40,000 nt of DNA from Candidatus Altimarinota bacterium (lineage in GTDB: Bacteria; Patescibacteriota; Gracilibacteria; UM-FILTER-43-11), in the NCBI GenBank assembly GCA_028281045.1, contig JANQKP010000009.1:10508-50507 (forward strand). Reading direction: 5' to 3'. Of this stretch, positions 1 through 40,000 are shown piece after piece. Under the pieces are notes generated by a model. The model worked only from the letters and a program-made list of their open reading frames with translations, was not told the DNA's origin and made no database searches. Every line of letters starts with the position of its first letter. The first letter of the stretch is position 1. Made by a program: the position numbers and the translations under genes.

Positions 1-4
1 TAAA

Positions 5-1120
5 ATGGAAATTCTAAAAGAAAATTACAGAAACTTTATGCAAGACCGTGAGTTTAGTCACGGACTGTTTGTATACGAAAACGGTGGACTGGAAAACGCT
101 GATGCTGGATTAGATCAGCAAGCAGAAGCTCCGGAAGCAGATGCAAATGCGGCAGAAACCCCACTAACTGAAGCGGATTTTACTCAGCATAAAACTGAAT
201 TTGATACCGCAGTAAATGAGCTTAAAACTTCAAACCCAGATGCCCATAGTGAACATGAGGCAAGTTATACGCAGGAATACAATAGAATTAAAGAGCAGTA
301 TACGGACGATAAAGATCTTATTCCAAGAGGTGATGCCCTAAAGCAAGCCGATGCAGAGATCGATGCTCTTATTGCTACAGTGACTGCTGGAGAGGCAGTG
401 CCAGAGATCACAGAACCTCTTCCAAGCCCTGAAGCTGCTGTTGCTGCAGTAGAAGCAGCCGCTCAAGAAGGTGGAATAGAAGGAGCCAAGGCAAAAGTAG
501 ACGAAATCCTTGAAGAAGCTGGAATGAAAGAAACCCTTCTGGCCCTTAAAGGGCTTTGGGACGCTTTCCAAGTCGCCCGAGATAAAGGAGATTGGGACAC
601 CTTTGGTGAAATCCTAGAAGATTTTAATGCAGCCAATGGTGATCTAGAGCAAATTCAAAACGGATTTAATACTAGTAATGAATACTATAAGGCTTGGACA
701 CCTGCTGAGGGAACTACAGCGCTTCAAATTGCAGCTACTTACGCTAAACCGCGTGGTAAAGCCGCAGATGCTGTACTTGGACTAGAGGGGCTGAACACTA
801 AAAAAGATGATCCAAGTATGAGATACCGTATTCAAGCCCTTGCACCGCTCGGAACAGCTCTTGCGACGCAAGTAGAAGGACTTGAGAGCGTAACTAATGT
901 TACTGCTGCAGAAGGAAATACATTTGATATCGACGGAATTAAAACCGGAGGACAAGTGGTTAAATACCGTATTTTCACCGACACAGATGGAATCATTAAG
1001 AAACAAGAACTGCTTAAGCCAAGAAATGGTTCGGAGCAGCCTAGCTGGAGTAATGCTGCGGCTCTTAATGAGCAAACCAAAGATGAAAGACCGGAAGTCA
1101 CTCCAGAGTCCAACCAATAA
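5..1120 (+). CDS. hypothetical acidic Ala/Glu-rich soluble protein (371 aa), no recognisable family
   Basis: Long uninterrupted ORF. Its ATG at 5 lies 1 nt after a TAA at 1-3, so it probably continues an operon from beyond the left edge. Its stop is 3 nt before the next ATG. No TM segment, signal peptide or catalytic motif seen. Confidence 0.6.
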   Translation: MEILKENYRNFMQDREFSHGLFVYENGGLENADAGLDQQAEAPEADANAAETPLTEADFTQHKTEFDTAVNELKTSNPDAHSEHEASYTQEYNRIKEQYTDDKDLIPRGDALKQADAEIDALIATVTAGEAVPEITEPLPSPEAAVAAVEAAAQEGGIEGAKAKVDEILEEAGMKETLLALKGLWDAFQVARDKGDWDTFGEILEDFNAANGDLEQIQNGFNTSNEYYKAWTPAEGTTALQIAATYAKPRGKAADAVLGLEGLNTKKDDPSMRYRIQALAPLGTALATQVEGLESVTNVTAAEGNTFDIDGIKTGGQVVKYRIFTDTDGIIKKQELLKPRNGSEQPSWSNAAALNEQTKDERPEVTPESNQ

Positions 1121-1123
1121 GAT

Positions 1124-2155
1124 ATGGCCCTACAAAAAGGAACATCATCGAATTCAAACTTAGATATATTTTCTGGAATCAAAAGTACTGCAGATAATCT
1201 TTCTGAACTCAGAGAAGGAATTGATGTAACCCAAGGTAAATTTGAGGCCGCTCTTAAAGCAGGAAAAGAAATTAAAGAAGGAGTAAATACCCTTAAAAAC
1301 AAAATAACTGAACTCACTCCAGAGCAAGCAAAGGAGGTTGTTAAACAAGCAGGTTTAATAGCCACTCCTTTTGTATTAAAGGAGCTTGGATTCGATGTAA
1401 AAACCCTCTTCGATGAAGAAGAAACTGTAGTGGCTACTCAACCACAGAAAAAGGCTGAAACTGCTGCGCCAGTAGCTGAAGCAACCCCACTAGAAACAGT
1501 GCGTGAAGTGGAAACTCAAATTCAACTTGCCGCCCTGCCAAAAGAACAAAAGCAAAATGCTGAAGCTTTTGAAATGGGAATTAACGATACAGAAAGTAGT
1601 ATTAATAAATATAAGTCTCCTGCCTCACTAGTACAATTCAAAGCTATGTCAGCAGGAAGATGGAATACCCTAGGTGTTCCTGAAAAATTACAAAATGCAG
1701 AAGCAGATGCTCTATTTAAAGAAGGAGTTCCTACTGACTTTGAGGATTTTAAAGCTTACTTAGATGAAACAGGGGTAAATGCTGAAATGCTAAAAAGATG
1801 TGCCCTTGGAGAATTCCAGGTGATTCCAATGTATCATTTTGAAAAAATTGGATTAAATCCAGACAGCCTTGAGGACCTTCATCAATATCTGATGAACCCG
1901 GCTATGCAAGCCCAAATGATGAGAGCACTTACCCTTGAATACGGACAAGCCCTAAATTGGGACTACAAGGCTATGATGGTAATGCACTATGCAGGATTAG
2001 ATGACGCAGAGCTATACCAAAAGAATCCTGATGCGGAAAAATTAAAACAAGTAGCTCCCCACGGATACGATGATATTTTGACCTACGTTAAAAAGGCCTC
2101 AAGAAATATGAAGAAAAGAGGTGGCAACCCAGAAGCACCTACTTTAGGTGCCTAA
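1124..2155 (+). CDS. hypothetical protein (343 aa) with a possible C-terminal lytic-transglycosylase-like (SLT-like) region
   Basis: Tightly packed behind the previous ORF. The C-terminal third carries GEFQVIP ... LMNPAMQAQMMRALTLEY ... MHYAGLDD. This loosely parallels the SLT motif order GLMQ ... DPxxNI..G..YL ... AYNxG. Weak, by-eye similarity only. Confidence 0.55.
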   Translation: MALQKGTSSNSNLDIFSGIKSTADNLSELREGIDVTQGKFEAALKAGKEIKEGVNTLKNKITELTPEQAKEVVKQAGLIATPFVLKELGFDVKTLFDEEETVVATQPQKKAETAAPVAEATPLETVREVETQIQLAALPKEQKQNAEAFEMGINDTESSINKYKSPASLVQFKAMSAGRWNTLGVPEKLQNAEADALFKEGVPTDFEDFKAYLDETGVNAEMLKRCALGEFQVIPMYHFEKIGLNPDSLEDLHQYLMNPAMQAQMMRALTLEYGQALNWDYKAMMVMHYAGLDDAELYQKNPDAEKLKQVAPHGYDDILTYVKKASRNMKKRGGNPEAPTLGA

Positions 2156-3321
2156 ACAATTTTCGCAAAACGACGTTTTCCAACTTTAACGATCATGTCT
2201 TTTTTGACGTCTATTTCTGCATCAATTGCTTCCACTTTTTCATCATCGATCTTAACACCACCTTGTTCAATGGCGCGGCGTGCCTCACTGCGAGACTCAA
2301 CAAGCTTACACTGATCTAATAGATCAATGATATTTGTTTTACCTGAGATCTTAAACTCTGGAATATCGTCTGGAATACCACCACCTTTAAACACGTTTCC
2401 AAACTCTGCATCGGCTTTTTTAGCCTCTTCTTCGCTGTGATACATCGTCACAATTTCACGCGCTAAAGCGGCCTTAATATCTCTTGGGTTTTCTCCTGCT
2501 TTCATCTGCTTGTCGTATTCATCAATCTGTTTCATATCGACATCGGTACAGTAAATGAAGTACTTAAGAATAAGGTCATCACTCATAGACATAATTTTTC
2601 CAAACATGTCTGAAGGTTTATCTGCAATATTCACCGTATTGTTGTAGGTTTTACTCATTTTACGCCCATCGGTTCCTTCAATAAGAGGCGTAGTGAGCAC
2701 ATGTTTCTCTAGTTGTTTGTATTCTTGAAGTAGGTGGCGCCCTGCGAGCATGTTAAACAGCTGATCGGTTCCTCCAATCTCAAGATCCACTTCTAAATGC
2801 ACAGAGTCATACCCTTGCATGAGTGGATAGAAGAATTCATGAAGCCCAATGGGCTTATTTTCTTTCATACGCTGCTGGTACATGTCTCTTTCTAGCATTT
2901 GTTGCACCGTAAATTTACCAGCCAGCTCTACTACGTTTTTAAAGGTTAAGTTTCCAAGCCAGTCGGCGTTGTAAACGATTTCTGCTTTAGAAAAATCGAT
3001 GATCTTACTCGCCTGCTCTTGGTATTTTTTGAAGTTATCTTCAATTTGCTCCTGCGTCAGGGGCTGGCGCATAGCGGTTTTATCCGTAGGGTCTCCAATC
3101 ATGGCTGTAAACGAACCAATGAGGAAAATCACATGATGCCCAGCATTCTGGAAGTCACGCAATTTACGAAGCGGCACTGTATGACCCAGATGAATTTCAG
3201 TTCCTGTAGGATCTACTCCAAAATAAACACGCAGCTTCTTTCCGCCGTCTACTTTTTCTTTAAGACCCTTCTTAGGAACAATAGAGTCTACACCTCTGGT
3301 GAGCATTTGATCTGTAGTCAT
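2152..3321 (-). CDS. tyrS: tyrosine--tRNA ligase
   Basis: Class I HIGH motif (HLGHTVPL), KMSKS motif (KMSKT), and a C-terminal S4-like RNA-binding domain (SRSEARRAIEQGGVKIDDEKV). I prefer the ATG at 3321 (MTTDQML) over the TTG at 3357 used by the ORF track. Confidence 0.93.
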   Translation of the reverse strand: MTTDQMLTRGVDSIVPKKGLKEKVDGGKKLRVYFGVDPTGTEIHLGHTVPLRKLRDFQNAGHHVIFLIGSFTAMIGDPTDKTAMRQPLTQEQIEDNFKKYQEQASKIIDFSKAEIVYNADWLGNLTFKNVVELAGKFTVQQMLERDMYQQRMKENKPIGLHEFFYPLMQGYDSVHLEVDLEIGGTDQLFNMLAGRHLLQEYKQLEKHVLTTPLIEGTDGRKMSKTYNNTVNIADKPSDMFGKIMSMSDDLILKYFIYCTDVDMKQIDEYDKQMKAGENPRDIKAALAREIVTMYHSEEEAKKADAEFGNVFKGGGIPDDIPEFKISGKTNIIDLLDQCKLVESRSEARRAIEQGGVKIDDEKVEAIDAEIDVKKDMIVKVGKRRFAKIV

Positions 3322-3364
3322 CGTTAAAAGTATAGAGAAAGGACTGCCTGCCTTCAACTCTAAA

Positions 3365-4240
3365 CTATTTTTTCTTTCCGTTTTCTACTTTTTCTCCCCA
3401 ATGCAGTTTTTCACGTAGGGTTTGGAAGAAAGATTCATTTGGAAGCCGTATAAAGGTAATGGTCTCCCCCTTTCTTATTCTAATCTTGTCTTTGTATTTC
3501 ACATTGCAAGACTCTTGCCCATCTACGGTTAGGTTCATGAATTTGTAATCGGTTTCCACAGTAATATCTATACGTTTATCGTCTGGAACCACAATAGGCT
3601 TTTGGGTGAAACTGTGTGGCGCAATAGGCGTTAAAATAAACGCCGGAAGACTTGGGTATACAATAGGTCCACCAGCCGAAAGAGAATAAGCCGTAGACCC
3701 TGTTGGCGTAGCAATAATAAGGCCATCCGCATGATATGTGGTCAGCTTTCTATCGTTTACTTTGGTGCGAAGTGAAATCAAACGCGCTAAGGTTCCCTGA
3801 GCAACTACACATTCATTTAAGGCATGGAATTTTTTATATAGTTTTCCATTCCGGTGCACTTCGACGTGCAACATGATCCGCTGATCTTCTTTGTATTCGT
3901 CATGGAAAATTCTTTTTAGGGTCTGATTGATTTTCACTGGAGGAATTTCAGAAAGAAAACCAAGGGTTCCCATATTAATTCCAAAGAATTTGGTATTGAA
4001 GTTGCGGGTTTGGCGTACCACAGAAAGAATGGTTCCATCTCCCCCCATCACAAGCACAAGATCTACAGAAGTTTTTCCACGAATGAACTCCTTATACCTT
4101 CTGCGTCCAATAACTTTAGCCACATGCTTTTCCATGTGCACTTCTTTTCCTTCTTTTTCCAAAAATTCAATCACACGAGAGATCACTTTTGAGTATTTTT
4201 CACACTGACTACGTTTTGAAGCTATTCCAATTCGTTTCAT
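3365..4240 (-). CDS. nadK: NAD(+) kinase
   Basis: GGDGTIL motif, NECV, and [17 protein letters not shown], typical of the PpnK/NadK family. Abuts the upstream glycosyltransferase stop with zero gap. Confidence 0.9.
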
Positions 4241-5356
4241 TTAACCTTTATTAATAGTGTCTATAATCATGGTAGCGGTTTTACCCCAACTGAAGTTCTT
4301 CACTTGTTGAAATCCTTTTTCTCTGAGCTGTCTCCGGTACTCTTCTCCATCTAAAAGCTGAGTAAGGCCATCGGCAATGTCTACAGAGTCATGCGGATCT
4401 ACATAATGCACTGCATCTACTCCAAGTTCTGGAATAGAGCTCACGCGTGAAGCAAGTACTGGCACCCCACATTGCATGGCTTCAAGGACTGGAAGCCCAA
4501 AACCTTCGTAGAATGAAGGGAATAAAAAGACTCTAGCACCTTGCATAAGGGTTGCTAGATCTTCATCTGGAATATATTCTAAGAATTTAACGCGACCGGT
4601 GAGTTTAAACTTTTTCACAGCCTGGAAAATCTTTTTGTAGTACCATCCTTTTTTACCGGCAATCACAAAGCGGTAACGCTGTTGATTAAACGGTGAAATC
4701 ATAGAGTAAGCCTCAAGCGCTCCAATGTAATTTTTACGTGGCTCAAGGGTTCCCGCCATCATAATATAATCTGGATCTAGGTTATAGCGGCGTTGCACTT
4801 CTACAATTTTATTAGTATCGCGATCTCTATTAAATACATCCCGAATTCCTGCATGTACCACCACGGCCTTAGTACTAAGTTGAAAATCTGGATAACGTTC
4901 GATTAAATCTTTTTTAGTGTATTCAGAAACAGTAAACACCCACTTACTTTTTTTAGCCGCGGCTCTTAGGGTCATGCGCTCAATAAAGGTCGCTTTCTTT
5001 TGGTGCTTGGCGGGCGATTTAAAGGCCACCAGGTCATGCACCACAAGACCTACATTGATTTTTTCAGGGTCATGTAAAAACGGAACAATGTAAGACTCTG
5101 TTGCCATTAAAACATCAATCTTGTTTTTAATGAGAGATTTATAAAAATGAATGTGCCAAAACAGCCCCTTTCCCCACACGTTCACGACGTGAACATTAGG
5201 AAGGTGTTTATACTTATTACTCCAGTCTTTATTGGTATATAAGTAGTATTCGTTGTCGCGATCGTTATTTAAGATACTTTGGAGCACATTGGCGGTCCAG
5301 ATACCTTTTCCCCCACGTGCGCCATCAATCCCCCTGATGTCGAATGCGATTTTCAT
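4241..5356 (-). CDS. glycosyltransferase, family 4 (GT-B fold)
   Basis: C-terminal EGFGLPVLEAMQCGVPVLAS signature (E-x7-E type) of GT4/GT1 retaining glycosyltransferases. First gene of a GT4-nadK-tyrS minus-strand operon. Confidence 0.85.
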   Translation of the reverse strand: MKIAFDIRGIDGARGGKGIWTANVLQSILNNDRDNEYYLYTNKDWSNKYKHLPNVHVVNVWGKGLFWHIHFYKSLIKNKIDVLMATESYIVPFLHDPEKINVGLVVHDLVAFKSPAKHQKKATFIERMTLRAAAKKSKWVFTVSEYTKKDLIERYPDFQLSTKAVVVHAGIRDVFNRDRDTNKIVEVQRRYNLDPDYIMMAGTLEPRKNYIGALEAYSMISPFNQQRYRFVIAGKKGWYYKKIFQAVKKFKLTGRVKFLEYIPDEDLATLMQGARVFLFPSFYEGFGLPVLEAMQCGVPVLASRVSSIPELGVDAVHYVDPHDSVDIADGLTQLLDGEEYRRQLREKGFQQVKNFSWGKTATMIIDTINKG

Positions 5357-5476
5357 AAGTGCAAATTGCCCGCTTAGTGTACACCAAAAATAAAAAATCT
5401 ACTACTACCGCTGTTTGCTTTTGCGAGCGCCTAAATTGTGATAGAGTATTTTTAGTAAATAACGAATAAAAATAAA

Positions 5477-6334
5477 ATGAAATTACACCGCGTTAAACAC
5501 ACCATTAAAAGACTAAGCCCAGAAGAAAGAGTGGCCGGAGCTGGAGCGCTTCTTGTGCTACTTGGTTCTTTTTTCCCATGGTACTCAGTAGTCTTCAATT
5601 ACGATAAAGATCCTATTATTGAAAATGGATTCACCGGTGACCTTGGGGTGATTGGTTTTGTGGCCTTTTTACTGGCTCTATTTGCCCTGATTAACCTAGC
5701 CAGTGAGAACCTGCACATCAAACTCCCTAGCTTTGGATATACCAAAGAGCAGATCATGATGTTCTTTATGGGAGAATCTGCTTTCCTGATTCTTTTACTG
5801 ATCGCGGTATACACCAAGCGTTCTTTTGATTTCACTAATGCTAGCCTGCGCTTTGGAATCTGGATGGCTCTGATTGGAGCTTTAGTTGGAACCTTTGCGG
5901 CTTACGCCCAAGTGCAGAAGAAAAACCAGAAGAATGTAGAAGCCTTCTTCGATCATGCAGAAGAGGAAGAGGCGACAGAAGAGGCCGAAGACGACGATGG
6001 TGAAATGTCTTTCCGCCAAAAGATGGAAATGGAAGCTCAAAAGAATCAAGAAGAAGAGATTGAAGCTGCTGCAGAACAAACCGAGCTTGCAGACTTTGTG
6101 GATAACGATGAAGATGAAGCTGAAATCATGGTAGAAGAAACTGAAGTTACTCTTGAAGTAGAAGAAGAACCTCTAGAAGCAGACAGCTCTCAGAGCGACT
6201 TCTTTAAAAAAGAAGCTGGAGTGAGCCAAGAGGAAGAAACCATGGAAGAGGCGGACGAAGAAGAAAATAACAAGACTAAAGACAAGGGAATCGATGCCAT
6301 CAGCATGGATTTCTATGATGATGAAGAAGAATAG
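5477..6334 (+). CDS. membrane protein (about 4 TM helices) with a long acidic Glu/Asp-rich C-terminal tail
   Basis: Four hydrophobic stretches in residues about 20-150, followed by about 130 aa of E/D-rich low complexity. No family recognised. Confidence 0.6.
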   Translation: MKLHRVKHTIKRLSPEERVAGAGALLVLLGSFFPWYSVVFNYDKDPIIENGFTGDLGVIGFVAFLLALFALINLASENLHIKLPSFGYTKEQIMMFFMGESAFLILLLIAVYTKRSFDFTNASLRFGIWMALIGALVGTFAAYAQVQKKNQKNVEAFFDHAEEEEATEEAEDDDGEMSFRQKMEMEAQKNQEEEIEAAAEQTELADFVDNDEDEAEIMVEETEVTLEVEEEPLEADSSQSDFFKKEAGVSQEEETMEEADEEENNKTKDKGIDAISMDFYDDEEE

Positions 6335-6344
6335 TAAAAAAGAT

Positions 6345-6372
6345 TTGCAAAATAATTTAACCTGTCTAAAAT
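6345..6372 (+). promoter_or_regulatory. sigma70-like promoter: TTGCAA, 16-nt spacer, TAAAAT
   Basis: -35 at 6345-6350 and -10 at 6367-6372. The ATG at 6382 follows 9 nt after the -10, implying a leaderless or near-leaderless mRNA. Confidence 0.6.
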
Positions 6373-6381
6373 AGATCTCCT

Positions 6382-6717
6382 ATGGCAGATGAGATTTCTT
6401 ACAATGCATCGGACGATATAAACCCTGGTGAACCTCAAAAGGTTGATAAGGATTACATCGAGATCATCGAGTCTAATGTCGATGATAAAGACCCTAAGAT
6501 CTTCTCAGATCAAGGAGTAAGTGCAGACCTATATTATTACAGTCCAGAACATAAAAAGATTGTATGGCAGGTCAAAAGACAAGGTAAGAAATTAAAATTC
6601 ACTTCTGCCGAAGAAGACTCTAAAGGTTCTGCCCTTGTATGGGGCACCCAAAGGTCTCTACAAAGCTTCTACAAATTACAAGACGAAGACTTTGTAAATC
6701 CAAAAGAACAAAAATAA
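6382..6717 (+). CDS. hypothetical small acidic protein (111 aa)
   Basis: ORF directly served by the promoter at 6345-6372. No recognisable motifs. Confidence 0.55.
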   Translation: MADEISYNASDDINPGEPQKVDKDYIEIIESNVDDKDPKIFSDQGVSADLYYYSPEHKKIVWQVKRQGKKLKFTSAEEDSKGSALVWGTQRSLQSFYKLQDEDFVNPKEQK

Positions 6718-6752
6718 AAACAAGTTTAATTCCTTAATTCTTAGTTAATACT

Positions 6753-7304
6753 ATGAAAAAACTTGCTTTTGTTTTAATTCTTACCCTTTCTATGACAGTG
6801 CTTAGCGGATGTAAAGACCGTGAAGCGCGTTTTAATCCTGACAATGACACTTCAGTGACTATTGAAGTGATTGAAGATGGAGACACCGCTATTGAACCTA
6901 TGGTGATTGGAGACGATAAAGGTCCAGACCTAGCCTTCACCGGGATCGATGGAGATAAAATGGAAACCAATGTGGGTTACCATGTGATTCGTGGAACCGC
7001 TCCACGTGCCACCAGTAAAGTAATGGTGAATGACTACACGCTTAAAAAATATCTTCCAGGGCAAACCAGCTGGAGCTACATCACTAGCGAAAGCCTAGGA
7101 ACTCTTCAAGAAGGTAAAAATAAGTACGTGGTAAAAGCGATTGATGCTGAAGGAAACACTATTCAAAGTGAAACGCTTAAAATCACTTACACCAAGACTT
7201 CTGCTCCAGAACTACCAGACGTAGGAACTCCGCTTGCGGCGAACCTTTTAATCAGCCTTGCTGGAGCTTCAATTTACGCCATCAAACGTAAGAAAATTGC
7301 GTAA
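6753..7304 (+). CDS. predicted surface protein with an N-terminal lipobox and a C-terminal LPxTG-like sorting signal
   Basis: N-terminus MKKLAFVLILTLSMTVLSGC is a signal peptide with an L-S-G-C lipobox. The C-terminus is LPDVG, then a hydrophobic helix (LAANLLISLAGASIYAI), then KRKKIA, matching the tripartite sortase cell-wall sorting architecture. Confidence 0.65.
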   Translation: MKKLAFVLILTLSMTVLSGCKDREARFNPDNDTSVTIEVIEDGDTAIEPMVIGDDKGPDLAFTGIDGDKMETNVGYHVIRGTAPRATSKVMVNDYTLKKYLPGQTSWSYITSESLGTLQEGKNKYVVKAIDAEGNTIQSETLKITYTKTSAPELPDVGTPLAANLLISLAGASIYAIKRKKIA

Positions 7305-7331
7305 AAGAAATCTAAATTTGAAATTTGTAAA

Positions 7332-7362
7332 GCTCTTTATTTGGCTTAAATAAAGGGCTTTT
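7332..7362 (+). terminator. rho-independent terminator
   Basis: An 11-bp stem (gctctttattt / aaataaagggc, one G-U pair), a 5-nt loop (ggctt), then a TTTT run. Lies 28 nt after the stop at 7304. Confidence 0.7.
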
Positions 7363-7371
7363 CTATTGTTA

Positions 7372-7387
7372 GTGAATTTTTGTTCAC
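7372..7387. promoter_or_regulatory. operator copy 1, GTGAATTTTTGTTCAC (LexA/Cheo-box-like palindrome)
   Basis: Inverted arms GTGAA/TTCAC with a 6-nt spacer. The core GAAT-N4-GTTC is one mismatch from the Gram-positive SOS box GAAC-N4-GTTC. An identical 16-mer recurs 30 nt downstream. Confidence 0.7.
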
Positions 7388-7394
7388 TTTATTA

Positions 7395-7423
7395 TTGACA
7401 GGTGAATTTTTGTTCACTATACT
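7395..7423 (+). promoter_or_regulatory. recA promoter (TTGACA, 17 nt, TATACT) with operator copy 2 filling the spacer
   Basis: -35 TTGACA at 7395-7400 and -10 TATACT at 7418-7423. The second GTGAATTTTTGTTCAC copy occupies 7402-7417, exactly between the two hexamers. Confidence 0.8.
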
Positions 7424-7466
7424 GGATTCATCAACAAAAAAAATTAACTTTTAACAAATACATAAT

Positions 7467-8504
7467 ATGAGTAAAAAAGATGATGCTATCAAAAATGCCT
7501 TAGCTCAAATTGAAAAACAATTTGGACAAGGTTCTATTATGACTCTTGGTAATGCCAACAAAGCGAAAGTGGAAACCATTCCTACGGGGTCTATTTCTTT
7601 AGACAGTGCGCTTGGTGGAGGAATTCCTAAGGGGCGCATCGTCGAAATTTACGGGCCAGAAAGCTCTGGTAAAACAACTCTAGCACTACATGCTATTGCC
7701 GAAATCCAAAAAGCCGGTGGAACCGCTGCCTTTGTAGATGCGGAGCATGCTCTAGATCCTGAATATGCAAAACGCATTGGGGTAAACACTGAGGATCTAC
7801 TGATTTCTCAACCAGATTACGGGGAACAAGCGCTAGAAATTGTAGAAACTCTTACCCGCTCTGGAGGAATTGATCTTATTGTGGTTGATTCTGTAGCAGC
7901 CCTTACGCCAAAAGCAGAAATTGAAGGGATGATGGGTGATTCTCACATGGGTCTTCAAGCTCGTCTGATGAGCCAAGCCCTTCGTAAATTAACCTCTACT
8001 ATTTCTAAAACAGGGACTACGGTGATCTTCCTCAACCAACTTCGTATGAAGATTGGAGTGATGTTTGGTAACCCTGAAACCACTACTGGTGGAAATGCGC
8101 TTAAATTCTATTCATCGGTACGCATGGATATTCGTCGTACAGACAAGATTGATGCAGGAACCGGTGAAGATCGAGAAGTGACTGGAAACAGAGTGCGCGT
8201 TAAAGTCGTGAAGAATAAGATCGCACCTCCGTTTAAACAAGCTGAATTCGATATCATGTTTAATGAAGGAATTTCACAAGCTGGAGACCTACTAGATACC
8301 GCTGTGAAGAAGAATTTAATCACGAAATCTGGGGCCTTCTACAGCTATAAAGTGACCAAGATTGGCCAAGGACGTGAAAATGCTAAGAATTTCCTCAAAG
8401 ATAATGGAAAAGTCTTCGAAGAAATCAAAGTGGCCCTTCAAAAAGAGCGTGAGTCGTCGGGGGCGCCAGCTCCCGAAGTGAAACAAGCTAAAAAAGCAGC
8501 TTAA
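7467..8504 (+). CDS. recA: recombinase RecA
   Basis: Canonical RecA sequence throughout: Walker [22 protein letters not shown], and the [29 protein letters not shown]2 region. Confidence 0.97.
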
Positions 8505-8516
8505 TTATAAGGAAAT

Positions 8517-8566
8517 ACAAAAGGCAAAATGGTCAACTTTAATTTAAGTTTTCCTTTTGCCTTTTC
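8517..8566 (+). terminator. probable rho-independent terminator after recA
   Basis: Stem aaaaggcaaaa (8518-8528) pairs with ttttgcctttt (8554-8564) and is followed by a T-rich tract. The loop is large (about 25 nt) with some internal pairing. Confidence 0.55.
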
Positions 8567-8652
8567 TAGTATGAATTGCTAGGATAAAGTCCCTCCAAAA
8601 GAAAAACCCAAAAACCTAAGAAACCTTTTTAGAGTTTTATTTTAATTTTCGT

Positions 8653-10017
8653 ATGGCCACAGCCAGTAAAATACCTCCACACAGTAAAGAAGCGGAACAG
8701 TCTGTTCTAGGATCAATCCTTATGGATAAGGAGGCTATTATTAAAATTGGAGACGTGCTTAAACCTTCTGATTTCTACTACGATATTCATAAGATGATCT
8801 TCGAGGCGATTTCAGATCTTCATAATCGTCATGACCCTATTGATCTTCTGACGCTAGCGAATCTTTTACAAGAACGTGGGCAAATCGATACCGTGGGAGG
8901 CCCTGAATACCTAGCAGAGCTAACTTCTGCAGTGCCAACGGCAACGCATGTGTTTAAATACGCTCAAATCGTTAAAAACAAGGCGACGCTTCGCCGTATG
9001 ATTCAAGTGGGTAACACCATTACCAGTTACGGTTACGAAGAAGAAAAAACCATTGAAGATCTACTAGAAAATACAGAGAAAGAAGTGTTTGGTATTTCAC
9101 AAACCTTCTTGAAAGATAAATTCGTGCATATTCGTGAAGTTCTAGATCAACGTTATCAAGAATTTGCCGAACTGCATGAAGCAGATGAAGCTGACAAGGT
9201 GAAAGGAATCCCTACTGGATTCAAAGGTATCGATGCCATTCTTTCTGGGCTTCAACCTTCAGATCTTGTGATCCTAGCGGCGCGTCCTTCTATGGGTAAA
9301 ACCGCACTAGCGCTTTCTATTGCACAGAAGATTGCTATTGAATCTGACAAGAAGAAAACCGTGGGTATTTTCTCACTGGAAATGAGTAAAGAACAACTGG
9401 TAGACCGTATGTTCTGTTCTATTCTTGGGGTAGATTCATGGAAGCTACAACACGGTAAGCTTTCAGATAGCGATTTCCAAAAAATGGGACCTGCTATGGA
9501 CCTCCTGAACAACGCACCGATTTATATCGATGATTCTGTAGGGATGTCTATTGCTGAACTACGTGCCAAAGCACGTCGTCTTCAAATGGAGCATGGTCTA
9601 GATATGATTCTGATCGACTATATGCAGCTTATGAGCACTGGAGCTAACGCCTACCAAGGGAATCGCGTACAAGAAATTTCTGAGATTTCTCGTAGCTTGA
9701 AACAACTTGGTCGTGAACTTCGCGTTCCAGTGATTGCCCTTTCACAGCTATCTCGTGCGGTTGAACTTAGAAATCCTAAGATTCCACAACTTTCAGACCT
9801 TCGTGAATCTGGATCGATTGAGCAAGACGCTGATGTAGTGATGATGCTTTACCGTAAGGATTACTACGAAGAAAACCTTACAGAGGACGAAAAAGGAATC
9901 ACTGATGTGTACGTTAGAAAACATCGTAATGGACCTGTGGGTAAAGCCGAGCTTCGCTTCGACAAAACTCAAATGCGTTTCTACGATGTAGATCGTCAAC
10001 ATAGCTTTTCTGAATAA
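8653..10017 (+). CDS. dnaB: replicative DNA helicase DnaB
   Basis: N-terminal PPHSKEAEQSVLGSIL motif. Walker A ARPSMGKTALAL, Walker B ILIDYMQLM, plus SQLSRAVE and RESGSIEQDADVV motifs. Confidence 0.96.
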   Translation: MATASKIPPHSKEAEQSVLGSILMDKEAIIKIGDVLKPSDFYYDIHKMIFEAISDLHNRHDPIDLLTLANLLQERGQIDTVGGPEYLAELTSAVPTATHVFKYAQIVKNKATLRRMIQVGNTITSYGYEEEKTIEDLLENTEKEVFGISQTFLKDKFVHIREVLDQRYQEFAELHEADEADKVKGIPTGFKGIDAILSGLQPSDLVILAARPSMGKTALALSIAQKIAIESDKKKTVGIFSLEMSKEQLVDRMFCSILGVDSWKLQHGKLSDSDFQKMGPAMDLLNNAPIYIDDSVGMSIAELRAKARRLQMEHGLDMILIDYMQLMSTGANAYQGNRVQEISEISRSLKQLGRELRVPVIALSQLSRAVELRNPKIPQLSDLRESGSIEQDADVVMMLYRKDYYEENLTEDEKGITDVYVRKHRNGPVGKAELRFDKTQMRFYDVDRQHSFSE

Positions 10018-11069
10018 TGAACCACGTTCCTAATTTAATACAGATCTTCGGCTGGACGACCTTTGCCTTTTTGGTGACTTTACTGGCCACCCCAATTTAT
10101 TTCAAATTGGCGTATAAATTTAAACTAGGAAAACAGATTAGAGATGTTGCCGTAGACGGTAAAAAGGCATCTCTTTTTAAAGAATTACATGCGAAAAAAT
10201 CTGGAACCCCTACCATGGGAGGAGTCATTATGTGGGGGTCTGTTCTATTCACTATTCTCTTTTCACGCTTCCTTTCACTTCTTGGGCTCATCCCTAAATC
10301 CCTACTAGATCGGGGTGAGGTATACCTTCCGCTCGTAACATTAGTTTCTGTAGGATTCTTAGGGGCTGTAGACGATATTTTCAACATCAAAGATATTGGA
10401 GGAAGCAAAGGAATTAAGGCAAGGCCTAAATTCTTGCTTCTAACCCTTTTTGCTACCCTTGGAGCCTACTGGTTCTACGTGAAACTAGGTTTCACCAGTA
10501 TTCATATTCCAAGCGTAGGAGATTTTGAAATTGGCCTTTGGTATATTCCCCTGTTCATGCTTGTGATTGTTTCTACCGCTAACGCTGTAAACATCACCGA
10601 TGGCCTAGATGGGCTTGCTGGTGGACTACTCGTTCTAGCGTTTGCTGCCTTTGCTGCCATTGCTTACGGAAAAGGCCTTATTATTTTGACAATATTCTGT
10701 GGAGTTCTTATTGGAACACTTCTAGCGTTCCTTTGGAACAATGTACCCCCTGCCCTGTTTTACATGGGCGATACTGGCTCCCTTGCCTATGGAGCCACTC
10801 TCGGTGTTATGGCCATGATGACCGACGCCGTTGTGCCCCTCTTTTTAATTGGAGCTGTGTTTATCATAGAAACCCTTTCTGTGATCATTCAGCTCACTAG
10901 TAAAAAACTTTTTGGAAAGAAAGTTTTTCTCATTGCCCCCATTCACCACCACTTTGAAAAAAAAGGCTGGGGTGAAGCCAAAATTACTATGCGCTTCTGG
11001 ATTGTAGGCGCTGCCTTCGGACTTGTAGGCACTATCATTGGACTTGTGGGAATGGGAAATGGCTTCTAG
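10017..11069 (+). CDS. mraY: phospho-N-acetylmuramoyl-pentapeptide transferase
   Basis: Polytopic membrane protein with NAVNITDGLDGLA, MGDTGSLAYG and PIHHHFE motifs. Its ATG overlaps the dnaB TAA by 1 nt (TAATG). Confidence 0.95.
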   Translation: MNHVPNLIQIFGWTTFAFLVTLLATPIYFKLAYKFKLGKQIRDVAVDGKKASLFKELHAKKSGTPTMGGVIMWGSVLFTILFSRFLSLLGLIPKSLLDRGEVYLPLVTLVSVGFLGAVDDIFNIKDIGGSKGIKARPKFLLLTLFATLGAYWFYVKLGFTSIHIPSVGDFEIGLWYIPLFMLVIVSTANAVNITDGLDGLAGGLLVLAFAAFAAIAYGKGLIILTIFCGVLIGTLLAFLWNNVPPALFYMGDTGSLAYGATLGVMAMMTDAVVPLFLIGAVFIIETLSVIIQLTSKKLFGKKVFLIAPIHHHFEKKGWGEAKITMRFWIVGAAFGLVGTIIGLVGMGNGF

Positions 11070-11073
11070 TCCA

Positions 11074-11102
11074 TTGCAGAAATGCCCTATAAATGCTATA
11101 AT
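11074..11102 (+). promoter_or_regulatory. sigma70-like promoter: TTGCAG, 17 nt, TATAAT
   Basis: -35 at 11074-11079 and -10 at 11097-11102. The ORF-track start (11082) lies inside the spacer, whereas the ATG at 11112 follows the -10 by 9 nt. Confidence 0.65.
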
Positions 11103-11111
11103 ACGCGCGAT

Positions 11112-12215
11112 ATGTTGTCCCCTTCCCAAAACATGCACCCATATAGAAATAAAAAATATATTTTTGGCTTAGGAAAGCCTGCGCGGCTTGTATTAAATGG
11201 AGAAAACCCTAGGTTTAATAACTCTATAGATTTCAGTGATTTAGGAAGTGACCTTGGAAGCTCTGGAAGAAAAGACCTCGATATCGAAGAGCCTGTAGTG
11301 GCTGAGGGCTTTGAAGATGCTCCAGCGGACGTAGAAATATCTCCAGATGCACTTGAAGCACTTGCAGAAGAACAACGTAGTCGCTTTGCAGGAACAGTGC
11401 AGCTAGAAGAAGGTGAACAACTAGTAGATCTTTCGGCAGAAGACGTAGCAGATATGCTCCCAGACGATACTAAAGTGGGAGATGGCACTGAAACCACCAC
11501 AACAGGTGAGCCTTTTAAGGATGCTGATGATGAAATAAGCGACATTACTCACACTGCCATAAAAGCTGGGGAAACTGTAGACACCACCAGATATGACACC
11601 ACAGATACGGACGTGGGAGAACCCCCTAAGAAACCGGTTCTTTCTGCAGAAGAGGGAGAAGAAAATGCGGAAGAAAGACTGTTAGATACCATGGAATTAA
11701 CCCTGAGAGCCAGCCTTAGCAGCAACATAAGACAATTAAAAACTGAACTTGGTAAAGTTAGTCCAGGATGGAGAAAGGCTATTACCGTGCAACATGCAGT
11801 AGCTGCCTTTGAAAAAGCAGATCAGGAAGCAGATGGAAACCAAAAGAAAAAATCTAAGAAAGAAGCACTGATCGATCTAGCTAATGACTTAGGCTTTAAC
11901 AATACAACTACCCTGGCTGAACTACATGATCAGTTTTATGTGCCAATGGGACAAAAAGGATTTAAAAAGGCTGACTACGAAAAAAGAAGGTTGTATCTAT
12001 CAGCAGTAAGTCAGTTCAATCGTCTTCTGGAAACCATGCTAAAAATGACTGAAATCGCTAAAGACAAGGGCTTGGCCAAGCTCGTTGGAGGAGATCTTCA
12101 AGAACAAGTGATGGCACTGGATAAATCTGGACAAGAGGTAGCAACCTTCAACCTAGAAACTGGAGAGGTAGGAGACTCTAGTTCAAGTGAGTGGATTCCG
12201 GTCCAAGGCGCCTAA
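11112..12215 (+). CDS. hypothetical acidic protein (about 367 aa), no recognisable family
   Basis: Long ORF. Start moved to the ATG at 11112 (MLSPSQN...) because of the promoter at 11074-11102. The N-terminal half is D/E/T-rich and the C-terminal third is helical. No TM segment or signal peptide. Confidence 0.6.
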   Translation: MLSPSQNMHPYRNKKYIFGLGKPARLVLNGENPRFNNSIDFSDLGSDLGSSGRKDLDIEEPVVAEGFEDAPADVEISPDALEALAEEQRSRFAGTVQLEEGEQLVDLSAEDVADMLPDDTKVGDGTETTTTGEPFKDADDEISDITHTAIKAGETVDTTRYDTTDTDVGEPPKKPVLSAEEGEENAEERLLDTMELTLRASLSSNIRQLKTELGKVSPGWRKAITVQHAVAAFEKADQEADGNQKKKSKKEALIDLANDLGFNNTTTLAELHDQFYVPMGQKGFKKADYEKRRLYLSAVSQFNRLLETMLKMTEIAKDKGLAKLVGGDLQEQVMALDKSGQEVATFNLETGEVGDSSSSEWIPVQGA

Positions 12216-12639
12216 TTTCATCAAGAGCAGCGTCTTCCGCCATTTGCTCATGGTGGTCTTTTACGATGCCCCCTAGCCATTCTTTGGCATGCTGCTCTCC
12301 ACCAGTAGATTTTTTAATTACTGGATGCTCCTCGTGATCTCCACTCCATTCAAGTTGGAAATCACCAATAAGCTCAGCTCTCTCTTCTTCAATCACCTTA
12401 ATAATACTAGTAGCCACCTCAAAGATGCGCTTTGGCTCTAGATTCAGATGACCTTCTTCATCTAGATGCTGCGCGTGCATAAGACCTGCTTTGTGCAGCT
12501 CTACAGCGGCTACTTTAGCATGTCCGTCATCATTTTGGGGCGCTGGCGTTCCTGTATAAGGAATAGCCTGCACATCTAAGTTGATGTCACTATTTAAATC
12601 CTGTGAGCCAGCTGAATTTACATCCATAAGATAAGTCAT
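12178..12639 (-). CDS. hypothetical His/Glu-rich protein (about 153 aa)
   Basis: The minus-strand promoter at 12671-12699 excludes the upstream TTG and ATG starts, so the ATG at 12639 (MTYLMDV) is preferred. The 3' end overlaps the convergent gene by 38 nt. Confidence 0.55.
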   Translation of the reverse strand: MTYLMDVNSAGSQDLNSDINLDVQAIPYTGTPAPQNDDGHAKVAAVELHKAGLMHAQHLDEEGHLNLEPKRIFEVATSIIKVIEEERAELIGDFQLEWSGDHEEHPVIKKSTGGEQHAKEWLGGIVKDHHEQMAEDAALDEIRRLGPESTHLN

Positions 12640-12670
12640 TAAGAAAAGGGGCTTTTTTAGAAGCAAATGC

Positions 12671-12699
12671 ATTTTATCAAAAATAGGTGTTTTTATCAA
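12671..12699 (-). promoter_or_regulatory. minus-strand promoter: TTGATA, 17 nt, TAAAAT
   Basis: On the minus strand, -35 is at 12699-12694 and -10 at 12676-12671. Its -35 lies 8 bp from the -35 of the divergent GGDEF promoter. Confidence 0.6.
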
Positions 12700-12704
12700 T
12701 ATCG

Positions 12705-12736
12705 CCCTTGAAAAATGAACCCATTTTTGGTATAAT
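12705..12736 (+). promoter_or_regulatory. promoter: cccTTGAAA, 17 nt, (TGG)TATAAT
   Basis: -35 at 12708-12713 and -10 at 12731-12736. ATG codons at 12740 and 12743 follow immediately, so a leaderless transcript is likely. The cccTTGAAA core and ATTTTTGGTATAAT string match the promoter at 14191-14222. Confidence 0.7.
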
Positions 12737-12739
12737 AAT

Positions 12740-13843
12740 ATGATGGAAAAAAATAAAAATACACCAGAGGATATCTATAGAAACTATAAAGAAGGTGAAG
12801 ATCTAGCACTACCAGGATCTGAATTCCCTGTAGCTTCAGCATTTCCAGAAGAAGCTCTTGAAACCCTAGAGCCACTTACTCCTATGCAGGAGGCAGAGGA
12901 AATCATTAAAAATCTCTCTAAAGAACATCTTTCTGAATTAGATGAAATAGAAAGAGATGCTGTAAAAACTGAAGCGATGCGCATCATGGAAGAGTCAAAA
13001 AAAGCTCACCAAAGCTGGCTTCAAAAAATGGGAATCATTAGCGGCGATGTCGACCCAAGTGTTCACCTTGGTCCAAATGTTGGAATTCCAGTTGAAGTAG
13101 CTTTTGAGCAGGCTAAAGGCCTGGTTCAAGCAAAAAAGCATCTTATTGTTATGGGAAGGCAACTTGTTGAAGCCGAGACCAGTGGAAGAGTAGACGCCCT
13201 TACTGGCATTGCTAACAGAGGTGAATTCGACAGACGCATGGAAGCAGAATATGAGCTGGCCAACAGAAACGAAACAAACCTAAGCGTTATAATTCTTGAT
13301 TTAGATTACTTCAAGAGAGTAAACGACGTAGTTGGTCACAAATGTGGAGATGACACCCTTCGTATCATGGGTGAAATCCTTAGAAATAACAAAAGAAAGG
13401 GGGATATTGTGGCTAGATATGGAGGAGAAGAGTTTGCTGTAATACTTCCAGGAGCTGACGACTGGCAAGCCGCCCGATATGGAGAAAAACTCAGAAAAAA
13501 AGTAGCCGAAAGCCTAAATAAAAAACTTATGGAAAAGCCATACTCTTGGCCGGCCTCTGAGGTTGAAAAACTTCAAGGGACTGCTTCTGTTGGGGTTTGC
13601 TACTACAAAGGAAGTAATAATGAAGATGAGCAATTCACTCTTGATCAGATACTTGGGGCAGCTGACAAAGCAATGTACGGTGCTAAAGAAACGAGAGATG
13701 ACATCGACCTAATCAATCTTAATAAGCCTGTTTACGATCAAGAAGTAGTAAAAGCCATTCTAGAAGAAAATGGCATCATCGAAGGATCAGACGAATATAC
13801 ACACCTATTTGATGCCTTTGTACCTGAGGCTAAGCAAGGCTAG
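12740..13843 (+). CDS. diguanylate cyclase (GGDEF domain) with an uncharacterised N-terminal region
   Basis: LTGIANRGEFDRR, ILDLDYFKRVNDVVGHKCGDDTL and RYGGEEFAVIL (GGEEF at 13421-13435). An RxxD inhibitory site (RKGD, 13394-13405) sits 5 residues upstream, and ADKAMYGAKETRD follows. No TM segment and no known sensor domain in the first about 150 aa. Confidence 0.9.
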   Translation: MMEKNKNTPEDIYRNYKEGEDLALPGSEFPVASAFPEEALETLEPLTPMQEAEEIIKNLSKEHLSELDEIERDAVKTEAMRIMEESKKAHQSWLQKMGIISGDVDPSVHLGPNVGIPVEVAFEQAKGLVQAKKHLIVMGRQLVEAETSGRVDALTGIANRGEFDRRMEAEYELANRNETNLSVIILDLDYFKRVNDVVGHKCGDDTLRIMGEILRNNKRKGDIVARYGGEEFAVILPGADDWQAARYGEKLRKKVAESLNKKLMEKPYSWPASEVEKLQGTASVGVCYYKGSNNEDEQFTLDQILGAADKAMYGAKETRDDIDLINLNKPVYDQEVVKAILEENGIIEGSDEYTHLFDAFVPEAKQG

Positions 13844-14090
13844 GAATATCTTGTAATTGCTTTATTGTTTTTGGCCCTTGTTTTGTTTGTATTTTTAGAA
13901 CTCCATCCTCAAACCTAGCGTCGAGGTTTAATTCGGCAAGTATGCCAATGACAACCTCATGATCCCCAATGGCCATGGCTGCTCTAAATCTCTCAGAAGC
14001 AACAAGCTGAGGGGTCTCAACGAAGCTTTCATGCGCACTAATATGTGTCACATTATCTAAATGATGCTTTTTATCGGGTTTATTTCCCAT
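13830..14090 (-). CDS. hypothetical small protein (86 aa)
   Basis: ORF with its own near-consensus promoter (14115-14142). Its 3' end overlaps the GGDEF gene by 14 nt. Confidence 0.55.
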   Translation of the reverse strand: MGNKPDKKHHLDNVTHISAHESFVETPQLVASERFRAAMAIGDHEVVIGILAELNLDARFEDGVLKIQTKQGPKTIKQLQDIPSLA

Positions 14091-14114
14091 AGTAAAACAC
14101 GAACAAAGGTTGTT

Positions 14115-14142
14115 ATTGTAGCAGCTATTCTTATTTTGTCAA
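14115..14142 (-). promoter_or_regulatory. minus-strand promoter: TTGACA, 16 nt, TACAAT
   Basis: On the minus strand, -35 is at 14142-14137 and -10 at 14120-14115, with a 24-nt leader to the ATG at 14090. Confidence 0.65.
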
Positions 14143-14190
14143 CTATTTTTCCCCTATTTAGCCGCTTTAGTGCTTATTTATACCCTTTCT

Positions 14191-14222
14191 CCCTTGAAAT
14201 TTTACCCTATTTTTGGTATAAT
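14191..14222 (+). promoter_or_regulatory. promoter: cccTTGAAA, 17 nt, (TGG)TATAAT
   Basis: -35 at 14194-14199 and -10 at 14217-14222, with the ATG at 14237. Shares the cccTTGAAA core and the ATTTTTGGTATAAT string with the GGDEF promoter at 12705-12736. Confidence 0.7.
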
Positions 14223-14236
14223 TATTAGATAAATTT

Positions 14237-16522
14237 ATGAAACAAAACCAAGAAAACATCCTAGGAGAAAACGAAAGATTTGTTTACCAGAATGCCGTAA
14301 GCGCAGATCAGCAGTCTCAAACGGCTGAAGCTGCCCCTGCAGGCATCCCTGAAAATCTTAAGGAAACAGCTCCAGCTGAAGCAGCTCCTACTAAGGAACC
14401 TGTAGTAATGGATAAAGCTACTGAACCTAAGAAACTAGGATTTTTCACTAAACTAAAATACACCCTGTTCCCTACTCTAGATACGAATAAGAAACCAGCT
14501 AAAGCCCCTATTACTAAAGAGGACGTAGCGGCGCTAAATACAGAAGGAAAACCAGCGGAAACCGCTGAGAAACCAGTAGATAAAAAAACAGAAGCGCAAC
14601 AAATCCGCGAAGCGGAAAAGATCTATAAACAAGGTCTTGTAACCATTAAAGATCTTATGGCTCCATCTTCTATGGAGTTCATGTACGACAAATACCGTGT
14701 AAGCGGTGTGCATGCAAAAAGCTTCTTTGTTTATGCTTATCCACGCTTCTTGGAAGCGAACTGGCTAAGCCCTATCATTAACTTCGATGTATCAATGGAC
14801 ATCTCTATGTTCATTTATCCATCAAGTAGCGCTTCTATTATGAAGTTCCTTAAGAATAAGGTGGCGCAACTTCAATCTTCTATGCGTATTGAAGCTGAAA
14901 AAGGTATGGTGGCAGACCCTGCCCTAGAAACCGCACTTCAAGATGCAGAAGAACTTCGTCGTAGCATTCAGCGTGGAGAAGAAAAATTCTTCCAATACGG
15001 ACTATACTTCACTGTTTATGCAGATGACGAAGATAAACTGAAAAAAATCCAAACCAGACTAGAAAGTGCCCTTGGAGGGAAGCTAATTCTTACGAAATCA
15101 GCAGACCTTCAACAAGAACATGGGTTCAATTCTACGATTCCTCTAGCAACAGATGAGCTGGAGATCACTCGTAATATGAATACCGCTCCACTTTCTACCA
15201 CTTTCCCTTTCAGCTCAAGTGATCTTACCTCTAATAAAGGGATTCTATATGGTATTAATCGTCATAATGACGGTCTTATCATTTTCGATCGCTTCGATCT
15301 AGAAAATGCTAACTCTGTGGTATTTGCGAAATCTGGTGCTGGTAAGTCATATGCTGTAAAACTAGAGATTCTTCGCTCTATGATGATGGGAACAGACGTT
15401 ATTGTTATAGACCCTGAAAATGAATATGAAGAACTCGCTAATACGGTAGGAGGAACCTATTTACGTGTATCGCTGAACAGTGATCAACGTATCAATCCTT
15501 TCGATCTTCCTCTGGCGCTTAAAGATGAAGAAACTAAGCCAGGAGATCTATTAAGATCTAATATCATTACCCTTCATGGACTTCTGAATCTGATGCTTGG
15601 GAAACTAACCCCAGAAGAAGAAGGTCTTATGGATAAGGCCCTTATAGACACTTATGCGCTTAAGGGAATCACTATGGATACCGTAAATCCAGGTGAGCTT
15701 ACGCCTCCAACCATGCAGGATCTATACGATATTCTTTCGAACACAAAAGGAGCAGAAAACCTAGCTCAAAGATTACAAAAGTATACAGTTGGAACCTTCT
15801 CTGGAATCTTTAATCAGCCTACAAATGTAGACCTAGGTTCTGGACTGGTTGTGTTCTGTATTCGTGACCTAGAAGATGCACTTCGCCCTATTGCGATGTA
15901 CATCATTCTTAATTACATCTGGAACCGCGTTAGATCTAGCCTTAAACGTCGTCTTCTTATGATCGATGAGGCTTGGACCATGATGCAACACGAAGACAGT
16001 GCAAGATTCCTATACGGACTTGTAAAACGTGCTCGTAAATACTACCTAGGGATTACAACGATTACCCAGGATGTGGAAGACTTTGTGAAATCTGAATACG
16101 GTAAGCCAATTATCACAAATAGCTCTATGCAATTACTGCTTAAGCAGTCTCCAAGTGCTGTAGAGCCACTGACTAAAATATTCAACCTTACAGAAGGTGA
16201 AAAATACCTACTACTTAACTCAAGTGTAGGGCAAGGACTGTTCTTTGCAGGACTTAAACACGTGGCGATTCAAATCATTGCTTCATACAATGAAGACAAA
16301 GTAATTACCACAAACCCACAAGCGGTTCTTGAACAACGTGCAACCGAAGAGCAAAGCTTCGAGCAGCCACAAGAACAAGCTGCAGCACCTGTAGCAGAAG
16401 CTGCTCCTGCAGCGGAAGCTCCAGTAGAGGAAGTAGCTCCAGAAGCTACCCCTGTAGAAACTCCTGCAGAGCCAGAAGAACCTCAGGCTCCAGCGGAAGG
16501 AGATCTACCAGCCGCCGCTTAA
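14237..16522 (+). CDS. VirB4/TrbE/TraE-family type IV secretion ATPase homologue with disordered N- and C-terminal extensions
   Basis: Walker A FAKSGAGKSYAVK (about 15334-15348) and Walker B LLMIDEAW (about 15953-15976). The N-domain pattern YPRFLEANWLSPIINFDVSMDISMFIYP is typical of Gram-positive-type VirB4 proteins. About 130 aa of Pro/Ala/Glu/Lys-rich N-terminus and a 60-aa PAxE-rich C-terminus. Confidence 0.85.
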   Translation: MKQNQENILGENERFVYQNAVSADQQSQTAEAAPAGIPENLKETAPAEAAPTKEPVVMDKATEPKKLGFFTKLKYTLFPTLDTNKKPAKAPITKEDVAALNTEGKPAETAEKPVDKKTEAQQIREAEKIYKQGLVTIKDLMAPSSMEFMYDKYRVSGVHAKSFFVYAYPRFLEANWLSPIINFDVSMDISMFIYPSSSASIMKFLKNKVAQLQSSMRIEAEKGMVADPALETALQDAEELRRSIQRGEEKFFQYGLYFTVYADDEDKLKKIQTRLESALGGKLILTKSADLQQEHGFNSTIPLATDELEITRNMNTAPLSTTFPFSSSDLTSNKGILYGINRHNDGLIIFDRFDLENANSVVFAKSGAGKSYAVKLEILRSMMMGTDVIVIDPENEYEELANTVGGTYLRVSLNSDQRINPFDLPLALKDEETKPGDLLRSNIITLHGLLNLMLGKLTPEEEGLMDKALIDTYALKGITMDTVNPGELTPPTMQDLYDILSNTKGAENLAQRLQKYTVGTFSGIFNQPTNVDLGSGLVVFCIRDLEDALRPIAMYIILNYIWNRVRSSLKRRLLMIDEAWTMMQHEDSARFLYGLVKRARKYYLGITTITQDVEDFVKSEYGKPIITNSSMQLLLKQSPSAVEPLTKIFNLTEGEKYLLLNSSVGQGLFFAGLKHVAIQIIASYNEDKVITTNPQAVLEQRATEEQSFEQPQEQAAAPVAEAAPAAEAPVEEVAPEATPVETPAEPEEPQAPAEGDLPAAA

Positions 16523-16536
16523 TTAAATTAAATAAC

Positions 16537-16571
16537 AAAAAAGCAGTAAGAATAACTTACTGCTTTTTTTG
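16537..16571. terminator. bidirectional rho-independent terminator
   Basis: A 9-bp stem agcagtaag/cttactgct (16542-16550 and 16556-16564) with a 5-nt loop, flanked by an A-run upstream and a T7 run downstream. Sits between convergent genes. Confidence 0.85.
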
Positions 16572-16584
16572 ATTTCAAAAGAAA

Positions 16585-17178
16585 TTATTTCTTTTCTACA
16601 GCACGGTATACGTAAGCTGCTACAATTCCTCCTACAATAGGAGCAACCAGGTACATAGCAGATACAGATCCAATACCAATAGCTACAGCAGGATTAATTA
16701 CCCCGTTAGCTACAGTACCAGCTACAAGAGCCCCAAGAAGAAGAGATCCTCCAATGGTTAGCCCAGAAGCATCTGCTGGTGTCTTTTTGTAAGCCACAGC
16801 AGCAATACCCCATACAAGAATAGCTGCACCAAGAGCCTCACCTGCCCCTACAAGAGTAGTGTCAGATACGGTTAGAGCCGGAGAAGAACCTGCAAGGTAT
16901 GCCACACATTCTGCAGCAATAAGAGCCCCAATAACTTGGGCCACAAGATACCAAAGTGTATCTTTTGGACCAATTTTTTTAATACTTGCTAATGACAGAG
17001 TCACAGCAGGATTAACATGAGCTCCTGAGATTGGACCAATGGTGTAAACCAGTAGACCAAGCGTAAGCCCAGCAATAACAGCGGTAGAAAGTCCTAGCCC
17101 TGCAGTGAGAGAAAGACCAACAGCTGCTGTAAGAAGGAATGTACCAATACCTTCCGCTACATATTTTTTAGTATGCAT
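16585..17178 (-). CDS. MIP-family channel (aquaporin/glycerol-facilitator family), short form (197 aa)
   Basis: Two NPA motifs (GAHVNPAVTL and GVINPAVAIG) within six hydrophobic helices. Confidence 0.85.
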   Translation of the reverse strand: MHTKKYVAEGIGTFLLTAAVGLSLTAGLGLSTAVIAGLTLGLLVYTIGPISGAHVNPAVTLSLASIKKIGPKDTLWYLVAQVIGALIAAECVAYLAGSSPALTVSDTTLVGAGEALGAAILVWGIAAVAYKKTPADASGLTIGGSLLLGALVAGTVANGVINPAVAIGIGSVSAMYLVAPIVGGIVAAYVYRAVEKK

Positions 17179-17229
17179 AGATATAAAGTTAGTAATAAAT
17201 AAAATAAATAATTTAAAAACCTGCGGTCA

Positions 17230-17670
17230 TTAAGACATCGCAGGCTCAAATTGCTTGATAACAAGTACAGGCATCATTCCAACGTGGAAAGTAGCCTCCA
17301 GGGCGGTCTCCAGCCGCGCCTGATCTATCATTTCAGGATCATAATAACCATAAACAGTACTGCGTCCGTATAAACGACACTCTAAAGTGTCATCTACAAG
17401 TTCAATTTCAATCTTTCCACCACCTTTAATGGCGTGCTTTACTGCATTGCTTTCAGGATGCTCAATATCACACTCTCCCACTATTCCATTGTGGTAAAAA
17501 ATCTCAGCGTCCCATTCTATTTTAGGAACCACTTTGATGATCAGTTTTCCAGCATCGGTTACCACAAATTTGCCTTTATAAAATTTTACATCATAAAGCT
17601 TGGAGAAATCTGCACCCCAAATCTTAACGTCGGGCAGCTCGCTTAATTTTTGAATATCTGACTCTGACAT
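17230..17670 (-). CDS. hypothetical protein (146 aa)
   Basis: Clean ORF between the MIP gene and tRNA-Val. No family recognised. Confidence 0.55.
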   Translation of the reverse strand: MSESDIQKLSELPDVKIWGADFSKLYDVKFYKGKFVVTDAGKLIIKVVPKIEWDAEIFYHNGIVGECDIEHPESNAVKHAIKGGGKIEIELVDDTLECRLYGRSTVYGYYDPEMIDQARLETALEATFHVGMMPVLVIKQFEPAMS

Positions 17671-17711
17671 GTATTTTTTCGTTTTTCTTATCTTTTACTA
17701 TACACAAAATC

Positions 17712-17735
17712 AAAAAAAGCGCCAAATGCGCTTTC
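17712..17735 (-). terminator. rho-independent terminator downstream of tRNA-Val
   Basis: On the minus strand, stem AAGCGC/GCGCTT with a 5-nt loop, followed by a T7 run. Confidence 0.7.
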
Positions 17736-17748
17736 AATTGAATTTAAA

Positions 17749-17825
17749 TGGTGGGCGGTATAGGATTCGAACCTATGGCCTTCTGGGTGTAAACCAGACG
17801 CTCTAACCAACTGAGCTAACCGCCC
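17749..17825 (-). tRNA. tRNA-Val (anticodon TAC), CCA encoded
   Basis: The reverse complement folds as a cloverleaf. Acceptor GGGCGGT/ACCGCCC, D-arm GCTC..GAGC, anticodon stem TCTGG/CCAGA with loop TTTACAC, T-arm ATAGG-TTCGAAT-CCTAT, then discriminator A plus CCA. Confidence 0.93.
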
Positions 17826-17876
17826 ACGTGCCGAGAAATATTAACAAAAATGAAAAAGGGGCACAATAGGAAATTT

Positions 17877-18470
17877 CTATGATTTTTTTAGAGGGGCAAA
17901 GCTCATTCTATGAATAGGCGTTGCTCCATGTTTTTTAATCGCAGAAAGGTGTAATTCTGTTCCATAACCCATATGCTCATTAAATCCATACTCTGGATAC
18001 TTTTCATGAGCCTTCATCATCAGATGATCTCGCGTTACTTTGGCAATAATAGAGGCAGCAGCAATAGAAATACTCTTAGCATCCCCTTTCACAACGGCCA
18101 TTTGTGGAATATCCATCACGTTAATTGCCGTAGCATCCGTAATAATAAAGTCTGGAGTATCTTCAAGTTTCATTACGGCTTGGCGCATAGCTAGTTTTGA
18201 AGCCGCCAGTATATCCATATCGTCTATTTTCTTTGGGGAAATAGACGATGTTGCGTAGCAAAGGGCTGCATTTTTAATCTCTATAAAAAGCTGCTCACGC
18301 TCTATAGCAGTGAGCTGCTTAGAATCGTTAATCTTAGGATTCTTATAATCTACTGGCAAAACCACAGCGGCTGCTACTACAGGGCCAGCCAAAGGTCCAC
18401 GACCAGCTTCATCTACGCCTGCAATGAGGTCATATCCTTTAGCCCGAAGATTATTTTCTATGTCGTGCAT
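17877..18470 (-). CDS. rnhB: ribonuclease HII
   Basis: GVDEAGRGPLAGPVVAAAV catalytic motif, DSKQLT, and AASIIAKVTRD. Confidence 0.93.
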   Translation of the reverse strand: MHDIENNLRAKGYDLIAGVDEAGRGPLAGPVVAAAVVLPVDYKNPKINDSKQLTAIEREQLFIEIKNAALCYATSSISPKKIDDMDILAASKLAMRQAVMKLEDTPDFIITDATAINVMDIPQMAVVKGDAKSISIAAASIIAKVTRDHLMMKAHEKYPEYGFNEHMGYGTELHLSAIKKHGATPIHRMSFAPLKKS

Positions 18471-20008
18471 TAGCGTTTTTTAATTAGAGCTAGCATTTCT
18501 GGAGTAATGGCTTTGGTCAGGTACATAAATAGGGCATAAATAGCGCCTCCTAGAGGCACTAGAACGGCAAGTTGCCATACAAACCAACTATCGGCCATGG
18601 CTACAAGTCCAGCGTATACTCCAGCCCCCATAGCCACACTTGAGATCGTCACCTTATAAAGCGTTTTTGGAGACAGGTGAAAACCAAGTTCTTTTTGCGT
18701 AGCAATGTAGAGGAAAATAAGAATAAATAACTCTGAAAGCACTGAAGTCGTTGCTGCCCCACGGAATCCCCAAATAGGAATCACCCAAATGTTAGACAGC
18801 AGGTTAAACAGCACCGCTCCAAAGTTAATCCACATGAGCTTAATTTGCTTATTCAGTACTACAAGTGTGAATCCAAACAAGCTATTTACGAAGCTAAAGA
18901 GCATCGCAAACATCAGGAATTGAATTGCTACATCAGAGCCATAAACAAACTGGGCTCCAGAAACGAACTGCGGATCTGAAATGAATTTAATAATAGGCAC
19001 GGCCATAATAAAACCACCCACAAGTAGTGGTACACCGGTAGCAATCAGGAAGTCGAAAGAATACTGCATGAGCTGCTTAATTCTTTTGCTTTGCTCTTCA
19101 ATAAATCTAGTCATGACAGGGAGCACTGAATTCATGAAGTACACCGGAATAATAATGAGAAGTTCTAGCATGCGCATAGCTACCCCATAAAGCCCTACTT
19201 CGGTGTCGGCACAGATCATATCACCCACACAATCGGCAGCCCCATTGGCTAAAGTTTGGCTGTGCGGAAGCAGGAATCCCATAAGGAGCACATCCAGCCT
19301 AAAGTAAATCTGATTCAGTACCAGCGCCACTCCAAAAGGAAGCGCGGTAACAAACATTTTTCTCCAGAATGGAAAATCAAAACGGTATGAGATTGGCGTA
19401 TATCTTCTAACGTAGTAGCCGGTAATAATCAGCATCACTAAGTTGCCAATAACACCTGCCCATAGTAGGTGGTAGAACCCATTCACCAGGTCCCCAGTAA
19501 AGGCGATGTAAGCCACATAACCCATATAGGCCACGCTCACCACTTTTCCAATCACTAGCGCAATCGTAGCGTAGTGCATTTTTAAATGCGTCTGCAGCAC
19601 AGAAGTAATGGTTCCATTAAGTAGGGTGATAATCGTAGATACGGCAGCAATGGCCGCCCCTATAGGAATCAGCGTATCTTGATAAGCCGGAAGCAAGAAT
19701 GCGGTCGCTACCGCAAGCCCCATAGCAATGATCAAAAGAAACGATCTTAGCCCTAAAATATTACCCAGAATATAGGGCATTTTAGACTCATCTCGGCTCA
19801 TCTCCTTCACGGTAATCGTGTAGATACCAAAATCAGCAATAATTCCAAAAAACGCTAGAAATTGATATATCGTGGTGTAATCCCCATATCCTGAGGTGCC
19901 TAGATAACCTGTAATGATCTTAAGAACCACGATCGACAGGAACGCGGTGATGAGCTTACCAAGTACCTGAACGAAGGTATTTTCAAGGATTTTGCGTGCG
20001 ATAGACAT
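18470..20008 (-). CDS. MOP-superfamily flippase (Wzx/MurJ-like polysaccharide or lipid-linked oligosaccharide exporter)
   Basis: About 14 predicted TM helices. The N-terminal ARKILENTFVQVLGKLITAFLSIVVLKIITGYLGTSGYGDY resembles the polysaccharide biosynthesis protein family. Start placed at the ATG at 20008 (MSIARK). The stop overlaps the rnhB start. Confidence 0.7.
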   Translation of the reverse strand: MSIARKILENTFVQVLGKLITAFLSIVVLKIITGYLGTSGYGDYTTIYQFLAFFGIIADFGIYTITVKEMSRDESKMPYILGNILGLRSFLLIIAMGLAVATAFLLPAYQDTLIPIGAAIAAVSTIITLLNGTITSVLQTHLKMHYATIALVIGKVVSVAYMGYVAYIAFTGDLVNGFYHLLWAGVIGNLVMLIITGYYVRRYTPISYRFDFPFWRKMFVTALPFGVALVLNQIYFRLDVLLMGFLLPHSQTLANGAADCVGDMICADTEVGLYGVAMRMLELLIIIPVYFMNSVLPVMTRFIEEQSKRIKQLMQYSFDFLIATGVPLLVGGFIMAVPIIKFISDPQFVSGAQFVYGSDVAIQFLMFAMLFSFVNSLFGFTLVVLNKQIKLMWINFGAVLFNLLSNIWVIPIWGFRGAATTSVLSELFILIFLYIATQKELGFHLSPKTLYKVTISSVAMGAGVYAGLVAMADSWFVWQLAVLVPLGGAIYALFMYLTKAITPEMLALIKKR

Positions 20009-20102
20009 GCAATTTCGGGGTTTATTTATCGAAGAGATTATAGAGGAAAAAAGCCCAAGGAGAAAGCAGCAATACTTGCCAAAAAAGAGCATTGTTTTAT
20101 AG

Positions 20103-20131
20103 TTGACAAATATACATATATATTGTAAAAT
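20103..20131 (+). promoter_or_regulatory. promoter: TTGACA, 17 nt, TAAAAT
   Basis: -35 at 20103-20108 and -10 at 20126-20131, upstream of the ATG at 20191. Confidence 0.65.
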
Positions 20132-20190
20132 ATCTCTCTAAATCATTGAAACAAAAAATAAAAAGAAAAGTTATTCATTAAGTATCGCAA

Positions 20191-20994
20191 ATGCGTCTTA
20201 AAATCTTTTCTCTTTTTGTGGCCACACAACTTATATCCCTTGGGATATTTAATGCCCTGCATGCAGGAGCATACGAGGCTGCCCCAATTGAAAACACGGC
20301 AGTACATGCCGCTTCTGATGAAGTAGCGAGCCATGTGCGTTTTGCTGCACAAGATGTGAATAATGAATATCATACGATTTCATATGCCGATGAAGACTTT
20401 GCTAAACAAGTGATGGCCAATCTTCCACAAAGACATTACGGAACCCTTAAAAATCTAATCATTGATAATGATCCCAAAGCCCGCCGTGGGCTTGGAGGAA
20501 GATCTATGATCATTCTTCGTGGAGTGAATATGGGTAAAGCCGAAACGGCTGCTGTACTTGTACATGAAATTGGACATGTTACAGACCTTGGATACTTAAG
20601 TGGAACCAAAGCCTCTGGAGTATCCGAATTTAACGACGGAAAATTTAATATCTACAATGATGATCTTTCTCTTCGTTTCTACAGAATAAGTTGGGAAACC
20701 GAAAAGAAATTAAAGAAAACTTCTAGCAATCTAGACTTTGTTTCTGGATATGCTATGTCAGATCCTTTTGAAGATTTTGCTGAAACCTACGCTTTTTACA
20801 TTCTGCATAATGCCAAGTTCAGACAGCTTGCTTCTACCAATGACGCGCTAGCAACGAAGTATCATTTCATGAAAAATTTCGTCTTTAATGGAGAAGTTTT
20901 CGATGATCATTCTGTAGCCAAAGTAAATGAAAATCGTAGACCTTGGGACATCACCGTTCTAGGTTATAATTTTGATGAATTTATTAAACTATAA
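20191..20994 (+). CDS. secreted putative zinc metallopeptidase (HExxH)
   Basis: N-terminal signal peptide (MRLKIFSLFVATQLISLGIFNALHA). HEIGH motif in VLVHEIGHVTD and a downstream DPFEDFAETYAFY segment that could supply the third ligand, as in gluzincin/MtfA-like proteins. Family assignment is tentative. Confidence 0.6.
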   Translation: MRLKIFSLFVATQLISLGIFNALHAGAYEAAPIENTAVHAASDEVASHVRFAAQDVNNEYHTISYADEDFAKQVMANLPQRHYGTLKNLIIDNDPKARRGLGGRSMIILRGVNMGKAETAAVLVHEIGHVTDLGYLSGTKASGVSEFNDGKFNIYNDDLSLRFYRISWETEKKLKKTSSNLDFVSGYAMSDPFEDFAETYAFYILHNAKFRQLASTNDALATKYHFMKNFVFNGEVFDDHSVAKVNENRRPWDITVLGYNFDEFIKL

Positions 20995-21437
20995 TGGCAG
21001 AGGTAGTAAGATTAGAAGAACATCGGGAAGAAAATGATGAAACCACTAGAAAGGAAAGGCTTATAAATAAACTTAGAAGTCTTGCTAGCTCTATACTTAA
21101 GGTGCCTAGATTCAGAAACATAGAGATTAGGCGCTTTCATGAACTACAAAGAGAATATGCAGAGTTTTCTTTGGCAATAGATAAATATAATGAAAATCGG
21201 GAATTCTTCAGAAGGAAAATAAATCCCGCTATGGTAGATTTAGATATGAATATAGAGGAGTCATTTAGCACTTATGAGCTAGAGAAACTAGGGGCCAATC
21301 TATGCTTTATTCTTGGAGAAATAACCATGAGTGAAGAAAGCTTTGGAGCTGGAGAAAAATGCAGAAAAGCAGCCGATACCTTCGAAAGAGCCGCTAAAAG
21401 ATGGCAATTACTTAGGCAGGCTGGCATTATTTCTTAG
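20994..21437 (+). CDS. hypothetical helical protein (147 aa)
   Basis: Its ATG overlaps the upstream TAA (TAATG), indicating translational coupling. No signal peptide and no family recognised. Confidence 0.55.
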   Translation: MAEVVRLEEHREENDETTRKERLINKLRSLASSILKVPRFRNIEIRRFHELQREYAEFSLAIDKYNENREFFRRKINPAMVDLDMNIEESFSTYELEKLGANLCFILGEITMSEESFGAGEKCRKAADTFERAAKRWQLLRQAGIIS

Positions 21438-21446
21438 GCTTAAATC

Positions 21447-21719
21447 CTAATATCTAATAGAGAAATCCTCAAACTCTCCGGTGTAGCCTAGTTTTTCTAC
21501 CTGCACTTTTTCAACGTGAGCTGTACTTGGGCCACTATGGCACCAATCTATAAAATCGTTTACTAGATTCTCTTCTCCTTCCACTACAGCACTTACGGTT
21601 CCATCGGCTTCGTTGGCTATAAAACCGGTCACCCGAATCTCTTCTGCCTTTGCTCTAGCAGAATCCCTAAAGAAAACTCCTTGCACTTGCCCGTGAATAA
21701 TAAGACGCGCTCTAATCAT
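21447..21719 (-). CDS. acyP: acylphosphatase
   Basis: 90 aa with the IHGQVQGVFFRDSA motif (V-x-G-x-V-Q-G-V-x-F-R) and the typical size. Confidence 0.88.
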   Translation of the reverse strand: MIRARLIIHGQVQGVFFRDSARAKAEEIRVTGFIANEADGTVSAVVEGEENLVNDFIDWCHSGPSTAHVEKVQVEKLGYTGEFEDFSIRY

Positions 21720-22323
21720 CAGAAATAAGTTTAAACAGATAAGGGAAAGTGAAATAAATGAGGTACATCACTACTGAGTAAGCTAGCACTGCTCTAAACA
21801 CAACAGGGTCATTGAAGTATCCAAAGCCGGTTCTTAGAATCAGCAGCGGGTCTTGTACAATTTCCCAGCTATTAAAGCGTTCTACTAGACCAAGAACAAG
21901 TCCAATAGAGGTGATTGGAATCATGAAGATAGGGAAAATAGTTTCTAAGCTGTAATCAAAAAGAACACCAAGCGTTTGGCTCATTCTTTTTAGCGCATAA
22001 ATAAAGGTAGGAATCCCAATAGCAGCATAGAAAAAGAAAAATGGTGGAATAGAAGCGGCCTCTCTACAAATACGAATCGTAGATTCTGGTTCGCAGTAAT
22101 CTACCAGATGTCTTACTAAGCTAAATAGATATGCTGTGTTGGGGAAAAAGAAAAACCACACAATAAAAGAGAGTCCAAAGACTAAATAATTAAGCGGGGT
22201 ATGATAAACACTCTTTTTTACAAAGTAATGGTGCAGCACAAAAGCAATGACACAAGGAATAAGCGCTAGGAAAATATTCCAAGGCACAAACCAAAGCCAA
22301 TATCCGTTTATCATAAAATTCAT
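21712..22323 (-). CDS. integral membrane protein, possibly DUF1361-like
   Basis: About 6 TM helices. The N-terminal WNIFLALIPCVIAF resembles the DUF1361 signature as I recall it. Overlaps acyP by 8 nt and the glmS stop by 1 nt. Confidence 0.5.
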   Translation of the reverse strand: MNFMINGYWLWFVPWNIFLALIPCVIAFVLHHYFVKKSVYHTPLNYLVFGLSFIVWFFFFPNTAYLFSLVRHLVDYCEPESTIRICREAASIPPFFFFYAAIGIPTFIYALKRMSQTLGVLFDYSLETIFPIFMIPITSIGLVLGLVERFNSWEIVQDPLLILRTGFGYFNDPVVFRAVLAYSVVMYLIYFTFPYLFKLISDD

Positions 22324-24086
22324 TATTTAACCGTTACAGATTTGGCTAAGTTACGTGGCATATCTGGATCGAGTCCTTTCAGGGTAGAAAGGTAATACGC
22401 CAGAAGCTGAATTGGGATAATATTCACAAGTGGTGAAGCCACTCCTACATCTGGCACTTTAATCCATTCATCAAAGACGTCGTTGTTTTCTGGAGCAATA
22501 CCAATGATGTAAGCTCCACGAGATTTAAGTTCAATGGTGTTATTAATCACATCCGCTTTCACCTCATCGTTCGCAATAATCGAAAGACATGGAGTTCCTT
22601 CAGTAATTAAAGCAATTGGCCCATGCTTGAGCTCCCCTGCTGGGAACCCTTGGGCATGAATGTAGGACACTTCTTGAATTTTAATCGCCGCTTCGAGTGC
22701 CATTGGATAGTTCTCTGCTTTTCCAATGATATAAAGATCATTAGCCTCTTTAACTTTTTCGGCTACTTCTTTGATATAAGTCAGGAAACGAGGATTGAGC
22801 ATGTCATTGATCTGTGATCCTACTTCAGAAAGATGTCTACGCCCTTCCTGAAGCTGTCCTTTGATGGCGTAAGCCAGAAGAAGAAGTAAGGCAAGCTGTG
22901 AAGTCGTGGCTTTTGTAGAAGCCACGGCTTTTTCTGGCCCCGCATTAATGAGCAGAGAGTAATCTGACTCACGTGAAATGGTAGAACCCTCTACATTCAC
23001 GAGTGAAAGCACTTTAGAGCCTTTGCTTTTAGCCACTTCCATGGCTTCAAGTACATCTGCCGTTTCTCCACTTTGAGAAACCGTTACAAGTAGGCTCTCT
23101 GGCCTTAAGAAGTGATGATAAATCGGGAACTCAGACGCGGGCTGAAAGTTCACATGACGATCTGCGATCGCGGCGAAGAAATACTCTCCCGTCATACACA
23201 CTTTTCCGGCCGTTCCGCAGCCGGAAAAGAATGTACCACGAGCATTTTTAATCGCTTCTACCACGGTATTGATCTGATCTTCATCTTGATTCAGTGCTCT
23301 TAGAATCGTTTCTTTCTGCTCCATGATTTCCTTGAGCATATAGTGATCGTAATCTCCTTTTTCTGCGCTTTCTGCCTGCCAATCAATATTCACCAGGCGT
23401 TTTTCAATTTTTTCTCCAGTTTCTAGGCTAAAGAATTCAATGCCACCATCAACCACCACAAGCTCATTGTCATCTAGATAGTTTACGTCTTGGGTATATT
23501 CTAGGAACGCTGGAATGTCTGAAGCTAAGAAGTATTCATCTTCTCCTACTCCTACAATAAGTGGACTTCCACGACGCGCTGCAATAAGAAATTCTTCTCC
23601 TTTATTCATCACCACAATGGCATAACGTCCTTCAAGGCGCTCAATGGTTTTAAGCACTGCTTCTTTAAAGTCCATTTCTTTGCGATATTTCCCAATGAGC
23701 TGAGCAATCACCTCGGTGTCTGTTTCAGATTTAAAGATGCCATGCCCTAGTTCATCGCGAATTTCTTGGAAATTCTCAATGATCCCATTGTGAACAATGG
23801 CAATTTCTCCATCTCCATCTAAATGCGGATGCGCGTTCTCTTCGGTTACCCCACCATGGGTCGCCCAACGGGTGTGCCCAATGGCCATGTGAGATTTTTT
23901 ATCTGCAAAAGCACCCTCTTTTACTTCAGAAATCTTTCCAGTACTTTTTTCCACAAAGATATTATCATCAATTTCAGAAGCCACTCCCCAAGAGTCGTAA
24001 CCACGGTATTCCAGCTTTTGAAGGCCTTTTACCACAAGATCTAGTGATGTATCACGCTTACCTTTGTAAGCAAAAATTCCACACAT
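22323..24086 (-). CDS. glmS: glutamine--fructose-6-phosphate aminotransferase (isomerising)
   Basis: N-terminal MCGIFAY nucleophile, HTRWATHG, two SIS domains, and a C-terminal AKSVTVK. Confidence 0.96.
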   Translation of the reverse strand: MCGIFAYKGKRDTSLDLVVKGLQKLEYRGYDSWGVASEIDDNIFVEKSTGKISEVKEGAFADKKSHMAIGHTRWATHGGVTEENAHPHLDGDGEIAIVHNGIIENFQEIRDELGHGIFKSETDTEVIAQLIGKYRKEMDFKEAVLKTIERLEGRYAIVVMNKGEEFLIAARRGSPLIVGVGEDEYFLASDIPAFLEYTQDVNYLDDNELVVVDGGIEFFSLETGEKIEKRLVNIDWQAESAEKGDYDHYMLKEIMEQKETILRALNQDEDQINTVVEAIKNARGTFFSGCGTAGKVCMTGEYFFAAIADRHVNFQPASEFPIYHHFLRPESLLVTVSQSGETADVLEAMEVAKSKGSKVLSLVNVEGSTISRESDYSLLINAGPEKAVASTKATTSQLALLLLLAYAIKGQLQEGRRHLSEVGSQINDMLNPRFLTYIKEVAEKVKEANDLYIIGKAENYPMALEAAIKIQEVSYIHAQGFPAGELKHGPIALITEGTPCLSIIANDEVKADVINNTIELKSRGAYIIGIAPENNDVFDEWIKVPDVGVASPLVNIIPIQLLAYYLSTLKGLDPDMPRNLAKSVTVK

Positions 24087-25072
24087 TATCGATTGTCGGT
24101 TATTTCTATTTCAGGAGCATTCTCAGAAAGCTCGTTCATAAAGTATTCTTTGTACCACTCCACTGTATCACGGAAACCTTCTTCGAACTTAATCTGAGGT
24201 TCCCATCCAAGTTCACTGCGGATTTTCTCAGAATCTATCGCGTAGCGAATATCATGACCGGGTCTGTCTTTTATAAATTCAATACGGTCTTCTGGTAGAC
24301 CAATAATTTCTAGAAGTAGTTTGGTGGTTTCTAAATTCGTTTTCTCGTTATGGTCACCAATATTGTAGATTTCTCCTGGCTTACCTTTGTGCAGCACTAA
24401 ATCTATAGCGCGACAGTGGTCTTCTACATGAAGCCAGTCTCTTACGTTAGATCCATCTCCATAAACCGTAGCATTTTCACCATTCATTAATCTTTTAATG
24501 AAGAATGGAATGATTTTTTCTGGATACTGGCGTGAACCATAGTTATTAGAGCACCGTGAAATCATCACAGGCATGTCATAGGTTCTAAAATAAGCCAGTG
24601 CCAGCATATCTCCAGCAGCTTTAGACGCTGAATACGGATTACTTGGCTTAAGTGGGCTCTCTTCTGTGAAAAAACCTTCTGCAATATCTCCATAGACTTC
24701 GTCTGTAGAAATTTGCAGAAAGCGTTTTACGTTATTTTTCTTCGCTACATCAAGCATCACCTGAGTTCCAATGACATTGGAATGAATAAAAGGCGATGAA
24801 GACTCAATAGAACGGTCTACATGAGTTTCTGCTGCGGCGTTAATCACATAATCTACCCCTTCCATTAAAGATTCTACGGTCAGTGGATCTGCAATGTCCC
24901 CTTTTACAAACTTGTAATTCGGATTATCTTCGATATCAGAAAGATTATCCAGGCGTCCTGCATAGGTAAGGTTATCTAGATTAATAATTTCATAATCTGG
25001 ATAGGTTTTTAGCATGTATCGAACGAGGTGACTGCCGATGAATCCGGCCCCTCCTGTAATGAGTACTTTCAT
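24086..25072 (-). CDS. rfbB: dTDP-glucose 4,6-dehydratase
   Basis: GGAGFIGSH Rossmann motif, LDNLTYAG, HVDRSI, STDEVYG, YSASKAAGD, NNYGSRQYPEKIIP and VRDWLHVEDH. Confidence 0.9.
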   Translation of the reverse strand: MKVLITGGAGFIGSHLVRYMLKTYPDYEIINLDNLTYAGRLDNLSDIEDNPNYKFVKGDIADPLTVESLMEGVDYVINAAAETHVDRSIESSSPFIHSNVIGTQVMLDVAKKNNVKRFLQISTDEVYGDIAEGFFTEESPLKPSNPYSASKAAGDMLALAYFRTYDMPVMISRCSNNYGSRQYPEKIIPFFIKRLMNGENATVYGDGSNVRDWLHVEDHCRAIDLVLHKGKPGEIYNIGDHNEKTNLETTKLLLEIIGLPEDRIEFIKDRPGHDIRYAIDSEKIRSELGWEPQIKFEEGFRDTVEWYKEYFMNELSENAPEIEITDNR

Positions 25073-25136
25073 AGTAGAAAATTAACGAAAATAGTCTACC
25101 ACAAATACAGCTAAAAAGCAGGAAATAAAATGAGGC

Positions 25137-26819
25137 TTATTTCACTGGGTAAGATCCTAGTATTTTTAGCTTCGCCACCTTCTTTTTAATGGCTTTAAGC
25201 ACGGCTTGAACTTTTTTATCTGTAACAGGCAATACAAAGTCTAAATAAATCACATATTCGCCTGGGCGATATGGATTTGGGCGAGACTCAATTTTAGTTA
25301 AATTGATGTCTCTATCTGAAAGCTCTTGAAGAATAGAGATCAGCTGACCTGGTTTATCTTCTCCGAAGTGCAGAGCAATAGAAGTCTTCTTAGCATCTTT
25401 CTCAAACTTAGGTTTTCCTTTTTTAATCACTGCAAAATGCGTAGTGTTTTTTTTGTCATCTTCAATTCCAGCTTGAAGCACTTTAAATCCGCGCTTTTTA
25501 GCCGCTTGCACTGAGGCTACTGCCGCTGCCCCAAGGTGCTTCGTACGCATTAGTTTATCAAGCGCTGCGGCCGTACTATTAGTCGTTACCTTAATTGCCT
25601 TAGAAAGATTCTTTTTTAAGTAATTTCTCACCTGCATAAGTGGCTGAGCATGAGAGTAAACTCTTTTAATGTCTTTCATGCCTAAATCTTCTTTAGCCAC
25701 CAAGGCTAAAGAAATAGATTGGGGCATAACACGCTCAATATAAACGTTCTTTTCATAAAGCTCATCTAAAGTTTCACGCACAGAACCACTGGTAGTGTTT
25801 TCTAGGGGTACCAGCCCCTCTTTAATCTTACCTTTAGCCACAAGCTCAAACACCTCAGCAATGGTAGAAGCATAGTAAACTGTGCCTTCTGGCTTATAGT
25901 TTTTAACCGCCATGTCTGAGTAAGTGTTTTTAGGTCCAAGTACGGCAATATTACACTTCTTCAAGTTCTGTACCTCTTCATCTTCACGTGTGTTTCTCGC
26001 GTGAATGAAGTCTATAAGCCCCGTGCTTTCTTGAAGTGCCACTTTTTTGAATCGACCAAAGTAACTGCTGGCGTCTTTAAAGAATTTTTCAAATCTTTGT
26101 AGACTTTTTTCTTCAACGGTTCCAGCTAAATCTTTAGCACTGTCTATAAAATCGTGTAGCACCTTCTTCGCTCTCGGATTACTCATCTGAATGTTCGCAT
26201 AAAGCGCAGGATCTTGAGCTAAAATGCGTCCTGCCATTAAGATTTCAAAGCGATAAATAGGGCTTTGTACGGCCAGGAAGTCGTCTAGTGAGATTTTAGA
26301 TTTTCTAAGAGCATCTGCCAGAGAAACATTGGCAAAATGAGCCAGTACTTGCACATAAGCCATGAGCTCATCGTGCTTTTTAGCAGACATTTCTCTCACA
26401 TGAACCTTGTTGTCTTTCAAAAGTTTTCTCATCCACTTCTTATAACCCCCTGCTCTTGCCGAACAAAGCACTAAAGTTTGTCCTTCAATAGGATTAGTGG
26501 GTCCAAAAATAGGATGAAGCCCAATCACATGGGCCTTACTCTTTTTCATAGCATCCATAGCAGGCCCTTTAATGGAAGTAAGGTCCATTAAGCACTGCTT
26601 ACGAGTCATCAAAGGAGCAATTTCTTGAATCACTTTCTCCGTCACGTTGATCGGAACAGAAACTAAAACCACATCTGCCTTTTTGGCGATGTCTTTATTC
26701 TTTAGCTTTGTACCTCTGTCAGAAACAATGACTTTGTAACCATTGCGCTCAAAGAAATCGGCGAAATATTTCCCCATATTACCTTTTCCCCCAATGATTC
26801 CAATAACTTTTGGTTGCAT
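25137..26819 (-). CDS. bifunctional prephenate dehydrogenase / prephenate dehydratase fusion with a C-terminal ACT domain
   Basis: The N-terminal half has VIGIIGGKGNMGKYF and GLHPIFGP (TyrA-like). The C-terminal half has IAVLGPKNTYSD, PLENTTSGSV, VYSHAQPL, NTTHF and INLTKIESRP (PheA plus ACT). There is no room for a chorismate mutase domain between the halves. Confidence 0.85.
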   Translation of the reverse strand: MQPKVIGIIGGKGNMGKYFADFFERNGYKVIVSDRGTKLKNKDIAKKADVVLVSVPINVTEKVIQEIAPLMTRKQCLMDLTSIKGPAMDAMKKSKAHVIGLHPIFGPTNPIEGQTLVLCSARAGGYKKWMRKLLKDNKVHVREMSAKKHDELMAYVQVLAHFANVSLADALRKSKISLDDFLAVQSPIYRFEILMAGRILAQDPALYANIQMSNPRAKKVLHDFIDSAKDLAGTVEEKSLQRFEKFFKDASSYFGRFKKVALQESTGLIDFIHARNTREDEEVQNLKKCNIAVLGPKNTYSDMAVKNYKPEGTVYYASTIAEVFELVAKGKIKEGLVPLENTTSGSVRETLDELYEKNVYIERVMPQSISLALVAKEDLGMKDIKRVYSHAQPLMQVRNYLKKNLSKAIKVTTNSTAAALDKLMRTKHLGAAAVASVQAAKKRGFKVLQAGIEDDKKNTTHFAVIKKGKPKFEKDAKKTSIALHFGEDKPGQLISILQELSDRDINLTKIESRPNPYRPGEYVIYLDFVLPVTDKKVQAVLKAIKKKVAKLKILGSYPVK

Positions 26820-26839
26820 AGTAAAATAAAGTATAACAC

Positions 26840-26860
26840 AAAGCCTAAGGCGCAGGCTTT
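26840..26860 (-). terminator. possible terminator hairpin after the VirD4-like gene
   Basis: A 7-bp stem aaagcct/aggcttt with a 7-nt loop, immediately downstream of the stop at 26863. The T-run on the minus strand is weak. Confidence 0.35.
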
Positions 26861-26862
26861 AT

Positions 26863-29634
26863 TTATTTTTTATTTTGTTTACCTTTAGAAGTCTTTTTCT
26901 TTGGCTTCTTTTCCTCGGTTTTCTTTTCTTTTTTAGGCTCTTCCTTTTTCTCCTCTTTCTTCTCTTCTTTTTTAGGAGCTGCTTTAGCTTTTTCTTCTAT
27001 CTGCTTTTTACCTTCATTTAAAGCTTTGCCACTTTCACTCCAACGTTTGATCTTATCCTCCACTTCTTCGCGTGGCGTGCAGTATCTTTCACGTGAAATA
27101 CGTACGATTTTATCTCTGCGATCTTCATCGTGCTCCAGCTCTGGTGGTGGCATAGTAGAAAGCGAGAAAGTAGGGGTTGGCATACCATCTACCATAAGCT
27201 TCATGTAAGCGTTGTATTTAGGAATGGTTACAATGTCGTTAGGCAGTGCATCTTCAGCAAACTGCGCTGAGAACACCTCAGCGTCTTCGTAACCCACTTG
27301 GAACGTAAGTAAACTACCCACATTACCAAATACGGCGTCACGTACCTCATCTGGCATCTGTGCGATGTACTGATTCGCCATAACCAGGTTAAGTTTATAC
27401 TTACGTGCTTCAGAAAGAATCACGGCAAAGGCATCTGTCGCAAAGTTTTGGAACTCATCGACGTAAAGATAGAAATCTTTACGATCTTTTTCGGCAGTAT
27501 CGGCGCGGCTCATCGCATCAAGTTGGAACTTGGTAATAAGCATTGAACCAAGGAGTGCAGAGTTATCATCTCCGATGAGACCTTTAGAAAGATTTACAAC
27601 CACAATCTTACCGGTGTCCATCATAAACCTGAGATTCACGGTAGATTTCACTTGCCCTAGAATATTTCTAATCACAGGACTAGAAAGGAATTGTCCTACC
27701 TTATTCTGAATAGGCGCAATAGCCTCTGTTCTTTGGCGAGGATCGAATTTAGCAAATTCATCGAGCCAGAAGCTGCGTACCATAGGATTACTTACCTTAG
27801 AAACCACCTTACGGCGATAATCTTGGTCCACAAGAACACGCATCACTCCAAGCATAGAAGTATTTGGATACTCTGCAAGAGATAGGAGTGTATTTCTAAG
27901 AATATGTTCTAGACGTGGCCCCCAAGAGTCTGCGTACATCTTTTTAAATACCCCAAGGAGTCCAGAGGCAATGAGATTTCTCTTCTCTGGCGTATCCCCT
28001 GTTTCAAGCATGTTAAAGGCAAACGGATGAGACGTGTCTGAAGGATCTAGAATCACTACATCGTTCGTTCTATTACTTGGAATAAAGTCTATTACAGCAT
28101 CGGCAAGATCTCCATGCGGATCAATCACGGCAAGTCCTTTGCCGCGTTGCACATCAGAGAAGATCATATTTTCAAGCAGTACGGATTTACCCATACCGGT
28201 TTTACCGATGATATACATATGTCTACGACGATCCACCTGTTTGATTCCAAACTTCTGACTATGTCCACGGAAATTAGATTTCCCAATAATGGTGAGTTCA
28301 TCGTTATCGGCTCCGCCGGCCACAGGCAGGTTATGCGGTGGCTCAAGCTTACGTGAGTGAAGCCAATGTACATTAGGCGTTCCTACATCTTTATTTGGCA
28401 TATGATACAGCGTAGCGATCTCTTCTACGTTCAGCATCATTGGAGTACCAACCGTACGTGTTTGATAGCGCTTGAATAACGCTGAATTATTTTGATTGAT
28501 CTTAGAGATTTCAAACCCATTTAGATTCGGCATATTGAACTGGCGGAAAGAACCTGCGATTTCATTCAGTTTTACTTCCGCTAGGTCAATATTTTCTCGG
28601 CGCATCACATAAACCAGGCGAATAGCAGTATCGAAAGTAAGACGAGTTACCTTATCTACCCCTGCTGAAATAGGATCTTCACGATCATGATTACGTGATA
28701 CTTGCTCATCTAAATCATCTGCAGTAGCGCTAGAGCTTTTCATTGGCAGTTCTGTGCGACTAATCCCCCTTTGAATCCAGAAAAATAGGAAAACAGGAGA
28801 AAGTAAGAAGCGTTTCCAGAACCCACGCACTAAATAAGTATTAGTGGCGAACTTCTTCAGCCAGAAAACACTTTCGTAAAGTCCACTGCTTACGAGCTTT
28901 AAGCATTTAAGCCCACGAATTCTCCACCAGTCCCCTGTTGGTTGAACCACAATTTGCACCCAGGCTTGTTCATCGGTTGCATTCAGCTTAGAAAGCGTAG
29001 CGGTGATCCCAGCCAGTGGCTCTGTAGCGAGTCTTGTCAGCTTATCTTCAAACTGTGGGTATCTTTTAATCGGATAAATTGCTGGATCAATGAGCTTAAG
29101 CTCTGCAGTAGCCATATAATGGGTCTTTGCATGCTTGCTGTGCTCTTTCATTGGCACAGGCATCGCCTCTTCTCCAGGTTTTACTTCCACCGGCATTGGC
29201 GCAGGCATTTCTTTCTCTACCTTACTCGTCACATGCTCTACGGCGCTAAAGCTTTGCTGAGCATAATCGGGCACTTCTTCAATTTCTACATCTGGGTACT
29301 GCGCGTAAATCTGAGATTCAATCACATTCTTAAAACGCTTAGGCGTCCAAATAAAGAATTGGATCAGATTATTCACCGAAGCAATCTCTAAACTAATGCG
29401 AGGTCTTAATTTTCCTGCAAGATAATCCCAGAAAGAATAATTTTCTTCTATACCATGAATAGCGGCATAGATTTGCTCTGCCACAATAGGACCACGTTCA
29501 TTCAGTTTCGAAACGGCCACTCTAAGTACGGTGCTTTCTTCCGCATTCTTGTTAACGCTTCGCCTTATACTAATAAGTATGCGGTACGCCACAAGGAGCG
29601 CGATCAGCGCTGCTAGCGGTAATAGTATTGTCAT
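26863..29634 (-). CDS. VirD4/TraD/TraG-like coupling-protein-family P-loop ATPase with a large N-terminal domain of unknown function and a Lys/Glu-rich tail
   Basis: Walker A IIGKTGMGKSVL (28183-28206) followed by VIDPHGDLA, and Walker B FYLYVDEFQNF (about 27450-27475). N-terminal TM helix (MTILLPLAALIALLVAY) plus a second hydrophobic segment near residue 290. About 470 aa precede the ATPase with no recognised family. The C-terminus is KKEEKKEEKKEEPKKEKKTEEKKPKKK. The ATG at 29634 is preferred over the GTG at 29670. Confidence 0.75.
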   Translation of the reverse strand: MTILLPLAALIALLVAYRILISIRRSVNKNAEESTVLRVAVSKLNERGPIVAEQIYAAIHGIEENYSFWDYLAGKLRPRISLEIASVNNLIQFFIWTPKRFKNVIESQIYAQYPDVEIEEVPDYAQQSFSAVEHVTSKVEKEMPAPMPVEVKPGEEAMPVPMKEHSKHAKTHYMATAELKLIDPAIYPIKRYPQFEDKLTRLATEPLAGITATLSKLNATDEQAWVQIVVQPTGDWWRIRGLKCLKLVSSGLYESVFWLKKFATNTYLVRGFWKRFLLSPVFLFFWIQRGISRTELPMKSSSATADDLDEQVSRNHDREDPISAGVDKVTRLTFDTAIRLVYVMRRENIDLAEVKLNEIAGSFRQFNMPNLNGFEISKINQNNSALFKRYQTRTVGTPMMLNVEEIATLYHMPNKDVGTPNVHWLHSRKLEPPHNLPVAGGADNDELTIIGKSNFRGHSQKFGIKQVDRRRHMYIIGKTGMGKSVLLENMIFSDVQRGKGLAVIDPHGDLADAVIDFIPSNRTNDVVILDPSDTSHPFAFNMLETGDTPEKRNLIASGLLGVFKKMYADSWGPRLEHILRNTLLSLAEYPNTSMLGVMRVLVDQDYRRKVVSKVSNPMVRSFWLDEFAKFDPRQRTEAIAPIQNKVGQFLSSPVIRNILGQVKSTVNLRFMMDTGKIVVVNLSKGLIGDDNSALLGSMLITKFQLDAMSRADTAEKDRKDFYLYVDEFQNFATDAFAVILSEARKYKLNLVMANQYIAQMPDEVRDAVFGNVGSLLTFQVGYEDAEVFSAQFAEDALPNDIVTIPKYNAYMKLMVDGMPTPTFSLSTMPPPELEHDEDRRDKIVRISRERYCTPREEVEDKIKRWSESGKALNEGKKQIEEKAKAAPKKEEKKEEKKEEPKKEKKTEEKKPKKKTSKGKQNKK

Positions 29635-29729
29635 ATTATTTACATCACGTGGATGCGGGCACCAGACCACAATGAATCATTGAGAATGGACCACGTATTT
29701 ATTATACCTTATTTTAGGGGAAAACGCCA

Positions 29730-29738
29730 TGGTATACT
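29730..29738 (+). promoter_or_regulatory. extended -10 element TGGTATACT
   Basis: Same TGGTATAnT form as the other promoters in the window. The ATG at 29747 follows 8 nt later. No good -35 element. Confidence 0.5.
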
Positions 29739-29746
29739 GGTAGCCG

Positions 29747-30823
29747 ATGAAAAATATTGCCATAGTACATGACATGCTCCTAAAACTAGGTGGAGCAGAG
29801 CGGGTGGTTAAAGCATTATCGGAGATTTATAACGATGCTCCGATCTATACGCTTTTATATGATCAAAAAAAGACCGATGAATGGTTTGGTGGCACGGTTA
29901 TTCATCCCAGCAAACTTCAAAAGAAGTTTAATCTCGTTAAAAAACCCAAGTATTTTCTGCCTAAAATGGCAGACGCTGTAGAAAGCTGGAACTTTAATCA
30001 CTACGATACTGTGATTTCAAGTTCTAGCGCCTTTGCTCATGGAATTAAAACCGGTAAAAACACGAAACACATTAGTTATGTACACAGTCCTATGCGCTAC
30101 GCTTGGGATTATACCCATGAATACACCAAAGGTATGAGTCCTTTCATGCAAAAAACGGTAGCGAAGATGCTAAACCCTATTAGACAATGGGATTTTCTTA
30201 CAAGCAGCAATCCAGATGTAGTTGTAGCGAACTCAGAGCACGTTAAAAAGCGAATTCAAAAGTATTGGCGCAGAGACGCCCAGGTGATTTATCCCCCAGT
30301 AAATGTAAAACGCTTTACGCCTAAAAAAGAACATGAGGATTATTTCCTCATTGTTTCTGCACTCACCCCCTTTAAAAGAATAGATTTAGCGATTCAGACA
30401 TTTAATAAGATTAGAAAGAACTTGGTTATCATCGGAGATGGGGCTCAGATGGGAGAGCTTAAAAAAATGGCCAACGAAAAGTACATTACTTTCATGGGGA
30501 GGCAAGATGATGCAAACACGACAGAGTTTTATGAAAACTGTCGCGCTTTTATCTTCCCAGGAGAAGAAGACTTTGGAATTACCCCTGTAGAAGCTATGGC
30601 TTCAGGTAAGCCTGTGCTGGCCTATGGAAAAGGAGGCGTCCTTGAAACAGTTCAGGCAGGAATCACAGGGGAATTCTTTAAGGAACCTGCGGCAAAATCA
30701 TTAGAAAACGGTCTGGCTAATCTTTTAGCCAATGAAAAACACTATGATTTTAATCAAATTAGAAAAAGAGCCGAGGAATTTGATGAATCTATCTTTAAAA
30801 AAGAAATTCAGAAGTTAATTTAG
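29747..30823 (+). CDS. glycosyltransferase, family 4
   Basis: C-terminal EEDFGITPVEAMASGKPVLAY (E-x7-E) motif and a GT-B layout. Confidence 0.82.
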   Translation: MKNIAIVHDMLLKLGGAERVVKALSEIYNDAPIYTLLYDQKKTDEWFGGTVIHPSKLQKKFNLVKKPKYFLPKMADAVESWNFNHYDTVISSSSAFAHGIKTGKNTKHISYVHSPMRYAWDYTHEYTKGMSPFMQKTVAKMLNPIRQWDFLTSSNPDVVVANSEHVKKRIQKYWRRDAQVIYPPVNVKRFTPKKEHEDYFLIVSALTPFKRIDLAIQTFNKIRKNLVIIGDGAQMGELKKMANEKYITFMGRQDDANTTEFYENCRAFIFPGEEDFGITPVEAMASGKPVLAYGKGGVLETVQAGITGEFFKEPAAKSLENGLANLLANEKHYDFNQIRKRAEEFDESIFKKEIQKLI

Positions 30824-30825
30824 AT

Positions 30826-30856
30826 ACAAAAAAAGACCTCCTGAGAGGTCTTTTCT
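30826..30856. terminator. bidirectional rho-independent terminator
   Basis: A 9-bp stem aaagacctc/gaggtcttt (30832-30840 and 30845-30853) with a 4-nt loop. A-run upstream and T-run downstream, between convergent genes. Confidence 0.85.
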
Positions 30857-30869
30857 AATTTCTTTGTCA

Positions 30870-31448
30870 TTAAGCTGCTTCTTCTTTTTCAGTTTCTTCT
30901 CCAGCATCTTCATTGACTGCTTCAGCTACTTCTTCTACTTGAGTATCATCTTTAGCATCGTCGTCTCCTTGTGCTGAATCATCTTGAGCAGCACTATCAT
31001 CTCCTGTTGGTTGTGCTTGATCTTCAGCTTTTACTACCGTTTCTTCAGCTTCTTTCTTAGCCACCTCTTTCTTTTTAGCAGCTTCCTTTTCTTTCTTAGC
31101 TGCTTTTTCTTCTTCTTTTTCCATTGCCTTACGTGTCATTTTCTCTTCTACAGACTCTGTACCAGCTTTTTCTTCGTTACGTTTAACGTTTTCAGCTTTA
31201 AGTTTCTCTGCAGCTTCAGCACGAGCGCGGAACTTATCAACACGTCCAGCAGTATCTACAAGAGTTTGTTTACCAGTGTAGAAAGGATGAGATGCAGAAG
31301 ATACTTCGACTTTAATCACGAAGTGTTCAACGCCGTCGATTTTCTTAGTCTCCTCTGAAGTTAGAGTAGAAGTTGTTACAAACTCGTCACCAGTAGTGGT
31401 GTCGACGAAGACAACAGGGTTAAGAGTTGGATGAATATCGGCTTTCAT
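30870..31448 (-). CDS. rpmE: 50S ribosomal protein L31 (Cys-less type B) with an approximately 115-aa charged C-terminal extension
   Basis: [16 protein letters not shown] ... [23 protein letters not shown] is a complete L31 core with no CxxC motif. The ORF then continues with K/E/A-rich and D/E-rich low complexity to 192 aa. Confidence 0.88.
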
Positions 31449-31509
31449 AAAGTAATTTAAAAAACTAAGGCTTATACCTTATATAATAAGTAAGCGGAAG
31501 GATTCTATA

Positions 31510-32745
31510 CTATTTGCGTTTTTTCGGCAAGCTTTTTTTCTTAGGGGCAGCCTTCTTTTTTGCAGGAGCTTTAGAAGCGGCCTTTTTAACCGGTTTTTTT
31601 GCTGCTTTTTTAGGTTTTGCTGGAGCCTTTTTAGGACTTACCTTAGCCACAGAAACCGTTTTGGTCTTCGCTGGCTTTTTAGAGCTATACATAAGCCCTA
31701 TGATGATCAGAAGAATAAGAAGGATCGTGGTGATTAATAGAAGAATCCCTATTAAGCTGTATCCAACGATGATTTGAATCTTCTGTACGCGAGATTCACC
31801 ACTATTATCTGTCACTCTCAGGGAAACAGTGTACTCTCCGCGTTCTTCATAAACGTGATCTACTACCACGCTATCTTCTTGGGTTCCATCTCCAAAGTCC
31901 CATTGATACTCCACTACATCTCCATCTGGATCTGTAGATTTAAGAGCATTAAACGTAGCGATTTCTTTCACGCGAAGCTGTTTCTTCGCGGTTTCAATCA
32001 CAGGGATAGGTCCTTTGTTACTACTATCTGGGTCTGCGTTGTCTCCAAGGCCATCGTTATCGGTGTCTCTGAACTCTGTAGGATCATCTGGGAACTTATC
32101 TTGGTTGTTTCCTACCCCATCTCCGTCATCGTCTTGAGAATCTCTCGCATCGGTTGGGAAAACGTCCTCTGCATCGCTTACGCCATCGTTGTCATCGTCA
32201 TTATCTGCGTTGTCTCCGATTCCATCTCCGTCACTATCCAGCCATTCACTTGGATTATTTGGAAAAGCATCGTCTCTATCGCTTACGCTGTCATTATCAT
32301 CGTCTGTATCTACTTGGTCCCCAATGCCATCTCCATCGCTATCGCGATCTACGAAGATCGATTTGGTTACCTTATTATTATTAGGGTCATCTCCATCGCT
32401 TTCCCAAGGAATCACGCGTACTGAAATAGGATGTTCTCCATAATCTCTAGCAATGAAATCAATAAAAACATCATCGGTAGCATTGGCTAGCACTGAAACA
32501 GCTTGGTCTGCACCAAGAAAGTCCGCCAGTTTTTCATCGTAATACTTCACCACGCCACCCAAATCTGCACTAGAGTTATTTCGCACAGTAGCGTAAATAC
32601 GTACCTTTTCACCAATAAGCACGTTAGGCTTAAAGCTCACGCTCTCTGGACCAAGAGAAAGGTCTCCAGCGGCCTGTACAAAAAGAGGCGCTGCAAGAAT
32701 AGCGGCCACAAAAGCAGTAATGATGTTTTTTCTTTTTATTTTCAT
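31510..32745 (-). CDS. surface protein: signal peptide, CARDB-like domain, thrombospondin type-3 Ca-binding repeats, PKD domain, TM anchor, Lys/Ala/Pro-rich tail
   Basis: Signal peptide MKIKRKNIITAFVAAILAAPLFVQA. Repeated DxDGDGIGDxxDxDDDNDG motifs. The PKD signature YQWDFGDGT..YTVSLRVTD. A hydrophobic helix IGILLLITTILLILLIIIGLMY. A 57-aa KKPAK/AKKPVKK tail. Start placed at the ATG at 32745. Confidence 0.8.
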   Translation of the reverse strand: MKIKRKNIITAFVAAILAAPLFVQAAGDLSLGPESVSFKPNVLIGEKVRIYATVRNNSSADLGGVVKYYDEKLADFLGADQAVSVLANATDDVFIDFIARDYGEHPISVRVIPWESDGDDPNNNKVTKSIFVDRDSDGDGIGDQVDTDDDNDSVSDRDDAFPNNPSEWLDSDGDGIGDNADNDDDNDGVSDAEDVFPTDARDSQDDDGDGVGNNQDKFPDDPTEFRDTDNDGLGDNADPDSSNKGPIPVIETAKKQLRVKEIATFNALKSTDPDGDVVEYQWDFGDGTQEDSVVVDHVYEERGEYTVSLRVTDNSGESRVQKIQIIVGYSLIGILLLITTILLILLIIIGLMYSSKKPAKTKTVSVAKVSPKKAPAKPKKAAKKPVKKAASKAPAKKKAAPKKKSLPKKRK

Positions 32746-32773
32746 GCGCCTATTATAGCAAAAAATGGGCAAT

Positions 32774-32798
32774 AAAAAAACCCGAAGGTACCTTCGGG
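32774..32798 (-). terminator. rho-independent terminator after gyrA
   Basis: An 8-bp GC-rich stem cccgaagg/ccttcggg (32781-32798) with a 2-nt loop, followed on the minus strand by a T7 run. Confidence 0.85.
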
Positions 32799-32818
32799 TT
32801 TCTCTAATGATTTACCTA

Positions 32819-35554
32819 TTACTTCTTGTCTTCTTTTTCCTCAGGTTCTTTTTCTTTCTTCTTTTCTTCTTTAGCCTCCTCTTTTTTCTCTTCCTTTGGA
32901 GCTTTTCCATCTAGTGGAAGCGATGGCGCACCATCTGCAGTCCCTTGATCTTCTAGAATAAGAGAGATTGAAGCCACTACATCTTTGTCTTTCATACGCA
33001 TCACGTAAACTCCTTGGGTCGCACGACCAATCGCAGGGATTTCACGCAGAGGCAGACGAATCATTTGTCCGTGTTTAGACATAATAATAAGGTCTCCATC
33101 CATAGATTCTTCTAGAACGCGGGCTCCCACAAGCTTACCGGTCTTCGCGGTAAGGTTAGCGGCTTTCACCCCAGTTCCTCCACGGTTTTGGAAGCGGTAA
33201 TCGGTTACCTTGGTCGATTTAGACAGACCATTTTCCATCACCACCAGAAGTTTAGATGTTTCTTCTTGTTGAATCACATCCATTTGTACCACTTCGTCTT
33301 CGTCTTTCAGACGAATACCACGTACCCCCATAGAAGCACGTCCCATAGAGCGAACATTATCTTCTTTAAAGCGGATACATTTACCTTCACGTGATACAAG
33401 CACGACTTGATCTCCTGGATTGGTTGGTTTCACCCATTCAAGAAGATCTCCGTCTCTAAGTTTAATAGCAATCAGTCCAGATTTACGTACATTTTTGAAA
33501 TCTTCTACCTTAGTTTTCTTCACAGTTCCTTTGTTGGTCGCCATAAAGAAGTAATCTCCTTGGAAACGAGTAGAGTCTAGAATTACAGTTACTTTTTCAC
33601 CTTCTTGCAGTTGAAGCAGGTTCACTACCGCTTGCCCACGAGCCGTACGACTCGCTACTGGAATTTCGTAACATGGAAGATTGAAGCAGCGTCCATAGTT
33701 TGTGAAGTACAGAAGGTCATTATGCGTTCTGGTACTTAGAATTTGTACCACTTCGTCTTCGTCTTTTGTCGTCATACCAATCACTCCTTTACCTCCACGA
33801 CCTTGAGTTCGGTACACACTTGGAGATAGGCGCTTGATGTAACCACCACGAGTGATGTTTACAATCATTGGCTCATCTGGAATAAGTTGTTTTGCATTGA
33901 ACGATCCAATTGCATGTGGAACCACTTCAGTACGACGTTCGTCAGAGTATTTCTCAAGAATGGTATCGGTTTCATCAGAGATGATTGCCAAGATTCTCTT
34001 AGGATCTCCAAGAATTGCCTTACATTCTTTAATGAAGTCGAGTTTTTCTTTAAGCTCATCTTCAATTTTCTTGCGTTCAAGTCCAGCAAGGGTCTGAAGA
34101 CGCATTTCAAGAATCGCTTTCGCTTGAATTTCAGACAGTTTAAATTTCTTCATCAGGTCTGCGCGAGCATCTTCTTTGGTCGCTGCCTTCTTAATGGTCT
34201 CGATCACTTTATCGATATCATCAAGCGCTAACTTAAGACCTTCTAGAATATGAGCACGAGCCTCAGCGACCTTAAGTTCGAATTCAGTACGACGAGTTAC
34301 CACCACCTTTCTGTGTTCAATGAACTCTTCTAGGATCGTTTTAAGATCTAGAAGACGTGGTTGAACTCCATTTACAAGTCCAATCATATTGAAACCAAAG
34401 CTGGTTTGTAGATTGGTGTTCTTGTAAAGCTGATTCAGTACTTTTTTAGGGTAAGCATCACGTTTTAATTCAATCGCAATACGCACTCCTTTACGTGAAG
34501 ATTCATCTCTAAGATCTGAAATCCCTTGAAGTTTCTTTTCACGTACAAGGTCGGCAATTTTTTCAACAAGAGCCGCCTTATTCACTTGGTAAGGCATTTC
34601 AGTCACTACAATACGGTGTTTTCCACCGCTCATTTCTTCAATTTCACAACGTGCACGCATCTTAATCGATCCACGACCGGTTGCATAAGCTTGTTTAATC
34701 GCTTCAACGTCGTAAATCAGTCCAGCCGTTGGGAAATCTGGCCCTTTAACGTGTTCCATCAGGTCATCAATCGTTGCATCAGGGTTATCAATCAGTACTT
34801 TCACCGCGTTCATGATTTCAGTCAGATTATGCGGTGGAATATTGGTCGCCATCCCTACGGCAATCCCCATGGTTCCATTAAGTAGAAGTGCTGGAATACG
34901 TGTAGGTAGCACCGTTGGTTCTTTAAGACGTCCATCGTAGTTCGGTCTAAAATCAACGGTATCTTTTTCAATGTCAGCCAGCATTTCATCAGCAATCTTC
35001 TGCATCTTAGCTTCCGTATAACGCATCGCCGCTGCATTATCTCCATCCATTGAACCAAAGTTCCCTTGCCCGTTTACAAGCATGTAACGCATAGAGAACT
35101 CTTGAGCCATACGTACCATAGAGTCGTATACCGCGGTATCACCATGTGGATGGTACTTACCAAGTACATCCCCTACTACCGTTGCAGACTTTCTGAATTT
35201 AGCGGTGCTACGAAGTCCAAGTTCGTGCATTGAATAAAGGATACGTCTGTGTACTGGTTTTAAACCATCACGAACGTCTGGAAGCGCACGCGAAACGATC
35301 ACACTCATCGCGTAATCGATGTACGACTCCTCCATTTCTTTTACAATATCTCTTCCTGAAACATTTCCATCAAGATCCGGGATATTAGATCCCTCATCTC
35401 CTCCGTCTCCGGCATCGTCACCAGCTCCGTCGTCTCCGGCCTCAGCTTCAGCATCTTTCTCCTCCTCTTCAGGAGAATCCATGTCTAAATCTAAGCTCAG
35501 ATTGTCTTCTGATGCGTTTTCTTCTTCAGGTTTTTTTTCGTCTTTTTTAGCCAC
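32819..35554 (-). CDS. gyrA: DNA gyrase subunit A with acidic N-terminal and Lys/Glu-rich C-terminal extensions
   Basis: [36 protein letters not shown], and the [10 protein letters not shown] active-site Tyr region, plus C-terminal beta-pinwheel repeats. The ORF-track start is a GTG at 35554, so the exact start is uncertain. Confidence 0.95.
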
Positions 35555-35594
35555 AAAAATTGGGTTTTAATATTTAAATAAAGTTACCAGGAAA

Positions 35595-35626
35595 ATAGTA
35601 CCAAGCAGGGCAAGGCATTTCAAGGG
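35595..35626 (-). promoter_or_regulatory. gyrA promoter: cccTTGAAA, 17 nt, (TGG)TACTAT
   Basis: On the minus strand, -35 is at 35623-35618 and -10 at 35600-35595. Same cccTTGAAA ... TGGTA form as the promoters at 12705 and 14191. Confidence 0.65.
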
Positions 35627-35656
35627 TAAAATAGCTTTTTTTGTAGGAATAAATGG

Positions 35657-36322
35657 CTACCAGTCAATAGCATTTTTTCCATGCATAATCAGGTAGGCAT
35701 TTGCCTTAGAAAAAGGCTTAGATCCAAAGAATCCACTATGCGCTGAAAACGGTGAAGGGTGAGCCGATTTTAAAACCAGGTGTTTCTGCTCATCAATCAC
35801 AGCACCTTTGTCTTGGGCATAACGACCCCAAAGAATAAACACGAGATTCTCTTTTTCATCAGAAAGCTTCTTAATCACCGCATCGGTAAAAGCCTCCCAG
35901 CCTTTTCCTTGGTGAGATCCAGCGCTTCTAGCTTGCACCGTAAGCGTAGCATTTAAAAGAAGTACCCCCTGATCTGCCCAACGCTCTAAGTTTCCAGAAT
36001 CCGGAATAGGCTTACCAAGATCAGATTCAAGTTCTTTGAAGATATTCTGAAGCGAAGGAGGCTGCTTTACAGCGTCGCTCACACTAAAGCAGAGTCCATT
36101 GGCTTGTCCAGGCCCATGATAAGGGTCTTGGCCCAAAATAACGACTTTAACAGCGTCAAAAGAACAATGCTCAAAAGCATTAAAGATCTGCTTTGGAGGT
36201 GGGTATATGGTTTTACCCGCCATATACTCTCCTTTTACAAAAGTTGTCAGGGTTCCAAAGTAAGGTTTTTCAAACTCCTCACTCAACTTGTTTTTCCATG
36301 ATGATTCAATCTTCACGTCCAT
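35657..36322 (-). CDS. ung: uracil-DNA glycosylase (family 1)
   Basis: VVILGQDPYHGPGQANGLCFSV water-activating loop, LLLNATLTV, and the HPSPFSA leucine-loop region. Confidence 0.93.
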   Translation of the reverse strand: MDVKIESSWKNKLSEEFEKPYFGTLTTFVKGEYMAGKTIYPPPKQIFNAFEHCSFDAVKVVILGQDPYHGPGQANGLCFSVSDAVKQPPSLQNIFKELESDLGKPIPDSGNLERWADQGVLLLNATLTVQARSAGSHQGKGWEAFTDAVIKKLSDEKENLVFILWGRYAQDKGAVIDEQKHLVLKSAHPSPFSAHSGFFGSKPFSKANAYLIMHGKNAIDW

Positions 36323-36360
36323 AGAATGTAAACTTAGATTTCCATTTTATAAAAAATATC

Positions 36361-36389
36361 TTGCTATTAAAAGCAGAGTTGCCTAAACT
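36361..36389 (+). promoter_or_regulatory. tRNA-Ser promoter: TTGCTA, 17 nt, TAAACT
   Basis: -35 at 36361-36366 and -10 at 36384-36389. The mature tRNA 5' end at 36397 lies 7 nt after the -10. Confidence 0.6.
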
Positions 36390-36396
36390 CTCTTGC

Positions 36397-36486
36397 GGAG
36401 AGTTGGCAGAGTGGTCGAATGCGGCAGTCTTGAAAACTGTTGGGCCTTCACGGGTCCCGAGGGTTCGAATCCCTCACTCTCCGCCA
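36397..36486 (+). tRNA. tRNA-Ser (anticodon TGA), long variable arm, CCA encoded
   Basis: Acceptor GGAGAGT/ACTCTCC, anticodon stem GCAGT/ACTGT with loop CTTGAAA, long variable arm (TGGGCCTTCACGGGTCCCG), T-arm GAGGG-TTCGAAT-CCCTC, then G plus CCA. Confidence 0.92.
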
Positions 36487-36542
36487 GGAAATCACCTTAT
36501 CTCACTAGAGAATAAGGTTGTTTCCTCTATATTAGAAATTAC

Positions 36543-36571
36543 TTGACATAAATTACTAAATATATTAAAAT
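36543..36571 (+). promoter_or_regulatory. promoter: TTGACA, 17 nt, TAAAAT
   Basis: -35 at 36543-36548 and -10 at 36566-36571, with the ATG at 36593. Confidence 0.65.
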
Positions 36572-36592
36572 AATCTCCTTTTAACGATTTCT

Positions 36593-37096
36593 ATGCGTTT
36601 ATCAAACGGACCTAAATTATCAGTTTCACCAAGAGCTCAGCTCTTTGCGCTTCTAGGAACCCTTCTTGTTTCTGGATGTGGTGATGATAAAAACATCAAC
36701 TTGAACAATTACTTTGCCAACGAAGATGGAGCCACTCTATCGGGGCAAGATCTGTGTCGTAGTCATAGTCGTCCTGAAGACAATGTGATTTTCAATGCAG
36801 TACCAGGACATTGTTATGATAATGACAACAATACCATTATTGATGTTGAAGAAGTTCGTAGCGATATACAGGGATGTCATTGTGACAAAGAAAAAGCCAC
36901 AGGAAATGGTAATCCGCGCATCTATTGGGATGAACCCGTGGTTATGAACGGAGACACCGCCTGTTCAGGGCAGAATACAAATGAAACGACTTATGTAGCC
37001 GTTGAGGATAGCTGCCGTGAAACAACCACTGGAGCCAAAATAGACTGTACTACAGGTAATGTATTTGAAGGCTCTGTACAATGTGAAGAGCAGTAG
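36593..37096 (+). CDS. Cys-rich predicted lipoprotein (167 aa)
   Basis: Signal peptide ending in the LLVSGC lipobox, with nine further Cys residues in the mature part. No family recognised. Confidence 0.6.
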   Translation: MRLSNGPKLSVSPRAQLFALLGTLLVSGCGDDKNINLNNYFANEDGATLSGQDLCRSHSRPEDNVIFNAVPGHCYDNDNNTIIDVEEVRSDIQGCHCDKEKATGNGNPRIYWDEPVVMNGDTACSGQNTNETTYVAVEDSCRETTTGAKIDCTTGNVFEGSVQCEEQ

Positions 37097-37099
37097 AAT

Positions 37100-38662
37100 T
37101 TAAGTTCCCGTATTAGAACCTGCCTCATCAAGATTAATGTCTGCAAAGCTGATGTTCTCATCTCCGCTAATGCCGTCGGATTTTTTTGGTGATTCTTGAG
37201 CCACAGTAACCGACTGAGAAGGGTCATCGGCTTCAAGATCAATCGTGTGCTCCGTATCTAGTGGAGTACCATCTATAGAAACCACTTTAACAGGACCTTC
37301 TTCATCATATTGAGCCGCAGCTACTCGAGCAATATTATCAAAGGTGGTTGAGAAAGTATCCTCAGGAGATTGTTGCTGTCCTTTCATGGCCACTTCTTCA
37401 TCACTCCATTGTCTAGCCATATCAGGATCAACCATAAATGCTGAAGTCTCTTTAGTATCCTGACTGTAAGCCACTCCACCTCTATTATCCGTATGTTTTA
37501 ATTTATATAGGGCAACGTCAGAAGGCTTGTAGAATCTGCGATCTCGTATTGCTCCAAAGAATTTTTCTGGTTCCACTCCTTGAGGCACTCTAACCTCTTC
37601 ATCTTTAACGATTTGAACTGTGGCTCCAATACTCGCAGTAACATTATAGGTTTTTTGGTCTGAACTCTTCATGGCTTCCATCAGTTGGGTTCCTGTAATT
37701 TCACCCATGCTTTCTACTCCTTCAATGTCGTAAGCACGTATAACTTCATTAGCTATAGCATTGCTGATTTTTTCAGCTAAAGTCAGTAAACCTCCTGGAG
37801 GTGTGTTAGGACAAACCACCATAATCTCTTCTCCACCATAGCGGCCAGCAAAATCAGTATCTCTAATTTCACGTTGAATCACATTGGCTACAGCGCGAAG
37901 CACCTGGTCTCCCACAAGGTGACCATATGTATCGTTGAATTTTTTAAAGTGATCAATATCGATCATCAGAACTCCAAGCGGTCCGTTGCGACCCGCGCGC
38001 TTGATTTCCAACTGCATTTTATCATCAAGCTCCTCTCTATTATAAAGACCGGTGAGCTTATCAATGGTGGCTCTCTTTTGTAATCTCTCTACCTTTTTAA
38101 GTAGGGCTCTTTCTTTATTTTTTAAATTAGCGTTTTCATCTAGAGCGCCGGCCAAAGTTTCTCGAATAAGGGTGGTTTCTGCTTCCATTTCAGCCTCTTT
38201 TTCAGCCCAAAGTGTACGCTCTCCTTCGAATCCCATTTTCATGAGCCCAAAAAGAACTACATTATTAATCACCCGGTAAAAACGTTGATCTGCCAAAGTT
38301 TCACCCTCCTGTAAAAAGCCATGAGTAATATCCAGGGTATCTTCTATAACTTTTCTGGTGCCGCTAGCTTCTACAGCTCCCTGGGCTACCTTGTCAAAGA
38401 TCTGCTCATGGTTCAGCATAGCTTGAAACTCAGGACCTTGTTCCTCAAGGGCCTCTATCACACTATCTGTCAGCTCTTCACCAATATAATCAAGGTGCTG
38501 CTCAATCATATTGTCTTCCACATCTCTAAAAATAGCCTCTGTTAAACCAGGGACCTTATTAATGTGGACTCCTACCGCTCTAGTAACGATGTGTTTTACA
38601 ACTTCTCTTCTCTGCTCGGATGGAGCTTCAAAGACAGTGTCTTCAAATCTATTGGGGGGCAT
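37100..38662 (-). CDS. diguanylate cyclase (GGDEF domain) with uncharacterised N-terminal and C-terminal regions
   Basis: LTGLYNREELDD, MIDIDHFKKFNDTYGHLVGDQVLR and RYGGEEIMVV (GGEEI at 37821-37835). An RxxD site (RDTD, 37851-37862) lies 5 residues upstream. About 200 aa of N-terminal helical/coiled-coil region, an insertion inside the cyclase fold, and an acidic tail of about 130 aa. Confidence 0.88.
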   Translation of the reverse strand: MPPNRFEDTVFEAPSEQRREVVKHIVTRAVGVHINKVPGLTEAIFRDVEDNMIEQHLDYIGEELTDSVIEALEEQGPEFQAMLNHEQIFDKVAQGAVEASGTRKVIEDTLDITHGFLQEGETLADQRFYRVINNVVLFGLMKMGFEGERTLWAEKEAEMEAETTLIRETLAGALDENANLKNKERALLKKVERLQKRATIDKLTGLYNREELDDKMQLEIKRAGRNGPLGVLMIDIDHFKKFNDTYGHLVGDQVLRAVANVIQREIRDTDFAGRYGGEEIMVVCPNTPPGGLLTLAEKISNAIANEVIRAYDIEGVESMGEITGTQLMEAMKSSDQKTYNVTASIGATVQIVKDEEVRVPQGVEPEKFFGAIRDRRFYKPSDVALYKLKHTDNRGGVAYSQDTKETSAFMVDPDMARQWSDEEVAMKGQQQSPEDTFSTTFDNIARVAAAQYDEEGPVKVVSIDGTPLDTEHTIDLEADDPSQSVTVAQESPKKSDGISGDENISFADINLDEAGSNTGT

Positions 38663-38693
38663 TTCTTTTTTGTTTTTTTATTGAAATCAAAAG

Positions 38694-38936
38694 TTATGAG
38701 TCCAGACGTGCGTTGTGCTCATCGGCAAGAACCTGAGCTAGTCTCTGATTACGAATAGTGTCTGCAATGCTAGTAGCTTCTTTATCAGTAGCTGCTTGAA
38801 TAGCGTCCATTCCAGGAATATCTTCCGTGATACTGCTATCGAAACTTCCAGAGATATCAAATTGATCAAGATCCATTCCATGAATAGAGTCTACTGCTGG
38901 TTCTGAGGCTATATTTTGTGCGTCTAAATGACCCAT
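38694..38936 (-). CDS. hypothetical small acidic protein (80 aa), co-transcribed with the GGDEF gene
   Basis: ORF served by the promoter at 38964-38992. It lies 31 nt upstream of the GGDEF ATG with no intervening promoter or terminator. Confidence 0.55.
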   Translation of the reverse strand: MGHLDAQNIASEPAVDSIHGMDLDQFDISGSFDSSITEDIPGMDAIQAATDKEATSIADTIRNQRLAQVLADEHNARLDS

Positions 38937-38963
38937 GTTTTTTACGTTGTTAGTATTTGTTCC

Positions 38964-38992
38964 AATATAATCTATTTATGTCAAGTTGTCAA
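38964..38992 (-). promoter_or_regulatory. minus-strand promoter: TTGACA, 17 nt, TATATT
   Basis: On the minus strand, -35 is at 38992-38987 (within a tandem TTGACAACTTGACA) and -10 at 38969-38964. Lies just downstream of the trpA stop. Confidence 0.6.
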
Positions 38993-38999
38993 GAAATTC

Positions 39000-39782
39000 C
39001 TAAGACAAATCGGCTAGAAATGTTCTAATACTATCTTGTGCTTCTGGGAGTGATTTCCCCTGGTAATTTCGAATCAGAGCAGAGCCAATCACAGCAATGT
39101 CTGCATAGGGCTTAATGGCCTCAAGCTGAGCCTTTTCTGAAAGCCCAAAACCAACGGCTAAAGGTAAATCGGTTTGCTCTCTCACCTGCTTTAAATAAGC
39201 CGCGGTATCTTCTCCAATTTCTGTTTTGTTTCCCGTAATCCCCACACGGGCCATACAGTAAATAAATCCACTGCCATGCTCCGCTACCGCCTTCATACGT
39301 TCTGGCTTTGTAGTCGGGGCCATCACCTGTATTAAAGCGAGGTCATTTTCTTTAGCGGCAGTAAGGAGTCCATTGCCCGTGTCTTCATCAAAAGGATAAT
39401 CCGGCACAATCAGGCCTTGTACGCCAAGGGTCTTGGCCTTCTTGCAAAAAGCCTGCACTCCATAATGATGAATAATATTAAAGTAAGTCATGATTAAAAT
39501 CGGCTTATCAGTCCCTGCAGCCAGCTGCCCAATCATTTCCAGAGACTCATTTACGGTCACTCCTTTTTCTAGAGCTTCTGCATTCGCTCCTGCAATCACA
39601 GGACCATCGGCAATAGGATCTGAAAAAGGAATCTGTACTTCTAATATCTCTACAGATTCAAGTAGGGTTTCAGCAATTCCTTTGCTGTCTTCTAAGCTTG
39701 GGTAGCCCGCCACAATGTGAGCCATAATTCCAAGCTTTCCTGTTTCTTTTAATGCTTTTGTAGCTGCTTCTATTTTATTCAT
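39000..39782 (-). CDS. trpA: tryptophan synthase alpha chain
   Basis: LEVQIPFSDPIADGPVI, VQGLIVPD and GFGLS motifs. Overlaps trpB by 8 nt. Confidence 0.9.
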   Translation of the reverse strand: MNKIEAATKALKETGKLGIMAHIVAGYPSLEDSKGIAETLLESVEILEVQIPFSDPIADGPVIAGANAEALEKGVTVNESLEMIGQLAAGTDKPILIMTYFNIIHHYGVQAFCKKAKTLGVQGLIVPDYPFDEDTGNGLLTAAKENDLALIQVMAPTTKPERMKAVAEHGSGFIYCMARVGITGNKTEIGEDTAAYLKQVREQTDLPLAVGFGLSEKAQLEAIKPYADIAVIGSALIRNYQGKSLPEAQDSIRTFLADLS

Positions 39783-40000
39783 GAATACGGGTTTTTAAAT
39801 AATCGTTAAAGCCACTATCTTTCATTACATCCGTCACAATAAATAGGTCTTTGTCTCCACGGCCAGAACAATTAAAGACAATCACCTGATCCCCAGAAAG
39901 CTGAGGCGCTCTTTTAATCACTTCTACAAGTCCGTGAGTCGATTCCATGGCAGCAAAGATCCCCTCGGTTCTTGCCAGCCTCTTATAGGCATCAATCACC
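39775..40000 (-). CDS. trpB: tryptophan synthase beta chain, C-terminal fragment (gene continues beyond the window)
   Basis: EGIFAAMESTHGL and NCSGRGDKDL C-terminal TrpB motifs. Truncated by the window edge. Confidence 0.85.
   Translation of the reverse strand, partial: VIDAYKRLARTEGIFAAMESTHGLVEVIKRAPQLSGDQVIVFNCSGRGDKDLFIVTDVMKDSGFNDYLKTRIHE

Follow-up and report, generated by a model that had tools for sequence, protein, structure and literature searches.

Five genes lying between the MraY and MIP channel genes (assigned with Pfam) of a Peregrinibacteria chromosome, within the candidate phyla radiation (CPR), raise the question of whether they act as one system. The stretch of DNA analysed, referred to here as the window, is 40 kb long, and a sequence-only reading of it had described the five genes as an accessory-looking, co-regulated module linking c-di-GMP synthesis to a type IV secretion system (T4SS) ATPase, with three orphan genes as partners or substrates. 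The open reading frame list bears out the genes themselves in position, order, strand and size: orphA (+), orphB (-), GGDEF-1 (+), orphC (-) and a VirB4-like gene (+). The block is not a novel five-gene machine, and the best overall explanation, which we hold with slightly more belief than doubt, is that it is a composite without unity as one module.

The VirB4-type T4SS ATPase (14237..16522, + strand, 761 aa) scores 379.6 bits against NCBIfam NF045971 (cutoff 325), a model that takes its name from the CD1110 conjugal transfer ATPase, and matches PDB 4AG5 with E=3.6e-51. A low-complexity N-terminal region of ∼125 aa precedes the VirB4/TraC core, which has a Walker A motif (GAGKS, residue 367), a Walker B motif (DEAW, residue 577) and the invariant columns seen in a comparison of homologues. 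The protein has more than 120 homologue clusters at 66–84% identity, those with names being Peregrinibacteria or Patescibacteria, and identity is 49–82% across at least 160 loci of CPR classes. In dozens of genomes the position of virB4 among housekeeping genes is fixed, with identities of 60–82% that track host lineage. The chromosomal T4SS of Patescibacteria (CPR) has been described as MPF-FATA-derived and, for Saccharimonadia, as essential to epibiotic growth (Quinonero-Coronel et al. 2025, Microb Genom, PMC12102498). Like that system, the VirB4 in the window is of the CD1110, monoderm-conjugation type and is encoded chromosomally amid housekeeping genes, and no relaxase gene lies close by. 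It is this already described system's own chromosomal VirB4, and as a conserved gene it does not fit the accessory label.

The only further T4SS-like gene in the window encodes a VirD4/TraD-like coupling ATPase (26863..29670, - strand, 935 aa; Pfam TrwB_AAD_bind, 1.8e-08, and TraG-D_C), whose NCBIfam TraD and CD1115 matches fall below their cutoffs. It lies 10 kb from virB4 with housekeeping genes on either side and probably belongs to the same T4SS as a second, dispersed component, an unclustered arrangement like that reported for the class Gracilibacteria (PMC12102498). Downstream of virB4, before the convergent MIP gene, is a bidirectional terminator (16537..16569) whose 14-bp stem has an A-run on one side and a T-run on the other, and virB4 also has a strong extended -10 promoter to itself.

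GGDEF-1 (12740/12743–13843, + strand, 366–367 aa; Pfam GGDEF E=1.7e-37, TIGR00254 2.3e-40) reads from its sequence as a cytoplasmic diguanylate cyclase, with a GGDEF domain at residues 150–319. As in the catalytic domains of WspR and PleD, it has a GGEEF active site (residue 228) with an RxxD I-site, here RKGD, five residues upstream, and alignment to WspR shows the conserved metal- and GTP-binding positions to be present; with catalytic and I-site motifs intact, the enzyme looks active. Unlike WspR and PleD it has no receiver, PAS, GAF or transmembrane sensor domain. Its N-terminal ∼140 aa are unique and acidic, and a homology search detected no homologue for them; no full-length orthologue of GGDEF-1 was found either, the best match having 34% identity over 48% of the query. 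It scores 158.8 bits against an HMM of the GGDEF proteins linked to virB4 in its clade. Outside close pairs these proteins share only 30–46% mutual identity, their N-terminal regions are unrelated, and those of the relatives have a C-terminal coiled-coil-like extension that GGDEF-1 lacks. Orthology between GGDEF-1 and these proteins rests on position and promoter and not on sequence ranking.

Comparison of related loci shows that the space directly upstream of virB4 is a variable slot. The frame in the window's clade is RecA-DnaB-MraY-[slot]-VirB4, and in 18 other clade loci the slot is empty in seven, carries other cargo in four, and holds a GGDEF gene plus a small reverse ORF in seven (L003, L082, L083, L084, L162, L163 and L165; with the window, eight clade loci have the cyclase). 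In the sister clade the frame is L31-PKD-GyrA(-) || VirB4(+), and a GGDEF gene is inserted at 4 of 32 loci (L015, L091/L092, L097 and L104). A cyclase gene thus lies directly upstream of virB4 and on the same strand in 11 other distinct Peregrinibacteria loci, an arrangement that departs from the published account of the Patescibacteria T4SS neighbourhoods, which mentions neither GGDEF nor c-di-GMP (PMC12102498). All 13 GGDEF genes of the non-window flanks sit in this slot on the virB4 strand, and a GGDEF HMM run over ∼1,830 flank ORFs found none outside it, except for GGDEF-2 of the window, 20 kb away. Neighbourhood conservation is partial: the pair recurs, but GGDEF is missing beside virB4 in 11 of the 18 close relatives and 28 of the 32 sister-clade loci, so the adjacency is dispensable. 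Nor do the two genes form an operon, since a separate promoter is kept for virB4 also where the GGDEF gene stops 74–83 nt upstream. One further gene follows the pair: p146 (17230..17670, - strand), a conserved hypothetical protein whose family profile matches are all sub-threshold, has homologues of 42–47% identity (tblastn) in all seven clade relatives with GGDEF upstream of virB4 and is confined, among the loci examined, to such clade members.

Recurrence of the GGDEF-virB4 pair in the window's clade and in four more distant lineages, together with the lack of GGDEF genes elsewhere in the flanks, makes a functional link between c-di-GMP and the T4SS plausible, if a little short of an even chance. 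There are precedents for control of secretion-system and pilus ATPases by the second messenger, a mechanism of the sort to which the adjacency of synthase and ATPase genes here points: c-di-GMP control of FliI, HrcN and ClpB2 (PMC4591828), and MshE-type pilus ATPases with an MshEN domain (PMC5013675). The present case differs from these in that a motif search found no PilZ or MshEN motif in VirB4, VirD4, p146 or the orphans, and in that VirB4 does not belong to the F1-like rotary ATPases. We found no c-di-GMP riboswitch at the locus and no report in the literature of c-di-GMP acting on a VirB4. The proposed cyclase-ATPase link gains from the recurrence of the adjacency in relatives and loses from the lack of a receptor motif or riboswitch.

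A neutral history could account for much of this, and we regard it as possible though on balance doubtful. The slot would be an insertion-tolerant hotspot beside a strong promoter, in which GGDEF landed once or a few times and was kept by synteny inertia, with no functional tie to the T4SS and with the orphans as neutral filler. Consistent with this, the slot in other lineages is empty or holds unrelated genes (an aminotransferase with transporter genes; a membrane protein; and, labelled by eye, a cyclophilin-type isomerase and a HicB-type antitoxin), GGDEF has been lost repeatedly, operon structure and a receptor motif are both wanting, and long-range synteny (RecA-DnaB-MraY, L31-PKD-GyrA) is well kept anyway in these small genomes. 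The neighbour-joining tree is crude, and shared ancestry could explain much of the recurrence. Against neutrality, 13 of 13 non-window flank GGDEF genes occupy one slot and one strand with none among ∼1,900 other flank ORFs, and the pair persists in both upstream contexts, that with MraY and that with GyrA. Furthermore, the [GGDEF(+), small ORF(-)] unit of L163 is present twice in tandem and still adjoins virB4, and in L004 and L088 another signalling protein, a dCache-HAMP-HisKA-HATPase sensor kinase, fills the slot.

The five sigma70 promoters proposed for the block are all present. A consensus scan recovers four: those of orphB (12671..12699, - strand; TTGATA-17-TAAAAT, 10/12), GGDEF-1 (12708–12736, + strand; TTGAAA-17-TATAAT, 11/12; TGGTATAAT), orphC (14115..14142, - strand; TTGACA-16-TACAAT, 11/12) and virB4 (14194–14222, + strand; TTGAAA-17-TATAAT, 11/12; TGGTATAAT), each with TG. 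The fifth, that of orphA (11074..11102, + strand; TTGCAG-17-TATAAT), was read from the sequence; it has an extended -10 (TGCTATAAT) and escapes the scan because its -35 matches fewer than four of six positions, and with only 3/6 there the term near-consensus overstates it. The pattern TGNTANAAT (TGnTAnAAT) occurs eight times in the window against nine expected, and five of the eight lie within 11094–14222 (that of orphA at 11094–11102), each rightly placed and oriented ahead of one of the five genes; this clustering is non-random. The orphA mRNA is probably leaderless, as its ATG (11112) is 9 nt past the -10, and so is that of GGDEF-1, whose ATGs (12740, 12743) are 3 and 6 nt past it.

The two back-to-back divergent promoter pairs are likewise real, the orphB promoter, which stands against that of GGDEF-1, being an inverted copy of the shared core (CCTATTTTTGATAAAAT; inverted repeat I8). 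The GGDEF-1 and virB4 promoters have cccTTGAAA and ATTTTTGGTATAAT in common without a mismatch, as parts of a 43-nt direct repeat with 79% identity between its copies, 12702..12744 (+) containing the GGDEF-1 promoter and 14188..14230 (+) that of virB4. The string had been taken as a sign of co-regulation, but it spans the RNA polymerase contact elements (-35, T-tract, TGn and -10). The promoter type of GGDEF-1 also drives the GGDEF gene in L003, L082, L083 and L084, and in the relatives examined virB4 has an orthologous extended -10 promoter ahead of it. Across 170 kb of loci from the clade, TTGNNN-N12-14-TNTGNTANAAT occurs 17 times against roughly 0.8 expected by our own calculation, with 15 of these sites lying ahead of GGDEF or virB4. 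The shared string is best read as a local duplication of the clade's virB4/GGDEF core promoter cassette and not as a regulator site; as a duplicated core promoter, it provides no evidence for a dedicated regulator.

The orphans have native codon usage and, to judge from their sequences, are truly coding. OrphA (11112..12215, + strand, 367 aa, pI 4.5; codon-usage score 0.30, within the real-gene range) is acidic and soluble with no hydrophobic segment, and is predicted to have a disordered N-terminal and a helical C-terminal half; a terminator-like hairpin (12237..12256, +) lies directly 3' of its stop codon. A search of 5.8e9 proteins returned only itself, and tblastn found no match in ∼168 related loci; an HMM of the clade's GGDEF proteins ruled out a decayed GGDEF. 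OrphB (12178..12639, - strand, 153 aa from the start chosen in the sequence-only reading; 7% His, pI 4.8, codon score 0.33) is convergent with orphA, overlapping it by 38 nt; its ORF is open to 12672/12699, but starts there would fall within its own promoter. Exhaustive HMMER against 1.84e9 representatives returned itself and one weak match (E=7.8e-4), a 2034-aa protein without a Pfam domain. OrphC (13830..14090, - strand, 86 aa) has a codon score of 0.11, weak yet the best of six frames, and no match in the ∼168 related loci. In relatives, a small, fast-evolving reverse ORF of 104–185 aa stands at this position, and orphC is not assignable to that family (HMM E=8.6, pairwise z ≤2.9). No orphan matched a well-known unrelated family, neither orphA nor orphC having any match in Pfam, NCBIfam, PHROG or PADLOC.

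These genes might nonetheless be partners or secreted effectors of the VirB4 machine, with the cyclase in control of one co-regulated five-gene system. The extended -10 promoters clustered ahead of all five genes, the coding character of the orphans, and their acidic, soluble and partly disordered nature, as in many effectors, agree with this; effector genes are also often strain-specific, so that such a role is compatible with non-conservation. However, no orphan has a homologue in the ∼168 related virB4 loci, nor orphA or orphB among 5.8 and 1.8 billion proteins, and relatives with the GGDEF-virB4 pair lack orphA and orphB entirely; the orphans are thus not conserved partners. The AF2 predictions are unusable (pLDDT 41.9 for orphA, 38 for orphB), and the sequence that the promoters share is made up of core elements contacted by the polymerase. 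We therefore consider a five-gene system quite improbable, and the orphans would instead be fast-evolving or newly arisen lineage-specific genes.

SXT/R391-type integrative conjugative elements (ICEs) carry diguanylate cyclase genes as cargo, and here too a GGDEF gene adjoins conjugation-type genes; unlike those elements, the locus has no integrase or relaxase and a fixed chromosomal position, and is not a mobile element. That virB4 and its cargo are the remnant of a horizontally acquired ICE or conjugative element is very improbable indeed, for although the VirB4 family comes from monoderm conjugation systems (PMC12102498), NF045971 has its name from a conjugal transfer ATPase, CD1110, and a VirD4-like gene is in the window, there is no integrase, relaxase or recombinase among the window's proteins, block GC (0.40–0.43) is as in the rest of the window, codon usage is native, and virB4 has a fixed chromosomal position, with identities that track host lineage.

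In the composite that we favour, virB4 is the chromosomally fixed, conserved ATPase of a Patescibacteria-type T4SS that derives from monoderm (Gram-positive-type) conjugation systems, with a gene content directly upstream that varies from genome to genome, both points following from the comparisons above. The cargo here is a stand-alone diguanylate cyclase and three genome-specific acidic, soluble ORFans, with a separate extended -10 promoter for the transcription of each. With the GGDEF and virB4 promoters as two copies of one 43-nt cassette flanking GGDEF-1 and orphC, recombination between the copies would give the MraY, promoter, virB4 arrangement of sister genomes. The cyclase may recur in the slot because its c-di-GMP feeds T4SS assembly or activity, or the surface and attachment behaviour that accompanies it.

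The five genes of the block at 11074–16522, which lies between the genes for MraY and a MIP channel, were recovered by ORF calling in the order and orientation first read from the sequence. Three of them are ORFans: orphA (11112–12215, +, 367 aa), orphB (12178–12639, −, 153 aa when counted from the start downstream of its own promoter, with the frame open up to 12672/12699), and orphC (13830–14090, −, 86 aa). GGDEF-1 (12740/12743–13843, +) encodes a GGDEF-domain protein and virB4 (14237–16522, +) a VirB4-like ATPase of 761 aa. The sequence-only reading saw in these genes an accessory, co-regulated module that joins c-di-GMP synthesis to a secretion ATPase; its observation is confirmed, its interpretation supported in part. 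[quoted passage not shown] One element is mildly new, the recurrent and lineage-restricted pairing of a diguanylate cyclase gene with virB4, in relatives also with a small partner ORF.

Few machines are conserved throughout the CPR, and the T4SS is among them. VirB4 scores 379.6 bits (cutoff 325, E=3e-113) on NCBIfam NF045971 ('VirB4-like conjugal transfer ATPase, CD1110 family'), and its residues 328–688 match the solved VirB4 domain PDB 4AG5 (E=3.6e-51; TrwK, E=8e-6). The Walker A (GAGKS, residue 367) and Walker B (DEAW, residue 577) motifs are invariant in 26 homologues. Positions 1–176 of NF045971 are unmatched, the alignment beginning at profile position 177; residues 1 to ∼125 of the protein are of low complexity and rich in Ala, Pro, Glu and Lys, with a short KKxGFFxKLKxTLFP motif as the sole conserved stretch. 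The closest homologues are 66–84% identical, those with names being Candidatus Peregrinibacteria or Patescibacteria, and the best 160 loci from species-representative genomes and metagenome contigs are all CPR-like, with 49–82% identity. By these matches VirB4 is a predicted member of the chromosomal, relaxase-less, MPF-FATA-derived T4SS type of Patescibacteria (Quinonero-Coronel et al. 2025, PMC12102498), a system reported to be essential for epibiotic growth in cultured Saccharimonadia. Its remaining parts are seldom found beside virB4 in the class Gracilibacteria (PMC12102498), and the same pattern is seen here: the 10 kb to each side of virB4 hold no recognisable further MPF component (VirB3, VirB6 or VirB8-like, pilin). 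The only other T4SS-like gene in the window encodes a VirD4/TraD-like coupling ATPase of 935 aa (26863–29670, −), 10 kb from virB4, and the T4SS genes are dispersed among housekeeping genes. We note that the neighbors of the VirD4/TraD-like gene are a prephenate dehydrogenase/dehydratase fusion gene and a glycosyltransferase gene.

A mobile element such as an ICE is rejected as the source of the block, since no integrase or relaxase was found among window ORFs of at least 100 aa (shadows of larger genes were excluded from the scan), the composition is not deviant, and the synteny is fixed. Genes for RecA, DnaB, MraY, RNase HII and GyrA flank virB4 in its chromosomal context. The GC content and codon usage of the block are native, and this, together with the missing integrase and relaxase and the match to the Patescibacteria T4SS found in 160 CPR-like loci, makes virB4 a core gene and not the accessory gene it had been taken for. 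Near virB4 in the window's clade a single mobile-element gene was seen, an rve-family integrase with HTH_38 (IS-like) at 11081–12097 of L169 (L-numbers denote related virB4 loci from other genomes), 3 kb downstream of virB4.

Gene neighborhoods were compared by calling ORFs in all loci and labelling them with the window proteins and a GGDEF HMM; eight additional contigs with precomputed Pfam labels were included. The conserved gene order, or frame, of the window's clade is RecA-DnaB-MraY-slot-VirB4. The slot contains a GGDEF gene (+) followed by a small reverse ORF in L003, L082, L083, L084, L162 and L165, and this GGDEF(+)/small reverse ORF(−) unit is present twice, in tandem, between MraY and virB4 in L163 (1422–4742). 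It is empty in L002, L085, L086, L087, L166, L167 and L168. Other loci carry unrelated cargo: an aminotransferase gene and then, directly upstream of virB4, a dCache-HAMP-HisKA-HATPase sensor histidine kinase gene in L004 (kinase at 7766–9940) and L088 (3680–5857), aminotransferase and transporter genes in L169, and a membrane protein gene in L164. In the window the slot is filled by orphA(+), orphB(−), GGDEF(+) and orphC(−). This +/−/+/− layout mirrors the two-unit layout of L163, the two GGDEF copies of which are 41% identical to each other. The locus is a miniature of the way compact CPR genomes vary, with genes coming and going in one slot beside a conserved gene.

The larger sister clade has a different frame, L31(−)-PKD(−)-GyrA(−) || VirB4(+), and its slot is usually an empty gap of 120–160 nt; it is filled by a GGDEF gene in L015, L091/L092, L097 and L104, and by other genes in a few loci. 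The slot gene of L107 looked by eye like a receiver domain, which Pfam did not confirm, and it was not counted as a signalling gene. Most other Peregrinibacteria (28 or more loci) have L31-PKD-GyrA immediately upstream of virB4, and in the window this block lies 14 kb downstream of virB4 (30870–35554, −). A rearrangement therefore separates the two frames, and put RecA-DnaB-MraY beside virB4 in the window's clade. Within the window's PKD-domain gene, an extended −10 TGCTATAAT at 32752–32760 (−) falls inside the annotated 5′ end (ORF start TTG, 32772), which suggests that the true start is probably further downstream. The cumulative GC skew of the window peaks near 14 kb, and gene orientation flips from mostly + to mostly − at the virB4/MIP junction, where there is a strong bidirectional terminator (16537–16569). 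The skew peak and the flip could mark a replication-terminus-like switch, or could be a mere gene-strand effect.

The small reverse ORFs of the relatives, all on the − strand, lie at 1145–1558 in L003, 5201–5605 in L082, 5315–5758 in L083, 4410–4724 in L162, 2510–3067 and 4323–4742 in L163, and 4343–4729 in L165. They encode 104–185 aa, are divergent from virB4, and overlap the 3′ end of the GGDEF gene. Seven members are linked by BLAST, mostly at 1e-4 to 1e-25 (extremes 4e-61 and 0.007), as a fast-evolving family with no Pfam match and a C-terminal motif of the type G(H/L)L..(E/D)Q(I/V)...(E/D)xG...I. OrphC sits at the same position and is not assignable to the family: its HMM match has E=8.6 and its pairwise z-scores are at most 2.9, while orphB is not listed by the HMM at all. 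A C-terminal motif common to orphC and the small reverse ORFs, first picked out by eye, was supported neither by shuffle tests nor by the family HMM.

All three orphans are acidic and soluble, without a hydrophobic segment, and profile searches of them against Pfam, NCBIfam, PHROGs and PADLOC were negative. Among 5.8 billion proteins orphA matched only itself; an exhaustive search of 1.84 billion representatives with orphB returned itself and one marginal match, a 2034-aa protein without a Pfam domain. Single-sequence AF2 models of orphA (pLDDT 41.9) and orphB (38.0) are unusable. The possibility that orphA is a decayed GGDEF paralogue, an idea taken from the tandem units of L163, was rejected with a score of −0.4 bits against the clade GGDEF HMM. 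Codon-usage scores in the annotated frames are 0.30 for orphA and 0.33 for orphB, where real genes score 0.22–0.54; that of orphC (0.11) is weaker, yet is the highest of its six frames. Such codon usage suggests that the orphans are probably expressed genes native to this lineage. Six further window ORFs have no Pfam match (5–1120, 1124–2155, 5477–6334, 6382–6717, 20994–21437 and 36593–37096), the two largest, of 371 and 343 aa, with strong coding signals of 0.44 and 0.40; ORFans are thus common in the genome and not special to the block. Because none of the three orphans has a match in roughly 168 related loci, a conserved partnership between them and VirB4 is excluded. That they are strain-specific T4SS substrates is at most possible, with nothing in support.

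A promoter had been read before each of the five genes as near-consensus, and this holds for four, which a consensus scan lists with 10–11 of 12 matches plus the TG extension; the fifth, at 11074–11102, has a weak −35 (3/6) and the extended −10 TGCTATAAT. The sequence TGNTANAAT is not enriched in the window as a whole (8 found, 9 expected by chance), and five of the eight sites fall within 3.2 kb, each placed correctly before one block gene; the block promoters are real features. Distances from the −10 to the ATG imply that the orphA and GGDEF-1 mRNAs are leaderless or have very short leaders.

The 14-nt string shared by the GGDEF and virB4 promoters belongs to a 43-nt direct repeat with 79% identity (12702–12744 and 14188–14230), the core of which recurs in inverted orientation as the orphB promoter. 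The identical bases of the repeat are the −35 hexamer, the T-tract, TGn and the −10 hexamer, plus a few spacer bases. We considered whether the string is simply a generic promoter of this genome. Near-consensus −35/−10 pairs are indeed frequent between the window's genes, but few promoters of the clade genomes combine an extended −10 with a T-tract upstream: in 170 kb of clade loci there are 17 sites of the form TTGNNN-N12-14-TNTGNTANAAT, where our own estimate of the expected number is roughly 0.8, and 15 of the 17 precede GGDEF or virB4. The type being almost confined to these two promoters, a generic promoter is rejected in favor of a locus-specific duplicated cassette. Two types are distinguished. 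Type A (CCCTTG...AGGC..TTTTTTGGTATAAT) follows MraY and drives GGDEF where present, and drives virB4 directly in L085, L087, L088 and L002, so that in relatives the cassette drives whatever gene comes after MraY; type B (GCATTGAGTTTTCCTCTGAAAT.TG.TAAAAT) is the virB4 promoter of L086 and of the GGDEF-bearing relatives. The window has type A twice, on either side of GGDEF and orphC, and the shared string is thus a duplicated core-promoter cassette. The cassette would give similar, strong and probably constitutive transcription of GGDEF-1 and virB4; the string claimed as a sign of co-regulation is present, but it need not mean a dedicated regulator. Recombination between the two repeat copies would delete GGDEF and orphC and leave exactly the arrangement of L085 and L087, and the duplicated cassette may mediate both insertions and deletions in the slot.

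GGDEF-1 contains a PF00990 domain (129.1 bits, cutoff 23.8; Pfam E=1.7e-37) and matches TIGR00254 with 138.1 bits (cutoff 37.4). Residues 219–232, RKGD-IVARY-GGEEF, place an RxxD I-site five residues upstream of the active site, and both sites were aligned to WspR. It is a predicted diguanylate cyclase with canonical domain and motifs, of which no full-length orthologue was found. A second GGDEF protein, GGDEF-2 (37100–38662, −, 520 aa), is encoded in the window unlinked to virB4, giving two cyclases among about 35 genes; the window showed no EAL, HD-GYP or PilZ protein.

The neighborhood of a GGDEF gene and virB4 recurs in some relatives, although most have no GGDEF gene there. It is found in 7 of 18 other clade loci and 4 of 32 sister-clade loci, raw counts in which shared ancestry is included. 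An adjacent GGDEF gene is always in the slot directly upstream and on virB4's strand, and never elsewhere in the relatives' flanks: across ∼1,830 flank ORFs the GGDEF HMM matches only in the slot, with the window's GGDEF-2, 20 kb away, as the sole exception. A neighbor-joining tree built from 156 VirB4 proteins puts the loci with GGDEF at five positions, all inside the Peregrinibacteria clade and none in other CPR classes. The adjacency is clearly non-random with respect to position.

Whether position reflects function is a separate matter. The adjacency survives a change of the upstream frame and a tandem duplication, which is the usual signature of functional association. Against a functional link, it is missing from most relatives and the slot takes unrelated cargo too; the GGDEF proteins are very divergent, GGDEFs from databases often score above the other linked ones in BLAST, and GGDEF-1 lacks a full-length orthologue; and virB4 retains its own promoter even where the GGDEF gene ends 74–83 nt upstream. 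Motif searches of the block revealed no PilZ or MshEN motif, and Rfam (E up to 1) no c-di-GMP riboswitch. Direct effects of c-di-GMP on secretion ATPases have been described (PMC4591828, PMC5013675), and we found no report in the literature of such an effect on VirB4 or in the CPR. Weighing these points, we regard a real functional link between c-di-GMP and the T4SS as possible, somewhat short of probable.

The hypothetical protein p146 (17230–17670, −) is detected by tblastn at 42–47% identity in L003, L082, L083, L084, L162, L163 and L165; counting the window, it is limited to eight clade loci with GGDEF upstream of virB4, and is absent from ∼160 others. It shows sub-threshold similarity only, to Janus/Ocnus (Pfam E=0.0028) and staphylococcal nuclease (PDB E about 0.06). 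Its co-occurrence with GGDEF could be due either to co-inheritance or to functional partnership.

Should the adjacency be no more than a relic of history, what is left is ordinary, namely a known ATPase, a signalling enzyme of a common kind and three ORFans. The cyclase gene recurring upstream of virB4 is a concrete lead for c-di-GMP binding to, or regulation of, VirB4 or the T4SS. A more elaborate reading, which we consider unlikely, is that in some Peregrinibacteria a dedicated c-di-GMP unit, made up of the cyclase, a small divergently transcribed partner and perhaps p146, controls the CPR T4SS via VirB4, the ORFans of the slot being rapidly turning-over T4SS substrates. Were it true, this unit would be the first link of a second messenger to the apparatus that these epibionts need on their hosts.

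Follow-up and report, generated by a model that had tools for sequence, protein, structure and literature searches.

The 923-residue protein studied here joins an N-terminal DUF8128 domain to a coupling-protein-type ATPase and is encoded within a 40,000-nucleotide stretch of Candidatus Altimarinota bacterium DNA (GCA_028281045.1, JANQKP010000009.1:10508-50507; the whole stretch is hereafter designated the window). On balance, we favor the view that it is one of four chromosomally fixed VirD4-family paralogs, serving as a motor for a relaxase-less type IV secretion system (T4SS) and derived from a monoderm conjugative element. The protein is unexceptional within a known patescibacterial family and does not represent a novel type. 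Patescibacteria, which live on other cells, account for much of bacterial diversity, and type IV secretion genes are essential in the sole genetically studied patescibacterial strain.

The gene and its chromosomal surroundings

The gene, its flanking signals, and the relevant genes of the window are as follows, with positions counted from the first letter of the window.

26863..29634, minus strand: coding sequence of the 923-aa protein (DUF8128 + coupling-protein-type ATPase), ATG start, stop codon at 26863-26865
26838..26862, minus strand: terminator-like hairpin directly 3' of the stop codon, from a consensus scan only
29701..29706, minus strand: TATAAT, a -10-like hexamer ~65 nt 5' of the ATG, read from the sequence
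25137-26819: TyrA-PheA fusion, downstream neighbor of the 923-aa gene
29747-30823: GT4 glycosyltransferase, divergent, upstream of the 923-aa gene
14237..16522, plus strand: VirB4 homologue (P-loop_TraG, 1.8e-25; AAA_10, 3.6e-10), 10.3 kb off and not adjacent

The reading frame at 26863..29634 is free of stop codons and translates into 923 residues from the ATG; an alternative GTG start at 29670 would give 935 residues, and alignments with homologues begin at residue 1 of the ATG version. A single search retrieved more than 2,100 homologues with a best identity of 70–72%, and those at 64–72% identity span 94–100% of the protein. Judged by these sequence comparisons, the ORF is a real, conserved gene and not a chance ORF. 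A full -35/-10 site was not listed by the promoter scan at this gene. The earlier note had placed the gene between aromatic amino acid and glycosyltransferase genes, about 10 kb from a VirB4-like gene, and in a chromosomal housekeeping context rather than on a mobile element, all of which proved correct. Linkage to relaxase or T4SS genes, as expected of a coupling protein (T4CP), was not found at the gene, where the neighbors are housekeeping genes. Comparison of ortholog neighborhoods likewise revealed no conserved neighbor tying the gene to a T4SS, the contexts being variable and all housekeeping, and a Pfam scan of the genes flanking the three other paralogs gave no matches.

The C-terminal half is a coupling-protein-type ATPase

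The C-terminal half contains the following elements.

27145..28302, minus strand: coupling-protein-type ATPase, residues ~445-830, RecA-like nucleotide-binding domain with an inserted all-alpha domain (Pfam TrwB_AAD_bind, DUF87, TraG-D_C)
28183..28206, minus strand: Walker A, GKTGMGKS, residues 477-484; G477, G480, G482, and K483 invariant in 64 homologues
Residues 503-509: VIDPHGD
27442..27474, minus strand: Walker B, FYLYVDEFQNF, residues 721-731; D726, E727, and Q729 invariant

All the parts that the earlier note had listed were present, that is, the 923-aa ORF, the Walker A, VIDPHGD, and Walker B motifs, one transmembrane (TM) helix, a second hydrophobic segment, a Pro/Met stretch, and a K/E tail. 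Its assignment of the C-terminal half to the coupling-protein type was also borne out by Pfam, in which TrwB_AAD_bind (34.2 bits; cut-off, 20.5) and DUF87 (30.7 bits; cut-off, 23.2) both exceeded their cut-offs. TrwB was matched by sequence as well (E, 4.6e-5). In Foldseek, the ATPase half was aligned with TrwB at TM-scores of 0.63–0.67 (normalised to TrwB) and an rmsd of ~5.5 Å, over ~450 columns of the 417-residue TrwBdeltaN70 chain, with the all-alpha domain represented by helices 549–660 in the model. TrwB of R388 (PDB 1E9R, 1GKI), the archetypal VirD4-family protein, thus shares the ATPase fold, including the all-alpha domain and an aligned Walker A region. TrwB differs in having a short two-helix membrane domain, in lacking a 400-aa VirB4-like N-terminal domain, and in working with a relaxosome, whereas the 923-aa protein has one TM helix followed by the 400-aa globular DUF8128. 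In the scan of the ATPase half against VirB4-family Pfam models, AAA_10 stayed under its cut-off (E, 0.016) and P-loop_TraG was not found; by contrast, the window's own VirB4 matched P-loop_TraG at 1.8e-25. The ATPase half is of the VirD4/TraD (coupling-protein) type.

Assignment and predicted fold of the N-terminal half

The N-terminal half comprises the domain and the junction motif given below.

28315..29541, minus strand: DUF8128 (Pfam PF26449), residues ~32-440, ferredoxin-like beta-alpha-beta units with a VirB4-NTD-like predicted fold
28324..28425, minus strand: junction motif EEIATLYHMP...KLEPPHNLP, residues 404-437, preceding the ATPase in fused proteins

The earlier note had recognized no family in this half. 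By sequence homology, however, it belongs to a catalogued domain, Pfam PF26449 (DUF8128), which is near-universal in Patescibacteria. PF26449 is annotated on homologues at 25–72% identity to the 923-aa protein, and the protein itself scores 432 bits against a profile built from PF26449-bearing homologues. When scanned directly, the N-terminal half had no match in Pfam or NCBIfam, the Pfam set used being one without PF26449, and no mention of DUF8128 was found in the literature searched. In the junction motif, E405, H411, P413, and P433 are invariant and P437 is nearly so; the motif is also kept in the Bacillus plasmid protein described below. Stand-alone DUF8128 proteins stop just past this motif, and their genes lie 2–7 nt upstream of a coupling-type ATPase gene. 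This abutment suggests that the DUF8128 and ATPase halves are functionally linked.

The predicted fold of DUF8128 looks like that of the VirB4 N-terminal domain. Indeed, when the AlphaFold2 model of the DUF8128 half (pLDDT, 84.3; pTM, 0.81) was compared with PDB by Foldseek, E values below 0.01 were obtained only for TrwK/VirB4 of R388 (PDB 7O41-7O43, 8RTB, 8RTD), ranging from 6e-6 (469 columns) to 7e-3 with probabilities of 0.96–1.0, although the TM-scores were only 0.30–0.36, without residue-level superposition. Moreover, the full-length model is collinear with VirB4 over ~914 columns (E, 2.8e-12), which reflects a shared two-domain layout. Because the TM-scores to VirB4 are low (0.25–0.36), the domain orientation presumably differs from that of VirB4, as possibly do details of the fold. 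No sequence counterpart of this likeness emerged: hhalign of DUF8128 against 30 patescibacterial VirB4 sequences found nothing (probability, 0.3), VirB4 N-terminal-domain Pfam families had no match among 66 DUF8128 members, and the DUF8128 profile had no matches among PDB sequences. With the sequence-profile searches empty, the likeness between DUF8128 and VirB4 is one of predicted structure only, and TrwK/VirB4 further differs in that the ATPase half of the 923-aa protein falls in coupling-protein families. An identity of DUF8128 with the 'TrsD' reported near virB4 was considered and rejected, since its profile had no match in the ~1.5-kb flanks of 30 virB4 loci; over these short flanks, the two look distinct by sequence.

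Hydrophobic segments, insert, and tail

Four further segments lie outside or within these two halves.

29563..29628, minus strand: N-terminal TM helix, residues ~3-24, hydropathy 2.5, modelled helix 4-31
28762..28821, minus strand: second hydrophobic segment FLLSPVFLFFWIQ, residues ~272-291, with the conserved short aromatic/Pro motif FFPxYxxFW
29119..29214, minus strand: Pro/Met-rich insert, residues 141-172, predicted disordered, pLDDT <50 at 142-169
26866..26991, minus strand: K/E-rich C-terminal tail, residues 882-923, predicted disordered, pLDDT 34-51

Among homologues having the N-terminal helix, the mean number of K+R residues is 0.1 before it versus 4.05 in the next 15 residues, consistent with an N-out/C-in orientation that would leave DUF8128 in the cytoplasm. 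The second segment contains ~13 hydrophobic residues only, fewer than a standard membrane span requires, and is probably an interfacial or re-entrant element; P280 of its motif is nearly invariant (64 homologues), and the motif is also found in homologues without the TM helix. A two-TM topology with an extracytoplasmic DUF8128 is therefore unlikely: it is after the first helix that the positive charges are found, the second segment is short and occurs in homologues without the first, and DUF8128 is retained in one paralog and in a Bacillus plasmid protein that have neither hydrophobic element. The Pro/Met-rich insert is missing from all three paralogs in the paralog alignment. Tails similar to the K/E-rich one are carried by GyrA and L31 within the same window, and such tails are a genome-wide habit. 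The nucleic-acid-binding role suggested for the tail by the earlier note is unsupported, because the tail is predicted to be disordered and its length differs among close homologues.

Distribution in Patescibacteria and relatives on plasmids and phages

With our own profile, DUF8128 was detected in 299 of the 301 sampled genomes of the phylum, either fused to a coupling-type ATPase or encoded directly upstream of one, and VirB4 homologues were detected in 99 of the 101 genomes at least 95% complete; the two genomes with no VirB4 match (G058 and G117) have DUF8128. The phylogenetic profiling against VirB4 that had been suggested thus confirms that both are widespread but cannot discriminate between readings, because both are near-universal. 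Five complete genomes contain 2–4 copies each, and across the sampled genomes the family is present in 2–5 copies, in conserved paralog clades. There are four paralogs of the 923-aa protein in this 1.2-Mb Peregrinibacteria genome, and the orthologs of the present gene form a clade with 100/100 support that contains same-class genomes only. Elsewhere in the same genome, we found one match each of the PrgI/VirB3-like (C2:26130-26402) and TrbL/VirB6-like (C5:168324-168650) types and ~20 VirB2-like T4SS-pilin matches, which, together with the four paralogs, do not fit the two-ATPase minimal set postulated earlier. Searches of the genome for relaxases with three Pfam families (PF13814, PF03432, and PF01076) yielded no match.

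The 923-aa protein belongs to the same family as the patescibacterial VirD4-like T4CP homologues which, according to Quinonero-Coronel et al. 2025 (PMC12102498), number 5,713 in 2,918 genomes with only 148 near virB4, and are chromosomal, at ~2 copies per genome, almost never beside virB4, and without relaxase. Homologues at 53–72% identity carry PF26449, TrwB_AAD_bind, DUF87, and TraG-D_C, as does the 923-aa protein. Nothing essential differs from these T4CPs, except that this genome holds four copies and this copy has the Pro/Met insert and the K/E tail; the N-terminal domain of the homologues is not described in the accessible part of their paper.

The same two-domain protein adjoins relaxases on Bacillus and Embleya plasmids. 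A 913-aa 'DUF87' protein of a B. subtilis plasmid (NZ_OX419581) matches the patescibacterial full-length profile end to end (E, 3e-83), and its gene is located directly upstream of a relaxase gene and Tcp-type transfer genes; an 812-aa coupling protein of an Embleya plasmid (NZ_CP108778) sits in a PrgI-VirB4-T4CP-relaxase cluster. Both are homologous to the 923-aa protein end to end, including the DUF8128 half (profile E values, 2e-21 and 6e-11, respectively), and have in common with it the junction motif in the form ELA..hP / PP. Identity in the ATPase is only ~29–35%, the Bacillus protein has no N-terminal TM helix, and the plasmid genes, unlike the 923-aa gene, adjoin relaxase, VirB4, and Tcp- or PrgI-type transfer genes. 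The earlier note had allowed that the N-terminal half might turn out to be of ordinary coupling-protein architecture; this is nearly so, in that DUF8128 accompanies relaxase-linked plasmid ATPases, but not in the sense of the classical two-helix TraD/TraG domain. The Bacillus plasmids were also considered as pLS20-like and rejected as such, since the T4CP of pLS20 itself (product of gene 48; 786 aa with two TM helices; PMC8557374) is of the canonical type and differs from the 913-aa protein. The two-domain protein is also present in Bacillus phage G, a jumbo phage, and Bacillus phages, which have no T4SS, encode homologues with this architecture (phrog_5156).

Discussion

In the mechanism that we favor, the 923-aa protein would be anchored by its predicted N-out TM helix and, by analogy with TrwB, VirB4, and HerA, may form a ring at the inner membrane face. 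DUF8128 might oligomerise and dock to VirB3/VirB6-type membrane partners, as the VirB4 N-terminal domain does, and ATP hydrolysis would power the movement of a macromolecular substrate into or out of a relaxase-less chromosomal type IV secretion apparatus. Homology to the Bacillus and Embleya plasmid proteins suggests that it originated in a monoderm conjugative element, as the coupling protein there. Because no relaxase was found with the three Pfam families, it is unlikely to act in DNA export as a classical coupling protein. Two further observations weigh against the favored mechanism, namely that the VirB4 resemblance is structural only and that the gene has no conserved T4SS-linked neighbor.

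Since same-architecture homologues occur in Bacillus phages without any T4SS, the motor may not need a T4SS channel. It is conceivable, though we regard it as unlikely, that a DUF8128-ATPase ring, alone or with other membrane partners, imports or handles DNA or RNA independently of a T4SS, in the manner of CedB/CedD, and thereby supplies nucleotides to bacteria unable to synthesize them. These Sulfolobales DNA-import ATPases likewise combine a TM segment, a VirB4-NTD-like domain, and an FtsK/HerA-superfamily ATPase and, like the 923-aa gene, are chromosomal and without relaxase (PMC11868833), but they are archaeal and have a HerA-clade ATPase. The weak match of the 923-aa protein to CedD (NCBIfam NF053655) does not amount to membership, as it reaches 28.9 bits against a cut-off of 600 and covers model positions 201-278 only, in the P-loop region. 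The rarity of the patescibacterial T4CP homologues near virB4 (148 of 5,713; PMC12102498), the persistence of DUF8128 in G058 and G117, the failure to find a relaxase with the three Pfam families, and the acquisition of host RNA by a cultivated patescibacterium (2026 preprint, 10.64898/2026.06.21.733656) are all consistent with such a translocase. Nevertheless, independence from VirB4 is not demonstrable from distribution when both are near-universal, and the plasmid homologues lie within conjugation gene clusters.

The collinearity of the full-length model with TrwK/VirB4 and the exclusive match of the N-domain to VirB4 would also be expected if the protein were a paralog of the VirB4-type assembly ATPase, acting not as a substrate receptor but as a ring partner that lends a VirB4-like NTD to the short patescibacterial VirB4; a hetero-assembly of CedB/CedD has likewise been proposed. 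Patescibacterial VirB4 proteins are indeed mostly ~600–650 aa and align from ~residue 110 of the window's VirB4. We consider this role improbable, however, in view of the fit of the ATPase half to coupling-protein rather than VirB4 families, the lack of profile similarity between DUF8128 and patescibacterial VirB4, and the plasmid homologues, which coexist with a separate VirB4 and adjoin relaxase as coupling proteins do.

A role in anti-phage defence as a HerA-type ATPase with no relation to type IV secretion, an alternative raised by the earlier note, is very improbable: the matches to PADLOC mad8 of MADS (5.8e-16), to HerA models (2.6e-8 and weaker), and to HerA in Foldseek are confined to the ATPase fold that these proteins have in common, the adjacent genes include no defence partner such as a nuclease, Sir2, or methylase, and occurrence in ~99% of the sampled phylum genomes, in multiple copies and conserved clades, is unlike that of patchy defence islands. 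Least credible of all is a remnant of a recently integrated conjugative element, which the homology to plasmid coupling proteins might suggest but which is contradicted by the uniform G+C of the window (0.39–0.44), the housekeeping neighbors without integrase or relaxase, and the fully supported, class-restricted ortholog clade.

Returning to the relaxase-less secretion motor that we favor, the findings sharpen the picture of the family, in that DUF8128, VirB4-NTD-like in its predicted fold, is common to Bacillus and Streptomycetaceae plasmids, a jumbo phage, and nearly all sampled genomes of the phylum. It has now become testable whether coupling proteins arose from VirB4 and what the patescibacterial motors translocate, and the Bacillus plasmids offer a tractable system for the study of DUF8128. 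In S. epibionticum, one paralog has been scored essential (Table S1 of PMC10633639: SEML1_0142, essential; SEML1_0293, non-essential). As a bolder and, in our estimate, rather improbable proposal, the DUF8128-ATPase could be a surviving intermediate between VirB4 and VirD4, a coupling-type motor with a retained VirB4-like N-terminal domain, and its multiplied patescibacterial copies could use the relaxase-less T4SS to pull in host nucleic acids or other macromolecules. If so, the fixed copies would be core to host feeding in these bacteria of minimal biosynthetic capacity.

Architecture and surroundings of the gene

The gene under study (26863..29634, minus strand) is an uninterrupted ORF encoding 923 aa counted from an ATG; a GTG start 12 codons upstream is possible, but the ATG is favored because homologues align starting there. 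All motifs and segments listed in the earlier note were found in the protein.

Features of the 923-aa protein
N-terminus: hydrophobic helix
Residues 141-172: Pro/Met-rich segment, an insertion relative to the paralogs, predicted disordered
Residues ~272-291: second, short hydrophobic stretch
Residues 477-484: Walker A, GKTGMGKS
Residues 503-509: VIDPHGD motif
Residues 721-731: Walker B, FYLYVDEFQNF
Residues 882-923: K/E tail, predicted disordered

The neighbors were also described correctly, namely a TyrA-PheA fusion downstream and a divergent GT4 glycosyltransferase gene upstream, as was a VirB4 homologue at 14237-16522, 10.3 kb away. Given a hairpin 3' of the stop codon and a TATAAT hexamer ~65 nt 5' of the start codon, the gene looks monocistronic. 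G+C is uniform throughout the window, and the genome assembly comprises 1.21 Mb in 9 contigs (96% complete).

Family and predicted structure of the two halves

The closest homologues (64-72% identity) come from metagenome assemblies of Peregrinibacteria and Patescibacteria. The C-terminal half passes the Pfam cut-offs for TrwB_AAD_bind and DUF87, with a weak TraG-D_C match, and resembles TrwB, the coupling protein of R388, in a PDB sequence search. The N-terminal 468 residues matched nothing in the Pfam or NCBIfam copies scanned; PF26449, which gene tables call DUF8128, is precomputed on every homologue in a large protein collection, so that the earlier view of this half as lacking a recognizable family does not hold. 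DUF8128 is unmentioned in the literature searched.

The AlphaFold2 model of the N-terminal half (pLDDT 84.3, pTM 0.81; 66-row alignment as input) opens with a long helix, after which come beta-alpha-beta units in ferredoxin-like order. Its 13 Foldseek matches in the PDB at E <0.01 were all TrwK, the VirB4 of the R388 type IV secretion system (T4SS), the best at E 6e-6 over 469 columns, and the first match after these had E 0.24. The full-length model (pLDDT 84.8, pTM 0.76) likewise had TrwK/VirB4 on top (~914 columns, E 2.8e-12). For the two models, whole-chain TM-scores were low, at 0.25-0.36. The ATPase half alone superposed on TrwB with a TM-score of 0.63-0.67 (normalized to TrwB) and an rmsd of ~5.5 A, and also matched HerA, DotL and Cag-beta structurally. 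The collinear full-length alignment with TrwK/VirB4 implies, at the level of predicted models, that DUF8128 would be the counterpart of the VirB4 N-terminal domain, which in TrwK spans residues 15-400, mediates dimerization and is wrapped by VirB3 (PMC9259494). Profile-profile comparison of DUF8128 with 30 patescibacterial VirB4 sequences (hhalign) gave no sequence support (probability 0.3), and the DUF8128 profile matched no PDB sequence.

Among homologues possessing the first helix, K+R averages 0.1 ahead of it versus 4.05 over the 15 residues that follow. This skew predicts an N-out orientation with DUF8128 in the cytoplasm, as expected of a VirB4-like domain. No more than ~13 hydrophobic residues make up the second hydrophobic segment. 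It corresponds to a conserved aromatic/proline motif, FFPxYxxFW, present also in homologues without the first helix; we infer an interfacial or re-entrant element and not a second membrane span.

Fused and split forms across the phylum

The N-terminal half alone retrieved 1,856 cluster representatives, many of them stand-alone proteins of 400-530 aa that terminate just past the conserved motif EELAxxYHFP...KKxEPPxxLP. On long Paceibacteria-like contigs, 2-7 nt separate the stand-alone gene from the downstream gene for a 624-648-aa ATPase (TrwB_AAD_bind, TraG-D_C and a zinc finger), the pair being flanked by housekeeping genes. Occurrence in both fused and split forms is a classical sign that the two halves function as a single unit, and we therefore read them as such. 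A Sigma70_r4 + HARE-HTH gene precedes split modules at two loci from other genomes (L007 6905-7963; L008 4353-5468), and in S. epibionticum the non-essential T4CP-like gene SEML1_0293 likewise comes after a sigma-factor gene (SEML1_0294); such a neighbor stands beside none of the four paralogs of the present genome.

A profile built from 66 sequences matched DUF8128 in 299 of the 301 genomes of the phylum sampled, with 2-4 copies per complete genome (n=5). The present genome has exactly four copies, every one fused: the gene under study, on contig C4, and three on other contigs.

Further DUF8128-ATPase paralogs
C1:193997-196522, plus strand: 841 aa
C2:229263-231875, minus strand: 870 aa
C5:144285-146522, minus strand: 745 aa, without the N-terminal TM helix and internal hydrophobic motif

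Because both hydrophobic elements are absent, the C5 paralog is probably soluble. The gene under study clusters with orthologs of Peregrinibacteria, Peribacteria and Gracilibacteria (support 100/100), the C1 and C2 copies fall inside a class-spanning clade and the C5 copy clusters with Saccharimonadia sequences, in a tree whose backbone is not resolved. Genes beside these three paralogs had no Pfam matches. One of them (C2:227348-229270, plus strand) encodes a 613-640-aa protein with multiple TM segments that matches no family. It is convergent with the C2 paralog, the two 3' ends sharing a few bases, and its product may be a membrane partner.

Relatives on plasmids and phages

The ATPase half matched 536 plasmid records (tblastn). 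On a B. subtilis plasmid, a 272-aa gene ahead of a 412-aa ATPase matches the DUF8128 profile (E 5e-22), a relaxase of the replication-relaxation family is encoded three genes downstream, and a VirB4-sized ATP-binding protein beyond it. The two parts form a single gene on most related Bacillus plasmids. Plasmid NZ_OX419581 encodes a 913-aa fused protein directly upstream of relaxase and TcpD/TcpE-type transfer genes, and the patescibacterial full-length profile matches it from the DUF8128 half through the C-terminal helices (E 3e-83). An 812-aa fused homologue is the T4CP of an Embleya plasmid cluster ordered PrgI, XF1762, VirB4-sized ATP-binding protein, T4CP, relaxase, NlpC/P60. Moreover, gp156 of Bacillus jumbo phage G (JN638751/NC_023719, 90955-93126) matches residues 53-833, most of DUF8128 included; the corresponding family, phrog_5156 (2.4e-73), is of unknown function. 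Judged from these sequence relationships, the DUF8128-ATPase architecture appears to be no patescibacterial invention: a class of monoderm mobile elements has it as its coupling protein. This agrees with published work that nests the patescibacterial T4SS among the monoderm conjugation systems of class MPF-FATA (PMC12102498).

Homologues are also encoded by Bacillus phages PBC5, SP-10, CP-51 and Shanette. Here a motor of the coupling type occurs in phages, which have no T4SS. Among plasmid homologues of the ATPase half, the nearest (40% identity, E 2e-91) has 395 aa, consists of the ATPase only and lies amid genes for transposases and recombinases on a plasmid of an alphaproteobacterium (Sulfitobacter mediterraneus NZ_CP081110, 99994-101181), which may reflect transfer across very distant lineages.

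Other T4SS parts of the genome

The proposed two-ATPase minimal set proved too small: besides the four paralogs and VirB4, the genome has the following matches, spread across several contigs.

T4SS-type matches
C2:26130-26402: PrgI/VirB3-like, single
C5:168324-168650: TrbL/VirB6-like, single, in a frame of 716 aa
C5:168324-171365 (TrbL/VirB6-like match included); C2:168806-171097; C9:33185-35187; C7:29073-29682: ~20 T4SS_pilin (VirB2-like) matches in several arrays

One pilin array immediately follows the 716-aa frame. Searches with three Pfam relaxase families detected no relaxase. For the phylum, Quinonero-Coronel et al. (PMC12102498) describe this pattern of dispersed components without relaxases, and they report VirB4 in 2,417 of 3,035 Patescibacteria genomes and 5,713 T4CP homologues in 2,918, only 148 of them near virB4. 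Most patescibacterial VirB4 frames at the comparison loci (L014-L042) are ~600-650 aa long, and their alignment to the VirB4 of the window (761 aa) begins only at its residue ~110. The window's copy therefore has an N-terminal extension absent from most sampled relatives.

Probable function

Collectively, the earlier observation stands and its interpretation is supported in part only. On analogy, the 923-aa protein is best read as a ring ATPase tethered to the membrane and descended from coupling proteins, which would serve the T4SS of the lineage. The nearest functional analogy is CedB/CedD of Sulfolobales, which combine a TM segment, a VirB4-like N-terminal domain and an ATPase and are required for DNA import (PMC11868833); identity with CedD was rejected on sequence. 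The main rival is a nucleic-acid translocase acting independently of any T4SS. S. epibionticum has two T4CP-like proteins, of which SEML1_0142 (1,019 aa) was scored essential at all time points and SEML1_0293 (921 aa) non-essential (Wang et al. 2023, Table S1, PMC10633639). A defense role is unlikely. The PADLOC mad8 model of the MADS defense system matches the ATPase half (residues 459-811; 5.8e-16) over nearly its whole 314 positions; this system may have co-opted an ATPase of the coupling type. The gene under study adds another member to a functionally unsolved family that is already published and nearly universal in the phylum.
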